Positions 1-61,732 of a stretch of 61,732 bases of DNA are shown here, piece by piece. The stretch is from the IMG/VR virus record IMGVR_UViG_3300030329_003372, positions 1-61,732 of that record. The stretch is one strand, 5' to 3'. This stretch comes from a virus. Its lineage: Duplodnaviria > Caudoviricetes. The notes under the pieces are model-generated. The model was not told the origin of the DNA. It made no database searches and saw only the letters and a program-made list of their open reading frames with translations. Made by a program: the position numbers and the translations under genes. Position 1 is the stretch's first letter. Every line of letters starts with the position of its first letter.

Positions 1-1
1 A

Positions 2-3000
2 TCATTTTCTGTTGGTGAAGTAATCTACAAAGCAGATGGGTCAAAAATTGGAACAATTACTGCTGTAGGTTCAACTTCTATTACAATTGGTGGTGGGACT
101 TTAGTTGCAGTAGCAGACCATGATGTAGTCTTCAAAGGTAATCGTGTGTATGCAGCGGGTAAAGGTGCATGGCATCCGAAACTCGGCTTCTCTCCTTACG
201 GTGCGGCGTCTTCATGCCTGAATGTCTTGAGTCATCTCCCGTCTGCATATCCAATGTTGAACAGTCCTGAAGCATCACCGATTTCTGATGGTCATGAATC
301 GAGTTATTTGACAGGTTTTGGTTCTGCCTTACTACACGCACCATATCATTGGAATGTATTCCGTCCATTAGCAAATTATTTTTCAAGTGCCGCCGAAGGT
401 ATTTATTGTCAAACACAACATAATGATTACCACTACAATAACTACGCAATTGGCAACCAACACAATACATACACACCTGAACACTACGACATTACCAACT
501 TTGATTTGCCGTCAAAGATGTATCATCCACAGGGATTGTATAGCCGTGCTATGTTGGTGGTATCGTATGAAAGCGAGTTACCATTGATTGCCAAGCGTGA
601 CCGCGATGGTATCACATCTACAGGCGATTGGCTTGCTGTAGTCAGCAAAACAACGGCAGGTGTGGCTGCGGCTACGGCTATCACGTTCGCGGGAACAACA
701 CAATGGGACGAGCGAATCCACGACCCAAGCCGATACACCGCACCCGCTACAGCAGGGCCGAATGTTGAGGCTTTGATTGCAACAGGAACAGCACTACCAA
801 CTATCGCTGATATGAACGATGCCGATGCAAGTCCATTCAATGCAACGTATGGTCTTCATTCAGCAGTGACAGCCGATACTGCGTTGTTCAACGCCGAGCC
901 ATGTTTGAACCACATAGGTGACTTGTTCTTTGATTACGATAAGAGTCCCGGTTCAGGGCATTTGGAAACTTTCAGTGGAAGAACAGGAAGCGTAGAACGA
1001 AACCTTGCTCTCGGTTGGGAACAGCGCACAAGCGGTGCAGGTCTTGGGGATAGATACGGTGCATCTGATGACAATAACGCATATTGGATTGGTGATGTGA
1101 ACGGCTATGATACCTACAAGAATAACCCTGCCAAGAATTTCAGCGTCGAACACGTAGTTTGGAAGCGCATGGATGGTGGAAACCTCACTCTACCTGCATC
1201 CAACGCACGTGGTCTTGGTGCTGTGCCGTGGACAACGAGAGTGTTGAGTAACACACCGTATGTCATGGGTGAAGAGTTACTCGGTAACTGTCGCTTCTCC
1301 TTTGAAACAACCAACAGTGCGATGTTCCCTGTGATTCAAGCACAAGAATTGTCCCATCCACAACTCGCTGCTCGTCACCCTGATGAACTACGAAATGTGA
1401 TGATGATTCCAAACGAAGACATTCAGTTTGAAGAGATAGAGGTTCAAGATGATACAGGTCAATTCCATATTGTGGAAGGTGGCTCTCCATTTGGAACCAT
1501 TATTCGGGGCTTTAGAACAATAAGTGACCGAGGAACGGAAGGTTTGGCCCCTGCTGTCGCAAACAGTGGAATCTCACCAAACCTCAAAGTTCAGTTGCCA
1601 AATCCAGACAGCATACCGGGGAACATCATTGTTCGTTCAGGATTTGACCCCATCCAAGCCTATCAGACAGAAACAATCGGTGGCGGTGGTATGCTTCATC
1701 CCGGTATGGATGCGAGTGTCAAGCATTTGTTTAACAACAGCGTATTGAGTCCTCGTCTTGGGCCATCATATGACAATCTCAATTGGGAACACATCAGTCA
1801 AGAGGCTTCAGGGGTCGCTTTCCCTGATGTAAAGCACAGTGGTTGGGAAACAGCAACAAACAACAAACCCCTACAGACTTCATACGAATTACACGACCGC
1901 ACACTATTCTTCCACGTTACCAAGTCCGGTAGCACACATACACACCGTCATCCAACCACCTATACACACGCGGCAGGTGTAGTGAACAACAATCTCACTG
2001 CTGCTTCATATAGTGGAACAACTCTAACTGTAAATACAGCAATTAACGCGACACTATTCGGAACAGGATTTGGAGAGTCGGAAGTCAAGGATGGTCGTAG
2101 ATTCCTCCGTCTGTATGACGCTACTACAGGGCGCGGTGGTGTAGCGTCGTATACAAGCATCAGTGGTTCAGAATTTAGAGGCTGTGTCGGTGACCCTGAA
2201 TTCGATACTCTTGTCGCAGGGACGATTACAGCACTCAAGGTTGTTCCATCCTACTACATCCCCGCAGGTAGCAGTAGATTCTATGTAGCACGTAGACTAC
2301 GTGACCATAGCGAAGTGAGTGGGTCAAGTCCTGATATGGCACACACGCAATACTTCGACGGCGTGGCTGATTTCACTGTTGGAAGTGCTTCATACAATAA
2401 TGACCCAACAATCACACACGCATCCTCAACAGCAATTAGAGTAGGTATGCTTGTATCAGATGGTGGTGGCGGAAGTGGAATACCCGCAGGTGCATATGTA
2501 GCCTCTATTACAAACAACACAGAATTTGAATTATCGGTGGTTACAACGGGTGGGGCGAAAAGCAGCAGAACTCTAACCTTCCAAACACCCGCGTATGAGA
2601 TTTACAAGAAACCCAAACTCACACCGATGCCAATTCCGCGTATGGGTCATCACTACATCACACCAACGATGGCTATGCTACCGGGTCATTGGGCGCACCC
2701 TGCGTATCAGGCCGTGTATGACCTACATCGCGCTTGTCGCTCGTCTACATCACCTGTGTTGGAAAGACAGTTGATGGATGCACAGGGTAAGACGACACTC
2801 AAGGCAGCCGTAGCGTCGAGCGTCACCGACCAATTCGCTTCACATGACCCACCCATGCAATTCAGTTCACTTACAGCCACACCATCAGGTCCGAGCGACA
2901 TACATGGTGGGGCATTCACGCTGATGTTTGAATCAAAGGTCCGACACGATGGCTATGGAATTTTAGCATCGAAGGGCGAAGCGGGTGTCATCAACAGCAA

Positions 3001-6000
3001 GGGTGGACACACCGTTGTTTTGGAAGCGGCAGCAAATTACACACTTGACCAACACTTCCCTGACCCATCTGAAGTAGGTGCGTATCAAATTGTCATCCAA
3101 CCCAATCTACACAGTTCACAACTGACAGGATTCCATGCAAATGGTGGCGCTACTGCTCTACCTGATGGGTCCGTCGAAGAACTCACCAATCAACAGGTTG
3201 CTTTAGTCATAGGATTGAAGCAAGCAGATGAGCATCGTGGTGCGGTAGCACTTGTTTTGGCCGAAGCAACGATGGCTGATGTGCGCGGCTGTGAGATATT
3301 CATCAACGAATTGATGATTGACCTTGACCCCGACCACGGTTCACAGTTCACCAACATACCACCTCTTCTCACCTACAACGCATTGGGTGTGCAAGGCACA
3401 GAATCACCTGCGTTTACACGTGCCAATTCTTTCCCGTATCATCCCGGTATGTTTGCTAATGCTACACCCGGTTTCACAACAAACATCCCGTGGTGGACGA
3501 TAATCCACAGCGACCCTACACACGCTAATGCTGTTGGATTTAGGCATCTTTCGGTGTATCGCTTTGATGATTACTATGAATTCTGTCGTGCCAACTTTGG
3601 TTCTATATCATCACAATTGACACTTGCGGGCTATCCAAGCATCTATCCTGATATTTACTCACCCATCTTAGAGAATACAAGTCTGAATCCAAGTGCAATT
3701 GTCAAAGAAGTAGACACCAACGGAAAGGCTTCGTGGGCTATTGATTCAAACTACACAGGTATTCGTGTTGATGATGCTCGCGCCTTTATGGAAGAGCCGT
3801 ATTTCGGGCAGGTGTTAGAATATACTGACAACAATGGTGTAAGACGAACAAAAACGTATACCTTCCGTTCGGGTGTGCAAGATGGCGTAAAGAACACACC
3901 AAGTGCATTCTCTATTGAATTGGTCACAGCGATGGATAAGGACGACCCCTTCTACGCGAACTTAGAAGCCGGTATGACCATTCGATTGTCACGTGCATAT
4001 GATTTCAAACCCGCAGGTTCGATTTTCACCGACGCTGATACAAGCATTATAACGCGCACTTTACCACAGACACTACAGGGTAGTCGAGATACAAACTCTC
4101 TCCACATGGCTGATGCCTTCCTATCACTTTGGCATCCTAACCTCGGTCGTTCACACACATTCTACAGCGATAGCAGCAGAACTTGGGGAACGCCCACAAG
4201 TGACCGAGCGGTTGATGCTAAACCATACAACATGATGCCCGAACACTTTGAAACAATTCATTATCACGATGCAACATACTACGCGAGCATGGGACCATTC
4301 GGATTCCATATCCAAACACCCGTGCCTTCATATCACGTAGAGGGTGATGCTTTGGTTTCAGGTGTTACAACAGCAGGGCATATACACACTATTACCCATA
4401 ATACGTTGAGTAGTGCCATAGCGGTTGGAACTTTCGTAACGATTAATGGCAAGGCTATAGGAACTGTATACGCCTCTACAACAGGTCAGATACAAATTGC
4501 ACAGCAAAACATCCCAACAATCAAGGTTGGTGATGCAATCTATATTCAGGGTGATGGAAGTGTTGGAGAGGCAAACGTCATTGATGGTATCACGGGTTTG
4601 ACACATCAGGGTGGACAGTTCGATGGTAGCGATGCACAATCAAAAACCATGCTCAACAAGTTTTGGCCTTCGGGTAGTCGCGGTGGCCCTCTTGTTAGCC
4701 GATTAGATGGTTACGCATACGTTTCAACAGCGTGGACATACCCACGACAATACGATTATGATACACCTGTTTGGTCTGACCAAGACGATGATAATTCATA
4801 CGCTGTTTCAAGTGGAATAACAAAGGGAAATTATGCTGTAAGTAGCACAAGACCACGACCTTTCGGTTATCGTTACGGTCTACGCCAACCATTCAATCGC
4901 CCTCAATGGTCGTTACATGGAGGACGAGGCTATATCGAAGCAAATGAAGGCGGTAGCAGTGGCACGACATTCCTACGAGGTTACAAACATGGGCCACTTG
5001 TTCAAGAAGAAACACAAACTTGGACATACACAGGTGGGTCAGGACTTTCAAACGCTACATATCCAAGCACCTACGTTGGAATCATGGAAAGAAAGACCAA
5101 CTTCAGTGGTATGCTTGCGGGTGATAAATCAGAATGGCAGGTAAGATACAGTGAGGGCCGACGCATGACACGGCCTTTCGGTTGCCCGATTCGCACACTA
5201 CGTAATACGAATAACGTGCCACGTGATTGGTGGGGTGACGGCGAAGGGAAGAATCTCTCAACCATAGACCAAATCGCAGGTTACTACATTGTAGATTGGT
5301 GGGGTAACACACGTGGTGAAGATGTTAGACGATACCCTGTTCGTGGGTTTGGTATCAGGCCCGCGTGGGACTGTGGAAATGCCTACGAATACGACCGAAC
5401 CAATGGTCGAACACCATTTGAGAGAATCTTGAACGACGAGAAACCAATTTTCAACACAAAGAATGTGGTGGCTTGGAATGGCACTACAGTCAGCGTTACA
5501 AGTAACTACACACTACCTCGTTTCGGCGGCACGATGAACGATGATAATAACAACAACACCGATAAGTTGGTTGATGTATTTGCTCCGACACACTCGATGC
5601 GTATCGGTGACATGGGTAACGGTCGTGGTGTGAGATACCCAACACAGTTCAATGAAGATGTGCTTACAGCGCTCGATGAACCTACACACGTGACAGGTCT
5701 TGTGCTGTCAAGCAACACAGCGGAACCACCTGTATCAGACGGACTCATCAGACCACGAAACGATGTTCTCCAAGCAGATGAGATTAAGCGTGGTATCAGC
5801 AACAAGTTGGATATTGCAGAAGATGGTTTGTTGAAGCCCGAAGCAGTTGTCAGCGACCGAATAGAAACCATTTCAGGCACATCACCACACAAGGACCCAA
5901 TCAGCCGTTCATCGCCACGTATCGGTATAGACGCCGAGAACGACCAAGCCACCGAAGCGAGTCTTGTTGCTATCAATACCGAAGCACACAGCCTACACAC

Positions 6001-7576
6001 AGACCGTAACGTGGGACAACGCATCGTATTGGAGGGTGGTATGGTATCAGGCTCGCAGACACTCGCGCACTATGACCTGACAGCACTCACCTTTGCAGGT
6101 CAGCCACAGGGTGGCGTTATGCGCTTCAGCCACACCAATCCGTTCACCGTCTTGGGCGGCACGTATGTGTTGGAAGCACGAAACTATCTGAAGTATGTAG
6201 ATGATACAGGTTGGACAGCAATCCCAACATCAGGTATGTGTCTTTGGTTGAAGGCTGATAATCTGACACTTGCTGACGGTGCGGCTGTAACACAATGGAA
6301 TGATTTATCGGGCAACTCAAGAAATTTCACTCAAGGAACCACAAGTAAACAACCCGCGTATGTAGCAAGCGAGGCCGGTTTCAACAATATGCCTGTAGTG
6401 AGAGGTGATGGAGGCGACAAATTAGAACTCGCCTTTGATGCTGGTTTAAATACAAATCAATTTACTACATTTGTTGTTGGTGCTGTGAATACTGATACTG
6501 ATGCTTATGAGGCCATCATAGAAAGCCGATACACATACGGTAGTGGTGCGATAAGACGCGGTTTCAACATCTATGCCGATATGAGAAATACCGGCGGTAA
6601 CAACAATTGGGAATTTTGGGCGGGTGTAGATAGTGCATGGAATTCTCTAAGCGCAGGTTCAAATTCAGCAAATCCAAGCGGTGCAGCATCGTTAATTACA
6701 ATTCAAATTAGCGGCGGTGATGGTGCCGGTGCTTCAGCAACACAATTATTACGTGTTGATGGAACACAGATTGGAACTGCTACTATTGCTTATCACAAAG
6801 CAGATACAGGTGGTTACAATGTTGGTGCGGTTGAAACATCATCATATATGTTGAATGGCGAAATAGCAGAAATCATTCAATACAACCGCGCTCTAAGCAC
6901 AGAAGAAATCAAACAAGTGGAAGCCTACCTTGCTACGAAGTATGGTATCAGCGGAACAGCCGGGTTCAAGACAAGCAATCCGTATGAAACAGCAACGTTC
7001 CCTGCTGTTTTGGGACAAACGAACTTCGCAGACAAGAGCATGAAATTCCTTGTGCGGCCCGTGCGTATGCTCGATAAGCAACACGTTGAAATCTTCCGAC
7101 CAAACAATTCACTTCACAGTAGTTCACCACAATACGGTTCGACCGCTTACAGTGCGACGGCAGGTGGTAAGTATGGTGTGTTCGCATACGAGATGCCGAA
7201 CTCACGTGCATCAGCAGTGTATATGCGCGTGGCTAATCCCGACACCAATCCACCTTACGCACCTGTATACAGAATCGTTCCCGGTGTGAGCGATAGTGTG
7301 CCTGTGGGTGTGGGTCCGAAACTACTTGGAGCAGGTATGGCCGACTTCGACAAGACAACAATCGGAACCACAGTCAGTCGTTTGGTCATCAGTGAGAATA
7401 CACTTCAACACCACCGTTCAGATGCCGCGCGACGCAGAACTGTAACCGATGATGATGGTGTGGAAACGCGCACAGACTACAACGTGCAACCAAGATTCAG
7501 TCAATCCCTGCATCCAAAGGGTCACAAAGGAGATGTGTCCTTCAACACATCAGACCACAGTGGTGATGCTTCGTGA
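2..7576 (+). CDS. Giant virion/tail protein (>2,500 aa, 5'-truncated) with a LamG/concanavalin-like domain near the C-terminus
   Basis: The frame is open from nt 2. Gly/Thr/Ser-rich. 'LWLKADN...VTQWNDLSGN...LNGEIAEIIQYNRALS..EIKQVEAYLATKYG' is a typical LamG-like signature. Confidence 0.75.
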   Translation, partial: SFSVGEVIYKADGSKIGTITAVGSTSITIGGGTLVAVADHDVVFKGNRVYAAGKGAWHPKLGFSPYGAASSCLNVLSHLPSAYPMLNSPEASPISDGHESSYLTGFGSALLHAPYHWNVFRPLANYFSSAAEGIYCQTQHNDYHYNNYAIGNQHNTYTPEHYDITNFDLPSKMYHPQGLYSRAMLVVSYESELPLIAKRDRDGITSTGDWLAVVSKTTAGVAAATAITFAGTTQWDERIHDPSRYTAPATAGPNVEALIATGTALPTIADMNDADASPFNATYGLHSAVTADTALFNAEPCLNHIGDLFFDYDKSPGSGHLETFSGRTGSVERNLALGWEQRTSGAGLGDRYGASDDNNAYWIGDVNGYDTYKNNPAKNFSVEHVVWKRMDGGNLTLPASNARGLGAVPWTTRVLSNTPYVMGEELLGNCRFSFETTNSAMFPVIQAQELSHPQLAARHPDELRNVMMIPNEDIQFEEIEVQDDTGQFHIVEGGSPFGTIIRGFRTISDRGTEGLAPAVANSGISPNLKVQLPNPDSIPGNIIVRSGFDPIQAYQTETIGGGGMLHPGMDASVKHLFNNSVLSPRLGPSYDNLNWEHISQEASGVAFPDVKHSGWETATNNKPLQTSYELHDRTLFFHVTKSGSTHTHRHPTTYTHAAGVVNNNLTAASYSGTTLTVNTAINATLFGTGFGESEVKDGRRFLRLYDATTGRGGVASYTSISGSEFRGCVGDPEFDTLVAGTITALKVVPSYYIPAGSSRFYVARRLRDHSEVSGSSPDMAHTQYFDGVADFTVGSASYNNDPTITHASSTAIRVGMLVSDGGGGSGIPAGAYVASITNNTEFELSVVTTGGAKSSRTLTFQTPAYEIYKKPKLTPMPIPRMGHHYITPTMAMLPGHWAHPAYQAVYDLHRACRSSTSPVLERQLMDAQGKTTLKAAVASSVTDQFASHDPPMQFSSLTATPSGPSDIHGGAFTLMFESKVRHDGYGILASKGEAGVINSKGGHTVVLEAAANYTLDQHFPDPSEVGAYQIVIQPNLHSSQLTGFHANGGATALPDGSVEELTNQQVALVIGLKQADEHRGAVALVLAEATMADVRGCEIFINELMIDLDPDHGSQFTNIPPLLTYNALGVQGTESPAFTRANSFPYHPGMFANATPGFTTNIPWWTIIHSDPTHANAVGFRHLSVYRFDDYYEFCRANFGSISSQLTLAGYPSIYPDIYSPILENTSLNPSAIVKEVDTNGKASWAIDSNYTGIRVDDARAFMEEPYFGQVLEYTDNNGVRRTKTYTFRSGVQDGVKNTPSAFSIELVTAMDKDDPFYANLEAGMTIRLSRAYDFKPAGSIFTDADTSIITRTLPQTLQGSRDTNSLHMADAFLSLWHPNLGRSHTFYSDSSRTWGTPTSDRAVDAKPYNMMPEHFETIHYHDATYYASMGPFGFHIQTPVPSYHVEGDALVSGVTTAGHIHTITHNTLSSAIAVGTFVTINGKAIGTVYASTTGQIQIAQQNIPTIKVGDAIYIQGDGSVGEANVIDGITGLTHQGGQFDGSDAQSKTMLNKFWPSGSRGGPLVSRLDGYAYVSTAWTYPRQYDYDTPVWSDQDDDNSYAVSSGITKGNYAVSSTRPRPFGYRYGLRQPFNRPQWSLHGGRGYIEANEGGSSGTTFLRGYKHGPLVQEETQTWTYTGGSGLSNATYPSTYVGIMERKTNFSGMLAGDKSEWQVRYSEGRRMTRPFGCPIRTLRNTNNVPRDWWGDGEGKNLSTIDQIAGYYIVDWWGNTRGEDVRRYPVRGFGIRPAWDCGNAYEYDRTNGRTPFERILNDEKPIFNTKNVVAWNGTTVSVTSNYTLPRFGGTMNDDNNNNTDKLVDVFAPTHSMRIGDMGNGRGVRYPTQFNEDVLTALDEPTHVTGLVLSSNTAEPPVSDGLIRPRNDVLQADEIKRGISNKLDIAEDGLLKPEAVVSDRIETISGTSPHKDPISRSSPRIGIDAENDQATEASLVAINTEAHSLHTDRNVGQRIVLEGGMVSGSQTLAHYDLTALTFAGQPQGGVMRFSHTNPFTVLGGTYVLEARNYLKYVDDTGWTAIPTSGMCLWLKADNLTLADGAAVTQWNDLSGNSRNFTQGTTSKQPAYVASEAGFNNMPVVRGDGGDKLELAFDAGLNTNQFTTFVVGAVNTDTDAYEAIIESRYTYGSGAIRRGFNIYADMRNTGGNNNWEFWAGVDSAWNSLSAGSNSANPSGAASLITIQISGGDGAGASATQLLRVDGTQIGTATIAYHKADTGGYNVGAVETSSYMLNGEIAEIIQYNRALSTEEIKQVEAYLATKYGISGTAGFKTSNPYETATFPAVLGQTNFADKSMKFLVRPVRMLDKQHVEIFRPNNSLHSSSPQYGSTAYSATAGGKYGVFAYEMPNSRASAVYMRVANPDTNPPYAPVYRIVPGVSDSVPVGVGPKLLGAGMADFDKTTIGTTVSRLVISENTLQHHRSDAARRRTVTDDDGVETRTDYNVQPRFSQSLHPKGHKGDVSFNTSDHSGDAS

Positions 7577-8994
7577 CACTGATAACCGACACAGCCGTAG
7601 GTCGCTTCAGCACAAGTGTGGATGAAGTCATGAGTCACGTGCGTAAGCCTGTGTTCGTGGACAACGCTATCCATCATGCTCGCGTGGAAGTGGCTATGGA
7701 TGGAAAGAACAAAGTGACCATCGAAAAAAGCAACACAACCACCTTCAAAGTAACACCCGAAAGGCGATACAAAATCGTAGAAGGAGAGTCGTCTTTACAG
7801 GTCACCCATAATTTAACGCCGGGTCACAGATATACCGGTAACCCGTTCTATAGCGATGACAAAATTTCATCTTCAAACCAACCTGACCTGTTGTTCAACG
7901 CAGATGCGATTTCAGAACGGTTAGCACCATCCAGCAACGCCAGCAGCACGACAGGAAGGACGTTGTTTCTCCAAAATATGAAGAATCAGCGAATTGCAAA
8001 TGTGGGTTTTTCGGGTGATAAGGTGCATTTTGCTAATCCTATTGATGTAGGTTTAAGAACTACAGACCTTGCTATCAAAATGGGGAAGAGCCTGACGGGA
8101 ACGGGCGTAAGAGTGAACATTGGTTTGCCTTTGTCATCAGGCAACACAGGTAACACACGTAATCATTCAACCCGATATTTGGCTCAAAATTTCAATGAAG
8201 TAAATTTGAAATCAGCACTGAAATTCATTTCAAGACACGACAAAAGAATGATTTTGTTTGACAAGTTTGGCAACTTGTTGTATGTTCCGTTGAGATTCAC
8301 AGAATCGGAACGTGTGATTGACTCATCGTTGCGATTGGGTAATGAAAAAGAGGACCCCATCGAAGACACACCTAATCGAATTCTGATTCAAGGTGGACAA
8401 CGTGCTTTGAACGACCATGCACAGGTCATCGTAGACAATGCTGAACAACAGTCGGGTGATGAAGGGGTGATTGTCGGAGAACCGACAGTTATCACTGATA
8501 TGAGCGTGAGAACGAAGCAGGGCGCGAAGAGAGTAGCGCGTCAAATCCTTCAAGCAAACGCGGCTGCTAAGGGAAGCATCACTTCAACGGGTCACATGAG
8601 GAACACAGACTTGAGGCCCGGTGACACGGTGGTATTCAACGGTGTGCAGACAGCCGTTGTCGAATCAAGACACAAGTTGCCCGAAGGCATATCAGATTTG
8701 GTCTTGATGAACGTTGATACAGGATTAGAGGGTGTTCTAACGGGTATCAGGGAAGGGTCTGTAATCGAGAAGCAGGGCAGCAATCCCGACACGACACAAC
8801 AGAAGCAAACAATCAATCTCGGTTTCTTCGGAAACATCAAAATTAATGTAGCGTTAAATATCAAGGAGCGCGGCGTTGGAACAACTAAGATACTCTTGGG
8901 TGGAACAAAGGGAACCAAAACAAGAGGCAAGATTGGAAAGAACGGTCTACAATTGGGCGCAGCAAAGCGTGGTGTAAACAACATTAGGAAGTGA
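7573..8994 (+). CDS. Putative tail/baseplate hub-like structural protein
   Basis: GTGA overlap with the giant tail gene. 'FDKFGNLLY' and 'LRPGDTV' resemble hub/late-control-D-like proteins. Confidence 0.5.
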   Translation: MTLITDTAVGRFSTSVDEVMSHVRKPVFVDNAIHHARVEVAMDGKNKVTIEKSNTTTFKVTPERRYKIVEGESSLQVTHNLTPGHRYTGNPFYSDDKISSSNQPDLLFNADAISERLAPSSNASSTTGRTLFLQNMKNQRIANVGFSGDKVHFANPIDVGLRTTDLAIKMGKSLTGTGVRVNIGLPLSSGNTGNTRNHSTRYLAQNFNEVNLKSALKFISRHDKRMILFDKFGNLLYVPLRFTESERVIDSSLRLGNEKEDPIEDTPNRILIQGGQRALNDHAQVIVDNAEQQSGDEGVIVGEPTVITDMSVRTKQGAKRVARQILQANAAAKGSITSTGHMRNTDLRPGDTVVFNGVQTAVVESRHKLPEGISDLVLMNVDTGLEGVLTGIREGSVIEKQGSNPDTTQQKQTINLGFFGNIKINVALNIKERGVGTTKILLGGTKGTKTRGKIGKNGLQLGAAKRGVNNIRK

Positions 8995-8998
8995 ATGA

Positions 8999-9343
8999 AT
9001 GCCGGTATCGAATCATCTACGTAGACTACTTACGAAGACAATTGCAGACAACATCAACGAAGTGACGTTAGGCTTCGACGGAACATCAGCAACACCATCT
9101 GATGGCGCAGCAGGTAGACCTGCTATCACACTCACACCAACGGTCACAATCGTGGATGACGACACTATCTTGATTGAAGCCATTCTCCCCTTCGCTGATT
9201 CATTCGATGAAACTATCAAGGAGGTGTATGTCCAATTTCGTGGGGCGAGTAGTTTTACCCCCATCGGTCGGTTCACAACACGCCCTATCACAAAAACAAC
9301 AACGAATGAATTGGTCATACAAATTGTAATCGAGGTGGCATAA
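8999..9343 (+). CDS. Putative tail-fibre-associated structural protein
   Basis: 114-aa beta-rich ORF inside the tail operon. Confidence 0.45.
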   Translation: MPVSNHLRRLLTKTIADNINEVTLGFDGTSATPSDGAAGRPAITLTPTVTIVDDDTILIEAILPFADSFDETIKEVYVQFRGASSFTPIGRFTTRPITKTTTNELVIQIVIEVA

Positions 9344-10512
9344 TGGCAGGTAATCCCCTATCAGGACATACGAACGCGAACGTGAGTCTATCAGGCTCGG
9401 CATCAGCAGCAGACAAACTAATCGACGGGTCGCATATCCTATCGCCGTCGCTCACCAATCTCTACGAGGGTGTTCATGGCAACGGTATTCTGTTGCTACA
9501 AGACACAGCATCGGGTGACAGTAACAGAAGCGTCCCTGAAGATTTACCGGGTGTGATTGAGCAACAAACAAATGCATACACTGTGAGAGTTACCGGCGGT
9601 CACTGTGTGATAGACGGTGTTATCTACACCTTCGCCAATGGTCCGGGTAGTTACGTAGACATAGCCCTCACGAACAGCGCAGGTAAGAAGGGAAGCCCCG
9701 CTACTTTGTCGAGTGGACAGGAAGCACTCATTGTAATGTATGTATCATCAGATGGGAGCGGTGCATCAAAGAACGTGTTTTGGGAGATGGGAACACCCGT
9801 CACCACAGCAAGCAGCACCTATCCTTCGTGTCCTGTATCGTTCCTTAATTTCCCTGATGCTGCTCTCACTGTGAAACAAACAGTTGTTTTGGCTGTGTTG
9901 CGTGTTGTGTATGCTTCGGGTGGTGACTACAACATCAGTGTATCAGAAAGTAATGACAAGAGAGTGTTCCTTCGCCCGTCACCAATTTACTTTACACCCG
10001 TTACTTCGGGTGCGGTCGGAGCGACAGCAGCCGTTGATAGCCACACTGACCTTGATGCTTTACACACAGGCGCAGCACAAGCGGCTGACTTCGGTGCATC
10101 AACTCTTGGCGGTTTGTGGCAATCCTTCGGTGACCAAATCGGTAGCACCACAGCAGGTGACAACGACAAAGACGTTCTTTACTACAGTGCAACCCACGCT
10201 GCACGATTTACAAGGTCAGTCTTTGACCGTGTTCTCACAAGCACGGCTACGTCAATTGACCTAACAGCGGCTGATGCTAACATTCTTGTTTTGAATCCCG
10301 GCGGAACATTCGCTGTTACTACAAGCGGCTGTTTCCCTGCGGGCTACGTCATCGAAATCAAGAACACACATGGAACAAACACAGGCACGTTCGCCCTGAC
10401 CAACTCAACAACATCAGCAATTGGTGATACGGGAGATGCAGACGGCGGATATGCACGATTTGTTTGCACAGTAAGCCACGCGTCAGACCCCACCTTTGTC
10501 AGACTTCAGTGA
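9343..10512 (+). CDS. Putative tail fibre/virion protein
   Basis: 389 aa, Ser/Thr/Gly/Ala-rich; last gene of the + strand structural operon. Confidence 0.5.
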   Translation: MAGNPLSGHTNANVSLSGSASAADKLIDGSHILSPSLTNLYEGVHGNGILLLQDTASGDSNRSVPEDLPGVIEQQTNAYTVRVTGGHCVIDGVIYTFANGPGSYVDIALTNSAGKKGSPATLSSGQEALIVMYVSSDGSGASKNVFWEMGTPVTTASSTYPSCPVSFLNFPDAALTVKQTVVLAVLRVVYASGGDYNISVSESNDKRVFLRPSPIYFTPVTSGAVGATAAVDSHTDLDALHTGAAQAADFGASTLGGLWQSFGDQIGSTTAGDNDKDVLYYSATHAARFTRSVFDRVLTSTATSIDLTAADANILVLNPGGTFAVTTSGCFPAGYVIEIKNTHGTNTGTFALTNSTTSAIGDTGDADGGYARFVCTVSHASDPTFVRLQ

Positions 10513-10665
10513 TGAGTCTTGCCAAATGTGGCCGCACTCTTTACAGACCAACAGGCGCAGCCGCTCACGCTCTCCATCGAGGAAGCGAGCAGACAGCCTA
10601 CGCGGTATGTGGTTGTGTGTGCAACGACGGCACTTGACCTTCAACCGCTCAAGCAACCGACCCAT
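10483..10665 (-). CDS. Zn-ribbon protein (60 aa)
   Basis: CRRC...CKEC; ATG directly after the upstream stop. Confidence 0.6.
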   Translation of the reverse strand: MGRLLERLKVKCRRCTHNHIPRRLSARFLDGERERLRLLVCKECGHIWQDSSLKSDKGGV

Positions 10666-10666
10666 G

Positions 10667-10780
10667 TTATTCATCCTTCTCAAGTGTGAAAAACGAAAAC
10701 GCTGTGTGAACCAACCAAACAACAGTGACGGTGATGAACACACCCGCACACGCTTGGATGATGAAGTCAGTTATTGTCAT
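10667..10780 (-). CDS. Small membrane protein (37 aa)
   Basis: Manual translation MTITDFIIQACAGVFITVTVVWLVHTAFSFFTLEKDE; TGATG coupling to the thermosome gene. Confidence 0.5.
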   Translation of the reverse strand: MTITDFIIQACAGVFITVTVVWLVHTAFSFFTLEKDE

Positions 10781-12267
10781 CATTCCACACCCTTGCGTCC
10801 GATAATGTCGTCAATACGTAGGATAGCATTGGTCACCTCGGTTGCGCTTAGGACGGCTTGACGCACAAGTTCTGTGGGTTCGACCACACCGTGTTCTGCC
10901 ATGTCTGTGATACCACCCTCGTTCACATCAGGACCCATAGAGGTGTTACCGTTGAGGACAGCGTGACGCATAGCCAACACTGTGTCAAGCGGGTCATGCC
11001 CTGCGTTCTCCGCGATGGTAGCCGAGATAGACTCAAGCGCATCAGCGAATGCCTCAATCGCCATCTGTGCGCGGCCACCGATAGATGCCGCACGTGTGCG
11101 TAGGTGTGACGCCATAGCCACGTAAGCCGAACCACCGCCATATACCGCACCGCCGTTGTTGAGGACAAGGCTGACGACACCAAGTGCATCATCGAAGCCG
11201 CGCTCTACTTCATCGAGTGTGGTGGTTGTTGCGCCACGTAGGATGAGGGTGGACTCATCATCTTCTACGGACTTAATGAAGATGTAGTTTACATCATTGT
11301 ATTTTTCCAAAGACCACGGACGATTTACGGAATGGCTTACATCTTCAGGTGTTTGTGCTATGGATAATCCAAGAGCATTCGACAATGATTTCATACTACT
11401 TTCGGGAAGGCGGTGAACAACACGAATGTTCTTCTTTTCCAAAAACGCAACAACGCTTTCTGCTACACCATCACGAACAAACACAATCCCACCTTCAACC
11501 AAAACATCAGCAATCTTTTTTGCGAGCGTGAGTAGGTCATTCTTTCCTGAATCTTTGAACGATTGGTATGATTGGGCATCCAACTGAACCTGCACGTTGT
11601 CGTCACTCTTCACCATTTCCAACCCCGTATTGATAAGTAAACAGTCATCTGCACCAACTTGAATTTCAGCCCCGCCCACGAAATCCTTGTTCAGAACCAC
11701 ACCGTTGAACAGGTATGAGTCATCAATGGACCCGCCCGGTAGCGATAGGACGCGCACGTTGTCTGCGTTACCTGCCGCCGTAACTGCATCTACACACAGT
11801 TGTGATACTCTATCGAGCGACGTTTCAAGCGTCTTGCCTGTGATTGCCGTTCGTGCTACTGCGAGCGGTTCCGCTTCAGTTGTCAATTCCTTCAGGTATT
11901 CAGTCGCCATTTGTGACGCTTCGTGATACCCACGACAGATGACGTTGGGGTGTAGCCCCTTCTCAAACAACATCTCACTGTTGGCGAGCAGTTGCCCTGC
12001 AAGCACCACAGTTGAAGTCGTGCCGTCATAGCATAGACTCTCTTGCATCTTTGCCACTTCAACAATCATCTTGCCACCGGGATGGGCAACGTCTAACTCA
12101 CGTAGGATGGTTGCACCATCGTTAGTGACTATCACGTTCCCGCCTCCGTCTACGAGCATCTTGTCCATGCCCATAGGACCGAGGGTTGTCTTCACCGTAT
12201 CTACAATCTGCCGCGCCGCACGAATGTTGTGCGTTTGTGCGCTCTTCTTTCCTTCTCCTTCACTCAT
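10780..12267 (-). CDS. ths: Group II chaperonin (thermosome subunit)
   Basis: TLGPMGMDKM, TNDGATIL, DGTTS and ILRIDDII motifs. Confidence 0.95.
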   Translation of the reverse strand: MSEGEGKKSAQTHNIRAARQIVDTVKTTLGPMGMDKMLVDGGGNVIVTNDGATILRELDVAHPGGKMIVEVAKMQESLCYDGTTSTVVLAGQLLANSEMLFEKGLHPNVICRGYHEASQMATEYLKELTTEAEPLAVARTAITGKTLETSLDRVSQLCVDAVTAAGNADNVRVLSLPGGSIDDSYLFNGVVLNKDFVGGAEIQVGADDCLLINTGLEMVKSDDNVQVQLDAQSYQSFKDSGKNDLLTLAKKIADVLVEGGIVFVRDGVAESVVAFLEKKNIRVVHRLPESSMKSLSNALGLSIAQTPEDVSHSVNRPWSLEKYNDVNYIFIKSVEDDESTLILRGATTTTLDEVERGFDDALGVVSLVLNNGGAVYGGGSAYVAMASHLRTRAASIGGRAQMAIEAFADALESISATIAENAGHDPLDTVLAMRHAVLNGNTSMGPDVNEGGITDMAEHGVVEPTELVRQAVLSATEVTNAILRIDDIIGRKGVE

Positions 12268-12497
12268 TCTTCCTCACCCTTTAATTTTTGAATTAGTATT
12301 TGTGCTTGATGCCACGCTTCATAAGCATAGACCGCTAAACTACCTCTCGCCCCTTGATTGCGTCGTAGTTCATTCCGAAAATAGCGCACTTCCATTTGTA
12401 AAAATTCCACGTTTTCGTTCGGGTTTTTACCAGCATCATACAATTCCTTAGCCTTCGCCTCTAATTCATCCCATTCGATTTTTTCATCTCTCACCAT
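12264..12497 (-). CDS. Hypothetical protein
   Basis: ORF overlapping both neighbours within the operon. Confidence 0.5.
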   Translation of the reverse strand: MVRDEKIEWDELEAKAKELYDAGKNPNENVEFLQMEVRYFRNELRRNQGARGSLAVYAYEAWHQAQILIQKLKGEEE

Positions 12498-13102
12498 TCT
12501 ACATCCACCTCAATAATTGCGCCGGTTTCCAAGCACCGGCTTTTCACGAATCCCTCATCAAGCCCATGCTTGTATAGGTCATACGTGAGTTGTGCATCAG
12601 ACAAGCAATACTTTGCTACGTCATCAAATTGCCCGTTGCGCCATGCGAGTGGCGCGTCGTGGCTTTGCATTAGTTTCTCCCCACCAAGTGTAGACTTGAC
12701 GAGTGTGTTCAGGGTAGTGTCGCACTTGACACCGCCCATCAGCGTTACCGCCTTTTGGAATAGGTTCTTTGTATCGAGGACTGAATCAGCCTTGCCGAGT
12801 AGGTCGCCCGCTGTCCAACAGTCGAGCGCATCACGTAGCACAGGTAGGTCGAAGCCCTTGATGTTGTGTCCGAGGATGCGGCCACCCTTCGCTATGAATG
12901 CCGTCAAGTCATCACCTAACGTGCGTGGGTGTAGTTCCTTGACCGTCGCATCAATGTCGAGTGCTTTGTTACAGTAGACGTTACCATCGGTCCCGTCCCA
13001 CGTAGCCACCACTGTTGGTTCAAACAGTGCGGTCTTATCCCATCCTCCTATCTCGTAAGAGTAGTTGCCGGTTTCTATATCAAGTGCCATTATGTCAGTC
13101 AT
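12491..13102 (-). CDS. DEDD/RNase H-like 3'-5' exonuclease
   Basis: ALDIETG, GHNIKGFDLPVL and YCLSD motifs. Start reassigned to the ATGA overlap at 13102. Confidence 0.8.
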   Translation of the reverse strand: MTDIMALDIETGNYSYEIGGWDKTALFEPTVVATWDGTDGNVYCNKALDIDATVKELHPRTLGDDLTAFIAKGGRILGHNIKGFDLPVLRDALDCWTAGDLLGKADSVLDTKNLFQKAVTLMGGVKCDTTLNTLVKSTLGGEKLMQSHDAPLAWRNGQFDDVAKYCLSDAQLTYDLYKHGLDEGFVKSRCLETGAIIEVDVEW

Positions 13103-14508
13103 GCTGATGCCCCCTTCATACGGATGTAGCGAGTGCTTCCCTCTTGAGTGTTCGCAAACATATCGGCTGCGAACTGCTTCCAATGCCGGTCAGCGGTCGC
13201 TTTCGATACACCCTTCGCCCCCATGTATGTTTTGACAACAACGGTCTTTCGCCGCCAACCATCACCACGACCATCGAGTTCGTATTCACCACACTTCTTG
13301 TAGGCTTGTTGCCAATTCTCCATGTGGTGTGCTTTCTCGGATGCCTTCATACCTACATCAACCTCATCCTCAAGCCACGTAATTAGATTGCGGAACAGGT
13401 CATACAGAATCTCATGCGCCATATCCACATACTCGGCCTTGACCACCCACGACTTATCGAGCATGGCAATATGCAAGGAGAAGATACCGAGATAGTTCTC
13501 GATACCGGGTGTGAACGAAGCAACTACTTCGGACAACGATGGGTCCATGTTCTCAACCAAATCGTATATGTCATCAGCGGCTGCGTGTAGCGCAGCCTCA
13601 TAGTTCTCATCGGCTGTGAATGCTTCCCACATACATGATTGAAGCAACGCTTCTTGGTCTTCGCGGTCCATCGCATCCCATTCGATGTATGGGGTTTCGG
13701 TCAAGTTAAGCACTCTATCACGTAGGCGTTTGTTGAGGTCAATGAAATAATCATACAAGTCTTGTTTACTCATGCTCGCCTCATCGGGCTTTCTGAAGAA
13801 TGTCGAAAGGCGCATTTGACTCACCTTCTTTCTTTGCTCCATATCCCATTCACCCCAATAGAGAAGCACACGTTGGAAGATACCACGTGTGAGAACGTAT
13901 TCCTTTACACCCTTCGGTGGGTATGTCGTAATCCACATAGACACAAGAGATTCATTTTCAATCGTCCCGTCCTTCATGTGCTTCACAAGTTTGTTGTTCT
14001 CCGTGCCTACAGGATTACACGCGCTTTGTAGATACAACACAGTTTCTTGGCTGAACTTACCGGGTGTAAGAATGATACTTCCTTCATCGAAATTGAGAGC
14101 CTTGCGCCCTGCAAGCAAGCCCTGTTTCTTCACTTTCGTGTAGGTCTTGTCCTTGCCTTCGCCTTCCTCTACAGTGTCCCATGAACCCACAAGACCTGCA
14201 TCAGTTCCTGTGGTATACATCGTGTGTGGTATGTCTACCTGTGATAGAATATCACCTACGAAATTCCATGCGATGGATTTACCTGACCTTGAGGGTTGAA
14301 TCCAAAACACATGAACGCGCGGGTCAGTATACGAATCACCTGTCGGTAATCGGATATACTGCACCGCAATCTGACCTTGCACGAAGAAGAACGATAACAA
14401 CCCCGGAATGGAATTGTCCATTGACGTTCGCTCAAAGTGTTCAAGGTATGCTTTCACGATAGGAAACTTCTGCACCAATTCATACTTGCTGTAATTCACA
14501 TCACTCAT
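13099..14508 (-). CDS. AAA+ ATPase, probable MCM-like replicative helicase
   Basis: Walker A QPSRSGKS and Walker B ALNFDEG; located in the replication block. Confidence 0.6.
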   Translation of the reverse strand: MSDVNYSKYELVQKFPIVKAYLEHFERTSMDNSIPGLLSFFFVQGQIAVQYIRLPTGDSYTDPRVHVFWIQPSRSGKSIAWNFVGDILSQVDIPHTMYTTGTDAGLVGSWDTVEEGEGKDKTYTKVKKQGLLAGRKALNFDEGSIILTPGKFSQETVLYLQSACNPVGTENNKLVKHMKDGTIENESLVSMWITTYPPKGVKEYVLTRGIFQRVLLYWGEWDMEQRKKVSQMRLSTFFRKPDEASMSKQDLYDYFIDLNKRLRDRVLNLTETPYIEWDAMDREDQEALLQSCMWEAFTADENYEAALHAAADDIYDLVENMDPSLSEVVASFTPGIENYLGIFSLHIAMLDKSWVVKAEYVDMAHEILYDLFRNLITWLEDEVDVGMKASEKAHHMENWQQAYKKCGEYELDGRGDGWRRKTVVVKTYMGAKGVSKATADRHWKQFAADMFANTQEGSTRYIRMKGASA

Positions 14509-14816
14509 CCCATCAACTCCCAATCAAACTCTTCAGGTGGTGTGCATAGTAATCGTTCGTATGCTTCCTTCCAAAGATGTGTATAAGATTTACAATATGA
14601 ATCCTCTATGTTCAATGAACTAAGGGCCGAGGGAGAGTCGAGGTCTACTTCAAAACCCATATCTTCATCCATAGGTTCAATCTCTATGCTGACACTTTCG
14701 TATACACGTTCCCAACCGTCTTTTGTCAAGACTGATATTTTCTTGGTTTTGCATAACTCAACGTCTACCTCAAGTTCTTCTGCTAATTTCATCAACTTCT
14801 GTTTGTAACTCACCAT
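14505..14816 (-). CDS. Hypothetical acidic protein
   Basis: First ORF after the promoter copy at 14834. Confidence 0.55.
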   Translation of the reverse strand: MVSYKQKLMKLAEELEVDVELCKTKKISVLTKDGWERVYESVSIEIEPMDEDMGFEVDLDSPSALSSLNIEDSYCKSYTHLWKEAYERLLCTPPEEFDWELMG

Positions 14817-14833
14817 TCAATCACCACTCTCAA

Positions 14834-14857
14834 TTCTATTGTTGGTTTAAATATAAA
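14834..14857 (-). promoter_or_regulatory. Conserved viral TATA promoter, copy 1
   Basis: Matches the 24-bp consensus TTT(A/C)TATTTAAACCAAcagtaGAA (- strand). Confidence 0.8.
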
Positions 14858-14986
14858 ATTCAATCCACATCGCCGCTGTGTCCTCACGAATGGTCAGGGA
14901 TATATCAACATGACTCAACACCAAATGAGGCATGGTGAGTCAGCACTATAAGCCTACATCATTTTTTTGATGTTGCTTTAAATACT

Positions 14987-15694
14987 TCACAGATTCCGGC
15001 GCGTTTTTCTCTCAATCTTCACCTCGTCCTCCGATGTTAGCACATCTATGATGCGCTGCCTCAATACCTCACCTAATCCCTTGATTTGTTTGAGTGAATC
15101 CTTGTGGCACATCTCTTCGATGCTGCCACATTTTTCAAGCAAACGTTCCGCTACATCGTTACCGATGCCGGGTATCGTTAGGAGAACATCATGGCGTAAG
15201 TCGTTGCTTGCAACCCGTCGTAATGACTGTGCGCCGTGTCGTGATGCGGGCTTGTGTAACTTGTCGTGTAACTTGACAATGAATTGTGCAGCCTCGCTTG
15301 TGTTAGGTGTGAAGAAAACTTGACAATCAAAGTCACACATGATACGTGCAATCGTTCCTGTGAGTTCATTTTGAATTCTTGAATAGGTTACCTTTCTCCC
15401 ATTCTTTTTCGCCATCGCTACATACTTGTCAATGGAACCGTGAACGACAATGAAGAACCGTTCATAGTTCGCATCCATGTTGTCGAGTTGCCTCCACAGA
15501 TGACCGGAATGTGATGATTGGAATAGGTCTGCGATACTCTTGGCTTCGACCAATGCACCACCAAGTAAGTAATCACCTACTACGAGAGTTTTGCGAACAA
15601 CGTGCATCCCCATCTTCGCAGCCTTGCGTTCTATAGATTCACAAAGTGAACCACGTTCGTTGCTATCAATAATCAAATCAGGTCGTTTACTCAT
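14987..15694 (-). CDS. xpf: XPF/ERCC4-family structure-specific nuclease with HhH motifs
   Basis: IDSNER, VGDY and EAKSIADL nuclease motifs; IPGIG and IKGLG HhH motifs. Confidence 0.88.
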   Translation of the reverse strand: MSKRPDLIIDSNERGSLCESIERKAAKMGMHVVRKTLVVGDYLLGGALVEAKSIADLFQSSHSGHLWRQLDNMDANYERFFIVVHGSIDKYVAMAKKNGRKVTYSRIQNELTGTIARIMCDFDCQVFFTPNTSEAAQFIVKLHDKLHKPASRHGAQSLRRVASNDLRHDVLLTIPGIGNDVAERLLEKCGSIEEMCHKDSLKQIKGLGEVLRQRIIDVLTSEDEVKIERKTRRNL

Positions 15695-15920
15695 CGTGAT
15701 ACCTCTCATGTTGTGGACAATAATCTGAATCTCTTGAACGCCACTTCTTACATCTTTCACCGTTGTGTCTGATGTGTTGACAACGACGCGCATCATCCGG
15801 TCCCTTGCTCTTACAAACAAAACAGACACCGAATCCTCGGTTTGTTGCTACCCTCGCTGACTTCCTTAATCCAAGTTTGTTGTTACAATCAACACAACGT
15901 CTACCGAAATGGATTGTCAT
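15687..15920 (-). CDS. Small Cys-rich Zn-finger protein
   Basis: CVDC, CFVC and RC..RC..CPQH. Confidence 0.6.
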   Translation of the reverse strand: MTIHFGRRCVDCNNKLGLRKSARVATNRGFGVCFVCKSKGPDDARRCQHIRHNGERCKKWRSRDSDYCPQHERYHDE

Positions 15921-17008
15921 CTAACATCACCTGACCCATCGTAATACTTGCACTTACCGAGGCAATAACCCTCGGCATAGAGAGTGGCGCAAGAAGCATG
16001 GTTGTAGCCCTTCTTGACGATGCTCGCTACCTGTTGATATGTCTTGTTCAAATCATAGTCCACCCATCCCTGCGCTGCACAAATTTCAGCAATCTGATGA
16101 ATGTGCTTCTTCTTCTCTTCGTCGTTCACTGTGTGATGTGGAAAGAAGAAGCGTAGTCTATCAGCAAGGTATGATGCGAAATGCACACGCGCACGATGCG
16201 GTGGATTCCCCTCGCCCATAGCGGCCTGTGCAAGACAGGGGAGAACCTGTATGTCCGTGAGAGATACTGTGGGTATATCAACGGGCTTTATGTCAGCCAT
16301 CGTCATGACAGGTGCGCTTGATACGTCGAGTGTAATAGGAGTAGAGCCGTGTTGTATGAAACCTCGATGTGGGTTTTGTCCTCGTTCCATAAAGTCGTCG
16401 TGATTCATTTTGAAAAGTTCATCACTACTTAGGGGTATCATCCACGTGCCTCTCTTTGCGTTGTATGAATTCGGAATACGTATCATACGTTTCGTATCGA
16501 AATGAATACCGGGGTCGAGGCAACGTAAATCAAACATCTTTCTCCATTGATTTACTAATTTTCTACCCACATGATTGATTCTTGAAACGGCTGACCCGTT
16601 ACTCGGTGTGTGTGTCTTATCCAACTTGACCCACACGTGAAACCCACCACCACTGAACCATACGTAATGCTGAATATCTTCTTCCAAGAAATAACGATGT
16701 AGCCTTTTAACCTGCTCATGTGCCGTCGAGAAAGGAACTTCCAACCCATTGTTTTTGAAATCCTTACAATCAAAGTCCATCACAAAGTGATGGATGATTG
16801 GTGTGTTGTAATCTACACGATGATGCTTCGGTGCTTGTGTGCCACGATACCCATAGGTTGTGAAGTAAACATCTCCACTACCACTCTTGCCACGCCAATA
16901 GGATTCAAGTTCTTCCTCGCTCTTGACCATCCATCTATACCCGTGACTACCATCAATGCCTGAAACCTCAAGCACTTCACGCGGGAAATCTATGGGAACA
17001 AACGACAT
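15917..17008 (-). CDS. priS: Archaeo-eukaryotic primase, PriS catalytic domain fused to a PriL-like C-terminal Fe-S domain
   Basis: MDFD, FSGGGFH and RMIRIPNS motifs; C-terminal LPCL...SCATL...CLGKC. Confidence 0.85.
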   Translation of the reverse strand: MSFVPIDFPREVLEVSGIDGSHGYRWMVKSEEELESYWRGKSGSGDVYFTTYGYRGTQAPKHHRVDYNTPIIHHFVMDFDCKDFKNNGLEVPFSTAHEQVKRLHRYFLEEDIQHYVWFSGGGFHVWVKLDKTHTPSNGSAVSRINHVGRKLVNQWRKMFDLRCLDPGIHFDTKRMIRIPNSYNAKRGTWMIPLSSDELFKMNHDDFMERGQNPHRGFIQHGSTPITLDVSSAPVMTMADIKPVDIPTVSLTDIQVLPCLAQAAMGEGNPPHRARVHFASYLADRLRFFFPHHTVNDEEKKKHIHQIAEICAAQGWVDYDLNKTYQQVASIVKKGYNHASCATLYAEGYCLGKCKYYDGSGDVR

Positions 17009-17011
17009 ACA

Positions 17012-17314
17012 TCACGCCACCTTTGCTAAATCTTGTCGTAGTTCATGATACAACTCTTCGATGTTCTCGTCGTCCACATAGCGTGGATTGATTGTGTAAG
17101 ACACAGTGTTCATCACGGGTTGTAGTGGGTCACCTGCTTCTAAATCATAGAACTCATCAAGTGTTGTTTGAATCCAAGTCTTTCTTTCAAACTTCATCTT
17201 TCCGAGTCGCATGAATCGAACAGTAACATTCCACGCAGGTGTCGAACCTCGATAGGCAATTTCGTCAGCGTAAGTTTGCAGTGCCTCTTTCAATAACAGT
17301 CTAATTGTATTCAT
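17012..17314 (-). CDS. Hypothetical protein with PIP-box-like QTTLDEFY
   Basis: ORF in the replication operon. Confidence 0.55.
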   Translation of the reverse strand: MNTIRLLLKEALQTYADEIAYRGSTPAWNVTVRFMRLGKMKFERKTWIQTTLDEFYDLEAGDPLQPVMNTVSYTINPRYVDDENIEELYHELRQDLAKVA

Positions 17315-18321
17315 TCATCTCCCTCCGGTAGAACGTATTCTTCCCCGGTGAACCGAGGACACACATCGGTGAAGGAACACCAATCGCATTTAGACCTTAT
17401 CGGCCCGCCTCTTGAAAAGAATGTAACCTCCTTCTTCGTAGGTGTTGGGAAGTCATTGTCTATGTGCGCTTGTATCAAGCGTTGCACAGACTTCAACACA
17501 CTCGATGGTGTCTGCGTAGCCGCCTTCACGGGTTCGTAGTAAATTGTAGGGCCATCACCATCCTCCATACCACCGCCGGGAAATTCCCAACCCCAATGTG
17601 TGATAGGTAGATACTCGTAGTGTGCGCTGTTCTCCAACATCATACGATAGAACTGCATTTCTTTTCGCATCGAAGTTCTCTTGCTCTTGCCTTTGTATTT
17701 ACCTGTCTTCAATTCCATGAGAGCGAAACCATCGCCCTCATCATTGGGGAAGATAGTATCAATGAAACCTCTCACGTGTATAGGAATACCCTCACCATCC
17801 ATATCAACAGTCATCCTTGCGTGTATGTTTGCTTCCACACCTGCGGGTTTCCACCCTTTACCTTGTGTGTAACGGTAGCGATTGAATTGCCAATCAACCC
17901 ACTGTCGAATCTGTTCTTCTTCTCCGAACTCATAAGGTGTGGGTGGGTTCGGCATTACATCATGCATGAGCGCACGTGCCTGTTCTATAGAGTTTGATGC
18001 CAACGCCATATCAATGGCTTCTAACTGTGAATCAACATTCGCCCAAAAGTATTCCACAGCATCGTGAACGTTGAGTCCTCGTATACCTGCCTCACCTGCA
18101 TCATCACGAAGGCGAGCGAAATGCTTGAGCCAATACTGCATCTTACACCATTCAAAGGTGTTCAATGATGACTTGGTAATACGAAGAATCTCTTCATCAT
18201 GGACGGCGGGATTCCAATCGTAACGACTTTGTTTGTATGAATCATACATCTCTTGGTCACGCGTGACCTCATAGTAATCATCAATAGTTGGTCGTGTATC
18301 ATCGTTCGGATTGAATCTCAT
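17311..18321 (-). CDS. PD-(D/E)xK Cas4/RecB-like exonuclease
   Basis: GFIDTI, ELKTG, QFY and C-terminal CDWCSFTDVC. Confidence 0.82.
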   Translation of the reverse strand: MRFNPNDDTRPTIDDYYEVTRDQEMYDSYKQSRYDWNPAVHDEEILRITKSSLNTFEWCKMQYWLKHFARLRDDAGEAGIRGLNVHDAVEYFWANVDSQLEAIDMALASNSIEQARALMHDVMPNPPTPYEFGEEEQIRQWVDWQFNRYRYTQGKGWKPAGVEANIHARMTVDMDGEGIPIHVRGFIDTIFPNDEGDGFALMELKTGKYKGKSKRTSMRKEMQFYRMMLENSAHYEYLPITHWGWEFPGGGMEDGDGPTIYYEPVKAATQTPSSVLKSVQRLIQAHIDNDFPTPTKKEVTFFSRGGPIRSKCDWCSFTDVCPRFTGEEYVLPEGDE

Positions 18322-18452
18322 TTCTTCTTCGCCTCCTTTTTCAGTTGTTTCAGTTCAGCAATCGTAATCGGTGTGTAACAAGCGATGCAACGCATGAAGT
18401 GTTCAGACACACACGGCTTGCCACAGTGTGGACAGTCGTATGTTTTACTCAT
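18318..18452 (-). CDS. Zn-finger microprotein (44 aa)
   Basis: Manual translation: CPHC...CIAC; ATGA overlaps. Confidence 0.55.
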   Translation of the reverse strand: MSKTYDCPHCGKPCVSEHFMRCIACYTPITIAELKQLKKEAKKK

Positions 18453-18562
18453 TCGCCACACCCCTCACATTTGTAGTTCGTGAACGGACGGCGACACGCA
18501 GGGCAAGCGGGTGAGCCATTCGTCGGACCCATCCAACCACAGAAACATTTCTTGATGTTCAT
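18449..18562 (-). CDS. Zn-finger microprotein (37 aa)
   Basis: Manual translation: CFC..CPAC..CEGC; ATGA overlaps. Confidence 0.55.
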   Translation of the reverse strand: MNIKKCFCGWMGPTNGSPACPACRRPFTNYKCEGCGE

Positions 18563-18753
18563 TCACCATCACCCTGCCAATCAATGTATTCTTCCAAAGG
18601 TTCTGCCAACCCATACGTTACTTCCATGCCGTAGCCCATCTCATGTAGCACATTCATAGCCATAGCAAGCCTGTCTTGTATGTGCGGTGGTGGGTCACAT
18701 GGCTCACCATCCACATCGTATCTAATCACTAACGTCCAAAATTTCTTACTCAT
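18559..18753 (-). CDS. Hypothetical protein
   Basis: Translationally coupled ORF. Confidence 0.5.
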   Translation of the reverse strand: MSKKFWTLVIRYDVDGEPCDPPPHIQDRLAMAMNVLHEMGYGMEVTYGLAEPLEEYIDWQGDGE

Positions 18754-18857
18754 TCTTCCTCACCTAATCTTTCTAAAGCACACTCACCACATTTGGCCCC
18801 GTAGTATAGTAGTTCTCCGCACGTAGGACATTCTTTTGCTTTCAAATTCTTACCCAT
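18750..18857 (-). CDS. Zn-finger microprotein (35 aa)
   Basis: Manual translation: CPTC...CGEC. Confidence 0.5.
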   Translation of the reverse strand: MGKNLKAKECPTCGELLYYGAKCGECALERLGEEE

Positions 18858-19048
18858 TATTCATCCACCTCTTCCAACAGTTCTTTCACAGGGACAGGGA
18901 CGTAATCAGCATCAGCAATACATACACAGATGATGGGGTATTCGATAATGCCTCCTACTTCCTCGTAGTATGTCTGTCCGTATGCTACTGTTCCTGAACC
19001 ATGACATAAACAACACACACCATTTTCGTCAACAGGATATTCCTTCAA
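18857..19048 (-). CDS. Zn-finger small protein
   Basis: CCLCHG...CVC. Confidence 0.5.
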   Translation of the reverse strand: MKEYPVDENGVCCLCHGSGTVAYGQTYYEEVGGIIEYPIICVCIADADYVPVPVKELLEEVDE

Positions 19049-19245
19049 GACTTTTTCGATTCTTCCACCACCATGTCAATTAACTTCTGAACATAGACTG
19101 TAGCATCCATCAGTTCTTCCTGTAGATGTGTGAGCCACTCAAGCATATTCAAGTCCTCACGTTCCATAGTAACTTGATACTTACTTTCACCTTTGGCGGC
19201 TCGCATCATGATTTTCTTACAGACCATATCTTCGATTGCGCTCAT
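19045..19245 (-). CDS. Conserved phage protein, possibly MazG-like NTP pyrophosphatase fold
   Basis: KGESKY...WLTHLQEELMDATVY (EExxD). Confidence 0.45.
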   Translation of the reverse strand: MSAIEDMVCKKIMMRAAKGESKYQVTMEREDLNMLEWLTHLQEELMDATVYVQKLIDMVVEESKKS

Positions 19246-19396
19246 TCCTCTTCATCTCCTAATTGTGGTGGTATCTTACCTGTCTTAAGATAGAACTTCT
19301 CCGCCAAGAATTCGGGTGCAGTATAAAATCCATCACTCCGTAGGAATGCTCTCCACTCTTCTATCGTTGCTACTTCGTATGGGTCTATATCATCAC

Positions 19397-19507
19397 TCAT
19401 TCTTCCTCACCACTTGCACTAAACTGATGCTGACATTCTACGCATAGATACGCATCAAGCGCACTCAAATAGTAATGCACAGTTGAATTACACTTAGGGC
19501 AATTCAT
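19397..19507 (-). CDS. Zn-ribbon microprotein (36 aa)
   Basis: Manual translation: MNCPKC...CVEC. Confidence 0.55.
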   Translation of the reverse strand: MNCPKCNSTVHYYLSALDAYLCVECQHQFSASGEEE

Positions 19508-19731
19508 CAAATGTTCCCCCTGTATTTACGCTTGTCGCTCTTCATACCCACACGTTCTGTAATCTCATCCGTTGGGATGTAGTCGCTAATCAGACGTTGC
19601 GTATCAGGTCGGAACACATGAGGGTCCCATTCATCAAGCGTTGTCTGCCGCATTTGTTTGCCACCACATTGGCAGCAGTAACTACGGTCATCAACCGTAG
19701 GCTTCTTTCTAAATCTCTCAAACCATTTCAT
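19507..19731 (-). CDS. Small protein with PIP-box-like QTTLDEW
   Basis: First ORF after promoter copy 2. Confidence 0.55.
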   Translation of the reverse strand: MKWFERFRKKPTVDDRSYCCQCGGKQMRQTTLDEWDPHVFRPDTQRLISDYIPTDEITERVGMKSDKRKYRGNI

Positions 19732-19752
19732 TTTTTTTTCCTCCGTATACTA

Positions 19753-19776
19753 TTCTATAGTTGGTTTAAATAGAAA
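19753..19776 (-). promoter_or_regulatory. Conserved viral TATA promoter, copy 2
   Basis: Match to the 24-bp consensus. Confidence 0.75.
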
Positions 19777-19777
19777 A

Positions 19778-22120
19778 TCACCAATATCCTTTCGGCACAT
19801 ATCGTGCAACCAACTTTTCTAAATCCCATTCAAGCATCGTGTAAACCTTCTCTAATTTGTCCGACACTAACTTCTCCAAAGTCATGTGCCAATCAATCGA
19901 GTAATCATCTAAATCATCTATAGACCGGTATGCCATATACTTGGTCGCAGGTAATCCCTCCGGCACACCATCAACAAATACCCACGAAGAACTCTCGCCT
20001 TTGCGGAATGGTTCTGTGCCTGTATGTTCGTTGTAATACATCGCCGCTCTTACACCATTACCGGGTTGTTGATAATCATCGAACGATTTTGCTATCCGTG
20101 TCCGTGTCGTTATCTCCTTCACATCAGTTTCATGCTTGTGTAACTTCTTCACAATAGGCCGTAACTTGTCGAATACATCTTGTTCGCTCCCGCCTGTAGA
20201 TATGATTTTGAAGGCATCGAGTTGCACCTGCTTTGTGATAGGCGCAGCGTTAGCAGCCTTCGCCTCAAAGCCTGTAATTTTCATCTGCCCTGCCTCTTCA
20301 GGCGGGTGTGATTTGATACCGAAGTTTTTGTTCGTTCCTGTGGTCGTCCAATACGGGAAGAAGGCTTCCCATTCCACATCCAAGTATTTCATCTCCAAGT
20401 GATTGTGTGACACATCAGTAAGATGTTCGGCCAACCACTGTGCCTTCTCTTCAGGCACAGTAACGTAGACAGAATCGGTGTGACCTGCCAATGCCTTGTA
20501 ACCCATCACCTCGCTTTCTGTTACAAGCATAGAGATAGCCTCCCTTCCCTTGTAGGTAATCGAACGTGCTATGTCGTAGTCAGACCACATACCACCCACG
20601 CGCTTAGACCCACACATACCGTAGATTGCGTTGACCGCAACTTTTGTGGCTGCTTGGAGCATATTGTATGCGAGCCTTTCATCATCCGTCTTCGCCGCTT
20701 TCATCAGGCGTTTGTATTCCTTACGGACCTTGAGCATCTCTTCTACAACAGACGGTAACAAACCCTGCTTGGTTTGGTCCCAATAGGTTCCGTTACCGAG
20801 AGCGAGAATACCGTCGCCGGGGCCACTACGTTTGGTCGTCCAACACAAGTTGTTGCTTAGGATGATGTTTGGATATAGTGAAGCGAAATCTAACAGGGCT
20901 ACGTCTTCATGACGCCCCGGTATGGCGGGCTTGACCCACGCCGCTTGTAGTGGCTCACGCTCCTGTATGTATGAAGAGGGAGCCTTGAGTTCTGTCCTCC
21001 GTGCAATCAAGCCACGGAAGTATCTGCTTACATTGTGTGTGCTAAAGAATGCAACACCACACAACTGTTGTAGTGCGAGATGGAAATCAATACAGTGCAA
21101 CTTCTCGTCGCACTTGCGTAAGAGTGTAGTGTCAACAAGACAGTAATCTACGAAGTCATCGAAGTAATCATACCACCCATTGAACACAGTCATGCCTTCG
21201 ATACGATTGGTTAGTTTGCCACCGAAGCCAAGTTCCTGTGCTATCCAATCCAACTGACGCGAAGGCATCTGCCCCTTGCCTGACTTCTGCCATACACCCT
21301 CAAAGCCACTGCCATCAGTCCATGATGCTGATGTGTCAAAACACAATCTACCACGAATAGGTTGTCGAGTTGTCTTATATGAACCTACATTACGAGGCGG
21401 CTTGACAATTTGATTCAGTGGTGACAAGCGATTGGGATTGTCTAAGCGTCGTATCAGGTGAGGTAGGTCAGCCCACATGATAGCATGAGCCACCAACATA
21501 TCGGGGTCGCACTCGTCCATGTGTGCAAGGAAGCCTTCGTGCATATCCTGTTCATTCCCGTAGAGGTGTAGTTCGTAACCATCCTCCCTGTCTATCCATT
21601 TCTGTTCGTGCTTCGGCCCATCATCCTTCCACGCAAACACAACAGGATGTTCTGCGTGTGTATCATCAACAGCCATCACTGTAGTGAAGTCATCTTCCGG
21701 GTCCCACTCTAAATCGAAATACCAAATGCGCGGTTTGAACACCGGCATCTTATCAGGGAACATTGAGATTAGAACTTGGTCAACGTATTGCAGGTCAGCC
21801 TCATACGTGAGTTGCGGGTAGTTGTTCTTGACTTCCCACAAGTCTTCGGGCTTCTCCACATTCATCTTCCAAAGTGGCTTTCCATCCAAGCCCGTAGCCG
21901 TAGTGTTGCGGTCTATAGACACAGTGGGAAAACGTTTGAGCAAACTAATGCGCTTCCAATCAGGAAGTTCCTGACTTATCCAACAGAACGGTGCTTGCCA
22001 AGCATCGTCTTCAGGATGGATGTGTCGCTCTATCAATACACCATCTTCACCACGTGTGCGTAAGTAAAGTGAAGGGCGTTCATCATCGGATGCGTAGTCG
22101 TGATACCAATCAATTATCAC
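19778..22120 (-). CDS. polB: Family B DNA polymerase
   Basis: Exo I FDLE, DFASLYP, KVAVNAIYG and GHTDS motifs. Confidence 0.95.
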   Translation of the reverse strand: MIIDWYHDYASDDERPSLYLRTRGEDGVLIERHIHPEDDAWQAPFCWISQELPDWKRISLLKRFPTVSIDRNTTATGLDGKPLWKMNVEKPEDLWEVKNNYPQLTYEADLQYVDQVLISMFPDKMPVFKPRIWYFDLEWDPEDDFTTVMAVDDTHAEHPVVFAWKDDGPKHEQKWIDREDGYELHLYGNEQDMHEGFLAHMDECDPDMLVAHAIMWADLPHLIRRLDNPNRLSPLNQIVKPPRNVGSYKTTRQPIRGRLCFDTSASWTDGSGFEGVWQKSGKGQMPSRQLDWIAQELGFGGKLTNRIEGMTVFNGWYDYFDDFVDYCLVDTTLLRKCDEKLHCIDFHLALQQLCGVAFFSTHNVSRYFRGLIARRTELKAPSSYIQEREPLQAAWVKPAIPGRHEDVALLDFASLYPNIILSNNLCWTTKRSGPGDGILALGNGTYWDQTKQGLLPSVVEEMLKVRKEYKRLMKAAKTDDERLAYNMLQAATKVAVNAIYGMCGSKRVGGMWSDYDIARSITYKGREAISMLVTESEVMGYKALAGHTDSVYVTVPEEKAQWLAEHLTDVSHNHLEMKYLDVEWEAFFPYWTTTGTNKNFGIKSHPPEEAGQMKITGFEAKAANAAPITKQVQLDAFKIISTGGSEQDVFDKLRPIVKKLHKHETDVKEITTRTRIAKSFDDYQQPGNGVRAAMYYNEHTGTEPFRKGESSSWVFVDGVPEGLPATKYMAYRSIDDLDDYSIDWHMTLEKLVSDKLEKVYTMLEWDLEKLVARYVPKGYW

Positions 22121-22122
22121 TG

Positions 22123-22881
22123 TTAATCCTCCGCCAAATCAACAACCATCATCAGGGTGTTCGCCTGTTCAAACACAGCCAACGTGCCGTCGCCCATGTG
22201 AACACGAACAGGTGACTCGTCAAGATACTCAAGGCAACTCGGCAACCACTCACCGAAGTTCGATTGCACAGTAGCATTCGGACCCTCGGCATTGGTGATA
22301 GGAAGCGTCGTGAACAGTCGTCCTGACGCAGCCTTGCCCGCCACGATACCGAACTCGGACTCGCCCGTGTGCATACGCATACGGAAGGATGCCTCCTTCG
22401 ACACCAACGCTCTCATCTCCGCGAGAGCAGTAAGGTCGGTCGCATCAATCGTTCCGTGTGCGCTGAACTTGATGCTGCCCATTGTTTCCCAACCGGAATC
22501 AACACCCTTCTTCAACAGTTTACGAATCGCGGGAACCTTCGATGCACTCTCCAAGTGATTCGTAGATGGTAACTGCAACTTGTTCCCGCCGCTTACAGCG
22601 TGTAGAAGTTTGTCGGTTCCGGTCTGTCGTAGTTCAATGAATTCAGACTTCGCTGCCTTGATGAACTTGAGTAACTTCTGTAGGTCAGCGATGTGGATGT
22701 TGCCTTCTTCAACAACGCTCTCCTTTGAAACGTTCAACGACTTACGTAGATAGAAAGAAGCGTATGCAATCTCGGCTGTGATACGTGCGCCGCTACATGA
22801 CAAGCGCACATCAGGCAAGCCCTTACCGAACGATAGTAAGAACTTCTGTAAGTCCTTCTTCAACACAGTTACCTTTGTCAC
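22123..22881 (-). CDS. Probable PCNA-like sliding clamp
   Basis: 252 aa with an alpha/beta pattern, adjacent to polB and in the same operon as RFC; no diagnostic motif. Confidence 0.45.
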   Translation of the reverse strand: MTKVTVLKKDLQKFLLSFGKGLPDVRLSCSGARITAEIAYASFYLRKSLNVSKESVVEEGNIHIADLQKLLKFIKAAKSEFIELRQTGTDKLLHAVSGGNKLQLPSTNHLESASKVPAIRKLLKKGVDSGWETMGSIKFSAHGTIDATDLTALAEMRALVSKEASFRMRMHTGESEFGIVAGKAASGRLFTTLPITNAEGPNATVQSNFGEWLPSCLEYLDESPVRVHMGDGTLAVFEQANTLMMVVDLAED

Positions 22882-23333
22882 TCTTCCTCACCCCAAGTCC
22901 ACCAATGCGCTGCTTCGTATGTAGATACGTCCGTGAGTATAGTGAGAAATGCTTGTGCTGTATATGGTGAGGTTTCTTGGTCAGTGTCAAAATGAATCAC
23001 AATACATACGTTTTGTTTGTGCGTGTCTGTGTCGTTATACCACTTGTTTGTTCTTCGATACGATTTCTGTCCAAACGACCATGAGTAGTTTGTCCAATCC
23101 ATGTTAGCATCATAATTGAATGCTAACTGTCCATAACCTGAACCGAAATTTTCAACACCGTGTTTCTCTAAATCTTCCTTCAAAGATTGCGCGTAACCGC
23201 CATTATTCTCCGTGTCTGAAGGCATCAAAACCCATTCATCTACAATGTTAGCAAGTGTTTCAGGGTGCATACGAACCTTCATCTTGTATGGTTCGCATTC
23301 AAACATTTCAATTCCTTCACATATCATCATCAT
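22878..23333 (-). CDS. Hypothetical protein
   Basis: ORF with upstream GGAG and GTGA overlap. Confidence 0.55.
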   Translation of the reverse strand: MMMICEGIEMFECEPYKMKVRMHPETLANIVDEWVLMPSDTENNGGYAQSLKEDLEKHGVENFGSGYGQLAFNYDANMDWTNYSWSFGQKSYRRTNKWYNDTDTHKQNVCIVIHFDTDQETSPYTAQAFLTILTDVSTYEAAHWWTWGEEE

Positions 23334-23351
23334 ATCATCTCCGCAAATAAT

Positions 23352-23468
23352 ACACAGGTGGGGAGCAGGGCATTTGGAAAGCCCGCGGTTGACGAAGCCG
23401 CTAATGAAAACCGTGCCTCTCGTAGTGGCACAGGAACACGAAAATTTGCAGCCCTACCCCCCATGTGT
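23352..23468 (-). ncRNA. Putative structured intergenic RNA (multibranch)
   Basis: 12-bp closing stem with G-U pairs on the - strand plus two internal hairpins. Confidence 0.4.
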
Positions 23469-23471
23469 GTG

Positions 23472-24470
23472 TCATAGTGAACCGTCATACAGTTCGGGTA
23501 ATCCTCTCCATTCAGGTTTTTCTCCGGCCTTCGTGATGAAGGTCGTTCGTCGTTGTCCTTGCAGTTCAGCATTCGTCTTACACTTCTCAAAGGTGACGAC
23601 ATACTCACTGCGAATCACATTCCCATCTTCATCGTGTTCGTCGTTGCGCTCACAGATGAGAATCGTAGGGATGTAATTGTTCGATGCCTTCTCCCAATCA
23701 GGACGCCACTTAGCATTCTTCTCGGAATCGCCATAGGAATAGTTGGTCTTGCGTAGGTGTGTTTCCCAAAAGACACTGACACCCAACTTCACCAATCTTC
23801 GACAGATGGCTGTGAGTTGATGGAAGCGAGTCTTACGCATAGCCCAATCCCATTGGTGGCCTACACGCTCACCCTTACCTGACCCTCGGTTGTCGGCGGC
23901 ATCAATGCCATCCTTCGCCAAGCCCAAGTCAGTGATTCTCATGTTGTTGATGCACACTTGGTCCCATAGGTCTACACCTGAAACAAGCAAGCCCCAAAGT
24001 CGCTCGCCATCATAATCAGGGTCGAGTTGCTTCTCCGCGATGTGAACCGCATACTTGCAAATGTCGAGGGTGCGCTTGTGTGTGCCGGGATAGTCGTTGG
24101 CTGTGCGCTCACCGACCTGCATAACCCACGGGTCCCAATTGACAATGCTTCGGTCCTCACCGTAGTGAGCATCGTGCAGCATCATACTACCTGCGTCATA
24201 ATCAAGCACCCATAATTGGTCTTTCTCATGACGGTTCGGGTCCTTGTGATAGGCATCGAATACGATACCTGATTTGCTTGTCCCTTCGTGTCCACCGATA
24301 CCGATGAACTTGTGTGAACGTGGTCGCACATCACGGAGAACATTCGCCTCCTTGTGTAACGATGCGAACACATCCTCCGTTGTTGCGGGGGCCGCTGCTG
24401 CTGCCTCATCTGCCTTCTTCTCTTTGTCTGCTAACTTCTGTTGTTCTGCTGTCTGTCCAAAACCACCCAT
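23472..24470 (-). CDS. RecA-fold P-loop ATPase (Sak4/RadA-like recombinase)
   Basis: Walker A GHEGTSKS and VLDYDAG; located next to the SSB-like gene. Confidence 0.6.
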   Translation of the reverse strand: MGGFGQTAEQQKLADKEKKADEAAAAAPATTEDVFASLHKEANVLRDVRPRSHKFIGIGGHEGTSKSGIVFDAYHKDPNRHEKDQLWVLDYDAGSMMLHDAHYGEDRSIVNWDPWVMQVGERTANDYPGTHKRTLDICKYAVHIAEKQLDPDYDGERLWGLLVSGVDLWDQVCINNMRITDLGLAKDGIDAADNRGSGKGERVGHQWDWAMRKTRFHQLTAICRRLVKLGVSVFWETHLRKTNYSYGDSEKNAKWRPDWEKASNNYIPTILICERNDEHDEDGNVIRSEYVVTFEKCKTNAELQGQRRTTFITKAGEKPEWRGLPELYDGSL

Positions 24471-24472
24471 AT

Positions 24473-24625
24473 TTATTCCTCCTTGTCTACAATTTTGATG
24501 TTAAACGATGTAATCCCTTTCCCATCGTCTGAATTGATTTGTAAGTCAACTTTCTTACCTTCAGGTAGATTTGCTAATGCTTCATCTACTTCGGCCTGAA
24601 CAAATTCCCACGGTATGTAAGCCAT
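24473..24625 (-). CDS. Hypothetical protein (50 aa)
   Basis: Manual translation MAYIPWEFVQAE...KEE; coupled to neighbours. Confidence 0.5.
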   Translation of the reverse strand: MAYIPWEFVQAEVDEALANLPEGKKVDLQINSDDGKGITSFNIKIVDKEE

Positions 24626-25938
24626 CACTCATCACCATCCTTGAATTGGTCAAGGCCGGTGTCGCCGCCGTCTGCACGACGACGACCTCGGCGTGGGTCT
24701 GCATAGACCCCGAAGATATTCAACTTGGGACGCGCCTTGCCATCAGACACACGCATACCAATACGACCGAACACAAGCACTGTGCTGCGCTCGGCATACG
24801 GGAATGACTCTTCACCCCAACCTGCACTGAACGGGTCACTGCCCCGTGCCGAGGCAAAGGAAATCCACCCCATCACATCATCTGTGAGTGTGCCATGTGT
24901 GAGTGAAAGAGAGTAGTTGAAACCCTCTTGGTCATACTCGCTCTCGCGGGGTTCGGATGACATACGTGACACCGTTCCCTTCGTGAATACAAGTGGCCCT
25001 GCTGTGCCTGTGTTCCCGTCCCGACCCTCAAAGGAGCGGCTACGTGTATCATAGGCTTCACCCAACTCATCAATCGGCACATACATATCATGGAAATCAC
25101 CGTTCAACCAAAAGACACTCGGCTTTAGTAGTGGCCGCACATCTTCGTTCACGAATGCATCTGTGTATTCGATAGTGTCAAGGAAATTCATGTTCGTTCC
25201 AAGCACATCCTTGAAGTTTTCAGACACCTTCTCACCCGGCAACCGCACTTGAATACGACACGGACGACCAATCTGATACTCGGCATCAGCAGCATCGTCA
25301 GTGGCGTCTACGCGCCACAGTTGAATGTTTGAATTGTTCACGAACTCTCCCTCTTCGTTGCCGAGGAAGTAGAGGTATCGGCCCATGCGAACTGATGGGT
25401 ATGGACGTTGGCCCATTGTAGTCACGAACGTGACCCACTTACCATCAGCCTTGAACCCATGAAGCGGTGCTTCATCTGTTGATTGGTCTGTCAATACAGG
25501 GTCACCGGATGTGTGTAGTTGCCACTTACCATCCTGTTCAGCGTATACACCAAGACGACCACTCTCGACAATCTGTGCAGGGTCGTTGGTGAAGTCCTCG
25601 ATAGCACGACGACGACGCCATTCCATACGGTCGGACTTCTTATCCCCCACACCTACGAAGCAACCCACGAAAGATGTAGTCGAACCTGAAGCCCCACTAC
25701 CTGTGCGTCGCATAGTTACGAACGCACTCTCCGCCCAATCAAGAAGCAGGTCTTCGTCTTCTGAATACGGGTCGTCGCAATTCCATTCCGCCTTGATGAA
25801 ATCCAAATACTGTTTGGTTGTTTCCTCAACGCTCTTCTTGGTTCGCTCGGCTTGCGCTTTGATGCGCTCCAAGACACCATCGGGTAGTGTCTTACCTGCA
25901 CTTGCGAACTCATCTTCTTCATTCCATTCTTCACTCAT
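24625..25938 (-). CDS. Probable ssDNA-binding (RPA/OB-fold-like) protein
   Basis: Position between RFC and the recombinase, beta-rich C-terminal region and acidic tail; inferred only. Confidence 0.45.
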   Translation of the reverse strand: MSEEWNEEDEFASAGKTLPDGVLERIKAQAERTKKSVEETTKQYLDFIKAEWNCDDPYSEDEDLLLDWAESAFVTMRRTGSGASGSTTSFVGCFVGVGDKKSDRMEWRRRRAIEDFTNDPAQIVESGRLGVYAEQDGKWQLHTSGDPVLTDQSTDEAPLHGFKADGKWVTFVTTMGQRPYPSVRMGRYLYFLGNEEGEFVNNSNIQLWRVDATDDAADAEYQIGRPCRIQVRLPGEKVSENFKDVLGTNMNFLDTIEYTDAFVNEDVRPLLKPSVFWLNGDFHDMYVPIDELGEAYDTRSRSFEGRDGNTGTAGPLVFTKGTVSRMSSEPRESEYDQEGFNYSLSLTHGTLTDDVMGWISFASARGSDPFSAGWGEESFPYAERSTVLVFGRIGMRVSDGKARPKLNIFGVYADPRRGRRRADGGDTGLDQFKDGDE

Positions 25939-26878
25939 TGTTTTCTTCCTCCAATTTCGTTTTCAAGCGGCCCACAAATACATCAATATACGCTTCCGTA
26001 GAACCGGGCCAATCGTATACGCGCTCCATCATATCCCCCCATACGGAGAGAACGGAGAATACTGTGTCGCAATCGTTGTCAAAGTATTGACTCATCTTGC
26101 GATGGAAATGGTTCATCATACTCATGCGGTCACCATTGGACTTCAGGTATGTCTTAAGGTCGTCGCGCAGGTCTAACCAATTGTTATGGATGACCGCCGC
26201 AAACGGGTCTGCATCATCAACAGGTTCCTCACTTGGTGTGCCACCTGCCTGTAGGAAATTGACGGCGGCTCGTAGGTCGCCATTGTGTTGAAGGACAATC
26301 TTCTCATACCCCTTTTGGGCGTCGATATACTGTTGATAAGTGTCAGGTAGCCCCACTAACGTGTTGATACGTTCCAAGTGTTTCGCACCATCAGCAGGTG
26401 ACACTCTATCGAACGTGTAGATATTACACCGGCTCTTGATAGCCTCACGAATCTTGTCGGCGTAGTTGGCCGTAAGGATGAACGTGCATACATCAGCATA
26501 CTGTTCCATGATACCACGCAGGGAATCCTGTGCGGCAGGTGTGAGGCCGTCAGCCTCGTCAAGCACAATCAACTTGCGCTTTGTGCCAATGCCACTCATG
26601 CGAGCGAACATCTTAATCTGCGAACGGATGAAATCAATGCCTCGGTCATCTGAAGCATTTGTCCACAGGACGTTCATCTCATTGTTAGCATCACCCGGTA
26701 GGAGCAGGTGAACAAGCACATTGGCTGCGCTTGACTTGCCTGTTCCGGGTGGCCCGACAAAGAGAAGGGCTGACGGCGGATTCATGGACGCTCCCCACGC
26801 TTTCATATCCTGAACCAAGTCGTCGTTGCCAACGATGTGGTCAGGTTCTGTAGGTCGTAGTGCCTCGTTCCAATTCAT
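25931..26878 (-). CDS. rfcS: Replication factor C small subunit (clamp loader)
   Basis: GPPGTGKS, NASDDRGID, LDEAD and SRC motifs. Confidence 0.92.
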   Translation of the reverse strand: MNWNEALRPTEPDHIVGNDDLVQDMKAWGASMNPPSALLFVGPPGTGKSSAANVLVHLLLPGDANNEMNVLWTNASDDRGIDFIRSQIKMFARMSGIGTKRKLIVLDEADGLTPAAQDSLRGIMEQYADVCTFILTANYADKIREAIKSRCNIYTFDRVSPADGAKHLERINTLVGLPDTYQQYIDAQKGYEKIVLQHNGDLRAAVNFLQAGGTPSEEPVDDADPFAAVIHNNWLDLRDDLKTYLKSNGDRMSMMNHFHRKMSQYFDNDCDTVFSVLSVWGDMMERVYDWPGSTEAYIDVFVGRLKTKLEEENNE

Positions 26879-26900
26879 ACCGAATTCCTCACAATCCTAA

Positions 26901-26924
26901 TTCCACTATTGGTTTAAATATAAA
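26901..26924 (-). promoter_or_regulatory. Conserved viral TATA promoter, copy 3
   Basis: Match to consensus, upstream of rfcS. Confidence 0.8.
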
Positions 26925-26927
26925 ATC

Positions 26928-27341
26928 TCAATTCAGCCCAAATTCAGCGTTTTTTGAATCCCATTCAGCGGCCCATTTTAGGAACGTATCATAGGATTCG
27001 TGCGCCCTCGGCACGGGGTTCTCTATCACCCATGCCATCCGTTCATAGTTACCCTTGTGTTTGAGTAAGTCCGTGTATGGTTCAAGCGCATCCAACCAAA
27101 ATTGTATGTCACGTATCTTACCGATGCGTCTTTTGTCCACCCAATTACTGTATGCCAACCCCGGTAAATCATTCTCTTCGGCCCATGTCCACATCGCTAT
27201 CCACTGCTGTGGGGTATGTGCGCTAAACGTGATATGGCGAGTAATTTTGAAGCCATGCCCGCTTGCCACCTGTTTTATACCTACATTAAAATTTATTTTG
27301 GCTAAAATCAAGCCTAATCCTATATCTCCAATCTTACTCAT
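26928..27341 (-). CDS. Hypothetical protein
   Basis: ORF overlapping the upstream gene. Confidence 0.55.
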   Translation of the reverse strand: MSKIGDIGLGLILAKINFNVGIKQVASGHGFKITRHITFSAHTPQQWIAMWTWAEENDLPGLAYSNWVDKRRIGKIRDIQFWLDALEPYTDLLKHKGNYERMAWVIENPVPRAHESYDTFLKWAAEWDSKNAEFGLN

Positions 27342-28431
27342 CCAATTCCCCCATTAACATCTGATAGTCCACCAACTGACTCACATCACTTGCACCCATT
27401 TCCGATTCAACGCCATCGAATCGTAAGTGCCACTCATCATCAGGATTCCACAACAATACCACACGTGCTACAAGCGAGGCTTCAACTACGTGCCAAGACC
27501 GACCATAATTGTATCGGACACCGAAACGCCCGAACGCCCCTTCTAAGACAAAGGGCATCTCCGGCAGCACGATTGTGCAAACCTCAACAGTTGTGTCACC
27601 ATCGAGGAAGCCAATTTCCAATTCGTAGTAGGTGTCGTTTAGTTTACGCACACGTAGAATCTGACCGTAGAGGCTCGTTGTGCCACTCGTCATGAGATAA
27701 TAGTCATCATCATGTATGAGCAACGCACCACGTGGATGTAGTTGCATGAGTTGAACTGATTCGGGCCATGACATATCATCAAGGCTTTGTAGATTTTCAG
27801 CAATCCATGTGGGCTTTTCATGCTCAACATCCGAATCTTGATACAACAACGTATATTTTTCATCAATGAGTCCGTTTCTGTAACGAACAACCCGTTGTTT
27901 ACCGGGGAAGGCCAAACGTAGTGTTGATACATCTTCGACCAACCACCACTCTTTCGGTATTTTCGTCGTTGTTTCTTTCCACGGCTTGAGTCTGTGTTCG
28001 CCTAAGTCGTTTTGAACATCGTCACCCATCCACTTCTTCATTCGATTGACAACCGAACGCCAACGCTCACTGAAGGCCCATCGCCACACAAACTCGGCTT
28101 CGTCTGAATCGAGTGCATGGCACAATGACAGTAGTTTGAAATCGTCAGCCGAGAAGAAGGCCACGACCTGCTCAAGCGTCATGCCTGTAGATTCTGAATC
28201 AGATGATTCCCAAATGAGTGCTGTAACGATTGAGTTAGAACCGATACTTGCGTCGAGAACATCAGGATAGACACCACATTCAGCCGCCAATCGAAGACGA
28301 GCCATTTGTCGTGTCAAGGGACAACGAACAGGTCTGTTGAGAAAGTTCCACAGTTCGCGTGTTTCATCTTCAGATATGTCTGTGAGATTTGGCATCGCGC
28401 TGATACACGATACAGCGCGACTAATCTTCAC
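27334..28431 (-). CDS. Degenerate ATP-dependent DNA ligase-like protein
   Basis: Ligase-like layout (RYRNG resembling SRNG, GALLI resembling EGLMxK, C-terminal OB-like region) but no KxDG motif. Confidence 0.35.
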   Translation of the reverse strand: MKISRAVSCISAMPNLTDISEDETRELWNFLNRPVRCPLTRQMARLRLAAECGVYPDVLDASIGSNSIVTALIWESSDSESTGMTLEQVVAFFSADDFKLLSLCHALDSDEAEFVWRWAFSERWRSVVNRMKKWMGDDVQNDLGEHRLKPWKETTTKIPKEWWLVEDVSTLRLAFPGKQRVVRYRNGLIDEKYTLLYQDSDVEHEKPTWIAENLQSLDDMSWPESVQLMQLHPRGALLIHDDDYYLMTSGTTSLYGQILRVRKLNDTYYELEIGFLDGDTTVEVCTIVLPEMPFVLEGAFGRFGVRYNYGRSWHVVEASLVARVVLLWNPDDEWHLRFDGVESEMGASDVSQLVDYQMLMGELDE

Positions 28432-28790
28432 TCTTCCTCACCATTGAGGACGGACAAAACTTCGTTAATTTCATCTTGGAACAAATGTTTCCAAGTGTTT
28501 GGACGGGTGGCCGTGCAAAGGCCCCACAGTTCTTTTGTTTTGTTTTGAATTTTCAACTGTGTTACTGCTTTGTTCTTTGTATACTTCCCAACAAGGTGTA
28601 TACAATCAATCATGAGTGCGTGTGGTGAGCGTTGATTCGTCCACCGAGGATGTTCGGCAATCTTCTCTTTGAGTGTGTAGGCCGTGAGCCATTCCTTGAG
28701 AGTCATGCTTAATGCTGATGCTAACTCAAGTGTGCGGTCCTCTTTGTGTAATTCCGCTACACGTTTCATTCGTTCAGATGCTTCTGTCAA
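28428..28790 (-). CDS. Hypothetical protein
   Basis: ORF within the operon. Confidence 0.5.
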   Translation of the reverse strand: MTEASERMKRVAELHKEDRTLELASALSMTLKEWLTAYTLKEKIAEHPRWTNQRSPHALMIDCIHLVGKYTKNKAVTQLKIQNKTKELWGLCTATRPNTWKHLFQDEINEVLSVLNGEEE

Positions 28791-28931
28791 CTAACCACCC
28801 CTCAAGACCCATGCGCGATACATGGCGGTTTCTCTTGCGGCTTCATTACAGGCGTTGCACAATTCCTCATGGTCGCCCCATTCATCTTCGTGAACATCTT
28901 GGTCACATCCTTCACAATAGTGTTTAGTCAC
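28791..28931 (-). CDS. Zn-finger microprotein cassette (46 aa)
   Basis: MTKHYCEGC...LCNAC; GTG start inside the junction repeat. Confidence 0.6.
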   Translation of the reverse strand: MTKHYCEGCDQDVHEDEWGDHEELCNACNEAARETAMYRAWVLRGG

Positions 28932-29017
28932 GCCGTCACCCCCCAAAGTGATTTCATACAATCACAAGTTCCATCTTCCTTTGCTTCGTGGCCGCAAATC
29001 TCACATTCTTCACTCAC
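28928..29017 (-). CDS. Zn-finger microprotein cassette (29 aa)
   Basis: MSEECEICGHEAKEDGTCDCMKSLWGVTA. Confidence 0.6.
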   Translation of the reverse strand: MSEECEICGHEAKEDGTCDCMKSLWGVTA

Positions 29018-29037
29018 GCTGTCATCTCCTTCCATTC

Positions 29038-29388
29038 TCAACACCATCCCTCTTTTTCCAATTTATCTATGTCAAGCACTTCGGATTTCTCTTCGCACTT
29101 TTCACAACAATCACGACCATAAGCCATGTATGTGTGTTTTGGTTTTCTACCATTTATTATGGCTTGTTCTATTTTCGTTATATCTCTTAGAGTAAAGAAT
29201 CTACCCACATAGCCACCGCAACCGCAAAAATATGGTTTCTCACAAAAGGGACACGATGACATTTCTTCATCACATTTCATACACCAATGGACTTTCACTT
29301 TCTCAAGTTGCTCCCAACGGTCTTCGACCCACAAAAACTTCCCACATTCTGAAACTACGGGTTGTTTTCTACGTTTCCACCAACTCAC
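29038..29388 (-). CDS. Cys-rich Zn-finger cassette protein (116 aa)
   Basis: CMKC, CPFC, CGCG and CCEKC. Confidence 0.65.
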   Translation of the reverse strand: MSWWKRRKQPVVSECGKFLWVEDRWEQLEKVKVHWCMKCDEEMSSCPFCEKPYFCGCGGYVGRFFTLRDITKIEQAIINGRKPKHTYMAYGRDCCEKCEEKSEVLDIDKLEKEGWC

Positions 29389-29642
29389 GCCGTCACCTCC
29401 GGGGCGTAGCCGTTATCATGGTGTATACGAAATTCTACAATTTTACCACAGTGTATACACTTCGTCACAAATCTTTCTTGGTGACCGTAAGGCCAATTGA
29501 TTTGTGAACCGGGTAACGCCCTAAGAGCGTGTAGCGGGTTGCCTTCGCTGTCCACACAGTATTTTTCATCTCCGTAGCCTTCGTCCCTGAATGTGTGTTT
29601 TTTGTCAAACTCTTCTTCACCATATTCACTATACTTACTCAC
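29385..29642 (-). CDS. Zn-finger cassette protein (85 aa)
   Basis: MSKYSEYG...CIHCG...EVTA. Confidence 0.6.
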   Translation of the reverse strand: MSKYSEYGEEEFDKKHTFRDEGYGDEKYCVDSEGNPLHALRALPGSQINWPYGHQERFVTKCIHCGKIVEFRIHHDNGYAPEVTA

Positions 29643-29776
29643 GCCGTCACCTCCGCGCACATTTTGGCACAAGTCAAAGCATCCTTGTATTCGTAATAGA
29701 TTTGATTACAACCATGACAGCGATGATGCTGACAACCACATTCTGAAAGAATGTATTCTATTGCATACGCCCTCAC
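29639..29776 (-). CDS. Zn-finger microprotein cassette (45 aa)
   Basis: MRAYAIEYILSECGCQHHRCHGC...CAKMCAEVTA. Confidence 0.6.
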   Translation of the reverse strand: MRAYAIEYILSECGCQHHRCHGCNQIYYEYKDALTCAKMCAEVTA

Positions 29777-29943
29777 GCCGTCACCTCCACGCAATCGCAA
29801 TCATCCATATTCCAATCCTCACATATCTCACAGTATGTTGCGCGTTCAGATGCACGATATATCACACAACAATGACAAAGAGGGAAATGACCACTGATTT
29901 TCAACCATTGTGCTTGGCGTCCACAGCCTCTACATTTACTCAC
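29773..29943 (-). CDS. Zn-finger microprotein cassette (56 aa)
   Basis: MSKCRGC...CEIC...CDCVEVTA. Confidence 0.65.
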   Translation of the reverse strand: MSKCRGCGRQAQWLKISGHFPLCHCCVIYRASERATYCEICEDWNMDDCDCVEVTA

Positions 29944-30041
29944 GCCTTCACCTCCACGCATTTACATGGTTTTGTTGTAGGGTCATTTATATCCCATTCA
30001 TGGTCGCACTTGATACACCATCTCCCTGTCCATTCACTCAC
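29940..30041 (-). CDS. Zn-finger microprotein cassette (33 aa)
   Basis: MSEWTGRWCIKC...CKCVEVKA. Confidence 0.6.
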   Translation of the reverse strand: MSEWTGRWCIKCDHEWDINDPTTKPCKCVEVKA

Positions 30042-30181
30042 GCCGTCACCTCCACGCAATCACACTCTTGTGTGTTACAATCACAGGTCTGACACATAGG
30101 ACACCATGAATAGTCAGATACTGCTGTCCAACCACATTCGGGACACATTAGCGCATCAATTAGCATCACCCTTTTACTCAT
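30038..30181 (-). CDS. Zn-finger microprotein cassette (47 aa)
   Basis: MSKRV...CPEC...CPMC...CDCVEVTA. Confidence 0.65.
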   Translation of the reverse strand: MSKRVMLIDALMCPECGWTAVSDYSWCPMCQTCDCNTQECDCVEVTA

Positions 30182-30315
30182 GCCTTCACCTCCACGCCTA
30201 TTCGTTGCTTTCCACAACAAGTATCGTCTGTATTCTTCCAATCGAATAAACACACATGGAGTGTATTGCATACACTACACCAACGATAATCGCTATTCTG
30301 ACCACCATTCTTCAC
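30178..30315 (-). CDS. Zn-finger microprotein cassette (45 aa)
   Basis: MKNGG...CSVC...CCG...VEVKA. Confidence 0.6.
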   Translation of the reverse strand: MKNGGQNSDYRWCSVCNTLHVCLFDWKNTDDTCCGKQRIGVEVKA

Positions 30316-30518
30316 GCCGTCACCACCTCATCTAAGGAACCGACAAGTTGTATTCCACAATGACGACAAGTAACTGACAAGCGCATCTCAAACCTCTTAG
30401 TCTTTCCATGAATCACCCAATGTTCGCGACAAGGCCAACTTGAATCGAATACCCATTCACAATCCCCACCGACATTCTTCCCATCGGCATCTCCGGGGCA
30501 TTCGTAGTAATTGCTCAT
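30312..30518 (-). CDS. Zn-finger cassette protein (68 aa)
   Basis: CRHCG; ends EVVTA. Confidence 0.6.
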   Translation of the reverse strand: MSNYYECPGDADGKNVGGDCEWVFDSSWPCREHWVIHGKTKRFEMRLSVTCRHCGIQLVGSLDEVVTA

Positions 30519-30682
30519 TCCTTCACCCCCGGTGGGTTGGTATGTTCTAATTCACCGCTCATACACATACCACATCTTCTACAAACAATCCCAATCATAG
30601 GGGGTTCTAACCAATCAATCTCCCAATCATGATAATGGTCTACATTCATTGTGCTTTCGTCATCTATATCGCATCGCTTCAC
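30515..30682 (-). CDS. Zn-finger microprotein (55 aa)
   Basis: Manual translation: H-D-W...CRRCG. Confidence 0.55.
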   Translation of the reverse strand: MKRCDIDDESTMNVDHYHDWEIDWLEPPMIGIVCRRCGMCMSGELEHTNPPGVKE

Positions 30683-30927
30683 TTCTTCACCTCCGAGTGA
30701 CTATCACGCTCGCGTATCAGGCGAGCGCACTCTTCCAAAAACAATTGCTTCCATTTTGCTTGATACATATTTCCACCTTTCTCTCCATACTCATCTTGTG
30801 ATTCTATTTCTGTCCAACGATGAACGGGCCACGGTTTGTCGCTTGCATAGAATGGGTATCTTACCTCATAGCCATCAGCCACATGGTTGGCCCAATCTTC
30901 CTCCGCTTCCTTCACAGCCCTCTTCAT
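30679..30927 (-). CDS. Hypothetical protein (82 aa), leaderless first gene of the cassette operon
   Basis: ATG 29 nt below the start of TATTTAAA in promoter copy 4. Confidence 0.6.
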   Translation of the reverse strand: MKRAVKEAEEDWANHVADGYEVRYPFYASDKPWPVHRWTEIESQDEYGEKGGNMYQAKWKQLFLEECARLIRERDSHSEVKK

Positions 30928-30936
30928 CAATAACAA

Positions 30937-30960
30937 TTCTACTGTTGGTTTAAATATAAA
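30937..30960 (-). promoter_or_regulatory. Conserved viral TATA promoter, copy 4
   Basis: Perfect consensus. Confidence 0.85.
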
Positions 30961-30962
30961 AA

Positions 30963-31229
30963 TCAATTTTCGGCGTTCCGTTTCTTTTCTTCAACAGCAT
31001 CATCAATGTGTTCAAGCATCTCAACCAATGATGGAAGAAGCGAGCGCACTTGGTCGGGCGTCAATCGTAGACCTGACTTCGTGTGTTCGTAGCCATCATC
31101 CTTGCGACGCATGATGCGTAGGTCAATCATGTGACGCCCGCGAAATTCAACCCAAGCCAAGCGAGCGCGGCCCTTGCCGTCGTTCCACTTCCTCTCTTTG
31201 GAATCGTCAGCCCAATACTGCTTCTCCAC
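30963..31229 (-). CDS. PC4/p15-like ssDNA-binding protein
   Basis: EFRGRHMIDLRI...TKSGLRL PC4 signature. Confidence 0.75.
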   Translation of the reverse strand: MEKQYWADDSKERKWNDGKGRARLAWVEFRGRHMIDLRIMRRKDDGYEHTKSGLRLTPDQVRSLLPSLVEMLEHIDDAVEEKKRNAEN

Positions 31230-31233
31230 AGTA

Positions 31234-31482
31234 TCACCGCTTCTTGTCCCGTTGGTAAATGAAAAATTCGTCTAAAATGTCGCAGCCGTTGAGAGAATCT
31301 TCGTAGTAAAAGACCTTGCTGATATATTCAATGTGAGGATGAAGGCCCTCTTCACATTCTTTCGCTTTTCTTAGAGCGGCTCGCCATTGGCGACCTTCAT
31401 ACACTCCAACGTCGCCGTCGTTGTTTTCGTTATTGACATGGTATTCTATCCAACGTGCCATAGTATCACTCTTCTTCATCAC
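31234..31482 (-). CDS. Hypothetical protein
   Basis: ORF track; start uncertain. Confidence 0.45.
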   Translation of the reverse strand: MMKKSDTMARWIEYHVNNENNDGDVGVYEGRQWRAALRKAKECEEGLHPHIEYISKVFYYEDSLNGCDILDEFFIYQRDKKR

Positions 31483-32212
31483 TTACTTCGTCAGCCTTCT
31501 CAATGGCTTCAGGGAAGCGGCGTAGATTGTATGTTCCCCACATCCACGGCGGAACTTTGTCACCTGTTTCGGGTGACACAGAACCCAAGACAATGCCCGA
31601 CACACCTGCATCAGCCATCTCCTTCATCTGCATACGCGTGAGAGCCACGAACTTAGCACCGTCCGTATCATTCCACTGCATGAACAGTTCATCACCTGCA
31701 AGCAGGTTGTAATCATCAGGGTCCATGTTCACTTCTTTCTCACAGTTTGGACACGTGACGTTACAAGACCAAATCTCTACAGGCGTTGTATCACCATTCG
31801 ATAATAGAACATCTTTCTCTTCGATGAATACATCAGTGCGTTCGTCAAGGTTGAAGTTAGCGAGCGGTAATCCACACTCACACTTCCATCCTTGTGCGAT
31901 TGTTTGCTTCTCTTGGTATCGTTCTTCAGCATTCTGTTCAGGCGTGAGAGCGGGCGGTTGCTTTACGAAGCCGTCGCCCTCAATCATATCCACACCTGCT
32001 GCTTCAAACAGTTTCACGAATCGTCGGTGGTGTTCATACGCAGTAGGGTGGTCAATCATACGCATCAGCGCGAATGTATCTTCGTCCTGTCGAACGTATG
32101 TGCAGCCGGATTCATCCGGCGACCACACGCCGCCGATGCCTATACCTGCGAAATGTTGCTTCGCCCATTCAACCAATTCTTCTGCCGGTTCCCATGTATC
32201 ATCTCTATCCAT
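31466..32212 (-). CDS. Hypothetical protein with Zn ribbon
   Basis: CECG...CPNC; GGTGAGG SD before ATG 32212. Confidence 0.6.
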   Translation of the reverse strand: MDRDDTWEPAEELVEWAKQHFAGIGIGGVWSPDESGCTYVRQDEDTFALMRMIDHPTAYEHHRRFVKLFEAAGVDMIEGDGFVKQPPALTPEQNAEERYQEKQTIAQGWKCECGLPLANFNLDERTDVFIEEKDVLLSNGDTTPVEIWSCNVTCPNCEKEVNMDPDDYNLLAGDELFMQWNDTDGAKFVALTRMQMKEMADAGVSGIVLGSVSPETGDKVPPWMWGTYNLRRFPEAIEKADEVSDEEE

Positions 32213-32702
32213 TGTCCTCACCGTTGTCCTCAACGAGTGTGGCGTCACTTATCAAATCTTGTATCTTTTTCGCCGCCCTTTCATATTGTTCGTAATGTTC
32301 CACAATATCACAGAAGGCGTAGAGTGCTTCTTCGCTACCAAAATCTATGAACAAATCTTCCCAATCGTGACAGACCCTGTATTGTAATTTGATTATCAAA
32401 GGCACTAAATCTTCAGGGATTCCGAACCAACTTGCTAACGAAGCCGATGCAGATTGGTCGTAGCCGCTTTCTATGTTACGAAGTATACCGAGCCAATAAC
32501 CGGGGGCGTTGAAACCGCCGATGTAACCCCTCTCTTCAGGTTTCATGTGATACTCATACCATCGTTGTGCGGGGCCGCTTTTTCCCATGAATTTGTATTC
32601 GCTGTCCTTCGGTGTCATGCGTTCGGGTGGCCCATCATCATCATACCTGTCAGCATAGTGAGCGTGTGTGCGTTTGATGGAAAGTGGTTTACCGAGGCTC
32701 AT
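32205..32702 (-). CDS. Hypothetical protein
   Basis: Coupled ORF. Confidence 0.55.
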   Translation of the reverse strand: MSLGKPLSIKRTHAHYADRYDDDGPPERMTPKDSEYKFMGKSGPAQRWYEYHMKPEERGYIGGFNAPGYWLGILRNIESGYDQSASASLASWFGIPEDLVPLIIKLQYRVCHDWEDLFIDFGSEEALYAFCDIVEHYEQYERAAKKIQDLISDATLVEDNGEDNG

Positions 32703-34447
32703 TCCTCATCACCTTCCTTCTTGGGCGCGGCCACAGTCTTTGTCTTCACGGGCGTAGACCAACTCATGAACTTGTCTTTGTGATTCTCCAACACCGATGG
32801 TGCTGCTGTCACGAACAACTTGTTCACTTCCTTTGGACTCATGTAATCTTCAGGGTCAATCTCCGCCTTCATTTGGAACGCGGAACTCACTGTAGTATAC
32901 GTGACTGTGTAATTCGGTCGTGGCGCAAACTCACCCTCCGTGTATACACGATTCTTCACAACGGCCCCATCAGTCTTGAGCAAACCATTCACGATTTGCG
33001 TCGCTGCTGCCTTCGCTGCCTCTTTCGTATGGAACAAGAGAACCTTAGAGAAGTCAAGCACATCATTTGTGCTATATCCATAGTAACTCTTGACCCTTGT
33101 AGATACCTTGAATGTGTGCATCACAAGGTCATTTTCTTCAGCAGGTCGCCAAGCAAAATTGGACATATCCATGCCGTAGGATTGTTTTGTTTCGTATGCA
33201 TACCATTCCCAACCATTCTCAACGTCACCTGCCTTTCGGTTCTTGGTGCGTGTCGTCTGAATGTGTGCGTGAACATTTGCGAGCCAACCCCAATCCTTCC
33301 ACTTGTAGATAGCGTTGTTACCTCGTTGCTTGTTCACAAGGTTCTCGCTATCACACGCTGAACAGTTGGTTGCGCTCGGTAGATGGTCTACTGTTGAACC
33401 ACAATCACCACACCGCTTGAGATACATCTTACGAACGATACCCCAATTGCGGCGGGACATACGACCCAACGCTTTCCTAATCATGGATAGAACCTTCTTG
33501 TCATCCACCTTGCGTAGCATGGAACGACGTTGTGAGTCCCATGAAACCCATTTTGTAGAGTAGCATGGTTTACCTGTTGCGGGGATAACCTTGCTCCCGC
33601 TTGTGCGCTCACCTCGTTGTTGAAGCATATTGTCGTTCCAATTACTACTACAGGGTGCATTCGTATACAATTCTTGCATTTCACCATTAACCACATACAT
33701 GGCCCAACCTGTTGTTGTAACCTTGTCGTGATGGCGACACTTCTCGCCTTCCTTTTTCTTACACTGACCGAGTGTGTTGTCTACAAAAAACATTTGACCG
33801 CCGCTGCTTTTCACAGCCGCACCTGCATCAAGATACTGCTTGACACTTGGACAAATCGCTGAAAGATATTTCTTGTAAACCTCCATTGGTGTGTCTGTAT
33901 CTTTGGCTACAGTATCACCCATGTTGTGCATGAAATCTCTACGACAACCGTTCAACAACCGATACTTCGTCACATCAGACAGGTCTTTGAAAACTTCCGC
34001 GTTCAAGTGTGTTTCGTTAATTTTGCTACCCGATACGTCTACTACAACCACATCAGCGTCCTTGAAATAACGAATCTTTTCCGCCTTGTTGAATTTGTAT
34101 ACCGTAACATTCACTTCATCATGTCCACATGATTCCGCATCCATATCACTGTGCATTCCATAACCAATGGCACGTGAATCTTCGATGAGATACGCTGCAC
34201 GTGTATAGTCCGATAGCAAATCTTTGGGTGAAACACCCTCCGTATCTGCACCTACCGAACCAAGTTCGTAAGCGACGGCTGCATCCATCGCACGACAGTT
34301 CTTCATCACATCAGCAGTTCTCGCAAGAGTCTGCTGCGTAACAATATCATCGTCGGTAAATCGTAGTTTCGTGCCTACGACACCTGCCTTCTCCCATCTC
34401 TCCCATATTTGCTGTCCTGTGTAAAATCGTCTTGCTCTTCCGCTCAT
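32699..34447 (-). CDS. Large hypothetical protein with a CGDC..CSAC Zn finger
   Basis: 582-aa ORF. Confidence 0.65.
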   Translation of the reverse strand: MSGRARRFYTGQQIWERWEKAGVVGTKLRFTDDDIVTQQTLARTADVMKNCRAMDAAVAYELGSVGADTEGVSPKDLLSDYTRAAYLIEDSRAIGYGMHSDMDAESCGHDEVNVTVYKFNKAEKIRYFKDADVVVVDVSGSKINETHLNAEVFKDLSDVTKYRLLNGCRRDFMHNMGDTVAKDTDTPMEVYKKYLSAICPSVKQYLDAGAAVKSSGGQMFFVDNTLGQCKKKEGEKCRHHDKVTTTGWAMYVVNGEMQELYTNAPCSSNWNDNMLQQRGERTSGSKVIPATGKPCYSTKWVSWDSQRRSMLRKVDDKKVLSMIRKALGRMSRRNWGIVRKMYLKRCGDCGSTVDHLPSATNCSACDSENLVNKQRGNNAIYKWKDWGWLANVHAHIQTTRTKNRKAGDVENGWEWYAYETKQSYGMDMSNFAWRPAEENDLVMHTFKVSTRVKSYYGYSTNDVLDFSKVLLFHTKEAAKAAATQIVNGLLKTDGAVVKNRVYTEGEFAPRPNYTVTYTTVSSAFQMKAEIDPEDYMSPKEVNKLFVTAAPSVLENHKDKFMSWSTPVKTKTVAAPKKEGDEE

Positions 34448-35250
34448 GCTAACACCTCCAATTCAATGTAATCGTATCGTTCTTCTTCGTCTTCAGGATT
34501 TCTCCAATCGTATTCGTTTAAGTCTGTTGTAATGTGACAACCATAGTATTCGCCATGATAATTGAATTTCGGTTTGATAATTTTGGTTTTGTTGGCATTC
34601 CAAAATGGACCCTTCGCCCCCACCGCGTAACTCTTCAACTCTCCCATATACGGTAGGAACGAATCGTCGTTTGTGTATATGTGTTGACCAGAAGTTCCAA
34701 CGTAGTTGATGTAACCATTCGTCAAGATTGCTTTAACATCTACAATCTCGGCTTTGCCATCTGCAAAGTGAATTTCATTATCCACCAATCCCAATGCTTC
34801 TGTATAATTGGCAATCGAGATATTTGAGTTCGCGGCTGACCATGTATATTTGTCCGTGTAACCTTCATTGGTCTGCAAGACCCCGCCATTTTCTTTCTGC
34901 GTATATGAATAAACATACGCTTGCGCCTTCTTTTGTCCAACCATGTTCTCAAAGGCTTCAGCCACAGGTATGATAACATCCTGTTCCTTACCATCCCTAC
35001 TCACTGAAAACATCACTAATCGGTTCCAATTCGCCCGTTGGTGGTAAGTGTTATTATGACTATTATCGCCCACGATACCTTCACCTTGTTGTGATACACG
35101 ATACATCCTCGCGCTCTTCTCACTCTTTTTCAAATACGTGTATGTGTAACTACTGCCATCTGCCTTCGCTGCCCATACGTGTTTTAGTTGCTTGCCCGTC
35201 GTAGGGTCTACCACTTTCTTTGCTATTTTGTGTTGTGTCCATGTTACCAT
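34444..35250 (-). CDS. Hypothetical protein
   Basis: First ORF after promoter copy 5. Confidence 0.6.
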   Translation of the reverse strand: MVTWTQHKIAKKVVDPTTGKQLKHVWAAKADGSSYTYTYLKKSEKSARMYRVSQQGEGIVGDNSHNNTYHQRANWNRLVMFSVSRDGKEQDVIIPVAEAFENMVGQKKAQAYVYSYTQKENGGVLQTNEGYTDKYTWSAANSNISIANYTEALGLVDNEIHFADGKAEIVDVKAILTNGYINYVGTSGQHIYTNDDSFLPYMGELKSYAVGAKGPFWNANKTKIIKPKFNYHGEYYGCHITTDLNEYDWRNPEDEEERYDYIELEVLA

Positions 35251-35267
35251 TTTTTCACCATCCCAAA

Positions 35268-35291
35268 TTCTACTGTTGGTTTAAATATAAA
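35268..35291 (-). promoter_or_regulatory. Conserved viral TATA promoter, copy 5
   Basis: Perfect consensus. Confidence 0.85.
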
Positions 35292-35296
35292 ATTGG

Positions 35297-35800
35297 TCAG
35301 TCCAACGATTTCAATAACTGAAGGTGGAAAGACAGACGTTCGTTCATAAGCGTCTGCCACTGACGCTTCATGCTTGGTCGTGCTTCATACATGGCCGTTA
35401 AGGTCTTACTGTGTGGCAACATCTCGTATTCTTCATACGTCATTCCATTGAATAATTTCCCTAATTCTTCAAAACCGCTATGCTTGATTTCTTCCAAGTG
35501 CCGCATGACCACGTAAGCAATCGTGCCTGTGCGGTCACGACCATGAATACAATGCAACACTACGTCACGCCCTTCGTCTAACAGTTTCATCACCTTCTGT
35601 GCGGCGGCTGTCCAATTCGCTAAGGGTGTGAACTTCTTGTAGGATAGGTAGTGACAATAGGTTTCCCCATGCCATTGACGATGCGGCTTATCGCATAGTG
35701 TAACAACGGCGGGGTTGTCTATGCCTTCGACTGTTTCCATGAAGTCGTTGAGTCCACACATCGTGAGTGTGCCGTTGCCTACTTCGATTGGTGTGTTCAT
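35297..35800 (-). CDS. Cys-based (PTP/dual-specificity) phosphatase
   Basis: VVLHCIHGRDRTG = HCx5R motif. Confidence 0.8.
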   Translation of the reverse strand: MNTPIEVGNGTLTMCGLNDFMETVEGIDNPAVVTLCDKPHRQWHGETYCHYLSYKKFTPLANWTAAAQKVMKLLDEGRDVVLHCIHGRDRTGTIAYVVMRHLEEIKHSGFEELGKLFNGMTYEEYEMLPHSKTLTAMYEARPSMKRQWQTLMNERLSFHLQLLKSLD

Positions 35801-36108
35801 TCAATCCTCTCCTTGTATTCCTCGTAAGTTTCAATGTCACAATGACCACCATCGAAGATGGATTCAATGTAGGCATTCAACCGCTTGACTTCTGCGAGTA
35901 GTAGTGGTGCGTCTGCTATGAGTTGTGCATTAACATCTGTGCATCCACATTTACTCGGTTGGGTATCTATGATGTGGAGGCGTTGCCCTTCTGCCCTTCC
36001 TTTCCAAACCAAATCCCCTATCGCAATATGCTTTTTGTTGATTTTTATTTTTCCCCTAAGTTCCCACGGTCCCGGTATGTGTCCTTCGTATTTGTCTGTG
36101 TCAATCAT
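35797..36108 (-). CDS. MIDTDKY-family paralogue 6
   Basis: MIDTDKYEGHIPGPW...AQLIADAPLLLAEVKRL. Confidence 0.7.
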   Translation of the reverse strand: MIDTDKYEGHIPGPWELRGKIKINKKHIAIGDLVWKGRAEGQRLHIIDTQPSKCGCTDVNAQLIADAPLLLAEVKRLNAYIESIFDGGHCDIETYEEYKERIE

Positions 36109-36448
36109 TCTTTCGCCCCCAAACCCTGTCCTGTATTCCATCTGTCCATTCTTTCCACCGTTCTTCAAAGTCATTTTTTCCATAATGTTGGAAGAAGAAG
36201 TCCTTGCTTCTCGGTGTTACAATTTGAACTTGAATAATCTTACGCAATCGCTTGACTTCTGCAAGGAGAAGTGGTGCGTCTGCTATGAGTTGTGCGTCTG
36301 CTTCCTTATCTATTGAATAGGAAAGCCTCCGGTGTCTTTCTGTGATAATGTATTTGTTACGACCCGGCCCTTTCAGTAATATCGAATCTTTTTTGGGCCA
36401 TCCCCACGGCCCCGGCGTGTGTCCTTCGTATTTGTCTGTGTCAATCAT
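36101..36448 (-). CDS. MIDTDKY-family paralogue 5
   Basis: HTPGPW...DAQLIADAPLLLAEVKRL. Confidence 0.7.
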   Translation of the reverse strand: MIDTDKYEGHTPGPWGWPKKDSILLKGPGRNKYIITERHRRLSYSIDKEADAQLIADAPLLLAEVKRLRKIIQVQIVTPRSKDFFFQHYGKNDFEERWKEWTDGIQDRVWGRKND

Positions 36449-36729
36449 TCATCCACCTCCGGTAGTATTCCAAGATAATCGCACCATTCCAGCAACACAT
36501 CTTCGTGATAAATGCCTAACCAATCTTCAAGTCTGAAGTTTTGTTCAAATAACTTAAGCACTTCACGCAACCGCTTGACTTCTGCGAGTAGGTCAAGAGC
36601 ATTACCATAAAACTCATACGCATATTGTATTGCTAATTCTTTGTGCATATCACCACACGCAATATCATTACAGAACTCCTTGTTCATTCTATGCTCTAAT
36701 TTCTCTTCGTATTTGTCTGTGTCAATCAT
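36445..36729 (-). CDS. MIDTDKY-family paralogue 4
   Basis: MIDTDKYE...DLLAEVKRL. Confidence 0.7.
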   Translation of the reverse strand: MIDTDKYEEKLEHRMNKEFCNDIACGDMHKELAIQYAYEFYGNALDLLAEVKRLREVLKLFEQNFRLEDWLGIYHEDVLLEWCDYLGILPEVDE

Positions 36730-37070
36730 TCATCATCACTCTCTCTTAGTTGGGAACACATATAACAAACCCAACCCCATTGGGTATGATGAGGGTGTTG
36801 CATTATCTGTTCTTCAATAAGCCAATTCTTACACCCATCACATTCAACCAATAGGTTAGCCTCTAACACATCACGCAACCTCTTCACTTCTTCACGCAAC
36901 CGCTTGTAGTCTGCGAGCAGTAGTGGTGCGTCTGCTATGAGTTGTGCGTCTGCAAGTTTGGGTGGAATTAACTCAATGTCACCCGGTAACACCACTGCGT
37001 GATAAGCAGCCGCCGAGTATTGTTCCCACGGCCCTCTCGTATGTCCTTCGTATTTGTCTGTGTCAATCAT
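36726..37070 (-). CDS. MIDTDKY-family paralogue 3 with C-terminal Zn finger
   Basis: HTRGPW...ADAPLLL...CDGC...CYMC. Confidence 0.7.
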   Translation of the reverse strand: MIDTDKYEGHTRGPWEQYSAAAYHAVVLPGDIELIPPKLADAQLIADAPLLLADYKRLREEVKRLRDVLEANLLVECDGCKNWLIEEQIMQHPHHTQWGWVCYMCSQLRESDDE

Positions 37071-37420
37071 TCTTCTTCATCTCCTTCTATGTAGTCCTCG
37101 TAGTCCATCATCGCTGAATCGCTTTGTCCGGCAAGGGAATGTATAATTTTCTTCGCTCTCACAAGTTGCTCGCGCATTCGCTTAATCTCTTCAAGCAGAA
37201 GTGGTGCGTCTGCTATGAGTTGTGCATTGGCTTCAGTTGAAGCGACTACACCAACATCATGACAGAAATCTTCGTGTCGGTATTCTTCACCGAAGTCACG
37301 GATATTGTCCCAATCGTCTGACATTTCTTTATCAAACCAATAGATTTTCCAACTTGAAAAGTAACCCCTAAGTTTCCACGGCCCTTGTGTGTGTCCTTCG
37401 TATTTGTCTGTGTCAATCAT
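37067..37420 (-). CDS. MIDTDKY-family paralogue 2
   Basis: HTQGPW...ANAQLIADAPLLL. Confidence 0.7.
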   Translation of the reverse strand: MIDTDKYEGHTQGPWKLRGYFSSWKIYWFDKEMSDDWDNIRDFGEEYRHEDFCHDVGVVASTEANAQLIADAPLLLEEIKRMREQLVRAKKIIHSLAGQSDSAMMDYEDYIEGDEEE

Positions 37421-37635
37421 TCTTCTTCATCTCCTTCATGTAAAACATAACGTCGTATATCATCAATCAAGAATTTCAACTTAACCGTATCTGACATACG
37501 TGTGCTACCCTCAAGGAAGGTCAAAGCGTTCTTGATAATACCACGTATCTTCTTGACTTCCTCAACTGCATTCAGATAGAAAATCATTTCTTGCTTTGAG
37601 CAATACCCTCCCTTTACATTGTCTGTGTCAATCAT
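37417..37635 (-). CDS. MIDTD-family paralogue 1 (72 aa)
   Basis: MIDTDN start at an ATGA overlap. Confidence 0.6.
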   Translation of the reverse strand: MIDTDNVKGGYCSKQEMIFYLNAVEEVKKIRGIIKNALTFLEGSTRMSDTVKLKFLIDDIRRYVLHEGDEEE

Positions 37636-38015
37636 TCTTCCATCTCCTTTTGCTTCTTCCATACTCCATCTTCCAAATAGAAGGCTTCGCTCTTAGGGGC
37701 GTTTTCACCCCATACATAAGGCCCTCTTTGGAGTGCCTTAATTTCCTCGCAAAGAAAGCATTTGCCTTCAATGCCACCACATACCTTTTCTTCGTGGAGT
37801 GTGCAACCTTCGTCAAAGGGGTCCATTCTGTAACTCATTATTTCAATGACCTTATTCAACCGCTTGACTTCTGCGAGCAGGTCATTCATGAGTTCCGATG
37901 CTGTGAGAATATATCCCATCAAATCTACTGCTTCTATTGGGTCGTCATCACTCTTGTTCGGTGTCCAACGCATCAAAGCGTCGCGTCGTTTTTGAAATTC
38001 TTCTATGTCACTCAA
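37632..38015 (-). CDS. Paralogue carrying block B only (DLLAEVKRL)
   Basis: Shares the block B remnant at 37857-37880. Confidence 0.6.
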   Translation of the reverse strand: MSDIEEFQKRRDALMRWTPNKSDDDPIEAVDLMGYILTASELMNDLLAEVKRLNKVIEIMSYRMDPFDEGCTLHEEKVCGGIEGKCFLCEEIKALQRGPYVWGENAPKSEAFYLEDGVWKKQKEMEE

Positions 38016-38225
38016 TTACTCGTCCTCCTGTGCCATTTCGTCAATCCATCCTCTAATCTCATCCACATCTGCACCGAACACTTTCTCATACAGTTCATAG
38101 AAATCATCGGCGGCTTCCCAACCTACTGATTCAACCATCATCTCAACCGTATCTCGGTCATATTCTCCTACGTATTGGGATGCTACAAAGCAAGCCAATC
38201 TTGTCATTCTCCCGTAGTCACTCAT
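38016..38225 (-). CDS. Hypothetical acidic protein
   Basis: Coupled ORF. Confidence 0.5.
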   Translation of the reverse strand: MSDYGRMTRLACFVASQYVGEYDRDTVEMMVESVGWEAADDFYELYEKVFGADVDEIRGWIDEMAQEDE

Positions 38226-38536
38226 CTATGCTCAACTCCATAATCATACATGACCGCCCACATACGTTCAAACGCTCTCTTCAAATTCGTTTCATCCACG
38301 CTATTCTTGAAATTGTCATAATCAATCCCTTCGATATACTGCATGACTACCTGCGCTACATTGAGGCGTGGTATCACGCTCCTATACGGGTAGTCTGCGT
38401 CCGGGTTATGAACAACCTCCACATCCGGCCAAAAGGTAGAGATATGCCTCTCTCTACGCGCCCGCACCAATAGGTCATCGGGTCTTTCTCGGTGAGCCAC
38501 TATGCTCAACCATCCATTACTGTGTCCAAACCACAT
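38222..38536 (-). CDS. Conserved phage-type hypothetical protein (MW...VRAR...DYPYR...DYDNFK), leaderless
   Basis: Start reassigned to ATG 38536, 29 nt below the TATA of promoter copy 6. Confidence 0.65.
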   Translation of the reverse strand: MWFGHSNGWLSIVAHRERPDDLLVRARRERHISTFWPDVEVVHNPDADYPYRSVIPRLNVAQVVMQYIEGIDYDNFKNSVDETNLKRAFERMWAVMYDYGVEHR

Positions 38537-38545
38537 CAATAGAAA

Positions 38546-38569
38546 TTCTACTGTTGGTTTAAATATAAA
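38546..38569 (-). promoter_or_regulatory. Conserved viral TATA promoter, copy 6
   Basis: Perfect consensus. Confidence 0.85.
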
Positions 38570-38579
38570 AATGAGATTT

Positions 38580-39257
38580 TCAAGCAACTCTACGTGCGAT
38601 GTTGCCGATTCGTTCTTGCATGACATTTCTCGTCATAGGATTCTGAAGATGTTGTAGTGCTTGTGTGAAAGCATCCTCACCACCGTATTGGTCCCATGAT
38701 TGACCCAACTCTTGCTCACTCATGTTGCCGAACACTTCAGGTGTGTATGATGGCTTCCACTGCATTGTGTCGAGGTCGCTAATGTCGCCGCTCCAAGCAT
38801 CCTTCTTGGGTGCGCCCTGCGCCCTGAATGGTCCCGCGCCTCCTACATCAACGTAGGTTGGTGTCCCATCCGGTCGAATCAATACGTTGTCTAAACCAAG
38901 ACCGAGAACATCCCAATTCCCAATCGCAGCATGAGGCACGAAGTCCTGTCGAACTCGTTGCACTGCGTCCTTATCATGTAGGTTTAAGGGTCGCGCGTCC
39001 TCTTCATATCGAGAAAGCATGGTGTAGGGCCATTGACTTGGCCCGAATAATTTTGCTTCAGGAACACCAACGCCGAGGGCGTCGAGATAACGATTCATAT
39101 CGAACTCGTTGAGAATGTGAGCAGGGTGCGCCCCCTTCTTTCTAACAAAGCGTTGCCCTGTTGGTGTTTCATGCAAACGCGCCCCTGTGCTACCACCGAG
39201 ATTGATGCCTCGCCTACCGCGAATGTTCTGCCAAGCGGCATCCATCGGGTCGGGCAT
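38580..39257 (-). CDS. Atypical kinase (HipA/CtkA/PI3-4K-like fold) with N-terminal PMDAAW tag
   Basis: Gly loop GGSTGA, VRK lysine, NE helix, catalytic loop IGNWDV..LDN and DFG-like VDVGG. Confidence 0.6.
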   Translation of the reverse strand: MPDPMDAAWQNIRGRRGINLGGSTGARLHETPTGQRFVRKKGAHPAHILNEFDMNRYLDALGVGVPEAKLFGPSQWPYTMLSRYEEDARPLNLHDKDAVQRVRQDFVPHAAIGNWDVLGLGLDNVLIRPDGTPTYVDVGGAGPFRAQGAPKKDAWSGDISDLDTMQWKPSYTPEVFGNMSEQELGQSWDQYGGEDAFTQALQHLQNPMTRNVMQERIGNIARRVA

Positions 39258-39289
39258 GAAGAAGCGGAAGTGACTATCACGTATCATGC

Positions 39290-39874
39290 TTACGCGAGCC
39301 AAAAGTCATGGCCCTTGAGTGCATCATCAACAGACGACTCAATGCCTGACATATCCAAGAAAGATTGAAAGACACCTTTGTTTGTTTCATTCACTTCGGC
39401 ATCTGATGGATTACGAAGAAACACGGCATCCTCGCTAAGAGGAATAAGCCCTGCCTCGTAACCATCGAGGTATGCTGCGTATGCTGATTCGTTTAGATAG
39501 CCCTCATCATCCATCAGGGTAATGCCTTTCACACGCCACGTTGATTTCATCGGGTCTGTTATCGCCTGTAGTTGCAGCGTATGAATCCAAGACAAAGGAA
39601 CTTCAAAGTGTTCAGCAAGTTGCTCGTATGCCAACCACCAACAAACCACATCGAACTGTTGAGCGGAACCCAACATCTGTATCGGGTCACCTACCATACT
39701 CAACCATGAGGTGTGGTCCGTGCTTGAATCACGTGCGGCATTCAACATTCGCTCGGCTGCGTTACGTCGCTTGAAGTAAACATCATTGATAGTCTGATTG
39801 AACTGTGGCATATCCACTTGCATTCTCTCAACCAAGTCGTTAAGACCTTCTTCTAATGAATGGAATAGTGTCAT
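39290..39874 (-). CDS. Hypothetical protein
   Basis: 194-aa ORF with GGTGAGG SD. Confidence 0.6.
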   Translation of the reverse strand: MTLFHSLEEGLNDLVERMQVDMPQFNQTINDVYFKRRNAAERMLNAARDSSTDHTSWLSMVGDPIQMLGSAQQFDVVCWWLAYEQLAEHFEVPLSWIHTLQLQAITDPMKSTWRVKGITLMDDEGYLNESAYAAYLDGYEAGLIPLSEDAVFLRNPSDAEVNETNKGVFQSFLDMSGIESSVDDALKGHDFWLA

Positions 39875-40025
39875 TCGTCCTCACCTACTATCTGTATGTA
39901 TTGTTCAATCTTTTTCAACTCTTCCGAAACCACGTGTTCGATATGCAAACTCAAGATAGGACAACTCGTTACACTCTTTACGAAGCACTTCAACGCGTAT
40001 TCTTCATACGTCATTCCATTCTCAC

Positions 40026-40517
40026 TCATAGTCCCACCGCCTCATGTATCTGTGCGATGGTCATGTCACTGTTCAGGTGATAGCCCATGCGCTGTGCAGT
40101 TTCAAGAAGGTCAGCCTTGTTCATCTTCTTCATGTTGCTTCGCCACTCACCGCATTGGTTAGCGACGATTGTTTCTAAGTTCGCAAGAGTAATCTGACCT
40201 GACTCTATCAAGTATTGAATCTGTTCCTCACCTGTGCGCTCTTCCGGTAGGGCCAAGTGTTCTACCAAGCGTTGCACTGTGTGGCGTAGTTCTGTGAACT
40301 CATCATTATCTTCAAGCGCATCATCAAAGTATTCATACAACTCTTCACGCGCTGTATCACGCATATCGCTATCGTCAATGTATTCATTCAAGTCTTCGTC
40401 CCGAAGGACAGACATTACCTCATCCCTTATGTCGAGATGCTCGGCCACATCACGTGCAATTTCTCTTACATCTATGTCTAATTCTACATCGCCTATATCT
40501 ACTGTTACCCAAGTCAT
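40026..40517 (-). CDS. Acidic protein with a possible C-terminal SAP/Rho-N-like helical motif
   Basis: MNKADLLETAQRMG...MTIAQIHEAV. Confidence 0.5.
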   Translation of the reverse strand: MTWVTVDIGDVELDIDVREIARDVAEHLDIRDEVMSVLRDEDLNEYIDDSDMRDTAREELYEYFDDALEDNDEFTELRHTVQRLVEHLALPEERTGEEQIQYLIESGQITLANLETIVANQCGEWRSNMKKMNKADLLETAQRMGYHLNSDMTIAQIHEAVGL

Positions 40518-40969
40518 TCTTCCTCACCTACATCTGTTGCCAATGTGTATGGTTCTTCACCAAGCACTATTGTAATCAAATCATTCAACCCTGCGAACTG
40601 TAGTAGTTCAGCCACAGCGGGTGATGCGGGCTTCATGTTCAGCACCGCACCCTTCGGATGGTTGAGCGGGTCAGACCCTTGCGGGCTTGACTCAATCATC
40701 ATCTGTGTAACCTCGCCGTATTGATACAGCGTCGCAGGGATGTATAGTGTATCGCCGCTCGCAGGTGATTGGTTCACCGGCTCTTGTGCAGCGAGCCACT
40801 CATTCAGTTCCTGTGGAATACGATATTCCGCAGCCATGCCATACTTGCGTAGGTATGGTGAGTTCTCGTTCACGTTCGGGCCAAGCACTTGTATGTGCAT
40901 CAGCGTGTCGCTGAAGTTACATCTCACCTGCAATCTATTCTCAAACTTCTGTTCTTGTTCAGTCGTCAT
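40514..40969 (-). CDS. Hypothetical protein
   Basis: First ORF after promoter copy 7. Confidence 0.6.
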   Translation of the reverse strand: MTTEQEQKFENRLQVRCNFSDTLMHIQVLGPNVNENSPYLRKYGMAAEYRIPQELNEWLAAQEPVNQSPASGDTLYIPATLYQYGEVTQMMIESSPQGSDPLNHPKGAVLNMKPASPAVAELLQFAGLNDLITIVLGEEPYTLATDVGEEE

Positions 40970-40992
40970 ATCATCACTTCCTTCATTCCTAA

Positions 40993-41016
40993 TTCTACTA
41001 TTGGTTTAAATATAAA
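40993..41016 (-). promoter_or_regulatory. Conserved viral TATA promoter, copy 7
   Basis: One mismatch to consensus. Confidence 0.8.
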
Positions 41017-41149
41017 ATTCATTCTTCATATCTCCTAATGTTCCATCGGGTATTGCATACAGAACATCTAAGGTGGTCATGCCATTCTGTTCCTGTGTGA
41101 ATGAAGGATATGTCCTCCATGCAACACTCTCTTATGTTACGCTCGTCGC

Positions 41150-42370
41150 TCATTCTTTCACATCCTCAAGTTTCTTTGGGCTACGCTTCGGTGGCTTCTT
41201 ATTCGTCATGCCATTGTAGCACTGCGAGCAAGTAGTGTCGTCCTGATGATAGCGGAAGAATTGGTAAGCAGGTTTGTATTTGTTACAATCACAACACTGA
41301 ACCTTCTCCTGTGATGCACGGATTTTCAAGTCAAGTGCGGAAGCATGACACATAACACACACGCCCAAGTTCGGGACCATGTATGCCTTCGGGTGTTCAC
41401 CGTCACACATCGGACAGAATTCTGTGTGTAATGTAGAATCGTCTTCCCATGTGAGAGAGTCATGGTGACAAGTATGACAGTATGAATCATCTAACTTGGC
41501 TGTGCATAGTGGACAGTCTTCTTCATCTTCGATAACAAGAAGTGGCTCATCGAATTCCTCATCTTGCATCGCATCGAATTCATCTTCGGCTACTTCAGCG
41601 AGCGTCATGATTTTGTCATCATCCACATCCTGAATGTCAGCCCACTGATTGCTTCCGCCCCAATAGTTACCACCATAGGAAACTTCTGCGATTAACATCT
41701 CGCCCAAAGGGATGTTGCATACCTCGGCAATATACTTCTGTTGTGACTGTGCTTCGACAGCGTGGTGACAGTGAGCATCACGAACCCACTTGGTTAGAGT
41801 GGCGGCATCGGTGAAGAATTCTCGGTCCTTGTCATCACCCAATAGGTAAGCGAGGATAGCCAACTGCACACCTGTGCGTCCGTGACCACCTGCACACTGA
41901 CAGGAGATACGCTTGATACCATGCTCATGAATGTCATTGACAAGCGCATACCAAAACTCCTTGCCAACCTTTGGGATGGAGAAGTCAGGCCAATCAAAGG
42001 AAATCATGAGTGGCTCTACTTCTGTAAGCGTGTCACCGCAAGTCCAACCTTCAGGAACTTCTGTCTTACTCGCACCCCATGACCCAAGTGTTTCGCTCGG
42101 TCCCATCGCAAGGTCAGCGGGAGGGTTCATCTTCTGCCAACCGCCGTTGCGGTTACGCCCACCTGCGAACACTTCAATGTCGCCCACAGTGAACACACTG
42201 TTCTGCCCTGTGTGGCAGGGTGGCTTGGGTGTAATTTTGTAACCACTACCAAAGCCTGTGCTTGTGCTACTGTAGTTGTGTGTCTTACAGTAACTCTTTC
42301 CTTTCGGTGCGTTGTTCTTGCATCCGTGCCTTACACATTTCTTTCCTTTGTTTTTCTTTCCTTTCCCCAT
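41150..42370 (-). CDS. Cys-based phosphatase (Cx5R) with N- and C-terminal Zn fingers
   Basis: WPD loop (DWPDF), CAGGHGRTG, VE..SQ Q-loop and multiple CxxC pairs. Confidence 0.8.
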   Translation of the reverse strand: MGKGKKNKGKKCVRHGCKNNAPKGKSYCKTHNYSSTSTGFGSGYKITPKPPCHTGQNSVFTVGDIEVFAGGRNRNGGWQKMNPPADLAMGPSETLGSWGASKTEVPEGWTCGDTLTEVEPLMISFDWPDFSIPKVGKEFWYALVNDIHEHGIKRISCQCAGGHGRTGVQLAILAYLLGDDKDREFFTDAATLTKWVRDAHCHHAVEAQSQQKYIAEVCNIPLGEMLIAEVSYGGNYWGGSNQWADIQDVDDDKIMTLAEVAEDEFDAMQDEEFDEPLLVIEDEEDCPLCTAKLDDSYCHTCHHDSLTWEDDSTLHTEFCPMCDGEHPKAYMVPNLGVCVMCHASALDLKIRASQEKVQCCDCNKYKPAYQFFRYHQDDTTCSQCYNGMTNKKPPKRSPKKLEDVKE

Positions 42371-42372
42371 AT

Positions 42373-44925
42373 CTATTCCTCCGTCAATTGTTCTTGTAGT
42401 TCTGTGAAGAACTCAACAATGTTCTTCTTCACACCCTTGCCGTTGCTTGTTGACTTACCCTTGAGTGTGTCAATCGCTGTAACCTCGTCGGGTATAATCA
42501 CAGGCGTGTCCGTGACCTCGCCCAACAGAACAAGTCTTTCATCTGTGGGTAGTCTTGACACCACCTTTGAAATCATCTTCATCACATATACTTGAACATC
42601 GTTACTTGTAGTAAGCGCATTGGCGATGTTGAAGCATTTCAAAAGTGTATCAGGTTCAGGCGCACTATTGCTCGCCTTCATCTCTTCCATTGTTTCGACG
42701 ACCCACTGCTCCGCCTGACTTAGAGAAGAGCCTTCATTCTCTTGCACGGGCCACATATCAAAGTGCAAGCCCATGTCCACAAAGGACAAGCCGAGTTCTG
42801 CGGTTGCTTCATTCAAAGCCTGTTCATATTTCTGTGCTGCTACCTCCTTCAGTGTTTCCATGTGTGCGCTGCAAACTTCACAGTCCTCATGACCACATGG
42901 AACGAACTTGTCGGCTCCCGCTTGTGTTGCTTCCCCGCCACCACTGTGTAGGAGGTAGGCGTCACCACGTGAAACCATCTCATTGATGCTGTCCTTGAGT
43001 AGTTGTGGTGCAGCCTCATCGAGCATAATGGGGTTCTTCTTCCACTTACTGTTACCACGACTCAACACATACTGCATTGTGTCAGCAACGTCGTGTAGTT
43101 CAGGTCGAACACCGCGCTTGGTGACAGCGGCTCGCGCTGCATAGTAGACGTTGAACATTTGGCTAAGTTCAGGCTCGCAGCCATCGGCTGCCGTGGACAT
43201 ATCCATTGTGGATTGCTTGACGAACTTGTTGAAGAACATACCATTGTTGTGAACTGCATTCTTACAGATGTTTGTTGTTTCAATGAGTGAGAGTAGTGTG
43301 TCCTTGCATGGGTTGGCTACGAACTCACCTGCCTTGAGAAGCAGGGCTTGTCCCTTCTGTATGCTCTCCATGTATTTTGTGCCACCGTATGAGGATGACC
43401 AATTGCTTCGGAACATACGGACAAGCCATTCAAAGACGCCGTGCATCGAGAGCATAGTCAGTGGTGTCTTCTCCATTGTGTAGTAGTAGTGTTGTCGAAC
43501 ATTGGGTGGTGCTGTAATGTTGTAACCGTCACACTCCACCCACTTACCCTTGAAGATAGCATTGAGTGTGCTGAACACATCGGGCGTGTTGGAACGTCGC
43601 TGTCCCTTTGCATTCCTCATCTCACCAAGACCCACAGCCAACGTTGCATTGACGAGCCAACCTGTATACACACCACCCAAGAAGGCAGTGGTCTTCGGGT
43701 CGCTCATAGGAGCAGCAGCGAACTGATGGAAGTGGTGTCCCAAGTGAACATACATACGAGTCCAATGGTGCAACCCAACAGTGAGTCCTTCCTTGAAGTC
43801 GTTGATGTAGTCCACCGGGTCGTATGGACTTGCCTTGTATTTTGGGTCGTCAACAACCCAACCCGTAGCAGGTTCAACCCATGTGCTACCTACGTTCACC
43901 CTGTCAATGATGTAGGGTGTTGAGTATGAACGTGCTTGAGCAGCAGCGTGTGAAGCCATGTTACCATCAGGGTGACTGATGACGAATCCCTTTGGCAACT
44001 CTTGTCGAAGACGTTCTTCAAGGGCTGCGCTGTAATCCTCCATCTCACCCTCGCAAACGAATACTTCTGTAACCTTGACCTTGCCTTGTGGAACGAAGCC
44101 CTGCACAGTCACACCCTTTGGTGGTGGGTTGATTGGTTGGTGGCCCGCGCATCCACGTAGTTGAGTAATGGAATTGGCGGTGTTCAACATCATACCTGTG
44201 TGCATGGTGTTGAACAAGGCATCATCATCATTCTTCGGAATGGGTTTGTTGTGTGTGTTGTCACGCAACAAGGACACGAACTCAACCTCGTAGTTGGCAG
44301 GGTCCATCTCAAGTGTCCTCCACATCTGTCGGAGCCATGCTGACTTGCCCGTAACAGGCAAGGTAATTTTCAAGCCATCCAATGCTGCTGTGATGCCATC
44401 ATTGTCACGACCCATCACAATGTAACCCTGCGTGTGGGTGCCTGTATCTTTGTCCCACACACCGGGAGCCATGACCGCCGAGGCATGAGCATTGATGAAA
44501 GGTTGGATGATGATACATCCTTCAGGCTCACAAAGACCATGCTTGTAGAGCGCAGGTTCAGCAGTGTCTTCACTGAACATGGTTTCCATGATACGAATAA
44601 GGTTGTTCTGTAACTGAACCTTGTCGAAGACAGGCAGTGACTCAAGCACACCGGGTCGTGCATTGAGTGGACAGACACGAATGAATAGTTCTTGGTCGTC
44701 GTCGCCACCGAAGTGTTCCCATACATGAGAAGCCTCCGTTTTAGCGAGGTTCTTGATGAGTCCCTCCTTGACCATAGCCAACGCATGAGCCTGACTATTG
44801 AACTTGGGCATATCTATGCGGAAGGTTTTGAGTGGTGACCAATACCGTTCGATGGCATACGCATCGTAAACTTCCTTGTATTTGTTGTAGTCACCTGCTT
44901 TCTGACTTGCAATCTTGTCTGTCAT
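42373..44925 (-). CDS. PEP-utilizer/PPDK-superfamily dikinase-like protein (ATP-grasp, phospho-His swivel and unknown C-terminal domain)
   Basis: IRVCP..ARPGVLES, IIQPFI, EVEFV and TQLR ATP-grasp motifs; DGNMASHAAAQARSYSTP His-domain motif. Start at ATG 44925 chosen from SD spacing. Confidence 0.7.
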   Translation of the reverse strand: MTDKIASQKAGDYNKYKEVYDAYAIERYWSPLKTFRIDMPKFNSQAHALAMVKEGLIKNLAKTEASHVWEHFGGDDDQELFIRVCPLNARPGVLESLPVFDKVQLQNNLIRIMETMFSEDTAEPALYKHGLCEPEGCIIIQPFINAHASAVMAPGVWDKDTGTHTQGYIVMGRDNDGITAALDGLKITLPVTGKSAWLRQMWRTLEMDPANYEVEFVSLLRDNTHNKPIPKNDDDALFNTMHTGMMLNTANSITQLRGCAGHQPINPPPKGVTVQGFVPQGKVKVTEVFVCEGEMEDYSAALEERLRQELPKGFVISHPDGNMASHAAAQARSYSTPYIIDRVNVGSTWVEPATGWVVDDPKYKASPYDPVDYINDFKEGLTVGLHHWTRMYVHLGHHFHQFAAAPMSDPKTTAFLGGVYTGWLVNATLAVGLGEMRNAKGQRRSNTPDVFSTLNAIFKGKWVECDGYNITAPPNVRQHYYYTMEKTPLTMLSMHGVFEWLVRMFRSNWSSSYGGTKYMESIQKGQALLLKAGEFVANPCKDTLLSLIETTNICKNAVHNNGMFFNKFVKQSTMDMSTAADGCEPELSQMFNVYYAARAAVTKRGVRPELHDVADTMQYVLSRGNSKWKKNPIMLDEAAPQLLKDSINEMVSRGDAYLLHSGGGEATQAGADKFVPCGHEDCEVCSAHMETLKEVAAQKYEQALNEATAELGLSFVDMGLHFDMWPVQENEGSSLSQAEQWVVETMEEMKASNSAPEPDTLLKCFNIANALTTSNDVQVYVMKMISKVVSRLPTDERLVLLGEVTDTPVIIPDEVTAIDTLKGKSTSNGKGVKKNIVEFFTELQEQLTEE

Positions 44926-44950
44926 ATTTCTCAAACTCCTTCATTCCAAA

Positions 44951-44974
44951 TTCTACTGTTGGTTTAAATATAAA
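44951..44974 (-). promoter_or_regulatory. Conserved viral TATA promoter, copy 8
   Basis: Perfect consensus directly upstream of the dikinase. Confidence 0.85.
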
Positions 44975-44994
44975 ATGGTTCAGTGCTTTGATTT

Positions 44995-45249
44995 TCATTG
45001 TCTTCCAAGCACCTTGTTTTCAGATACGTGTAGGTCACCAAGCACCCATCGTAGTGCCATGATTACACCTTCCAATGCCTTGTAGTTTCTCATGTGTTCA
45101 ATGCGTTTCTTCTTACTCTTTGCGCGTTGCATGAACATGAAGTGTTTGTTCTGTTCAAGTTCAGCCTTGTCGAGCATGGCGAGTATGTCTTCCCAATCCT
45201 TGTCGTATGCAAAGTTCTCACTGTCTTGATGGTCATTCATCTCCGTCAT
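44995..45249 (-). CDS. Hypothetical protein
   Basis: 84-aa ORF with GGAGG SD. Confidence 0.55.
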   Translation of the reverse strand: MTEMNDHQDSENFAYDKDWEDILAMLDKAELEQNKHFMFMQRAKSKKKRIEHMRNYKALEGVIMALRWVLGDLHVSENKVLGRQ

Positions 45250-45533
45250 CCTCCAATAGTATTTCTAACAATTCAATTACATCACAACTCCTATCCTCAT
45301 ACGAATAATTCATGAGATTCATGAGAGAAAGGATGTGGCTGACCAATCGCTTTTCCATGCTGTTCATTTTTTCACCTTCCCCATAACATCCAAGTGAATT
45401 AACAATAGGTCTATCTTCTTACTCTTTGTGTAAGAACCAAGACTACCCATGCCCAAATCACGGGCCATGTGGTTCAAGCCAACACTGTGTATTCTATCGA
45501 GGTAGTTTCTCCAAACCTTTTCTGTTCTTACTT

Positions 45534-45758
45534 TCATTCTTCCTCATCCTCCGATGGTGGTATACGTCGCGTGAAGTAAACATCATTGATAGTCTGTATG
45601 TGTGGCTGTATGATTTGTTCAAACTTTTTCTTGCGGTTGTATAGAATACGGTAATACTCGGCCCGACTCTTCTTTACAGAAGTTTTTTTCTCGTCGGGGC
45701 AACAACGCACATATCTGTGGTATTCCTTACCGCATATTCTACAACGCATATAACTCAA
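45534..45758 (-). CDS. Small Zn-finger protein
   Basis: CRICG...CC; shares a 34-bp block with the 39290 gene. Confidence 0.5.
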   Translation of the reverse strand: MSYMRCRICGKEYHRYVRCCPDEKKTSVKKSRAEYYRILYNRKKKFEQIIQPHIQTINDVYFTRRIPPSEDEEE

Positions 45759-46126
45759 TTCAATCGCCTCGCTAATACTGATTCGACTACGAGGTAGCCG
45801 AATGATAATACAAAGATGCCCATGACTAACACGACAGGTAGTATGTCTATTGTGTCTTGACTCATTTTTCGCTCACCACAATATCAACTACTTCCACGTA
45901 ATTTGAGTCATTAACGATTTCATAACCCATAGCGTCTGCTTCTTCTTGTGATTCAGCCTCAACTTCTGCGTAGTATTCTACCAACACTCTCACTCTATAT
46001 GTTTTCATTCTTCATTCCTCCTGTATGGTGCGTAGTATCTCATGGCCCAAGCCATCGCACACCACGCACAGATTTCTATGATTGTTCCCACGACTACAAC
46101 CCACTGTGTTGTTGAAGAGAGTAGGT

Positions 46127-46441
46127 TCATTCGTCTTCACCCAAACATTGACACTCGCCATCACAATCATCACATTCATCATAACAATCACAAAATTCCG
46201 TGTTGCACTCACCTTTGTATAGCCTAAGCGCACCAATGTATTGACTACCATCTGCAAAATACACTGTGACATACGGCCCTGTGTGTTCGCTACCAACCAC
46301 CTTATCCCAATCGTCAATTGTTACTCTCGGTTGTTCAGCGTATTCCAATGCTTTACCTCTCCACTCTTCGTGCTGCATGGAAAGGCGCTTCACTAAAGTG
46401 ATTAGTTCTTGCTTGCTCATGTCTTCGTATGTTCTACCCAT
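46127..46441 (-). CDS. Hypothetical protein with Cys-rich C-terminus
   Basis: CDCYDECDDCDGECQC. Confidence 0.55.
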   Translation of the reverse strand: MGRTYEDMSKQELITLVKRLSMQHEEWRGKALEYAEQPRVTIDDWDKVVGSEHTGPYVTVYFADGSQYIGALRLYKGECNTEFCDCYDECDDCDGECQCLGEDE

Positions 46442-46560
46442 GATTTACACCCCAATGTTCCGGCCATCTATTTTGTAATGAAGCACCGTGTTCGCATACT
46501 TCATCCGGTTTAATGGTTCCACCTCTTACTGCTACAACGCAGCCGCATGGTAATCTTGTT

Positions 46561-46785
46561 CTATTCATTTACAATCACCCTGATACTTGCCAACAAATCG
46601 TTCAACTCTTGCGTTGCTTTCTCATTGAATACTACCTGCTCATCGAGCATCTTCTGTAGTTCAATGAGTTCAAGAGTCAACTTCTCTAACTCATCCATGA
46701 GTGTCCCATTGATATACATGAGATACTCCATCTTGCTATCGAAGGCCCTGCCTTCAGCCACCATAATGTCGTCTTCCTTACTCAT
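46561..46785 (-). CDS. Coiled-coil small protein
   Basis: Heptad Leu pattern. Confidence 0.5.
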   Translation of the reverse strand: MSKEDDIMVAEGRAFDSKMEYLMYINGTLMDELEKLTLELIELQKMLDEQVVFNEKATQELNDLLASIRVIVNE

Positions 46786-47024
46786 CCTTTCACTTCCTCG
46801 GTGCTGTCCTTACTCTTCAGTAGTGGTGTGTTACAGAACACATCTTGTTGTGGGTCATGGTAGTAACCCTGTCGCCCTTGCTTGAGTAAGCGTTTGCATA
46901 CGATGTTGTCCTTAACATCCTCATACTTGTCCTGTGGTCTGTGGTGAAAGCGGCTTGGCTTTCTTGCCATGCTATGTGTGCGCCACTTCTCACAAGTAGG
47001 ACAATAACCCGCCCACTTACTCAT
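46782..47024 (-). CDS. Small Zn-finger protein
   Basis: CPTC...C...C. Confidence 0.5.
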   Translation of the reverse strand: MSKWAGYCPTCEKWRTHSMARKPSRFHHRPQDKYEDVKDNIVCKRLLKQGRQGYYHDPQQDVFCNTPLLKSKDSTEEVKG

Positions 47025-47299
47025 TCTTCCTCACCATCCTTCAAGGTGAAGGCCATGTTGTATTGACCATCTACTTCTTCCCATGAGAACTCATAGTGTC
47101 CTTCACTAATGTCGAGCAACTGTCGACCCGTAAAGTGCGGGAAGCACGACGCCAATATCTTAACACGAACTGCTTTGTTCTTGAACTCTTTATTCCAATC
47201 ACTTGCCCGTGATTCCATTTGCGTAGCCACGAAGTTAGGGTGGATGAACCCGTTGCTATCCCATGCTACTGTTATCTCATTCTCCATTTCGATTGCCAT
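47021..47299 (-). CDS. Hypothetical protein, leaderless
   Basis: Start reassigned to ATG 47299, 29 nt below the TATA of promoter copy 9. Confidence 0.6.
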   Translation of the reverse strand: MAIEMENEITVAWDSNGFIHPNFVATQMESRASDWNKEFKNKAVRVKILASCFPHFTGRQLLDISEGHYEFSWEEVDGQYNMAFTLKDGEEE

Positions 47300-47308
47300 C
47301 AATCTTAA

Positions 47309-47332
47309 TTCCACTGTTGGTTTAAATATAAA
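47309..47332 (-). promoter_or_regulatory. Conserved viral TATA promoter, copy 9
   Basis: One mismatch to consensus. Confidence 0.8.
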
Positions 47333-47385
47333 ACAGATTTTGGGGGCTGAAAACAAATGTCTTCAACAAGAAGGTCACGCGTGAC

Positions 47386-47709
47386 CTACTCTTCTTCATC
47401 ATTGATTACCGTGCTATCCAAAGCAAGGATGAACCAAGAGCGTGAAGATATTGTCACGTTTCGATAGTGTAAACGGAAGCGAGTAAAGCCATGCTTCCCG
47501 TTGTATGTAATCAAATCGTTCTTCTTTACTTCGTGTCTTAGATTGGGTGAGGATTCGGCCACCATGATTGAGTCACCTGACCACAATCCTTCCAACCACT
47601 TGGCGTTACCAAGCATCAATCTCACCATCTGTCCGCGCTTGTATGTATCTATTGCTTCATTCCAATCTTCTATTCCTTTCATCTTCCGAACACCTCCTTG
47701 TGTCCACAC
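47386..47709 (-). CDS. Hypothetical protein
   Basis: ORF track; start uncertain. Confidence 0.5.
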   Translation of the reverse strand: MWTQGGVRKMKGIEDWNEAIDTYKRGQMVRLMLGNAKWLEGLWSGDSIMVAESSPNLRHEVKKNDLITYNGKHGFTRFRLHYRNVTISSRSWFILALDSTVINDEEE

Positions 47710-47806
47710 TTCTTACATTGAAGAATCGCTTTCTCTTTTCTGTAGTTACCCGCGCCCTTCTCAAAGTGAACAAGAGAGAATCCCTCGGCCTTGCACTTCG
47801 GACACT

Positions 47807-48535
47807 TCATGAACTCCCCCCCTTCGATGGGTCGAACTCATCGAGAAGTTCCTGTCGTGGATTCATCTTTTTCACTACGTTGAATCGTGATTGTGGTGTG
47901 TGTATACGACCGGGAATCTTCCCATCCCTGTCATCTCTAAGATTCTCTATCGTTTCGTATGCGGAACTACACCTTCTATTCGGACAAAATCTTGCAGTTA
48001 TTCTTCTGTCGGGTGTGATTGTTTCACCACAGAACAAACAATCTTGGTGTTCTCTTAGCATTTCTTTACACGCATCGTCACACCAAACAGTTCCTTTGTT
48101 TTCTTTCAACTTCCAAAACTTCTCGCCACAAGCGTGACAAGATTCATGCTTGACAAGACCAATGCCAACATCCCTATCGTTTCGATGAGCAACTATGGCT
48201 TCACCTGCCGATTGACAAGGCGGGCAATATCTTTTGTTAATTGCGCGTGGAAGGAATTCTTCTTCACAGAATTCACATACCTTTGGTGTAAGACGAAGAT
48301 TGGAATCAACTAAGTTTCCCATCCTGTCCCACACGCGACGCTCGGTAACGTGTTGACCTTGCTCAACTCTCTTCTCATCCCAATGGGCGTGTTGTTGCTT
48401 CTTCCTTGTGGCCTTACATTCAGGACACCATGTGGTCGCCTTTGTGCCGCCTCGTTTGAACCGTTTGTTACAACCGTCCTTTGTGCAAGTGCGCCACATG
48501 GATGAGGACAGGTGTATGTCCTTTTTAAATCCCAC
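47807..48535 (-). CDS. Multi-Zn-finger protein (repeated C..C..F...YC..C units)
   Basis: At least four CxxC-type repeats. Confidence 0.6.
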   Translation of the reverse strand: MGFKKDIHLSSSMWRTCTKDGCNKRFKRGGTKATTWCPECKATRKKQQHAHWDEKRVEQGQHVTERRVWDRMGNLVDSNLRLTPKVCEFCEEEFLPRAINKRYCPPCQSAGEAIVAHRNDRDVGIGLVKHESCHACGEKFWKLKENKGTVWCDDACKEMLREHQDCLFCGETITPDRRITARFCPNRRCSSAYETIENLRDDRDGKIPGRIHTPQSRFNVVKKMNPRQELLDEFDPSKGGSS

Positions 48536-48562
48536 GAATAGGGACTATCACGCTTACGTGTA

Positions 48563-48835
48563 TCAGGGCCACATCTGTATGAGGTATGTCCCATCAGGTT
48601 GGTAGTGCTTCAACTTCAACATGGCATCATCATCCCATGCTTGGAGGAATGCGATAAGGGCAGGTGTGAATCCTTCGACATACAACGTGACCCAATCGGG
48701 GTCGTTATCATAGAGCCATTGAGAGCATACTGCTTTCATCCAACTGTAGTCATCCATCTTGTCTTCAGGTATACCTTCAGGGAACACGATGTGTTCAGCA
48801 GGTGATGGGTGTCGCCCGAACAATGCTATGTTCAT
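48563..48835 (-). CDS. Hypothetical protein
   Basis: Coupled to the helicase gene. Confidence 0.5.
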   Translation of the reverse strand: MNIALFGRHPSPAEHIVFPEGIPEDKMDDYSWMKAVCSQWLYDNDPDWVTLYVEGFTPALIAFLQAWDDDAMLKLKHYQPDGTYLIQMWP

Positions 48836-51468
48836 TCAATCACTTCCTTTGGTTTCTTCTTGCTTACCTTCTTACCGAAGTCAGAAGGTAGGTCGCCGCT
48901 CTCTATCATACTCTCAATGAGAGCAGCCACAATACCTGCTCGCTCATCCAAGTCACCACCATCAAGGACAGCCTTCACTACCTTGCGCTTCTCTTCAATC
49001 ACTCGGTCGAACTTCTCATCAATGGTTCCCTTGACTGATATGTATGTGGCCCAAACTGTTTCAGCATCTTGACCAATGCGGTTAATGCGGTCCTCGGCTT
49101 GCTCTTCCCAACCGGGAACCCACTCACGTTCTACGAAGAGAACAGTGTCGGCTGCTGTGAGAGTGATGCCTTCTTTGGCAGCGAGGGTTGAACAACATAG
49201 TATGTCGAGCGCACCTGATTGGAACTGCTCAACTCTTTGTTGTCTGACTTGGGCATCAGTCCCACCCACAATACCTGCGATGCTGTAGTCTTTCTTGAGT
49301 GCGTTCATGAGAGCAGTGCCAACATCCTTGTGGTGGAAGAACACAACCAATGGTGTGTCAGGGTTCTGTTCTTTGTATTCCTTGACCCATGCTACTGTTG
49401 AGTTCACCTTGAGTAAACCACATTGGTGTCGAAGGTCGGTCAGCATATTGAGGACGAACCCTGCGGGCATGGAACCTCTTGACTGATGCTGTTGATACTC
49501 GGTCATCCATGCGTCATGGCATTCCTTGTAGGCACGAAGGTCCGCTGCTGTTGGGTCCACTGTGTGTATGCTACGAATCTTGTCAGGTAGTTCATCCATC
49601 ACTTCCTTCTTGAGTCGGCGTATACAGAAGTCGCGTGTTCTCTCATGTAGTTCATCAGTGTTGGTTGCTTTATCGTATTGCCAAGCATACCGACCTCGCC
49701 CAATGTGAACTTGTTGTCCACCACAGTATCGCACACCATAGGTATGGAAGGATGGGTATTCAGCAGGGCGTAGTAGGTTGAGCGTAGTGAAGAACTCGGA
49801 AGGTCGGTTGGTAATCGCAGTGCCTGTCAAACAGATGACTGAATCAGTTGCTTCAGCAATAGTCAGTGATGCTTGTGTGCGCTGCGCCTTCTTGTTCTTC
49901 AAGTAGTGTGACTCATCAAAGACACTGATGTTAAAACCATACTTGAGTAGGTTGGGTAGTTGCTTCTTCATCAAGTCGTAGTTGATAACTACGAAGTCTT
50001 GCCCCGCAGGTATGTCGGTCTTGCCATTCTTCACAGCGAAGGTCGAGGCTTGTGGTAACCACGTTCGTAGTTCCTTAACCCAATTGTATTTGACTGAAGC
50101 AGGGCATACAATGAGAGCGGGCCACTTGTCTGTGTTCAATGCACAGTAACCAATGGCTTGGATGGTCTTACCCACACCCATGTCATCACCGATAAGACAA
50201 CGACCACCTGATAGTTCAGCGAACTGAACACCAACGTATTGGAATGGGTATAGTTCAAAGCCTTCAGGGAAGGACTCATCGAATGTCTTCTTCATGTTCT
50301 CTATCTGTTCCTCATTGTTGAGAGAAGCAGCACCACTGATGGCAATCCTTTCGGCTCGCTCTTGTAAGTAAGTGTCCACTTGTTCGATGGACTGAAGACT
50401 TGACTTGAGTTTGTTGAGGACAGCGAGAACTTCTTTCGACGGTTGCCCGTCGAGGAAACGTTCCAAGCGTGTCATGAAGTCACCGGCTTGGGCGATGCTA
50501 AACGTCCACACCTTGCGGTCGGCATTCCACTTGCGCCCATCAGTTCCTTTGATGAGTCCCATGATTTGTCCTCGGTCACTTGGGTTCGCAAGGTATGGTG
50601 TCTTGACTACAAGCATGGTTCCCTTCTCAAGTGTGACAGAAGTATCATCCTTACTTGCGGGCGCAGTTGTCTGTTCTATAGCAACCTCGGCCAACTCCTT
50701 CAGGTGGTCATCCACATACCAACCGAACTTCTCTATGGCATTGATGACAGCCACGATGGTAGCCTTGTCATTCTTGATAGTCCACAACTTGAGTGAGCCA
50801 TCGAACTTGGAACCGGGGAAGGGTGCTGCACCCTTGATGACATTATTGAGGTCAGGGTTGTATGTGAAGACAAGACCAATGCGTTCTGTCTTGGTTGTCT
50901 TGCCCCACTTGTTTGTCCACACATCCTGAACTATCTTACTCTTGACTGTCTTGAGTCTTATCTCGGCTGCCACCCAATCGGCTGCCTTCTGTGCTGCTGA
51001 CTTCTTCAACTCTTCAACTTGCGCTTCAGTGCAACCAAGTTCAATCAACTTCGCAAGAGCATTCTCTTCGATGGTGTGGTCGCCCTTCTTGTATGCTTGA
51101 GCCAATGAGTGTTCGGCTGATGATACTGCTGCCTTGTGCTTGGCTTGCTTGCGTTGAACTTCCTTCGCTCGCTCGCCTTGTATCTTCATCTGTTCAAGTG
51201 ACTTACCTACATCTTTGGCTAAGTCAGTAAGTCCTAACTCTCGTAGGATGCGAGGCAACTGCGTGTTGCGATACTTGTGAAAGCGAGTTGCTGCTTCAAG
51301 GAACTCATGTTCCTCAATGGTTTCTTGCTGTGCTATCTGTGAGAAGAAGGGCCAATCAGGTTTGTTCGGTCCTTGCCCATCGTCACAGTTAGGCGCACCA
51401 TAGGAAACAAGTTTCCCAATGATGCGATGCACTACTGCCGGGTCAATTGGTGTTGTTGTCATCATCAT
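48832..51468 (-). CDS. SNF2-family (HARP/SMARCAL1-like) helicase
   Basis: GDDMGVGKT, FDESH, LTGT and QAEDRINRIGQ; two N-terminal HARP-like W motifs. Confidence 0.9.
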   Translation of the reverse strand: MMMTTTPIDPAVVHRIIGKLVSYGAPNCDDGQGPNKPDWPFFSQIAQQETIEEHEFLEAATRFHKYRNTQLPRILRELGLTDLAKDVGKSLEQMKIQGERAKEVQRKQAKHKAAVSSAEHSLAQAYKKGDHTIEENALAKLIELGCTEAQVEELKKSAAQKAADWVAAEIRLKTVKSKIVQDVWTNKWGKTTKTERIGLVFTYNPDLNNVIKGAAPFPGSKFDGSLKLWTIKNDKATIVAVINAIEKFGWYVDDHLKELAEVAIEQTTAPASKDDTSVTLEKGTMLVVKTPYLANPSDRGQIMGLIKGTDGRKWNADRKVWTFSIAQAGDFMTRLERFLDGQPSKEVLAVLNKLKSSLQSIEQVDTYLQERAERIAISGAASLNNEEQIENMKKTFDESFPEGFELYPFQYVGVQFAELSGGRCLIGDDMGVGKTIQAIGYCALNTDKWPALIVCPASVKYNWVKELRTWLPQASTFAVKNGKTDIPAGQDFVVINYDLMKKQLPNLLKYGFNISVFDESHYLKNKKAQRTQASLTIAEATDSVICLTGTAITNRPSEFFTTLNLLRPAEYPSFHTYGVRYCGGQQVHIGRGRYAWQYDKATNTDELHERTRDFCIRRLKKEVMDELPDKIRSIHTVDPTAADLRAYKECHDAWMTEYQQHQSRGSMPAGFVLNMLTDLRHQCGLLKVNSTVAWVKEYKEQNPDTPLVVFFHHKDVGTALMNALKKDYSIAGIVGGTDAQVRQQRVEQFQSGALDILCCSTLAAKEGITLTAADTVLFVEREWVPGWEEQAEDRINRIGQDAETVWATYISVKGTIDEKFDRVIEEKRKVVKAVLDGGDLDERAGIVAALIESMIESGDLPSDFGKKVSKKKPKEVIE

Positions 51469-51481
51469 TCCTCACTTAACA

Positions 51482-51505
51482 TTCTACTCTTGGTTTAAAT
51501 ATAAT
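51482..51505 (-). promoter_or_regulatory. Conserved viral TATA promoter, copy 10
   Basis: Near-consensus. Confidence 0.75.
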
Positions 51506-51594
51506 TCAATCAACCTTACACCAACATGAGTCTAAGCATTTACCATTGGCATCCCATTCGTGTGGGATAGGTTGGGTCATGGCATACCAAAGAA

Positions 51595-51993
51595 TCATTC
51601 TTCCTCACTCTCCTTCTGTTCTTTGTAAAGCATCTGCCCTAACTGTAGTAACAGTTGGAATGCCAAGAGCGTCTTCTTCTTCGACAAGTTCTTGCTCACG
51701 CCATACTCATGCTTGACTATCGCTGAACACGAACGACCTTTGCCTGTCAATCTCATGCCTTTCATCTCCGTTTCAATTCCCATTTGAAGCATACCGTAGC
51801 GCATACTAATGGTGGGTATCTCACGTAGTTCATGTGCAATTTTCCTCACGCTCATGCCAACGACTTCGGTTCCACCTGTGAACTGTTGTGAGAGAATGAA
51901 CTCTTCACCATCGAGTGTGCTTGTGCAGCAGTAGCCATCCAAACCATCGCTGAAGTCTTCCGTTCTCATATTCCATTCCCCCATTCGTAGCAC
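51595..51993 (-). CDS. Hypothetical protein
   Basis: ORF track; start uncertain. Confidence 0.5.
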   Translation of the reverse strand: MLRMGEWNMRTEDFSDGLDGYCCTSTLDGEEFILSQQFTGGTEVVGMSVRKIAHELREIPTISMRYGMLQMGIETEMKGMRLTGKGRSCSAIVKHEYGVSKNLSKKKTLLAFQLLLQLGQMLYKEQKESEEE

Positions 51994-52101
51994 TGCTCGC
52001 AGCAGTAGTCGGTCGCCTTGCCATCATCATTTCTGTATGCGTCACCGAGGGTGAACTCACCCACTTCGCACCACAAGCACAGTCTTATCGTTCTCATTCT
52101 A

Positions 52102-52266
52102 TCACCTCAAACATTCAGGTGAGCAAGTTCCCCGCACACCATCACCACATGGCATACACACCTTGTGTGTCTTACACCACCAATCGCTGTCCTCTTTTAC
52201 TTCGTGACCACATTCAGGACAGTTGACTATCCATACCCAATCACGACCGTTGCTCGCTAACCTCAT
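52102..52266 (-). CDS. Zn-finger microprotein (54 aa)
   Basis: Manual translation: CPEC, CKTH, CMPC and CSPEC. Confidence 0.5.
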   Translation of the reverse strand: MRLASNGRDWVWIVNCPECGHEVKEDSDWWCKTHKVCMPCGDGVRGTCSPECLR

Positions 52267-52290
52267 TCATTCATCTCCTTGTATGGTTGC

Positions 52291-52368
52291 GGCACAGGGG
52301 GGTATGCAAAGGGCCATGCCAAACCCTCTCACCGGCCCCCCTGCACCGACTTGTGTAAAACCGGTGAG
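52291..52368 (-). ncRNA. Putative intergenic RNA pseudoknot
   Basis: Interleaved 8-bp and 12-bp stems plus a small hairpin. Confidence 0.4.
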
Positions 52369-52383
52369 TGTGAATAGTAGTCA

Positions 52384-52644
52384 TCATTCGTTCACCCCTA
52401 AGAGAACATCCATGAGGCGGAAGTATGGTTCTTCCCCTATGTCATCAATGATGACTCGCTCTAATTGTTTAGCCATCTCGGAAACATACCTGCCACCTGC
52501 TTGACCTTCACCTGCTATCTCTCCCAAGAAAAGTATAGAGGGGAAGCCCCTTCGTTGTCTATGGAAATCGGCCATGTCTCTCGGTGTGAGTTCAAACTCC
52601 GCTCCATCATCATCCGTTATCGTGTATTTCTTATCTTGAATCAT
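52384..52644 (-). CDS. Hypothetical protein
   Basis: 86-aa ORF. Confidence 0.5.
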   Translation of the reverse strand: MIQDKKYTITDDDGAEFELTPRDMADFHRQRRGFPSILFLGEIAGEGQAGGRYVSEMAKQLERVIIDDIGEEPYFRLMDVLLGVNE

Positions 52645-52852
52645 GCGTTCACTTCCATTATGATACAGGCGTCACAGTAGACACCCCACTTTGAAACACA
52701 GTCAGGGCATGACTTGCCTTTGAGGTCACAAGTGACACACATTCAAGCATTCCTCCGTGCGGGGCATGGGTCTTTCACCATGTGTATTCGGTCACACTCT
52801 TTGCACCGTGCGTATAGTGCAGGGTAGTTCGGCCCGCCTCGTAGTCTGACGT

Positions 52853-53020
52853 TCATTCATTCACCCCACTACTTGGCAAGGCTTGGTGTGCGTGTGGTGC
52901 GAGGCTTGTGCCTTTCAGCACACGCCGCACACATAGCCTGTCCACTAAGTTCCCTTTGTTGTTCCTTACTTTTCTGTAGAAGTATTCATTCTCAAAGGCT
53001 GCTGCTTGTCTTGTTCTCAT
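52853..53020 (-). CDS. Small basic protein (55 aa)
   Basis: First ORF after promoter copy 11 (manual translation). Confidence 0.45.
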   Translation of the reverse strand: MRTRQAAAFENEYFYRKVRNNKGNLVDRLCVRRVLKGTSLAPHAHQALPSSGVNE

Positions 53021-53039
53021 CGGTTTCCCTCAATCACAG

Positions 53040-53063
53040 TTCTACTGTTGGTTTAAATAGAAA
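53040..53063 (-). promoter_or_regulatory. Conserved viral TATA promoter, copy 11
   Basis: Consensus, TTTC variant. Confidence 0.8.
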
Positions 53064-53496
53064 AGCCATTCAGTCCATTGGTTTTGTTTGGATGGAATCA
53101 GACTCATGCCTCATGATGAATCAATGGTTGCCTCATGATTTTGAGGCGAGGTGCTTGACTCATCATTACTCACTATGTCTATCTGATAATACAAGTATGT
53201 AGTATAGAGAGTAGTGAGTTGAGTTGCGCCGACGGCTTGACTCAAAATAGTGAGTGAGGTAGTGAGTCGTCATGAGTTATGAGGTCATCATCAACACCCA
53301 CGTGATAGGATTTGGAAGTCAGTAAGTCCTGACTTGTAGTAGTTGTAACACCTTACGCGTAAGAGAATCAGCAATCGCCACGCGTGAGTCGTCGGTCTAT
53401 AGAGTCGAGGTCACCATCACGATGCGCGAGGTTAAGAGGGGAGCATCAGGATGCGTAGCCCGCTCGCAAAGAATCAAGATATTGTGGGCGTGTCAC

Positions 53497-53512
53497 CCAC
53501 CCATATGGGTGG
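53497..53512. repeat. 16-bp perfect palindrome CCACCCATATGGGTGG, copy 1
   Basis: Identical copy at 54444-54459. Confidence 0.85.
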
Positions 53513-53596
53513 CTTGCCATTAGCCACAAGGTGTGCGAGTAGCACACCGCCGGGGCGCAAGCCGCGCCGCGCGGGTCGCGCTAAATTGGATTTGCC

Positions 53597-53644
53597 AAAA
53601 AAAAAGCCCCCACGCAGGGGCGCCGAAGCGCCCCCACGCAGGGG
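53597..53644 (-). terminator. GC hairpin (UUCG loop) plus T9 terminator
   Basis: GGGGCGC-TTCG-GCGCCCC and TTTTTTTTT downstream of the 53667 gene; 15-bp direct repeat GCCCCCACGCAGGGG x2. Confidence 0.7.
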
Positions 53645-53666
53645 AGTGTGTGTTCGTGTGTGTGCC

Positions 53667-54314
53667 TCAAGCGAGGTCTTCCGGGTCTTGGCCCACGTGT
53701 GTGGCCGCCTCCCGTAGCACCGCCGCTTTGTCACCCTGCCACCACTCGGCACCGTAGTTGTCCGGGTGACGCGCCCACGCCTTCATAGCACTCATGGCGT
53801 CCGGGTATGGGCGCAGGGTGTCGTCGTCCTTGCTCACGGTCACGCCGCGAGCGTAGAACAGGCCACCGGCTGCCTCCGCCAACTCAAGCGCAAGGCTGCG
53901 GGCTGCTGCCTTCGCCTCGTTCTTGGCTGCCTTCCGTGCCATGCCCGCTCCGTGAGCGAGCAAGTAGCGCACAGTGCCTTTGTGTGCGCCGCCCTTGACG
54001 GTCCAAGTGGACCGTAGGCTATGGACGAGGCCCGCTTTGGGCACGTTCTTGGCCGTTGGTAGGCCGTCGAACATCTCCTTGCCGGTGTCCAAGCAAGCGG
54101 TTATGCACCGCTTCACGAAGGCGTTCACTTGCCCACGTGTGTATGTCTGCTCGTCGCTGTGTTCAGGCCACGCGCCGTTCAGGTCTGCTCGCACAGTGAG
54201 CGTCTTTGCGCTCCCCTGCACAAACGTGCTGACGTCACTGAAGACGTCCGCCATCTGGTCGGCGTATGGTGCTGTCATGTCTACTTCGTTGCTGTTGCTG
54301 CTGTTGTCTGCCAT
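53667..54314 (-). CDS. Ala-rich hypothetical protein, monocistronic GC-rich gene
   Basis: Has its own promoter (copy 12) and terminator. Confidence 0.7.
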   Translation of the reverse strand: MADNSSNSNEVDMTAPYADQMADVFSDVSTFVQGSAKTLTVRADLNGAWPEHSDEQTYTRGQVNAFVKRCITACLDTGKEMFDGLPTAKNVPKAGLVHSLRSTWTVKGGAHKGTVRYLLAHGAGMARKAAKNEAKAAARSLALELAEAAGGLFYARGVTVSKDDDTLRPYPDAMSAMKAWARHPDNYGAEWWQGDKAAVLREAATHVGQDPEDLA

Positions 54315-54334
54315 TTGAGTTCCCTCAATAGGAG

Positions 54335-54358
54335 TTCTACTGTTGGTTTAAATAGAAA
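54335..54358 (-). promoter_or_regulatory. Conserved viral TATA promoter, copy 12
   Basis: Consensus, TTTC variant. Confidence 0.8.
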
Positions 54359-54397
54359 AGGGTTCAGTGACTCGATTGCCATCGTGATGCGCGAGCC

Positions 54398-54909
54398 AAT
54401 TTAGCGGGGTCAATTAGCGTGTGTAAAGGGAGGGCGGCACAGGCCACCCATATGGGTGGGGATGCAACCGGGTTCGTGCGGAACAGGGGGTTGTAGTCAT
54501 CAGTCGGTCATCTATAGACGCCCGCCCGACCGCCCGCTTGACAGTCGCTTGCGACCGCTTGCGCTATAGAAGCGGTCTATAGATTCCTGAATCAGCGAGC
54601 ATTAGCGCGTCAGCGCTAATCCGAGCGTTCTATAGAACCCGACGATGACCCATGCGCGAGAGGGGATTGCTATAGACCGACCCACGCAAGCCCGACCCCG
54701 ACAGGGCCGCAGTGCAGCGTTCTATAGACCCCCTATAGACCGGGCCACTGCTAATTTAGCGCGACCCCTTAGCCGGAGGAATGGGAATTTAACGTCGAAT
54801 TTAGCGCTTCTTAGCCACGCGCAGCGCTCCAACAAAAAAATTTTGAAAAGCAAAAAATTTAGCGCCGCTAAATTCCGGTATGTATATTTGTTTTGACATT
54901 TTAGCGCCG
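54398..54909. repeat. Non-coding strand-switch region with CTATAG palindromes and (A)ATTTAGCG repeats (candidate genome end/packaging site or origin)
   Basis: CTATAGA at 54512, 54564, 54577, 54630, 54670, 54722 and 54733; inverted repeats at 54601-54620 and 54856-54874. Confidence 0.65.
54444..54459. repeat. 16-bp perfect palindrome CCACCCATATGGGTGG, copy 2
   Basis: Identical to 53497-53512. Confidence 0.85.
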
Positions 54910-54912
54910 CCT

Positions 54913-56403
54913 ATGGCGACAGCGTTCGATAAAGCGTGGTCGTTTACGAAAATGACCGCTTTCCGTCCTACGGAAGAGGCGTTCAATGTCCACGGTGAGA
55001 GAGAAAGATTACATCAACTCGCTGACATTCTTAGAGATGACCCTGCTATCAATATGAGGCCACGCGACCATATTGGTTTAGAAAGAGTTGGTCATAGAAA
55101 AGGCGAATATGATGTAGGAAGAGTCTTGTCAAATCTTATTGTAGACCGTCCTTTATTGCCTGAAACATTGAAGAGGTTAAGAGCATTGTATGGAACAGCA
55201 GATGCATACAAAATTGATACCGACAAAAATTCTCCTACATATGGAGCCATGATGTATTCAATAGCACCAAAGAGAAGAGGTGGTGAAGGAGAATCAGGTT
55301 CACCGCTTGACCAATTTGAAAGACCTGAAAGTTCTTGGCACGGAAAAGGAACATCACATACTGTTCCTGAACGAACACAAATCACACCTGAACATCGTGA
55401 AAGAATGTTGAACACCCCTCAAACCCCGGAGGAAGAGCGGGCGATGGATTTGTTTGATACAAGTTTAGAGAGTGGTGGAATTTCACGTGGTCGTTATCCG
55501 ATATGGAATAAAATGAGAGTTGCGGGTGAGATTGATTATGCAAAGAACATTTTCGATGTTATCCATCATTGGAATCCAAAATGGGGGCGACCGCCCGACC
55601 TGCATCCTGATGCATCGGAAGAAGAAATTCAAGCATACTACGCCGCAGCCGTGAAATTGAAAGAAGATTGGATAGCAGACAACGGCTATATGCCAGCAAA
55701 GCCAAGCATAAGAGCAATCATTGAACAAGAAAATAAATTGTCACCGGATTGGAATGAATTGATTCATGAACATGGTTTCCTACCACCACGGAGTGATGTT
55801 GGACACCCGCACCCGAACGCGGAAATGAATAGGCGTGTTAGAGAAGAAATGGGACATGACCCACACAAAATGGGGAAAGCGGAAAAACATTTCAGAAGAA
55901 GAATGGACGATGCCAATATACCTCATCCGTGGGTTAGACCGATACAACCACACGTAGCAGAAACATTTTATGAAGAAAATAATAAGAAGTTTTTTGCATC
56001 AGAAGAAGGACAACAGAAATTACGAAATCAACTATTAGAAACAGGTAGATTATCAAACAAATGGTGGGGATATTTACAAGAACATCCTGAACTTGAGCAT
56101 TTGGGCATGGGGCCGGGCGATTTACCTGATGAAATTAAAGAAAAACTTCCTGTTCTACAACCTCTACGAACTTTGCAACCTGATTGGGCAGAAACATTCA
56201 TGCCACAAAATCCCGGTGATGTTTCAAGAGCAGTTGGTGAACTTACCGGTGGCGAAAGTAGTATAGTTCCCAAACTCAACCCCGTTTCAAGAATGTTCAC
56301 ACCGGAACAAGAAGAGCAAAGTTGGGGTTGGTCAAGTAGTAAAAAAGGTAAACCAATGGATTTGGCTTGGCGACTATTGAAAGAAACCGGCACATATATT
56401 TGA
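54913..56403 (+). CDS. Hypothetical protein with AWxxxK tag at both ends
   Basis: MATAFDKAWSFTK... and ...KGKPMDLAWRLLK. Confidence 0.7.
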   Translation: MATAFDKAWSFTKMTAFRPTEEAFNVHGERERLHQLADILRDDPAINMRPRDHIGLERVGHRKGEYDVGRVLSNLIVDRPLLPETLKRLRALYGTADAYKIDTDKNSPTYGAMMYSIAPKRRGGEGESGSPLDQFERPESSWHGKGTSHTVPERTQITPEHRERMLNTPQTPEEERAMDLFDTSLESGGISRGRYPIWNKMRVAGEIDYAKNIFDVIHHWNPKWGRPPDLHPDASEEEIQAYYAAAVKLKEDWIADNGYMPAKPSIRAIIEQENKLSPDWNELIHEHGFLPPRSDVGHPHPNAEMNRRVREEMGHDPHKMGKAEKHFRRRMDDANIPHPWVRPIQPHVAETFYEENNKKFFASEEGQQKLRNQLLETGRLSNKWWGYLQEHPELEHLGMGPGDLPDEIKEKLPVLQPLRTLQPDWAETFMPQNPGDVSRAVGELTGGESSIVPKLNPVSRMFTPEQEEQSWGWSSSKKGKPMDLAWRLLKETGTYI

Positions 56404-56423
56404 TAAGGCTTCTTCCTCGCGTC

Positions 56424-56786
56424 ATGGCGCAACCGTTCCGTCGGGCTTGGGTTATACTCAAGCAGGGTCCTTACGACCACCAAAACCCGGATGAGCGACC
56501 ACGCGGATTATACCCTCCTTACAGTGAGCAGATACCAACAGATTGGCCTCCCTATGACCCGCGACCGTATGAACCACACCCGGACGACCCATCAGATTGG
56601 CCTCCAAGACCGGATATAGAACCCTACGACCCTCATCGCCGCCCCCATACGCAGCCAAATCCATTTGACCCAAGTAGTCGAATAGCCGAAATTCAGACAC
56701 AAATTCAACGGTTGGAAGCAGAACTACAACGTTTACTTCAAATGCAAGCAGGTGCAGGTGGAGGTGGTCACCCGTGGGAAAGATGA
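56424..56786 (+). CDS. Pro-rich protein with N-terminal AW tag and C-terminal coiled coil
   Basis: MAQPFRRAWVILK; DWPP/PYDP repeats. Confidence 0.65.
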   Translation: MAQPFRRAWVILKQGPYDHQNPDERPRGLYPPYSEQIPTDWPPYDPRPYEPHPDDPSDWPPRPDIEPYDPHRRPHTQPNPFDPSSRIAEIQTQIQRLEAELQRLLQMQAGAGGGGHPWER

Positions 56787-57247
56787 GTCCTTTTGAATTA
56801 GCATGGTCGCTTTTGAAGGACGTATCTATGCTCGGTTCAGAACCGTGGAAAGATGTGCGCGAACAAGCATTGTTGGATGCATCGAGAGAACAACATACAG
56901 ACGAAGGATGGAAAGAAAGCGGAAGGCAAAGACCGGGTTTGGCTACAATTGCCGGTGGTGTGCCCCCTCTCACATCAGATAATTCAGAACCTGAAGACCT
57001 TCCCTATCAAGGTATGACGCAAGAAGAGGCAGATGAGTTTAATCGGCAAATGGCGCTACAAGCACAAGCACAAGATAGGTTGGTTCCAAAAGCAACCAAC
57101 CTATCGCCCATAGTTTGGCCGAACAACCCACCGCAATCCTCCGGTAGATTGCGATTGGCAACCGGCTCTATCCCGCAACAAGGAATGCCGGATTATCCAT
57201 TCGTCGGTGTAAAACCAAGAATAAATGAAACAAACCCGTTTGCATAG
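56783..57247 (+). CDS. Hypothetical protein with N-terminal AW tag
   Basis: MSPFELAWSLLK; ATGA overlap. Confidence 0.65.
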   Translation: MSPFELAWSLLKDVSMLGSEPWKDVREQALLDASREQHTDEGWKESGRQRPGLATIAGGVPPLTSDNSEPEDLPYQGMTQEEADEFNRQMALQAQAQDRLVPKATNLSPIVWPNNPPQSSGRLRLATGSIPQQGMPDYPFVGVKPRINETNPFA

Positions 57248-58216
57248 GTGTTCGACATGAACGCTTTTGCAAAAGCGTGGGCGCTTTTGAAAGACGATGC
57301 GGGAACAATGCGTCGTGTTGAATTACCCGAAGAGGGCGACGCAATCAAATATGCACTACCGCACCGAGCCACAAAATTGGGTCAACTTCCAATAAACATG
57401 GGTATCAGCCAAGCATTACAAGGAATGAATTATCCAATCGAAGGCGAAAAGCCGTTTGGTTATCGAGATAAAGTTGGTTACACAGTTTCCCAACCAAAAG
57501 CGCATAAATTGTTTCCCTTTGATATTGATAATCCAACACAATATGGAATAGATGCGACTGACTTAGAATTGGCTTTTCAGGAATCCCCGTTGATTAACTT
57601 ACTTACAAGTGACCGTGGGGATTTGGATATTCATCCGGGGAATCTTGGTTATTTTGGAAATGAATTGAAAACTTTTGACCCGATGTATGGGCCGGAAAGA
57701 AAAGAAAGACCCGGAGAAATAAAAGAAAATGCATTCAACCACGCTATCCGAGATATGTATAACACAATGCATTCTGATTTCGATGCAGGTCAAAATACTG
57801 CTTTAGACCCTAATATGATAGAGGCGTGGAAAGAGCGGCTTCGTCAAGTTCGTGAAGCAAGTGATGAACTACCGGAATTTATTCAACGTTACAAAAATCG
57901 AGAAATGTTTAGACCGTGGTTAGATGATGAATCAGAAAATATAGACCCGCGACATAGACAACAGATGTTAGAAAGATTCAATCAATACAAAAATTTCGGT
58001 GATGCGTTGGCTTGGTTACAAAATACAATCAATGACCCCGAACAAACTCGTTTGTATGATTTTGAAGAAAACCCAAAATACAAACAATATGTTGATTTTA
58101 TGCAACAAGCAGGTCAATCAGAAAGAGGGCCTGAAAGTTTCTATCCAGCACAACAAATAGGGATGAAACCCGCATGGTCACCAGAAAAAATTAAAGAAAA
58201 ACAAGTAGATTGGTAA
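57248..58216 (+). CDS. Protein-kinase-like protein with N-terminal AW tag
   Basis: NAFAKAWALLK; catalytic-loop-like DIHPGN followed by KTFDP. Confidence 0.5.
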   Translation: MFDMNAFAKAWALLKDDAGTMRRVELPEEGDAIKYALPHRATKLGQLPINMGISQALQGMNYPIEGEKPFGYRDKVGYTVSQPKAHKLFPFDIDNPTQYGIDATDLELAFQESPLINLLTSDRGDLDIHPGNLGYFGNELKTFDPMYGPERKERPGEIKENAFNHAIRDMYNTMHSDFDAGQNTALDPNMIEAWKERLRQVREASDELPEFIQRYKNREMFRPWLDDESENIDPRHRQQMLERFNQYKNFGDALAWLQNTINDPEQTRLYDFEENPKYKQYVDFMQQAGQSERGPESFYPAQQIGMKPAWSPEKIKEKQVDW

Positions 58217-58225
58217 GGAATTTAA

Positions 58226-58951
58226 ATGTCAATACTCTTTCCGAGATTTATGCGTAAGTCGGCGTTGGAACCGAATGAACGTGAGTTACGTAATGAGGCA
58301 CGTGCGTTGCAAATGGGCGGTGACCCTGCAACAGCCAAACGATTTATTGCTGTGGCAAACGCGATGGGTAGACCTGAAAAACTTCGACAACAATATATTG
58401 AATCACACGCTAATCCACTTCTAAGTGAAATTCTTGGTGAGCCAATAGAAGGCCCTGATGCGGAAGCAGAAGAACTGTGGGATGAAGGACGCAGAAATGT
58501 TGATTTTAGTGAAATTAAGCAAAATCCTGAAAATTACTATGATGCTGCACAGCGAGCAAAATTACTTCAAATGTTTTCTGATATGGAACGAGGGCGTGGT
58601 GTTCATTCACGCGCTCAAGAGAAAAGTCAAAATTTACTTAGTCAATTAATACAAGACGACCCATCAAAATTTTTCGCTGACCGGCGACAAGATGAACACT
58701 ATAATTTTGACCCACCGATGGATATTTCATTTGAAGAAAGTGAAAAAAATGAACAGCGCCGGGCAGAAGAAAGACAACAAGCAGAATCTCTTCAAGGATG
58801 GGATAAAATCGCTTATGATGAACAACAACGTATGTTGATGGGAAGAAACCCAAATCAACCGGGTGATGAAATTACCCAAGTTGGAAAAGGAACACCGATG
58901 GATTTGGCTTGGAGATTATTGAAACAAAATCTTACCTCGGTTTACTTGTAG
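58226..58951 (+). CDS. Hypothetical protein with C-terminal PMDLAWRLLK
   Basis: The true start may be ATG 58250, 29 nt after TTTAAAT. Confidence 0.6.
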   Translation: MSILFPRFMRKSALEPNERELRNEARALQMGGDPATAKRFIAVANAMGRPEKLRQQYIESHANPLLSEILGEPIEGPDAEAEELWDEGRRNVDFSEIKQNPENYYDAAQRAKLLQMFSDMERGRGVHSRAQEKSQNLLSQLIQDDPSKFFADRRQDEHYNFDPPMDISFEESEKNEQRRAEERQQAESLQGWDKIAYDEQQRMLMGRNPNQPGDEITQVGKGTPMDLAWRLLKQNLTSVYL

Positions 58952-58991
58952 TAACCTACCACTTTAAATTCCACACCGCCTTTCGCGGGGT

Positions 58992-59831
58992 GTGCGTGAT
59001 TTCACTGTATACGAAGTTGGACCCCGCGACGGTCTACAGAACGCTTCGTTCAGCGCAAGCACAGAAGAAAAAATTGAACTGATTCGCAGTTTAGCGAATG
59101 CCGGTTTAACGGATATGGAAGTTGGGTCTTTTGTCCACCCAAATTTAGTCCCTTCAATGGCCGATTCTGCGGAAGTTTACGAAGAGGTGGCGGACTACGG
59201 CGACTTTTCAGTTTTGATTCCAAATGAGAAGGGATTGGACCGTGCTTTGTCTGTCGGTGTGGAAAATTTCAACATATTTTTTTCTCCATCAGATGAATTT
59301 AATTTGAGAAATCTCGGTCGAACAAAAACACAAGCGATGACAGAATATCTACGAATGCTTGACAAAATTCCTGACAGTAAAATTAGAGTCTATCTTTCCG
59401 TAATTTTCGGTTGTCCCTTTGAAGGGAAAATACCTGACGAAAAAATTTACGAGTCTATCCTTGAAGCCTCGCTTCTTGGAGATACGGTTGTCCTTTGCGA
59501 TACGATAGGACAAGCAACAAAAAATGACATACAAAAAATATGTGACTATGCTGAAGATTTCAAAGCAGATTTCGCTTTGCATCTTCATCATAAACCAAAT
59601 GAAAATGAAAGAGCATTGGCTCTTGTAGAAGAAGCGATAGCCGGTGGTATTACAGAAATTGATGCCAGCATTGGTGGTATGGGTGGTTGTCCATTCATCC
59701 CCGGCTCAAGTGGTAATGTCGCTACCGAACAATTGGTGAATTTGCCCGGTTATGACTGTGGTATTGATTCTGATTCCTTACTTCCCTCGCTTGAGTGGAT
59801 AAGTAAACGGAAACAGAAAGTGATACTATGA
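58992..59831 (+). CDS. hmgL: Hydroxymethylglutaryl-CoA lyase (DRE-TIM family)
   Basis: EVGPRDGLQN, CDTIG, HLH, GGCPF and GNVATE motifs. Confidence 0.92.
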   Translation: MRDFTVYEVGPRDGLQNASFSASTEEKIELIRSLANAGLTDMEVGSFVHPNLVPSMADSAEVYEEVADYGDFSVLIPNEKGLDRALSVGVENFNIFFSPSDEFNLRNLGRTKTQAMTEYLRMLDKIPDSKIRVYLSVIFGCPFEGKIPDEKIYESILEASLLGDTVVLCDTIGQATKNDIQKICDYAEDFKADFALHLHHKPNENERALALVEEAIAGGITEIDASIGGMGGCPFIPGSSGNVATEQLVNLPGYDCGIDSDSLLPSLEWISKRKQKVIL

Positions 59832-59992
59832 TGATTGTAATTACTGCGATAATGGGCTTGTTAGGAATTTTTTGCTTGAATACTTGGATTGCTGTCCGAA
59901 GTATCAACAAAATGGAAATTGTGTTGGATTTTTCGGTTGAAGACTTCGTAAATGAAATGTATGAAGGTCACCGCTTTGGGCGGGATGACTGA
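59828..59992 (+). CDS. Small membrane protein (54 aa)
   Basis: ATGA overlap with hmgL; hydrophobic N-terminus. Confidence 0.5.
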   Translation: MMIVITAIMGLLGIFCLNTWIAVRSINKMEIVLDFSVEDFVNEMYEGHRFGRDD

Positions 59993-60240
59993 TGCTCAAA
60001 TTTTTCATGAGAATAATGGGACACGTTTATTGTTTCCTTGAAAAATTTGTTAAATATCCAAATGACCATACAATTCTTGGCGTTCCTATTGATGAAGACC
60101 TTCAGGCTATGAGCCGAAAGGAACTTTGCATATTTATCGAAAGTAAAACACCCGCGAGTGGTTCATTTTGGGATTTGGATTCTACATCTAAAATTCGTTT
60201 TGGCGCACAACTTCTTCGGGAGATGTTGAAAAATGATTGA
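59992..60240 (+). CDS. Hypothetical protein
   Basis: TGATG coupling. Confidence 0.55.
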   Translation: MLKFFMRIMGHVYCFLEKFVKYPNDHTILGVPIDEDLQAMSRKELCIFIESKTPASGSFWDLDSTSKIRFGAQLLREMLKND

Positions 60241-60409
60241 GTGGATGGTAGTTTTTATCCCATTATGGATTCTTGGTTTCTTTATCGGGTTCTTTTCCGC
60301 CCGAATCAATAAATTCTTTGAAGAACCGAAAGCATTTATTCTCCAAAAAGGAACCGTAATAGAAACACCAAAGGCGTTAGAAGAATTACTATTCCACCAA
60401 AAAGAATAA
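60233..60409 (+). CDS. Small membrane protein (58 aa)
   Basis: Manual translation MIEWMVVFIPLWILGFFIGFFSAR... Confidence 0.5.
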   Translation: MIEWMVVFIPLWILGFFIGFFSARINKFFEEPKAFILQKGTVIETPKALEELLFHQKE

Positions 60410-60476
60410 TTCCGAGAATGTAAGTTACAAGAAGCGGTAAAATCTTGAGATATTCAAGCCACCTCATGTGGCTCCC

Positions 60477-61262
60477 TCAAAAATAATCTGATTCAGGTTG
60501 TGGAACAACGGGGTCGGTTTCAGCAAAACTACGGTCGTAACTTTCGATGAGTCTTCTTGCTATATCTTCATCTTGGTCATGGATATTATCGAGAATGAAT
60601 GAGTTATCATCTTCATTTGTGTGAATAGTATGTTGTGGATTCAAATTTTTGAGATGCTCAAATAATTCATCCTGTTGCTCATCATGTGGACCGACTTCCA
60701 TACGGTTTTTCAAAAGTCTGTTGGCGACTTCCATTGGTTCGCTCGTCCATTTTTGTTCAAATTCAGATGGGAAGCATTGTCTACATTGATGAAATCCACC
60801 AGCGGGGTCGGCAACCCATTTCAATCCGCCACACATTTCACAAGTGGGGTCGTCTTCAGGGAAACCCGCCGGACCTGCCATCACCGCTTTCAAAATAGCC
60901 CAAGCGTTATGCATCGGACCATCAAGCACCCAATCACCGTAGTAGTATTGGTCGTCACTTTTCGCCGTGCCTGTAGAAATTTCTTTTCCGTGTTGCGCGG
61001 CTTCCATCGTTTGTTGTTGGCTCGCTTGTTTTTTTGCTTCGGCATTTGCTTGGTGTTGGGAGATATTACCCTGAACAAAACCCGCCGTTGTTAGAGGATT
61101 TTCTTTGACGGCTGTTTTAGCCCCTCTACCAATTTTTGCACCCATTTGACCAATTCTACTTCCCGCGATTGCTCTACCTATATTGGCAACTATTGGTCCC
61201 AAAGCGGGCAGTGCTTTCTCAACGTCATCGCCGGTCGGTTGAGTAACAGCGATGCGCCCCAT
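60477..61262 (-). CDS. Modular protein with two internal AW-type tags and a Zn finger
   Basis: PMHNAWAILK, PMEVANRLLK and CEMC..CRQC. Confidence 0.65.
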   Translation of the reverse strand: MGRIAVTQPTGDDVEKALPALGPIVANIGRAIAGSRIGQMGAKIGRGAKTAVKENPLTTAGFVQGNISQHQANAEAKKQASQQQTMEAAQHGKEISTGTAKSDDQYYYGDWVLDGPMHNAWAILKAVMAGPAGFPEDDPTCEMCGGLKWVADPAGGFHQCRQCFPSEFEQKWTSEPMEVANRLLKNRMEVGPHDEQQDELFEHLKNLNPQHTIHTNEDDNSFILDNIHDQDEDIARRLIESYDRSFAETDPVVPQPESDYF

Positions 61263-61315
61263 GCATCCTCGCAAACGTCGGTAATTCTAAACGATGCCGG
61301 TTCTTAGCCGCCCCT

Positions 61316-61732
61316 ATGGGGCGGAAGCATTCTCCTGAACGTGATGCTTGGGTCCTTCTCAAAAGAGCGGCTTTCAGTGGTTCGCCGTGGTTGACACCAC
61401 AATGGAAAAAAACACCTGAACAATCACTTTACGATGCTGAAATGCAATCACAAGAACAAGCCGACCCTGAATTTGAATGGCCCCAAGCGCCGCAACCCCC
61501 ACAACTTCCACCCGGACCTTCAAAATTAACAGATTTTGATTCGACCATGTTTGACCCCGAAGAACCGGATAATCGAATGACTTTGGGACAAGTCGCTGTT
61601 AAGCAAGGAATACCACATCAGCAAGGTGCTGATGAATTTTCACATATTTTGGATGGGAAAACATTCGTGGATAGAATGTTAGAAGATAAACCCAAAGGCG
61701 CATCAAGCCCATATTTTGGTGAATGGACAAAT
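61316..61732 (+). CDS. Hypothetical protein with N-terminal AW tag (3'-truncated)
   Basis: Manual translation MGRKHSPERDAWVLLK..., open to the window end. Confidence 0.6.
   Translation, partial: MGRKHSPERDAWVLLKRAAFSGSPWLTPQWKKTPEQSLYDAEMQSQEQADPEFEWPQAPQPPQLPPGPSKLTDFDSTMFDPEEPDNRMTLGQVAVKQGIPHQQGADEFSHILDGKTFVDRMLEDKPKGASSPYFGEWTN

Follow-up and report, generated by a model that had tools for sequence, protein, structure and literature searches.

Eleven small genes of 29-116 aa, most of them Cys-rich, lie on the minus strand at 28791-30682 of the analysed stretch (61,732 b in full, hereafter the window). In a magrovirus-like tailed virus, they probably form a hypervariable array of accessory genes in which one short repeated junction serves both translation and DNA exchange. 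All eleven sit under a single promoter-like element. Deletions, swaps and replacements of cassettes were observed between close relatives, and most turnover falls within the array.

The whole window was searched for copies of the 18-mer GGAGGTGAMGGCRTGAGT, which gave 13 matches at ≤3 mismatches vs 0.10 expected (0 of 100 shuffles reached 13). Ten of these lie inside the array, between 28926 and 30530 (five exact, one with 1 mismatch, two with 2, two with 3), and the three outside (14503, 46780, 52639) have 3 mismatches each; at ≤2 mismatches the junction is absent from the rest of the window and is thus array-confined. By our own reading of the sequence, the A/B boundary (30677-30694) is an eleventh copy, with 4 mismatches. 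An earlier sequence-only reading had described about 11 cassettes joined by nine copies of a repeat that is at once Shine-Dalgarno (SD), stop and start. The arrangement is real, and its number of copies was roughly right, the count being the ten in the array at ≤3 mismatches plus the A/B copy. The 25 identical bp that it saw in two copies (29772-29796 and 30037-30061) were found again, and its remark that the ORF track mis-starts several genes holds for E, F, G, H, I and L, all of which the mechanical list stretches upstream into the preceding gene. Nor is the 18-mer the general SD of this genome; other coupled genes of the window use GGTGAGGAAGA-RTGA or other stereotyped sequences.

Table 1 Features of the array and its surroundings. 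Positions are those of the window; aa, amino acids; Cys, number of cysteines; terminal residues are those directly before the stop codon.
Feature	Position	Strand	Description
Promoter-like repeat	30934..30966	-	TATA-like TTTATATT at 30953-30960, about 26 nt before gene A ATG
Gene A	30679..30927	-	about 83 aa, 1 Cys; opens the operon; ends SEVKK in 4-mismatch junction
Cassette B	30515..30682	-	55 aa, 4 Cys; GTG start overlaps TGA of A; no Pfam match
Cassette C	30312..30518	-	68 aa, 5 Cys; ATGA overlap; ends EVVTA
Cassette D	30178..30315	-	45 aa, 5 Cys; ends VEVKA
Cassette E	30038..30181	-	47 aa, 8 Cys; ends CVEVTA
Cassette F	29940..30041	-	33 aa, 4 Cys; ends CVEVKA
E+F present/absent segment	29944..30181	-	238 b; bounded by D/E and F/G junctions sharing 16 identical bases
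Cassette G	29773..29943	-	56 aa, 9 Cys; ends CVEVTA
Cassette H	29639..29776	-	45 aa, 6 Cys; ends AEVTA
Cassette I	29385..29642	-	85 aa, 3 Cys; ends PEVTA
Cassette J	29038..29388	-	116 aa, 11 Cys; stop 7 codons before decayed junction
Cassette K	28928..29035	-	35 aa (ATG 29035) or 29 aa (GTG 29017), 4 Cys; ends GVTA
Cassette L	28791..28931	-	46 aa, 4 Cys; last cassette, without EVTA tail, then TAG-TTG and gene M
Gene M	28428..28790	-	120 aa, not Cys-rich; conserved downstream flank
Junction copies (18-mer spans), first six of 11	30677-30694 (A/B), 30513-30530, 30310-30327, 30176-30193, 30036-30053, 29938-29955	-	
Junction copies (18-mer spans), last five of 11	29771-29788, 29637-29654, 29383-29400, 29012-29029 (displaced), 28926-28943	-	

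Read in the frame of the upstream gene, the junction is G GAG GTG ACG GCR TGA (EVTA or EVKA, then stop), and the next gene starts at the RTG within RTGA. This overlap is present at 10 of the 11 boundaries, with GGAGGTGA or a variant of it 4 nt upstream, which is the anatomy of coupled cistrons; for the RNA runs checked for the stretch no holder is listed, and translational coupling is therefore deduced from the anatomy. A second TGA lies within GGTGA, by which two frames are closed and the third is opened. At J/K the junction is displaced, with J ending 7 codons early and its frame running on as EWKEMTA to a stop in a 2-mismatch copy. At the junction no shared RNA fold was found (three of four junction 70-mers gave z about 0), nor an inverted repeat or attC-like imperfect palindrome; it is a direct repeat. 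On our own reading, the codons around its stop offer no obvious slippery site for ribosomal frameshifting into polyproteins.

The promoter-like repeat ahead of gene A recurs as a 33-mer in 3 copies at ≤3 mismatches, and its 17-nt core, TTTATATTTAAACCAAC, in 13 minus-strand copies at ≤2 mismatches. The core copy at 30960 is the fourth from 14857 in plus coordinates, in agreement with the earlier placing of the array under 'promoter copy 4'; the next copy downstream is at 26924 and none lies within the array. We infer that the repeat is an archaeal promoter heading the array operon. Its depth in run X1 was 138 vs about 50, and it stands at several places on the same contigs; this multi-copy repeat is also the sole joint in the contigs that 'goes back'. 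Gene A is probably leaderless from its ATG at 30927; the ATG-started frame is kept in the relative L176, but the upstream TTG frame is not. Homologues of gene A occur in L175, L176, L025 and L107, in L025 at the downstream end of the array. Gene M, with homologues in 13 loci, ends in GEEE and stop, the other common junction type of the genome.

The record encodes PolB, a clamp loader, a thermosome-type chaperonin and an SNF2 helicase, which the available text of PMC5434244 gives as traits of group-A magroviruses, marine viruses of about 100 kb. The best cultured matches of PolB are haloarchaeal tailed viruses. The virus thus looks like a group-A magrovirus, an assignment made from gene traits rather than from a phylogeny or from capsid, portal or terminase genes, and its hosts are probably marine Poseidoniales archaea. 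A cellular-genome scan for the 20-mer form of the junction did not find an archaeal host genome; 77 of its 79 stretches were single copies serving as ordinary junctions in unrelated bacteria, and the other two were multi-copy contigs (L277, L267) whose cassettes match viral ones and which are probably of viral origin, binned with bacterial genomes.

Cassettes B-L hold 3-11 Cys each. No Pfam family was found below E 0.03 for nine of the eleven (F and K were left out of the scan), PHROGs gave the clamp loader only among 10 neighbours, and blastn of the region against a cultured-phage collection gave no match; compared with one another, in a tiny database, the window cassettes showed no convincing similarity. 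Given these two results, from Pfam and from mutual comparison, the label 'Zn finger' of the sequence-only reading stands for Cys patterns alone; these are present in the window cassettes, but the label does not extend to the family, in which two or more Cx1-4C motifs are present in only 74 of the 211 unique cassettes. Many cassettes are probably zinc-binding. The 211 fall into 136 clusters and are mostly unrelated. They are real protein genes under purifying selection, with dN/dS 0.17, pN < pS in 58 of 59 pairs and a body pS of 0.27. A homologue search of about 5.8 billion proteins gave cassette J only two other relatives, at 59 % and 53 % identity; its best score in the Atlas comparison was 0.86, below the lead threshold, for a model of pLDDT 0.40.

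Exchange at the junction is seen in contig L175, which is 99.98-100 % identical to the window and lacks only E and F, the crossover lying inside the 16 shared junction bases. A contig of run X3 likewise joins 29943 to 30182, a skip of 238 b with 16 shared letters. Forms with and without E+F coexist in run X1 (depth 19.4 on the E-F path, 34.3 on the bypass, 50-55 on the flanks) and in run X2 (25, 39.3 and 63, respectively), the two depths summing to that of the flanks, and X3 holds the deletion; since X3 and X4 cover the stretch in part, their gaps were not interpreted. The core of cassette H (29650-29775) has an identical copy on an X3 contig with unlike flanks, with loose ends at 29650 and 29775.

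In L176 the DNA flanks are 85-96 % identical and collinear with the window, and only E (85 % aa identity) and L are held in common; the other nine of the eleven window cassettes are missing and four other cassettes are found, one of them a 192-aa homologue of pyrimidine-dimer glycosylase. L006 and L007, with a left flank 73 % identical, carry two cassettes of 98-99 % identity in opposite order; L052, L164 and L037 show block replacements that end on junctions; and the cassette MSEY... occurs in four different neighbourhoods. Among segments of ≥80 % similarity, 174 of 303 right ends fell on a junction (-3..+12 of the junction end, in both partners), as did 105 of 272 left ends, where chance would give about 5-7 % for one random position (about 5 % for the right ends); these ends are not independent events, and any conserved junction stretches a segment to its far edge. 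The sequence-only reading had taken the junction as a plug-in connector by which cassettes are added, deleted or reordered, and the variants of the relatives support it: content varies (L176), order varies (L006/L007), and breakpoints lie in the repeat (the L175 joint, the X3 skip and the right ends of segments). Within the fetched loci, cassette L has homologues in L176 and L107, cassette B recurs in L175 only, and cassette F has a homologue in none; apart from E and L, the window cassettes are without homologues in fetched relatives, and their mobility is thus deduced from the family.

The motif is not required for exchange, since inserts also differ between L176 and L177/L178/L181 at the M/anchor boundary, where it is missing. 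Among the assembled contigs, in which rare forms or circles would go unseen, there was no circle-type joint inside the array. The sequence-only reading had proposed a recombinase-free library of small effectors, possibly anti-defence or host-takeover proteins; integrase, resolvase and Rad51/RadA families had no match in the 61.7-kb record (about 54 % complete), and PF00589 (IntI-type tyrosine recombinase) had 0 matches in it, with the control matched in 14 of 14 genomes.

The 20-mer form was found in 70 viral-contig stretches, with up to 7 copies each; the longest arrays have 11 consecutive junctions (L005/L075), and arrays are found even where identity of the 365-aa flank protein is down to about 31 %. 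The family consensus, of about 20 nt, is NGC GTG GAG GTG ACG GCR TGA. Over 225 contexts its most conserved positions are the SD core and RTGA, and conservation drops to background outside -19..0; the set was gathered at ≤4 mismatches, by which the apparent conservation inside the 20-mer is inflated.

What keeps this sequence so constant admits several explanations. It could be conserved only as an optimal SD/stop/start signal, the joints lying there since only gene-boundary recombinants survive; the prominence of the SD core and RTGA fits this, as do the other stereotyped coupling junctions of the same genome, the insertions at the motif-less M/anchor boundary, and the single ordinary junctions of the 77 bacterial genome stretches. 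We hold this to be unlikely, since the spacer CGGC (87-100 %) and the 5' GCGT (68-76 %) are conserved though outside the SD, where no pairing with the usual 16S 3' end would be expected, the array alone carries the motif instead of all coupled genes doing so, and the E+F joint falls within an identical stretch. A constraint beyond the needs of SD, stop and start would also be expected of a binding or cleavage site for a factor encoded by virus or host, be it an RNA-processing enzyme, a dedicated site-specific recombinase or a translational repressor, or of a stoperator-like site on the DNA, and unexplained start-associated repeats of cluster K mycobacteriophages provide a precedent in the available text of PMC3203893 (Pope et al. 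2011). Such a site is decidedly unlikely: no integrase or resolvase family was matched in the window (from a record about 54 % complete), the junction 70-mers share no fold, and no candidate factor was identified.

Selection might instead act on the C-terminal peptide (V)EVTA, as a degradation, sorting or packaging tag with the nucleotide repeat as by-product, and 75 of the 211 unique cassettes do end exactly in VEVTA, most others in close variants. The conservation is, however, at the nucleotide rather than the peptide level. The residue before VEVTA varies as C, G or S through one shared NGC codon, and over 225 contexts conservation reaches 96-100 % at the third positions -15, -12 and -9 vs 73-75 % at -17 and -16, i.e. 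synonymous positions are more conserved than first and second ones; of 256 contexts, 8 have an upstream gene that stops at the inner TGA, with ..WR or ..GR as its end and no tag, and last cassettes of arrays, here L, are untagged as well. On the grounds of the NGC codon, the synonymous conservation and the untagged genes, a peptide tag was rejected as main cause and is regarded as very unlikely. Least credible of all is a tandemly duplicated paralogue family whose junction was kept by common descent, although CxC-VEV(T/K)A ends are common to E, F and G, two copies share the 25 bp, and a true tandem array of paralogues, 31-44 % identical and all starting MIDTD, is indeed present in this virus at 36101-37635. 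This explanation was rejected because the cassette bodies are unrelated (no significant similarity, in the tiny database), the 136 clusters include none that occurs twice in any array listed, lengths spread from 29 to 192 aa with the glycosylase homologue included, and the junction barely varies beside the body pS of 0.27.

We return to an array whose junction probably has two roles. One TATA-type promoter would drive gene A and then the eleven unrelated micro-genes. In the mRNA, the 8-nt SD would stand 4 nt before an RTG overlapping the upstream TGA, and ribosomes ending one micro-gene could initiate on the next. In the DNA, the junction is the only sequence common to otherwise unrelated cassettes; through recombination over short homologies, or slippage in replication, between non-allelic copies, cassettes would be deleted within a genome, while between co-infecting relatives they would be inserted, replaced or reordered. 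Deletions, swaps and replacements are observed outcomes, their enzymology being presumed, and each product would retain stop, SD and start. More tentatively, and with doubt prevailing, the 20 nt may be a selected 'universal adaptor', the exchange standard for a family of abundant ocean archaeal viruses: since the junction closes two frames, opens the third and carries the ribosome site, the micro-gene of any relative could be inserted into any array by short-homology recombination and expressed at once. It would then be a recombinase-independent counterpart of the integron, maintaining hundreds of host-directed micro-proteins as a shared pool.

Among known systems, the closest analogue is formed by the PeSL (promoter-early stem-loop) cassettes of T4-type phages, reportedly treated by Comeau et al. 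2014. In the available text of PMC2839356 (Arbiol et al. 2010), the repeated motif flanks ORFans in hypervariable regions, indels and replacements are bounded by it, and recombination between copies is proposed; it is about 100 bp, non-coding, with a sigma-70-like promoter and a terminator hairpin, and mini-circles were shown. Shared with the present case are motif-flanked ORFans in a hypervariable region (here 11 junctions, and arrays in many relatives), differences between close relatives bounded by the motif, and expression signals kept in every shuffled product. The junction differs in being ~20 nt long, lying mostly inside the upstream coding sequence, consisting of SD, stop and start and having no hairpin; each PeSL cassette is its own transcription unit, whereas one promoter-like repeat stands upstream of the whole array here, and the host domain here is probably archaeal.

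Integrons consist of promoterless cassettes, an IntI tyrosine recombinase, attI/attC sites and the Pc promoter. The array resembles them as a row of unrelated swappable genes behind one upstream promoter-like element, with content and order differing between close relatives, but no tyrosine recombinase (in the record, about 54 % complete) and no attC-like palindromes were found; the joint is a 16-20-nt direct repeat in coding sequence, and exchange looks homology-driven, not site-specific. Coupled overlapping cistrons (ATGA/GTGA) have a four-base stop/start overlap behind an SD in the end of the upstream gene, as seen here with RTGA; ordinary pairs, in contrast, are not known to carry an identical 20-nt junction across dozens of unrelated genes and in viruses whose flanking proteins have only 31 % identity. 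The start-associated sequences (SAS) of cluster K mycobacteriophages, as far as the available text of PMC3203893 goes, have a 13-bp consensus, GGGATAGGAGCCC, 3-7 bp before starts, are asymmetric with an SD core, precede non-structural genes of different families, sometimes include the upstream stop, and are conserved beyond what rRNA pairing explains. They are thus SD-containing repeats in the same kind of position just before starts, but of another sequence, dispersed over half a genome, without tandem array and, in that text, without a proposed role in cassette exchange. The literature searched on magroviruses and on junction-linked gene cassettes yielded no description of the junction (supplementary gene tables may annotate some genes); the available text of PMC5434244 does not mention zinc, promoter, Shine, repeat or small proteins, and that of PMC11706807 mentions terminal repeats only.

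The array would give viruses a sequence-defined route for trading accessory genes without a dedicated recombinase, and bears on the old question of whether mosaicism arises at conserved linkers or by joining at random, with selection acting afterwards. It adds more than 200 unique small proteins, under purifying selection, for viruses of a highly abundant surface-ocean archaeal group, for which we know of essentially no accessory functions. In gene annotation, the junction reliably marks micro-genes of 29-60 aa that standard gene finders overlook or start at the wrong place; it is also a compact natural design for coupled synthetic operons. With both E+F forms side by side in one sample, ocean metagenome time series allow the process to be tracked directly.

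The junction is a sequence-standardised connector that links unrelated micro-genes under selection. In the window it joins gene A and eleven cassettes (B-L), followed by flank gene M. A four-base stop/start overlap (RTGA) is found at 10 of the 11 boundaries from A/B through K/L, with a GGAGGTGA-type Shine-Dalgarno (SD) 4 nt upstream of each overlap; the exception is J/K, where the TGA of J lies 7 codons early and the frame runs on as EWKEMTA* into a 2-mismatch junction copy (29017-29040, minus strand), which looks like a premature stop ahead of an older junction. The 18-mer form of the junction has 13 matches in the 61,732-b window at ≤3 mismatches (0.10 expected): 10 inside the array (five exact, one with one mismatch, two with two, two with three) and three outside, each with three mismatches. 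The 25 identical bp at 29772-29796 and 30037-30061, noted in the sequence-only reading, were recovered in a sequence check, and the junction-joined array of small genes described there is confirmed. Protein comparison of B-L gave no convincing mutual similarity.

Simple SD bias, under which the same 18-mer would recur at all junctions, does not account for this pattern: the junction is not the general ribosome site of the genome, because other coupled pairs in the window end in different stereotyped sequences, either GGTGAGGAAGA-RTGA, with ..GEEE* tails, or GGAGATGAAGAAGA-ATGATTGAC. The latter joins a separate tandem array, in which four of five members are paralogues (31-44 % identical) and which is a true duplication array, unlike the Cys-rich cassette array. 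A fold test gave no shared fold of the junction RNA.

Coordinates of features in the window (strand in the third column)
Feature	Position	Strand	Remarks
Promoter-like element, ~25 nt (TTTATATTTAAACCAAC + AGTAGAAT)	54358, 53063, 51505, 47332, 44974, 41016, 38569, 35291, 30960, 26924, 19776, 14857 (and 6456)	-	ahead of gene blocks; one copy heads array, at start of 30966-28428 reading
Gene A	ATG 30927	-	~83 aa; no SD
Cassettes B-L	between A and M	-	55, 68, 45, 47, 33, 56, 45, 85, 116, 29/35, 46 aa; 3-11 Cys each
Gene M	ends array stretch, to 28428	-	120 aa; conserved
Anchor gene	after M	-	365 aa; used for relative search
GGTGAGGAAGA-RTGA	12267, 19400, 22881, 28431, 39874, 40517, 47024 and others	-	dispersed over larger genes
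GGAGATGAAGAAGA-ATGATTGAC tandem array	36101-37635	-	five genes, all starting MIDTD
Thermosome-type chaperonin	10780-12267	-	PF00118, E 8e-124
SNF2 helicase	48832-51468	-	part of group-A magrovirus-like gene set
PD-(D/E)XK nuclease	17311-18321	-	part of group-A magrovirus-like gene set
Open frame	2-7576	+	≥2,524 aa; runs off window start

At ≤2 mismatches, the 17-nt core TTTATATTTAAACCAAC has 13 minus-strand copies in the window. One of them, at 30960, stands at the head of the array, and going downstream the following copy is at 26924, so that one putative unit would run from A through B-L and M to the second gene after M. The element, with a TATA-like box and a conserved downstream part, suggests a virus-specific archaeal-type promoter; the box ends ~26 nt ahead of the ATG of A, and the array promoter may be read as archaeal-type, with A as a leaderless first gene. 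A PC4-like protein (PF02229, E 3.2e-8) is encoded directly upstream of the array promoter (30963-31229, minus strand); in three related loci (L052, L164, L037) an 83-aa gene resembling it, by eye only, lies directly downstream of the array instead.

Among viral contigs, the 18-mer is present in at least 119 stretches (among the matches listed, 109 with one copy, seven with two, three with three) and the longer, 20-mer form GCGTGGAGGTGACGGCRTGA, read from the 18-mer loci, in 70 stretches, where it reaches 7 copies; with 4 mismatches allowed, up to 11 consecutive junctions are found (L005/L075). Even viruses with as little as ~31 % identity to the window in the 365-aa flank protein carry such arrays. 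In cellular genomes, 77 of the 79 stretches with the 20-mer have a single copy. The other two are contigs with several exact junction copies, 5 in L277 (1-1259) and 2 in L267 (1700-2320). Both come from metagenome-assembled genomes classed as bacterial (labels Maricaulis and Opitutales), but since homologues of their cassettes occur in viral loci, they probably represent viral contigs placed in bacterial bins.

Loci holding two or more junctions yielded 272 junction-started cassettes, 211 of them unique (median length 53 aa; exact VEVTA end in 75). At least two Cx1-4C motifs occur in 74 of the 211, and at most one Cys in 61; the Zn-finger character ascribed to the array by the sequence-only reading therefore does not hold for the family, whose arrays are made up of micro-genes of many kinds rather than of zinc-finger genes specifically. 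L176 carries a 192-aa cassette that is a pyrimidine-dimer DNA glycosylase homologue (PF03013, E 1.7e-7), and J of the window has only two relatives among ~5.8 billion proteins. That the cassettes are real genes is shown by a pooled dN/dS of 0.17 over 59 homologous equal-length pairs (junction codons removed; pairs not independent), with pN < pS in 58 of the 59.

Over 225 unique junction contexts, gathered with a 4-mismatch limit that qualifies the conservation figures, conservation is limited to positions -19 to 0 relative to the TGA end, with background on either side. Third codon positions (-15, -12, -9) are 96-100 % conserved, compared with 73-75 % at -17 and -16, which are codon positions one and two of Val; the CGGC spacer that separates SD from start reaches 87-100 %. 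The codon preceding Val is NGC (Cys, Gly or Ser), and synonymous divergence in cassette bodies is 0.27. Selection for the VEVTA peptide encoded by the junction end is thus the less fitting explanation, and the pattern in this 4-mismatch set fits DNA/RNA sequence constraint or homogenisation. GGTGA in the junction holds a third-frame TGA, at which the upstream gene stops in 8 of 256 unique contexts, ending ..WR* or ..GR* (first in L049); the RTGA stop and this inner TGA thus close two frames while the third is opened. On the mRNA, the junction may act by ribosome termination-reinitiation coupling.

Deletion, replacement and reordering of cassettes were observed with joints in the junction, including polymorphism within one sample. 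L175, a relative 99.98 % (36500-30173) and 100 % (29959-26367) identical to the window, is without 238 b holding E and F; its joint consists of the end of D, the shared GCGTGGAGGTGAAGGC, and the GTG and body of G, which places the crossover within a 16-base stretch that is identical in the D/E and F/G junctions. Typical assembly word sizes exceed an exact repeat of that length. The E-F and bypass forms occur together at ~36:64 in two public sequencing runs, both possibly sources of the window DNA (contig depths in X1: flanks 54.8 / 50.2, 282-b E-F piece 19.4, 44-b bypass piece 34.3; in X2: flanks 63, 282-b E-F piece 25, 44-b bypass piece 39.3). A contig of run X3, which belongs to a different study, connects 29943 with 30182, and 16 letters at the joint can be assigned to either side. 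On a further X3 contig (record 16), the cassette H core (29650-29775) occurs without differences between flanks unlike the window, with loose ends at both H junctions; on both sides these flanks have a different type of junction (reverse complement about GGAGGGCGAGTGA), which hints that cassettes may move between arrays using different connectors.

Among relatives, L176 has flanks collinear with those of the window (85-96 % DNA identity) and the array A'-X1-E'-X2-X3-X4-L'-M' (X1-X4 here being cassettes), in which only E and L are shared; for nine of the eleven window cassettes, the fetched loci other than L175 gave no homologue. L006 and L007 (87.7 % identical over 18.9 kb; left flank only 72.7 %) hold two cassettes, 98.8 % and 97.7 % identical, in opposite order, with the ends of the similarity segments lying on junctions. 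L052, L164 and L037 (L052/L164 93.4 %, L037/L164 94.8 %, L052/L037 segments 91-95 % identical) differ by cassette blocks whose ends are junction ends; the MSEY... cassette has four different neighbour pairs (L006, L007, L052, L037). Over 74 non-redundant loci and segments of ≥80 % identity, right ends fell, in both partners, at -3 to +12 relative to a junction end in 174 of 303 cases (5.1 % for one random position) and left ends at -30 to -8 in 105 of 272 (7.0 %), counts of non-independent events that the conserved junction draws to its own edge. The use of ATG or GTG at a junction shows no link to the cassette that follows, as expected if crossovers lie inside the junction. Cassette content and order thus vary in relatives with breakpoints at the repeat, which supports the proposal of the sequence-only reading that recombination between connector copies can add, delete or reorder cassettes. 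At the M/anchor boundary, which is without the motif and carries the GGTGAGGAAGA-RTGA copy at 28431, a 120-aa gene is inserted in L176 and another gene in L177, L178 and L181; the motif thus favours exchange, yet is dispensable for it. The underlying process may be short-homology recombination or slippage, insertions would come from exchange between co-infecting relatives, and selection, if any, might act on exchangeability as such. No recombinase was found in the ~54 %-complete record (CheckV).

Of the systems described so far, the PeSL cassette of T4-type phages comes closest, since its source (PMC2839356) likewise has ORFans that are shuffled together with their expression signals in a repeat-mediated way; mini-circles were shown there, and the repeat is a ~100 bp promoter-terminator, unlike the translational junction here. 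The start-associated sequences of cluster K are described (PMC3203893, in part) as a conserved SD-containing repeat ahead of starts, but are dispersed. Integrons share a one-promoter cassette row with the array, but every defining part is different. Literature on the present junction was not found in the published main texts searched. The system is repeat-mediated cassette shuffling with a coding, putatively translation-coupling connector in archaeal-type ocean viruses.

The runs holding the stretch are labelled marine metagenome, and no RNA run is among those listed. The window encodes a family-B DNA polymerase (PolB) and a clamp loader, both reported in all magroviruses in the relevant part of Philosof et al. 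2017 (PMC5434244), which also places the thermosome subunit in groups A and D and the SNF2 helicase in group A; by gene content, the window is group-A magrovirus-like. Among cultured viruses, it is haloarchaeal tailed viruses that give the best full-length PolB matches, at ~24 % identity.

Follow-up and report, generated by a model that had tools for sequence, protein, structure and literature searches.

Swivel dikinases with swapped acceptor domains are few, acting on pyruvate, starch, rifampin, phenols, and prodigiosin precursors, and each new acceptor has meant a new chemistry. In plants, glucan water dikinase (GWD) is opposed by the phosphoglucan phosphatases SEX4 and LSF2. Rifampin phosphotransferase (RPH) is not known to have a phosphatase partner. 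In the Pnkp of phage T4, a viral kinase and phosphatase are always paired, each working on its own end of a common substrate. According to the accessible parts of their descriptions, GWD employs a His-domain mechanism, HpeHI is a two-component dikinase for the phenolic hydroxyl of a small molecule with the ATP-grasp and the swivel-plus-acceptor on separate polypeptides, and phenylphosphate synthase is a further dikinase for a phenolic hydroxyl. In the Vibrio phage vB_VneS_J26, a "PPDK" has been published as an auxiliary metabolic gene for a PEP/pyruvate enzyme, and the available passages of that report tie it neither to a phosphatase nor to the helical domain described below (PMC12038007).

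The gene pair considered here lies in marine virus DNA of 61,732 nucleotides (the window), which is a whole IMG/VR record (IMGVR_UViG_3300030329_003372) with its own completeness estimate of 54%. The contig is viral, as it carries genes for DNA polymerase B, a clamp loader, GroEL, a helicase, and a virion protein. The features of the locus are as follows.

44949..44974, minus strand: promoter-like repeat TTTATATTTAAACCAACAGTAGAATT, a 26-mer, just upstream of gene A
42373..44934, minus strand: gene A, dikinase-like protein; ORF of 853 aa from TTG at 44934, stop 42373-42375
44116..44925, minus strand: A residues 1-270, ATP-grasp nucleotide-binding domain with motifs SQKA, FxRxCPxxxRxGVLES, IIQPFI, ExEF, and QLRG
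43846..44115, minus strand: A residues 271-360, putative phospho-His swivel domain with candidate catalytic His326 in GNMASHAAAQARSYSTPYI
43948-43950, minus strand: codon of the candidate catalytic His326 of A
42826..43845, minus strand: A residues 361-700, all-helical "HEL" acceptor domain, predicted from the model
42376..42825, minus strand: A residues 701-850, variable helical tail (pLDDT 47-89, poor conservation, lower confidence)
41150..42370, minus strand: gene B, predicted Cys phosphatase, ORF of 406 aa
41681-42238, minus strand: B residues ~45-230, PTP core with DWPDFSIP loop, C159-x5-R165-T, and SQQKYI
41894-41896, minus strand: codon of Cys159 of B
41201-41488, minus strand: B residues ~295-390, Zn ribbons
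41019..41153, minus strand: Cys-rich ORF of 44 aa, its ATG overlapping the B stop (ATGA); final ORF ahead of the next promoter-like copy
40991..41016, minus strand: next promoter-like repeat copy, closing the A-B unit
40514..40969: conserved 151-aa gene, preceded by the repeat copy at 40991..41016

Gene A likely starts at the ATG at 44925, giving a protein of 850 aa identical to database protein P0003. The junction reads TAG, 2 nt, ATG, in agreement with the originally predicted spacing of the two genes. The 26-mer occurs in 11 copies at ≤3 mismatches, all on the minus strand, with 0 expected from 100 shuffles. We infer that it acts as a promoter; upstream of A, an A/T-rich TATA-like box stands ~50 nt before the ATG, followed by GGAG 8-10 nt before the ATG. 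The copy ahead of A had been labelled "copy 8", a number that could not be reproduced, since it comes 7th when the copies are counted by ascending position and 5th when they are counted downwards. The 44-aa Cys-rich ORF has its sole homologue in one other locus (L001), where it sits upstream of A, and thus it probably lies outside the module. The 151-aa gene comes after B in 40/51 sources.

Together with RPH, pyruvate phosphate dikinase (PPDK) and PEP synthase are the best structural matches of A. Like A with its putative swivel, PPDK and PEP synthase have an ATP-grasp domain followed by a swivel domain with a His in G-x-x-[ST/A]-[SC]-H-A-A...P. All motifs named for A in the original prediction are found in its translation (ARPGVLES, IIQPFI, EVEFV, TQLR, GNMASHAAAQAR, WSSSYGG, and VHNNGMFFNK). 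The AlphaFold2 model of A (pLDDT 84.6, pTM 0.80) is alpha/beta at residues 1-270, beta/alpha at 274-358, and helical at 370-850. Foldseek places PEP synthase (1.3e-4) and PPDK (5.4e-4) on top, with RPH at rank 9 (2.3e-3), where succinyl-CoA synthetase chains have E-values much like its own. In structure alignments, 290 residues of RPH 5hv3 fall over residues 1-361 of the model and 284 residues of PPDK 1kbl over residues 3-366. At the fold level, therefore, a PPDK_N-type ATP-grasp domain is present at the N-terminus, with its four motifs arranged in the order seen in E. coli PpsA. The swivel His is kept in 54/54 distant homologues, and hhalign sets H326 on H421 of the CH(421)AA motif of PpsA, a weak alignment with a probability of 0.45%.

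There are also differences. In A, an all-helical domain replaces the TIM barrel of PPDK and PEP synthase, and the ATP-grasp is far more compact than theirs (about 270 aa). RPH has another domain order, with its swivel at the C-terminus. According to DSSP, the models contain nothing but helices from residue 370 on, and searches with the helical domain alone give no barrel enzyme among the matches listed. The proposed ATP-grasp and His-swivel architecture lacking a TIM barrel is thus supported by model and structure search. At the sequence level, A falls outside the dikinase family. PF01326 (PPDK_N), which does match 13/14 control genomes, gives no hit anywhere in the window at E ≤ 10, and hmmscan of A at E ≤ 1 gives no PPDK_N. 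None of the Pfam or NCBIfam models for these enzymes captures A; the Pfam PEP-utilizers model scores E 0.23 in A and appears in 10/47 family members (best 0.015), all below cut-off. The A profile found no match among PDB sequences, and hhalign against seven known dikinases gives a probability of ~1% (1.1%). No carbohydrate-binding module was found.

The helical domain matches no solved fold when structure searches are run with the domain alone, in keeping with its earlier description as unrecognised. The rifampin-binding domain of RPH is absent from the top 50 matches of HEL, the searched library holding 5hv1_A, and an ESM Atlas hint of likeness to "Rph_4th" scores 0.75, below the noise level of the tool itself. 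Beside the dikinase core, HEL carries the signature [GR]E.R[HNY] ... [YF]GG ... HN.G..[FLY].K. Fused and stand-alone forms alike keep residues E435, R437, G514, G515, H559, N560, G562, and K567 without exception; among 54 homologues, the E, R, G, G, H, N, and K of the motif are each kept in 52 and its third glycine in 50. The HEL of A additionally has a His/Cys3 cluster (H660, C677, C682, and C685). The same invariant residues recur in viruses of Vibrio, Stenotrophomonas, Rhizobium, and Rhodobacter as well as in archaeal-virus-like contigs.

Gene B is, judged by its protein sequence, a classical-type Cys phosphatase. It shares with the classical PTPs (Y_phosphatase; the PTP-SAK and Tc-R-P DSP-PTPase families) a WPD-like loop, a C-x5-R-T P loop, and a Q loop, but its core comprises only about 180 aa, and the window lineage adds 4-5 zinc ribbons. 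DWPDFSIP and QCAGGHGRTG, the phosphatase motifs given beforehand, are both in the translation. All 40 homologues compared retain C159 and R165, and CX5R[ST] is kept in 52/52 B partners on other contigs and in 8/8 PTP-like cultured-phage proteins. D126, P128, D129, and Q210 likewise never vary, and Q211 is conserved to at least 90% (alignment A3). Against PDB sequences, the B family profile matches RPTP-alpha with the WPD, P, and Q loops in register (E 5.5e-7), and these columns uphold the Cx5R assignment. The window B reaches 17.3 bits against Pfam Y_phosphatase (cut-off 20.9), and the B partner of Vibrio phage J26 reaches 39.5 bits against Pfam PTP-SAK (cut-off 27). The many Zn fingers anticipated for B correspond to five CxxC pairs beyond residue 295, four of them invariant among 40 homologues and one present in at least 90% of these, together with a Cys/His cluster in the Lys-rich N-terminus. 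B also carries an invariant N-terminal CHTG and GGxNRxGGW. Short B forms (about 190 aa) have no zinc ribbons, and the most distant of them (L050) has WIDMSRPP in the place of the WPD loop.

In cultured phages of Vibrio, Stenotrophomonas, Rhizobium, and Rhodobacter, the module is split into a canonical PPDK-type ATP-grasp/swivel protein, a phosphatase, and a stand-alone HEL, and the three genes keep one relative order in 5/5 phages inspected (4 host genera). The dikinase of Vibrio phage J26 matches Pfam PPDK_N at 1.1e-45 and PEP-utilizers at 1.9e-19. Its gene lies three genes upstream of the stand-alone HEL gene (profile E 1.1e-11), and a B-family phosphatase (1.1e-8) sits between the two, immediately upstream of HEL. 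In vB_VneS_J26, ORF98 is thus the dikinase core, ORF100 the B-family phosphatase, and the next gene, named "putative membrane protein", is HEL. We regard these genes and the A-B pair of the window as the same module, the J26 form differing in having a dikinase core of canonical sequence that stands apart from HEL. The division into separate polypeptides recalls HpeHI and phenylphosphate synthase. However, the phage module splits grasp-plus-swivel from acceptor, its acceptor domain is unrelated, and the accessible accounts of those two enzymes include no phosphatase. The phage phosphatase partner is also annotated as thymidylate synthase, and such names have spread into PHROGs.

The linkage of A and B across related genomes, on which the original prediction could have failed, turned out to be strong. 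B follows A in 48/50 related viral loci, the other two ending before B could appear, and in a wider set it is adjacent or ≤3 genes away in 67/71 loci with the A gene, besides the cultured phages. Among 56 wider-set loci, A is found in 53 and B in 51, whereas the next gene cluster occurs in only 5, and no third gene is conserved beside the pair in that set. Both of the A forms without HEL are also without B. Distances of A and B co-vary (Mantel r 0.79, n 84, 0/500 permutations reaching r), a value from which shared ancestry is not removed. Altogether, 108 distinct contigs of uncultured viruses or of viral derivation (50 + 57 + 1) carry the pair, and the module is found in 41 cultured-phage records. 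A search of 185,579 cellular species genomes returned one locus, a mis-binned viral contig. The module is therefore virus-restricted and virtually absent from cellular genomes. None of the anti-phage defence or counter-defence families in PADLOC is matched by the 7 module proteins at E ≤ 0.01.

There is good support for reading A as a dikinase that acts on something other than pyruvate and is coupled to a phosphatase. On balance, we consider it probable that A and B represent the fused form of a virus-specific phosphotransfer module whose universal parts are a PPDK/PEPS/RPH-type dikinase core, a new HEL acceptor domain, and a Cys-based PTP-fold phosphatase. The ATP-grasp domain would bind ATP, and His326 would take the beta-phosphate with release of AMP, the gamma-phosphate going to water. 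The swivel domain would then carry the phosphate to HEL, whose Glu/Arg/Gly-Gly/His-Asn/Lys cluster would pass it to a hydroxyl of a non-pyruvate acceptor. B would act on the same substrate or pathway through a Cys159 thiophosphate intermediate. Alternatively, instead of catalysing transfer to an acceptor, HEL could carry the phosphate or could itself be the substrate. In all, the architecture of A, its new helical fold, the phosphatase identity of B, and the linkage of the pair stood as first proposed and the promoter numbering did not, while the substrate, the "eraser" role of B, and the early timing are what we infer.

That proposal had been a writer and eraser on a host protein, in which A adds a mark, for example on Tyr, and B removes it early in infection. 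B does resemble a classical pTyr phosphatase, with a SWPDFGVP-like loop and P and Q loops aligned to RPTP-alpha (5.5e-7), dikinases for phenolic hydroxyls exist according to the available accounts of HpeHI and phenylphosphate synthase, and the extra zinc ribbons and basic tail of magrovirus-type B could dock on a macromolecule. However, A and B would be made together, as they lie 2 nt apart in one unit, so that action on one site would be a futile ATP-burning cycle. Moreover, identical invariant HEL residues in viruses of unrelated hosts fit poorly with a host-specific protein surface, and the short B forms do without zinc ribbons; such a system is thus rather unlikely. GWD with SEX4/LSF2 offers the likeness of a dikinase and a Cys-based dual-specificity-type phosphatase on one substrate, but the plant genes are unlinked and the enzymes timed apart, whereas A and B are probably co-transcribed. 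A phosphorelay from ATP to the swivel His, perhaps to His559 of HEL, and on to Cys159 of B as the final phosphotransferase, on the pattern of the His-to-Cys steps in the sugar phosphotransferase system (PTS), seems decidedly improbable. The swivel domain is of the type used by PTS enzyme I, NCBIfam PTS_I_fam matches the phage dikinase at 1e-5, PTS EIIB uses phospho-Cys, HEL has an invariant His and also occurs as a separate protein, and B is always present where HEL is. Yet B retains the general-acid Asp and the Q-loop glutamines, which promote hydrolysis in classical PTPs, and not one A-B fusion was seen among 146 homologues examined.

It is very doubtful that A and B are unrelated in function and neighbours only because of common regulation or ancestry. 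In favour of this reading, many of the contigs are kin to one another, such genomes keep the order of uncoupled genes, and the Mantel value ignores shared ancestry. On the other hand, flanks in the wider set share nothing while A and B stay (53 and 51 of 56 against 5 for the next cluster), the pair survives the splitting of A into two genes in cultured phages, and loss of HEL coincides with loss of B. In a last reading, A would be an ordinary auxiliary metabolic gene, a PPDK or PEP synthase raising the carbon metabolism of the host, which is the role published for its J26 homologue, and B would be an unrelated signalling phosphatase; we find this scarcely credible. A is all-helical past residue 370 with no barrel, and the J26 protein aligns with no more than positions 2-523 out of 865 in the PPDK model, scoring 461 bits where the cut-off is 843, with about 165 residues left past the swivel. 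Additionally, obligate HEL and phosphatase partners are not explained by this reading.

For the proposed dikinase, HEL, and phosphatase module, we think that the acceptor is a small universal phospho-metabolite, a nucleotide, or a nucleic-acid end rather than a host-specific protein, because viruses whose hosts are unrelated share the invariant HEL residues and no further gene is conserved near the pair. The basic tail and zinc ribbons of magrovirus-type B would also be in keeping with a target that is protein or nucleic acid. That the two genes stay adjacent shows that they share a pathway, which need not mean that they act on one molecule. Given a shared substrate, there is an appreciable chance that B takes another phosphate off the molecule on which A acts, as in kinase/phosphatase end-healing or pool remodelling, for which T4 Pnkp provides the model of a co-expressed pair escaping futility, although its folds are unrelated (P-loop kinase and HAD phosphatase) and no ligase partner is conserved beside A-B. 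Reversal of the phosphate added by A is possible but tentative, some other role is unlikely, and acceptance of the phosphate in a relay is quite unlikely.

Recognition of the three-part module corrects the pyruvate-metabolism and thymidylate synthase annotations. It is a long shot that the module makes or reshapes a phosphorylated molecule new to infected cells, perhaps a nucleotide, cofactor, or DNA/RNA end that a new-fold dikinase produces and its dedicated phosphatase trims, or one on which a PTS-like His-to-Cys relay ends, and thereby serves genome modification or immunity escape in bacterial and archaeal viruses. The acceptor domain corresponds to no known fold, and a Cys phosphatase is its obligate partner. 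What this presumably AMP-forming enzyme phosphorylates, and why a phosphatase is needed too, can now be tested in tractable phage-host pairs.

The comparisons establish an architecture, a set of conserved residues and a three-part association that is obligate in viruses whose hosts are unrelated. The parts are gene A, a dikinase-like gene with ATP-grasp and phospho-His swivel domains (candidate His326); HEL, the all-helical putative acceptor domain of A (residues 361-700), which stands alone in cultured phages; and gene B, a Cys phosphatase gene with a C159-x5-R165 P loop. A and B are confirmed as an adjacent pair, with B starting 2 nt past the A stop, and the motifs quoted in the original prediction were all found in their translations. 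The features concerned are listed below.

44949-44974, minus strand: A/T-rich 26-base promoter-like motif, one of 11 copies
42373-44934, minus strand: gene A, 853 aa counted from TTG (850 aa from the ATG at 44925)
41150-42370, minus strand: gene B, 406 aa
41019-41153, minus strand: 44-aa Cys-rich ORF, its start overlapping the B stop (ATGA)
40991-41016, minus strand: next promoter-like copy, beyond B and the 44-aa ORF
38580-39302, minus strand: 240-aa ORF with the sequence motif DNVLIRPDG...YVDVGG
35297-35800, minus strand: second phosphatase-like gene, 167 aa, HCIHGRDRTG, Pfam Y_phosphatase3 1.9e-6, above the cut-off

Since the repeat copies at 44949-44974 and 40991-41016 bound them, A and B form one short unit. 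The repeat, TTTATATTTAAACCAAYAGTAGAATT, occurs in eleven copies (≤3 mismatches) across window positions 14832-54358, on the minus strand only, where none is expected. Two copies that were read, and others judged by position, lie just upstream of gene starts; the repeats resemble one promoter class serving replication-side genes, with a putative promoter function. Numerous minus-strand ORFs between 39000 and 47700 terminate in Glu runs (…GEEE, …DEEE, …TEE), and each following gene there probably has its purine-rich ribosome-binding site embedded in the 3' end of the gene before it. The 44-aa ORF has its sole homologue in one contig (L001), upstream of A; it was rejected as part of the module, as this linkage after B is not seen elsewhere. 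The 167-aa phosphatase-like gene falls outside the B family, the B profile giving no match to it at E ≤ 1. The 240-aa ORF has no match in Pfam or PHROGs, and its motif is reminiscent of the loops that carry catalysis and metal binding in kinase-like folds.

The 850-aa form of A (P0003) is found identical to the letter in public metagenomes. Pfam matched PEP-utilizers alone on A (residues 323-344, E 0.23), and the PF01326 search of the window gave no match. None of the NCBIfam and PADLOC models matched A, B or HEL; A had no match among PDB sequences, family profile included, and none among phage records by blastn or tblastn. The short-form A query matched four phage records, all metagenomic. 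A has 48 close-range homologues, and HMMER run against 1.84 billion representatives gave 210 matches at E ≤ 0.001; Pfam domains are absent from every one of both sets. Individually, 10 of 47 A-family members match PEP-utilizers, all below threshold. The AlphaFold2 model of A (47-sequence alignment, pLDDT 84.6, pTM 0.80) consists of an alpha/beta domain up to about residue 270, a small beta/alpha domain at 274-358 and a purely helical part from 370 to the end, which bears out the claim that A has no TIM barrel. Foldseek with this model ranked PEP synthase 2ols first (1.3e-4) and PPDK 1kbl second (5.4e-4), with rifampin phosphotransferase (RPH) 5hv1 ninth (2.3e-3) amid succinyl-CoA synthetase chains of similar E-values. 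The model and its matches to PEP synthase, PPDK and RPH thus argue for the predicted ATP-grasp/His-swivel architecture. Moreover, the motif series of A (FIRVCP...RPGVLES, IIIQPFI, EVEFV...ITQLRG, GNMASHAAAQARSYSTPYI) runs in the order seen in E. coli PpsA (FAVRSS, GVQRMV, DIEWA...IVQARP, GGRTCHAAIIARELGIPAV), and hhalign sets H326 opposite the CHAA histidine of PpsA, at negligible probability.

The invariant residues of HEL are E435, R437, G514, G515, H559, N560, G562 and K567. From Vibrio phages to archaeal-virus-like contigs the same few residues are invariant, with identity over the remainder dropping to about 13%. In this lineage HEL has an additional H660/C677/C682/C685 cluster, which looks like a zinc site. 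A homology search with the HEL alignment gave 43 matches, all unnamed, 'hypothetical' or bare metagenome gene-call strings. A relation of A residues 365-700 to Rph_4th was considered and set aside as a lead only, the best ESM Atlas score (0.75) lying under the shuffled-protein level.

For B, an alignment of 40 homologues has invariant CHxG, GGxxRxGG, DxPD (the DWPDFSIP loop), QCxGGHGRTG and then HAVE...SQQxYI, with five CxxC pairs C-terminal to the last. The single sequence scores under the Pfam cut-off; the family profile matches tyrosine phosphatases of the receptor type (RPTP-alpha, 5.5e-7), and the WPD, P and Q loops are in register. B therefore appears to be a compact Cys phosphatase of the classical type that bears zinc-ribbon and basic extensions, and the WPD/CX5R phosphatase with Zn fingers read from the sequence originally stands.

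Linkage in related genomes had been set beforehand as the test of the pairing. Among 50 IMG/VR loci retrieved with the A alignment, in which B was sought by tblastn, B closely follows A on the same strand in 48, and the remaining two stop before the B position. A second search, with an alignment of distant short forms of A (about 550-700 aa), gave 74 loci, 18 of which re-sample contigs of the first set. The A gene was called in 71, where B immediately follows A in 58, immediately precedes it in three, sits up to three genes away on the same strand in six, is elsewhere in one and is absent in three. Across the 56 non-overlapping loci the only conserved genes are A (53) and B (51), the next cluster occurring in five. 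The B catalytic motif is kept in 52 of 52. Of 54 A homologues compared, all retain the histidine and five ATP-grasp residues, and 52 retain the HEL residues (50 for the third glycine of the HEL motif); the two A forms without HEL residues, 513 aa long, are also without B. Furthermore, A and B distances co-vary with shared ancestry left in (Mantel r 0.79, 84 loci after removal of re-sampled, near-identical and truncated ones; 0 of 500 permutations equal). No A-B fusion was found among 146 A homologues. A 447.8-kb A+T-rich IMG/VR contig (L050/L059) carries the most divergent pair, an A of 551 aa and a B of 193 aa that has no zinc ribbons, beside a class II lysyl-tRNA-synthetase-like ORF. A 108.6-kb IMG/VR contig (L110 and L117) carries two different A copies about 9 kb apart, one adjoining B and the other accompanied by two B-like genes that lie on the opposite strand.

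The magrovirus-like contigs of the first set additionally have 142-aa, 203-aa and 520-aa genes (c142, c203, c520) and a helicase in common, all present in the window; the three neighbours were rejected as a third universal gene, being restricted to that set. A search of 185,579 species genomes gave a single match, a 30-kb contig (L058) with the viral gene order helicase-A-B-c142-c203-c520; it is catalogued in a Parvibaculum MAG, and misplacement of a viral contig in a bacterial bin is the likeliest explanation. The window is itself an entire 61.7-kb viral contig, 54% complete by the record's own estimate, encoding a family-B DNA polymerase, clamp loader, GroEL-like chaperonin, SF2 helicase, ERCC4 nuclease and 2,476-aa virion-type protein. 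GroEL, an RFC-type clamp loader and an ERCC4 nuclease match the magrovirus description given in PMC5434244. The polymerase is closest to haloarchaeal virus enzymes (24% identity), and the clamp-loader search pointed to bacterial phages instead. On balance an archaeal host is probable, and the TATA-like box of the repeat would suit one.

In cultured phages the module is split. Vibrio phage vB_VneS_J26 encodes, according to its authors, a pyruvate phosphate dikinase (ORF98) and a tyrosine phosphatase (ORF100) (PMC12038007). The phosphatase, two genes past the dikinase, belongs to the B family (profile E 1.1e-8, Pfam PTP-SAK 7.3e-10), and the gene after it ('putative membrane protein') is a stand-alone HEL (A profile E 1.1e-11) with the motifs REARH, FGGKPW and HNNGSVFNK. 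Stand-alone HEL occurs in 41 phage records: 34 Vibrio, four Stenotrophomonas, two Rhizobium and one Rhodobacter. Dikinase, phosphatase and HEL keep the same relative order in all five records inspected. They lie between the terminase and DNA polymerase genes, and one to three small ORFs separate dikinase from phosphatase. The split arrangement independently supports a partnership of HEL with a PPDK-type ATP-grasp/swivel enzyme and shows the phosphatase to be part of the unit. The J26 dikinase is canonical by sequence (PPDK_N 1.1e-45, PEP-utilizers 1.9e-19) and aligns to no more than positions 2-523 of the NCBIfam PPDK model, which has 865 positions and a cut-off of 843 bits (score 461), and its reading as a PEP/pyruvate enzyme is probably wrong.

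Several annotations in Stenotrophomonas phage DLP_5, Vibrio phage SIO-2 and J26 (L135, L137, L133) are apparently wrong. PTP-fold proteins are labelled 'thymidylate synthase' or 'thyX', HEL is labelled 'putative membrane protein', and a 284-aa 'pyruvate decarboxylase' and a 160-aa 'CsrA' are without Pfam match. The phosphatase is called 'thymidylate synthase' in SIO-2 and DLP_5, which accounts for the odd PHROG name matched by B; the names of phrog_17568 and phrog_761 seem to be inherited from such labels. RcZahn, DLP_5 and RHph_Y1_11 (L134-L136) have a second, longer PTP paralogue (246-262 aa, CIGGHGRT) directly after HEL. A 250-285-aa protein without assigned function ('X3') occurs in all five cultured phages and in none of the uncultured sets; missing from all other loci, it was rejected as a third universal gene.

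Mechanistically, ATP would bind the grasp domain of A, His326 would accept the beta-phosphate as AMP leaves, and the swivel would bring the phosphate to the HEL pocket of invariant Glu, Arg, Gly-Gly, His-Asn and Lys, whose residues would hand it to the hydroxyl of a non-pyruvate acceptor. B may act on the same substrate via Cys159. A role for B as a second-site phosphatase on the shared substrate, on the pattern of kinase-phosphatase end-healing enzymes, is rated slightly above plain erasure of the phosphate set by A. With A and B co-transcribed 2 nt apart, simple reversal would be wasteful. A His-to-Cys relay from A to B ranks third. The original proposal, a writer/eraser system acting on a host target early in infection, is a plausible though unproven reading, and another form is considered likelier.

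There is established precedent for split small-molecule dikinases in which the acceptor domain has been swapped, with HpeHI and RPH as examples. No description of a dikinase-HEL-phosphatase association in viruses was found in the literature searched, which did not take in Burroughs and Aravind 2023, a likely relevant paper on the rhodanese-phosphatase superfamily. The analysis confirms the observation and supports both the architecture and the linkage. The module appears to share the fold-level features and presumed way of working of swivel dikinases, whereas A does not pass the sequence models of that family and lacks the barrel. Because A fits the fold, fails the sequence models and has no barrel, the A-HEL-B module is filed as a variant of the dikinase kind, not as PPDK or PEP synthase. 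Since the HEL residues are invariant across distant viruses and nothing else is conserved nearby, the acceptor favoured is a small universal molecule, which may be a metabolite, a nucleotide or a nucleic-acid end, rather than a host protein.
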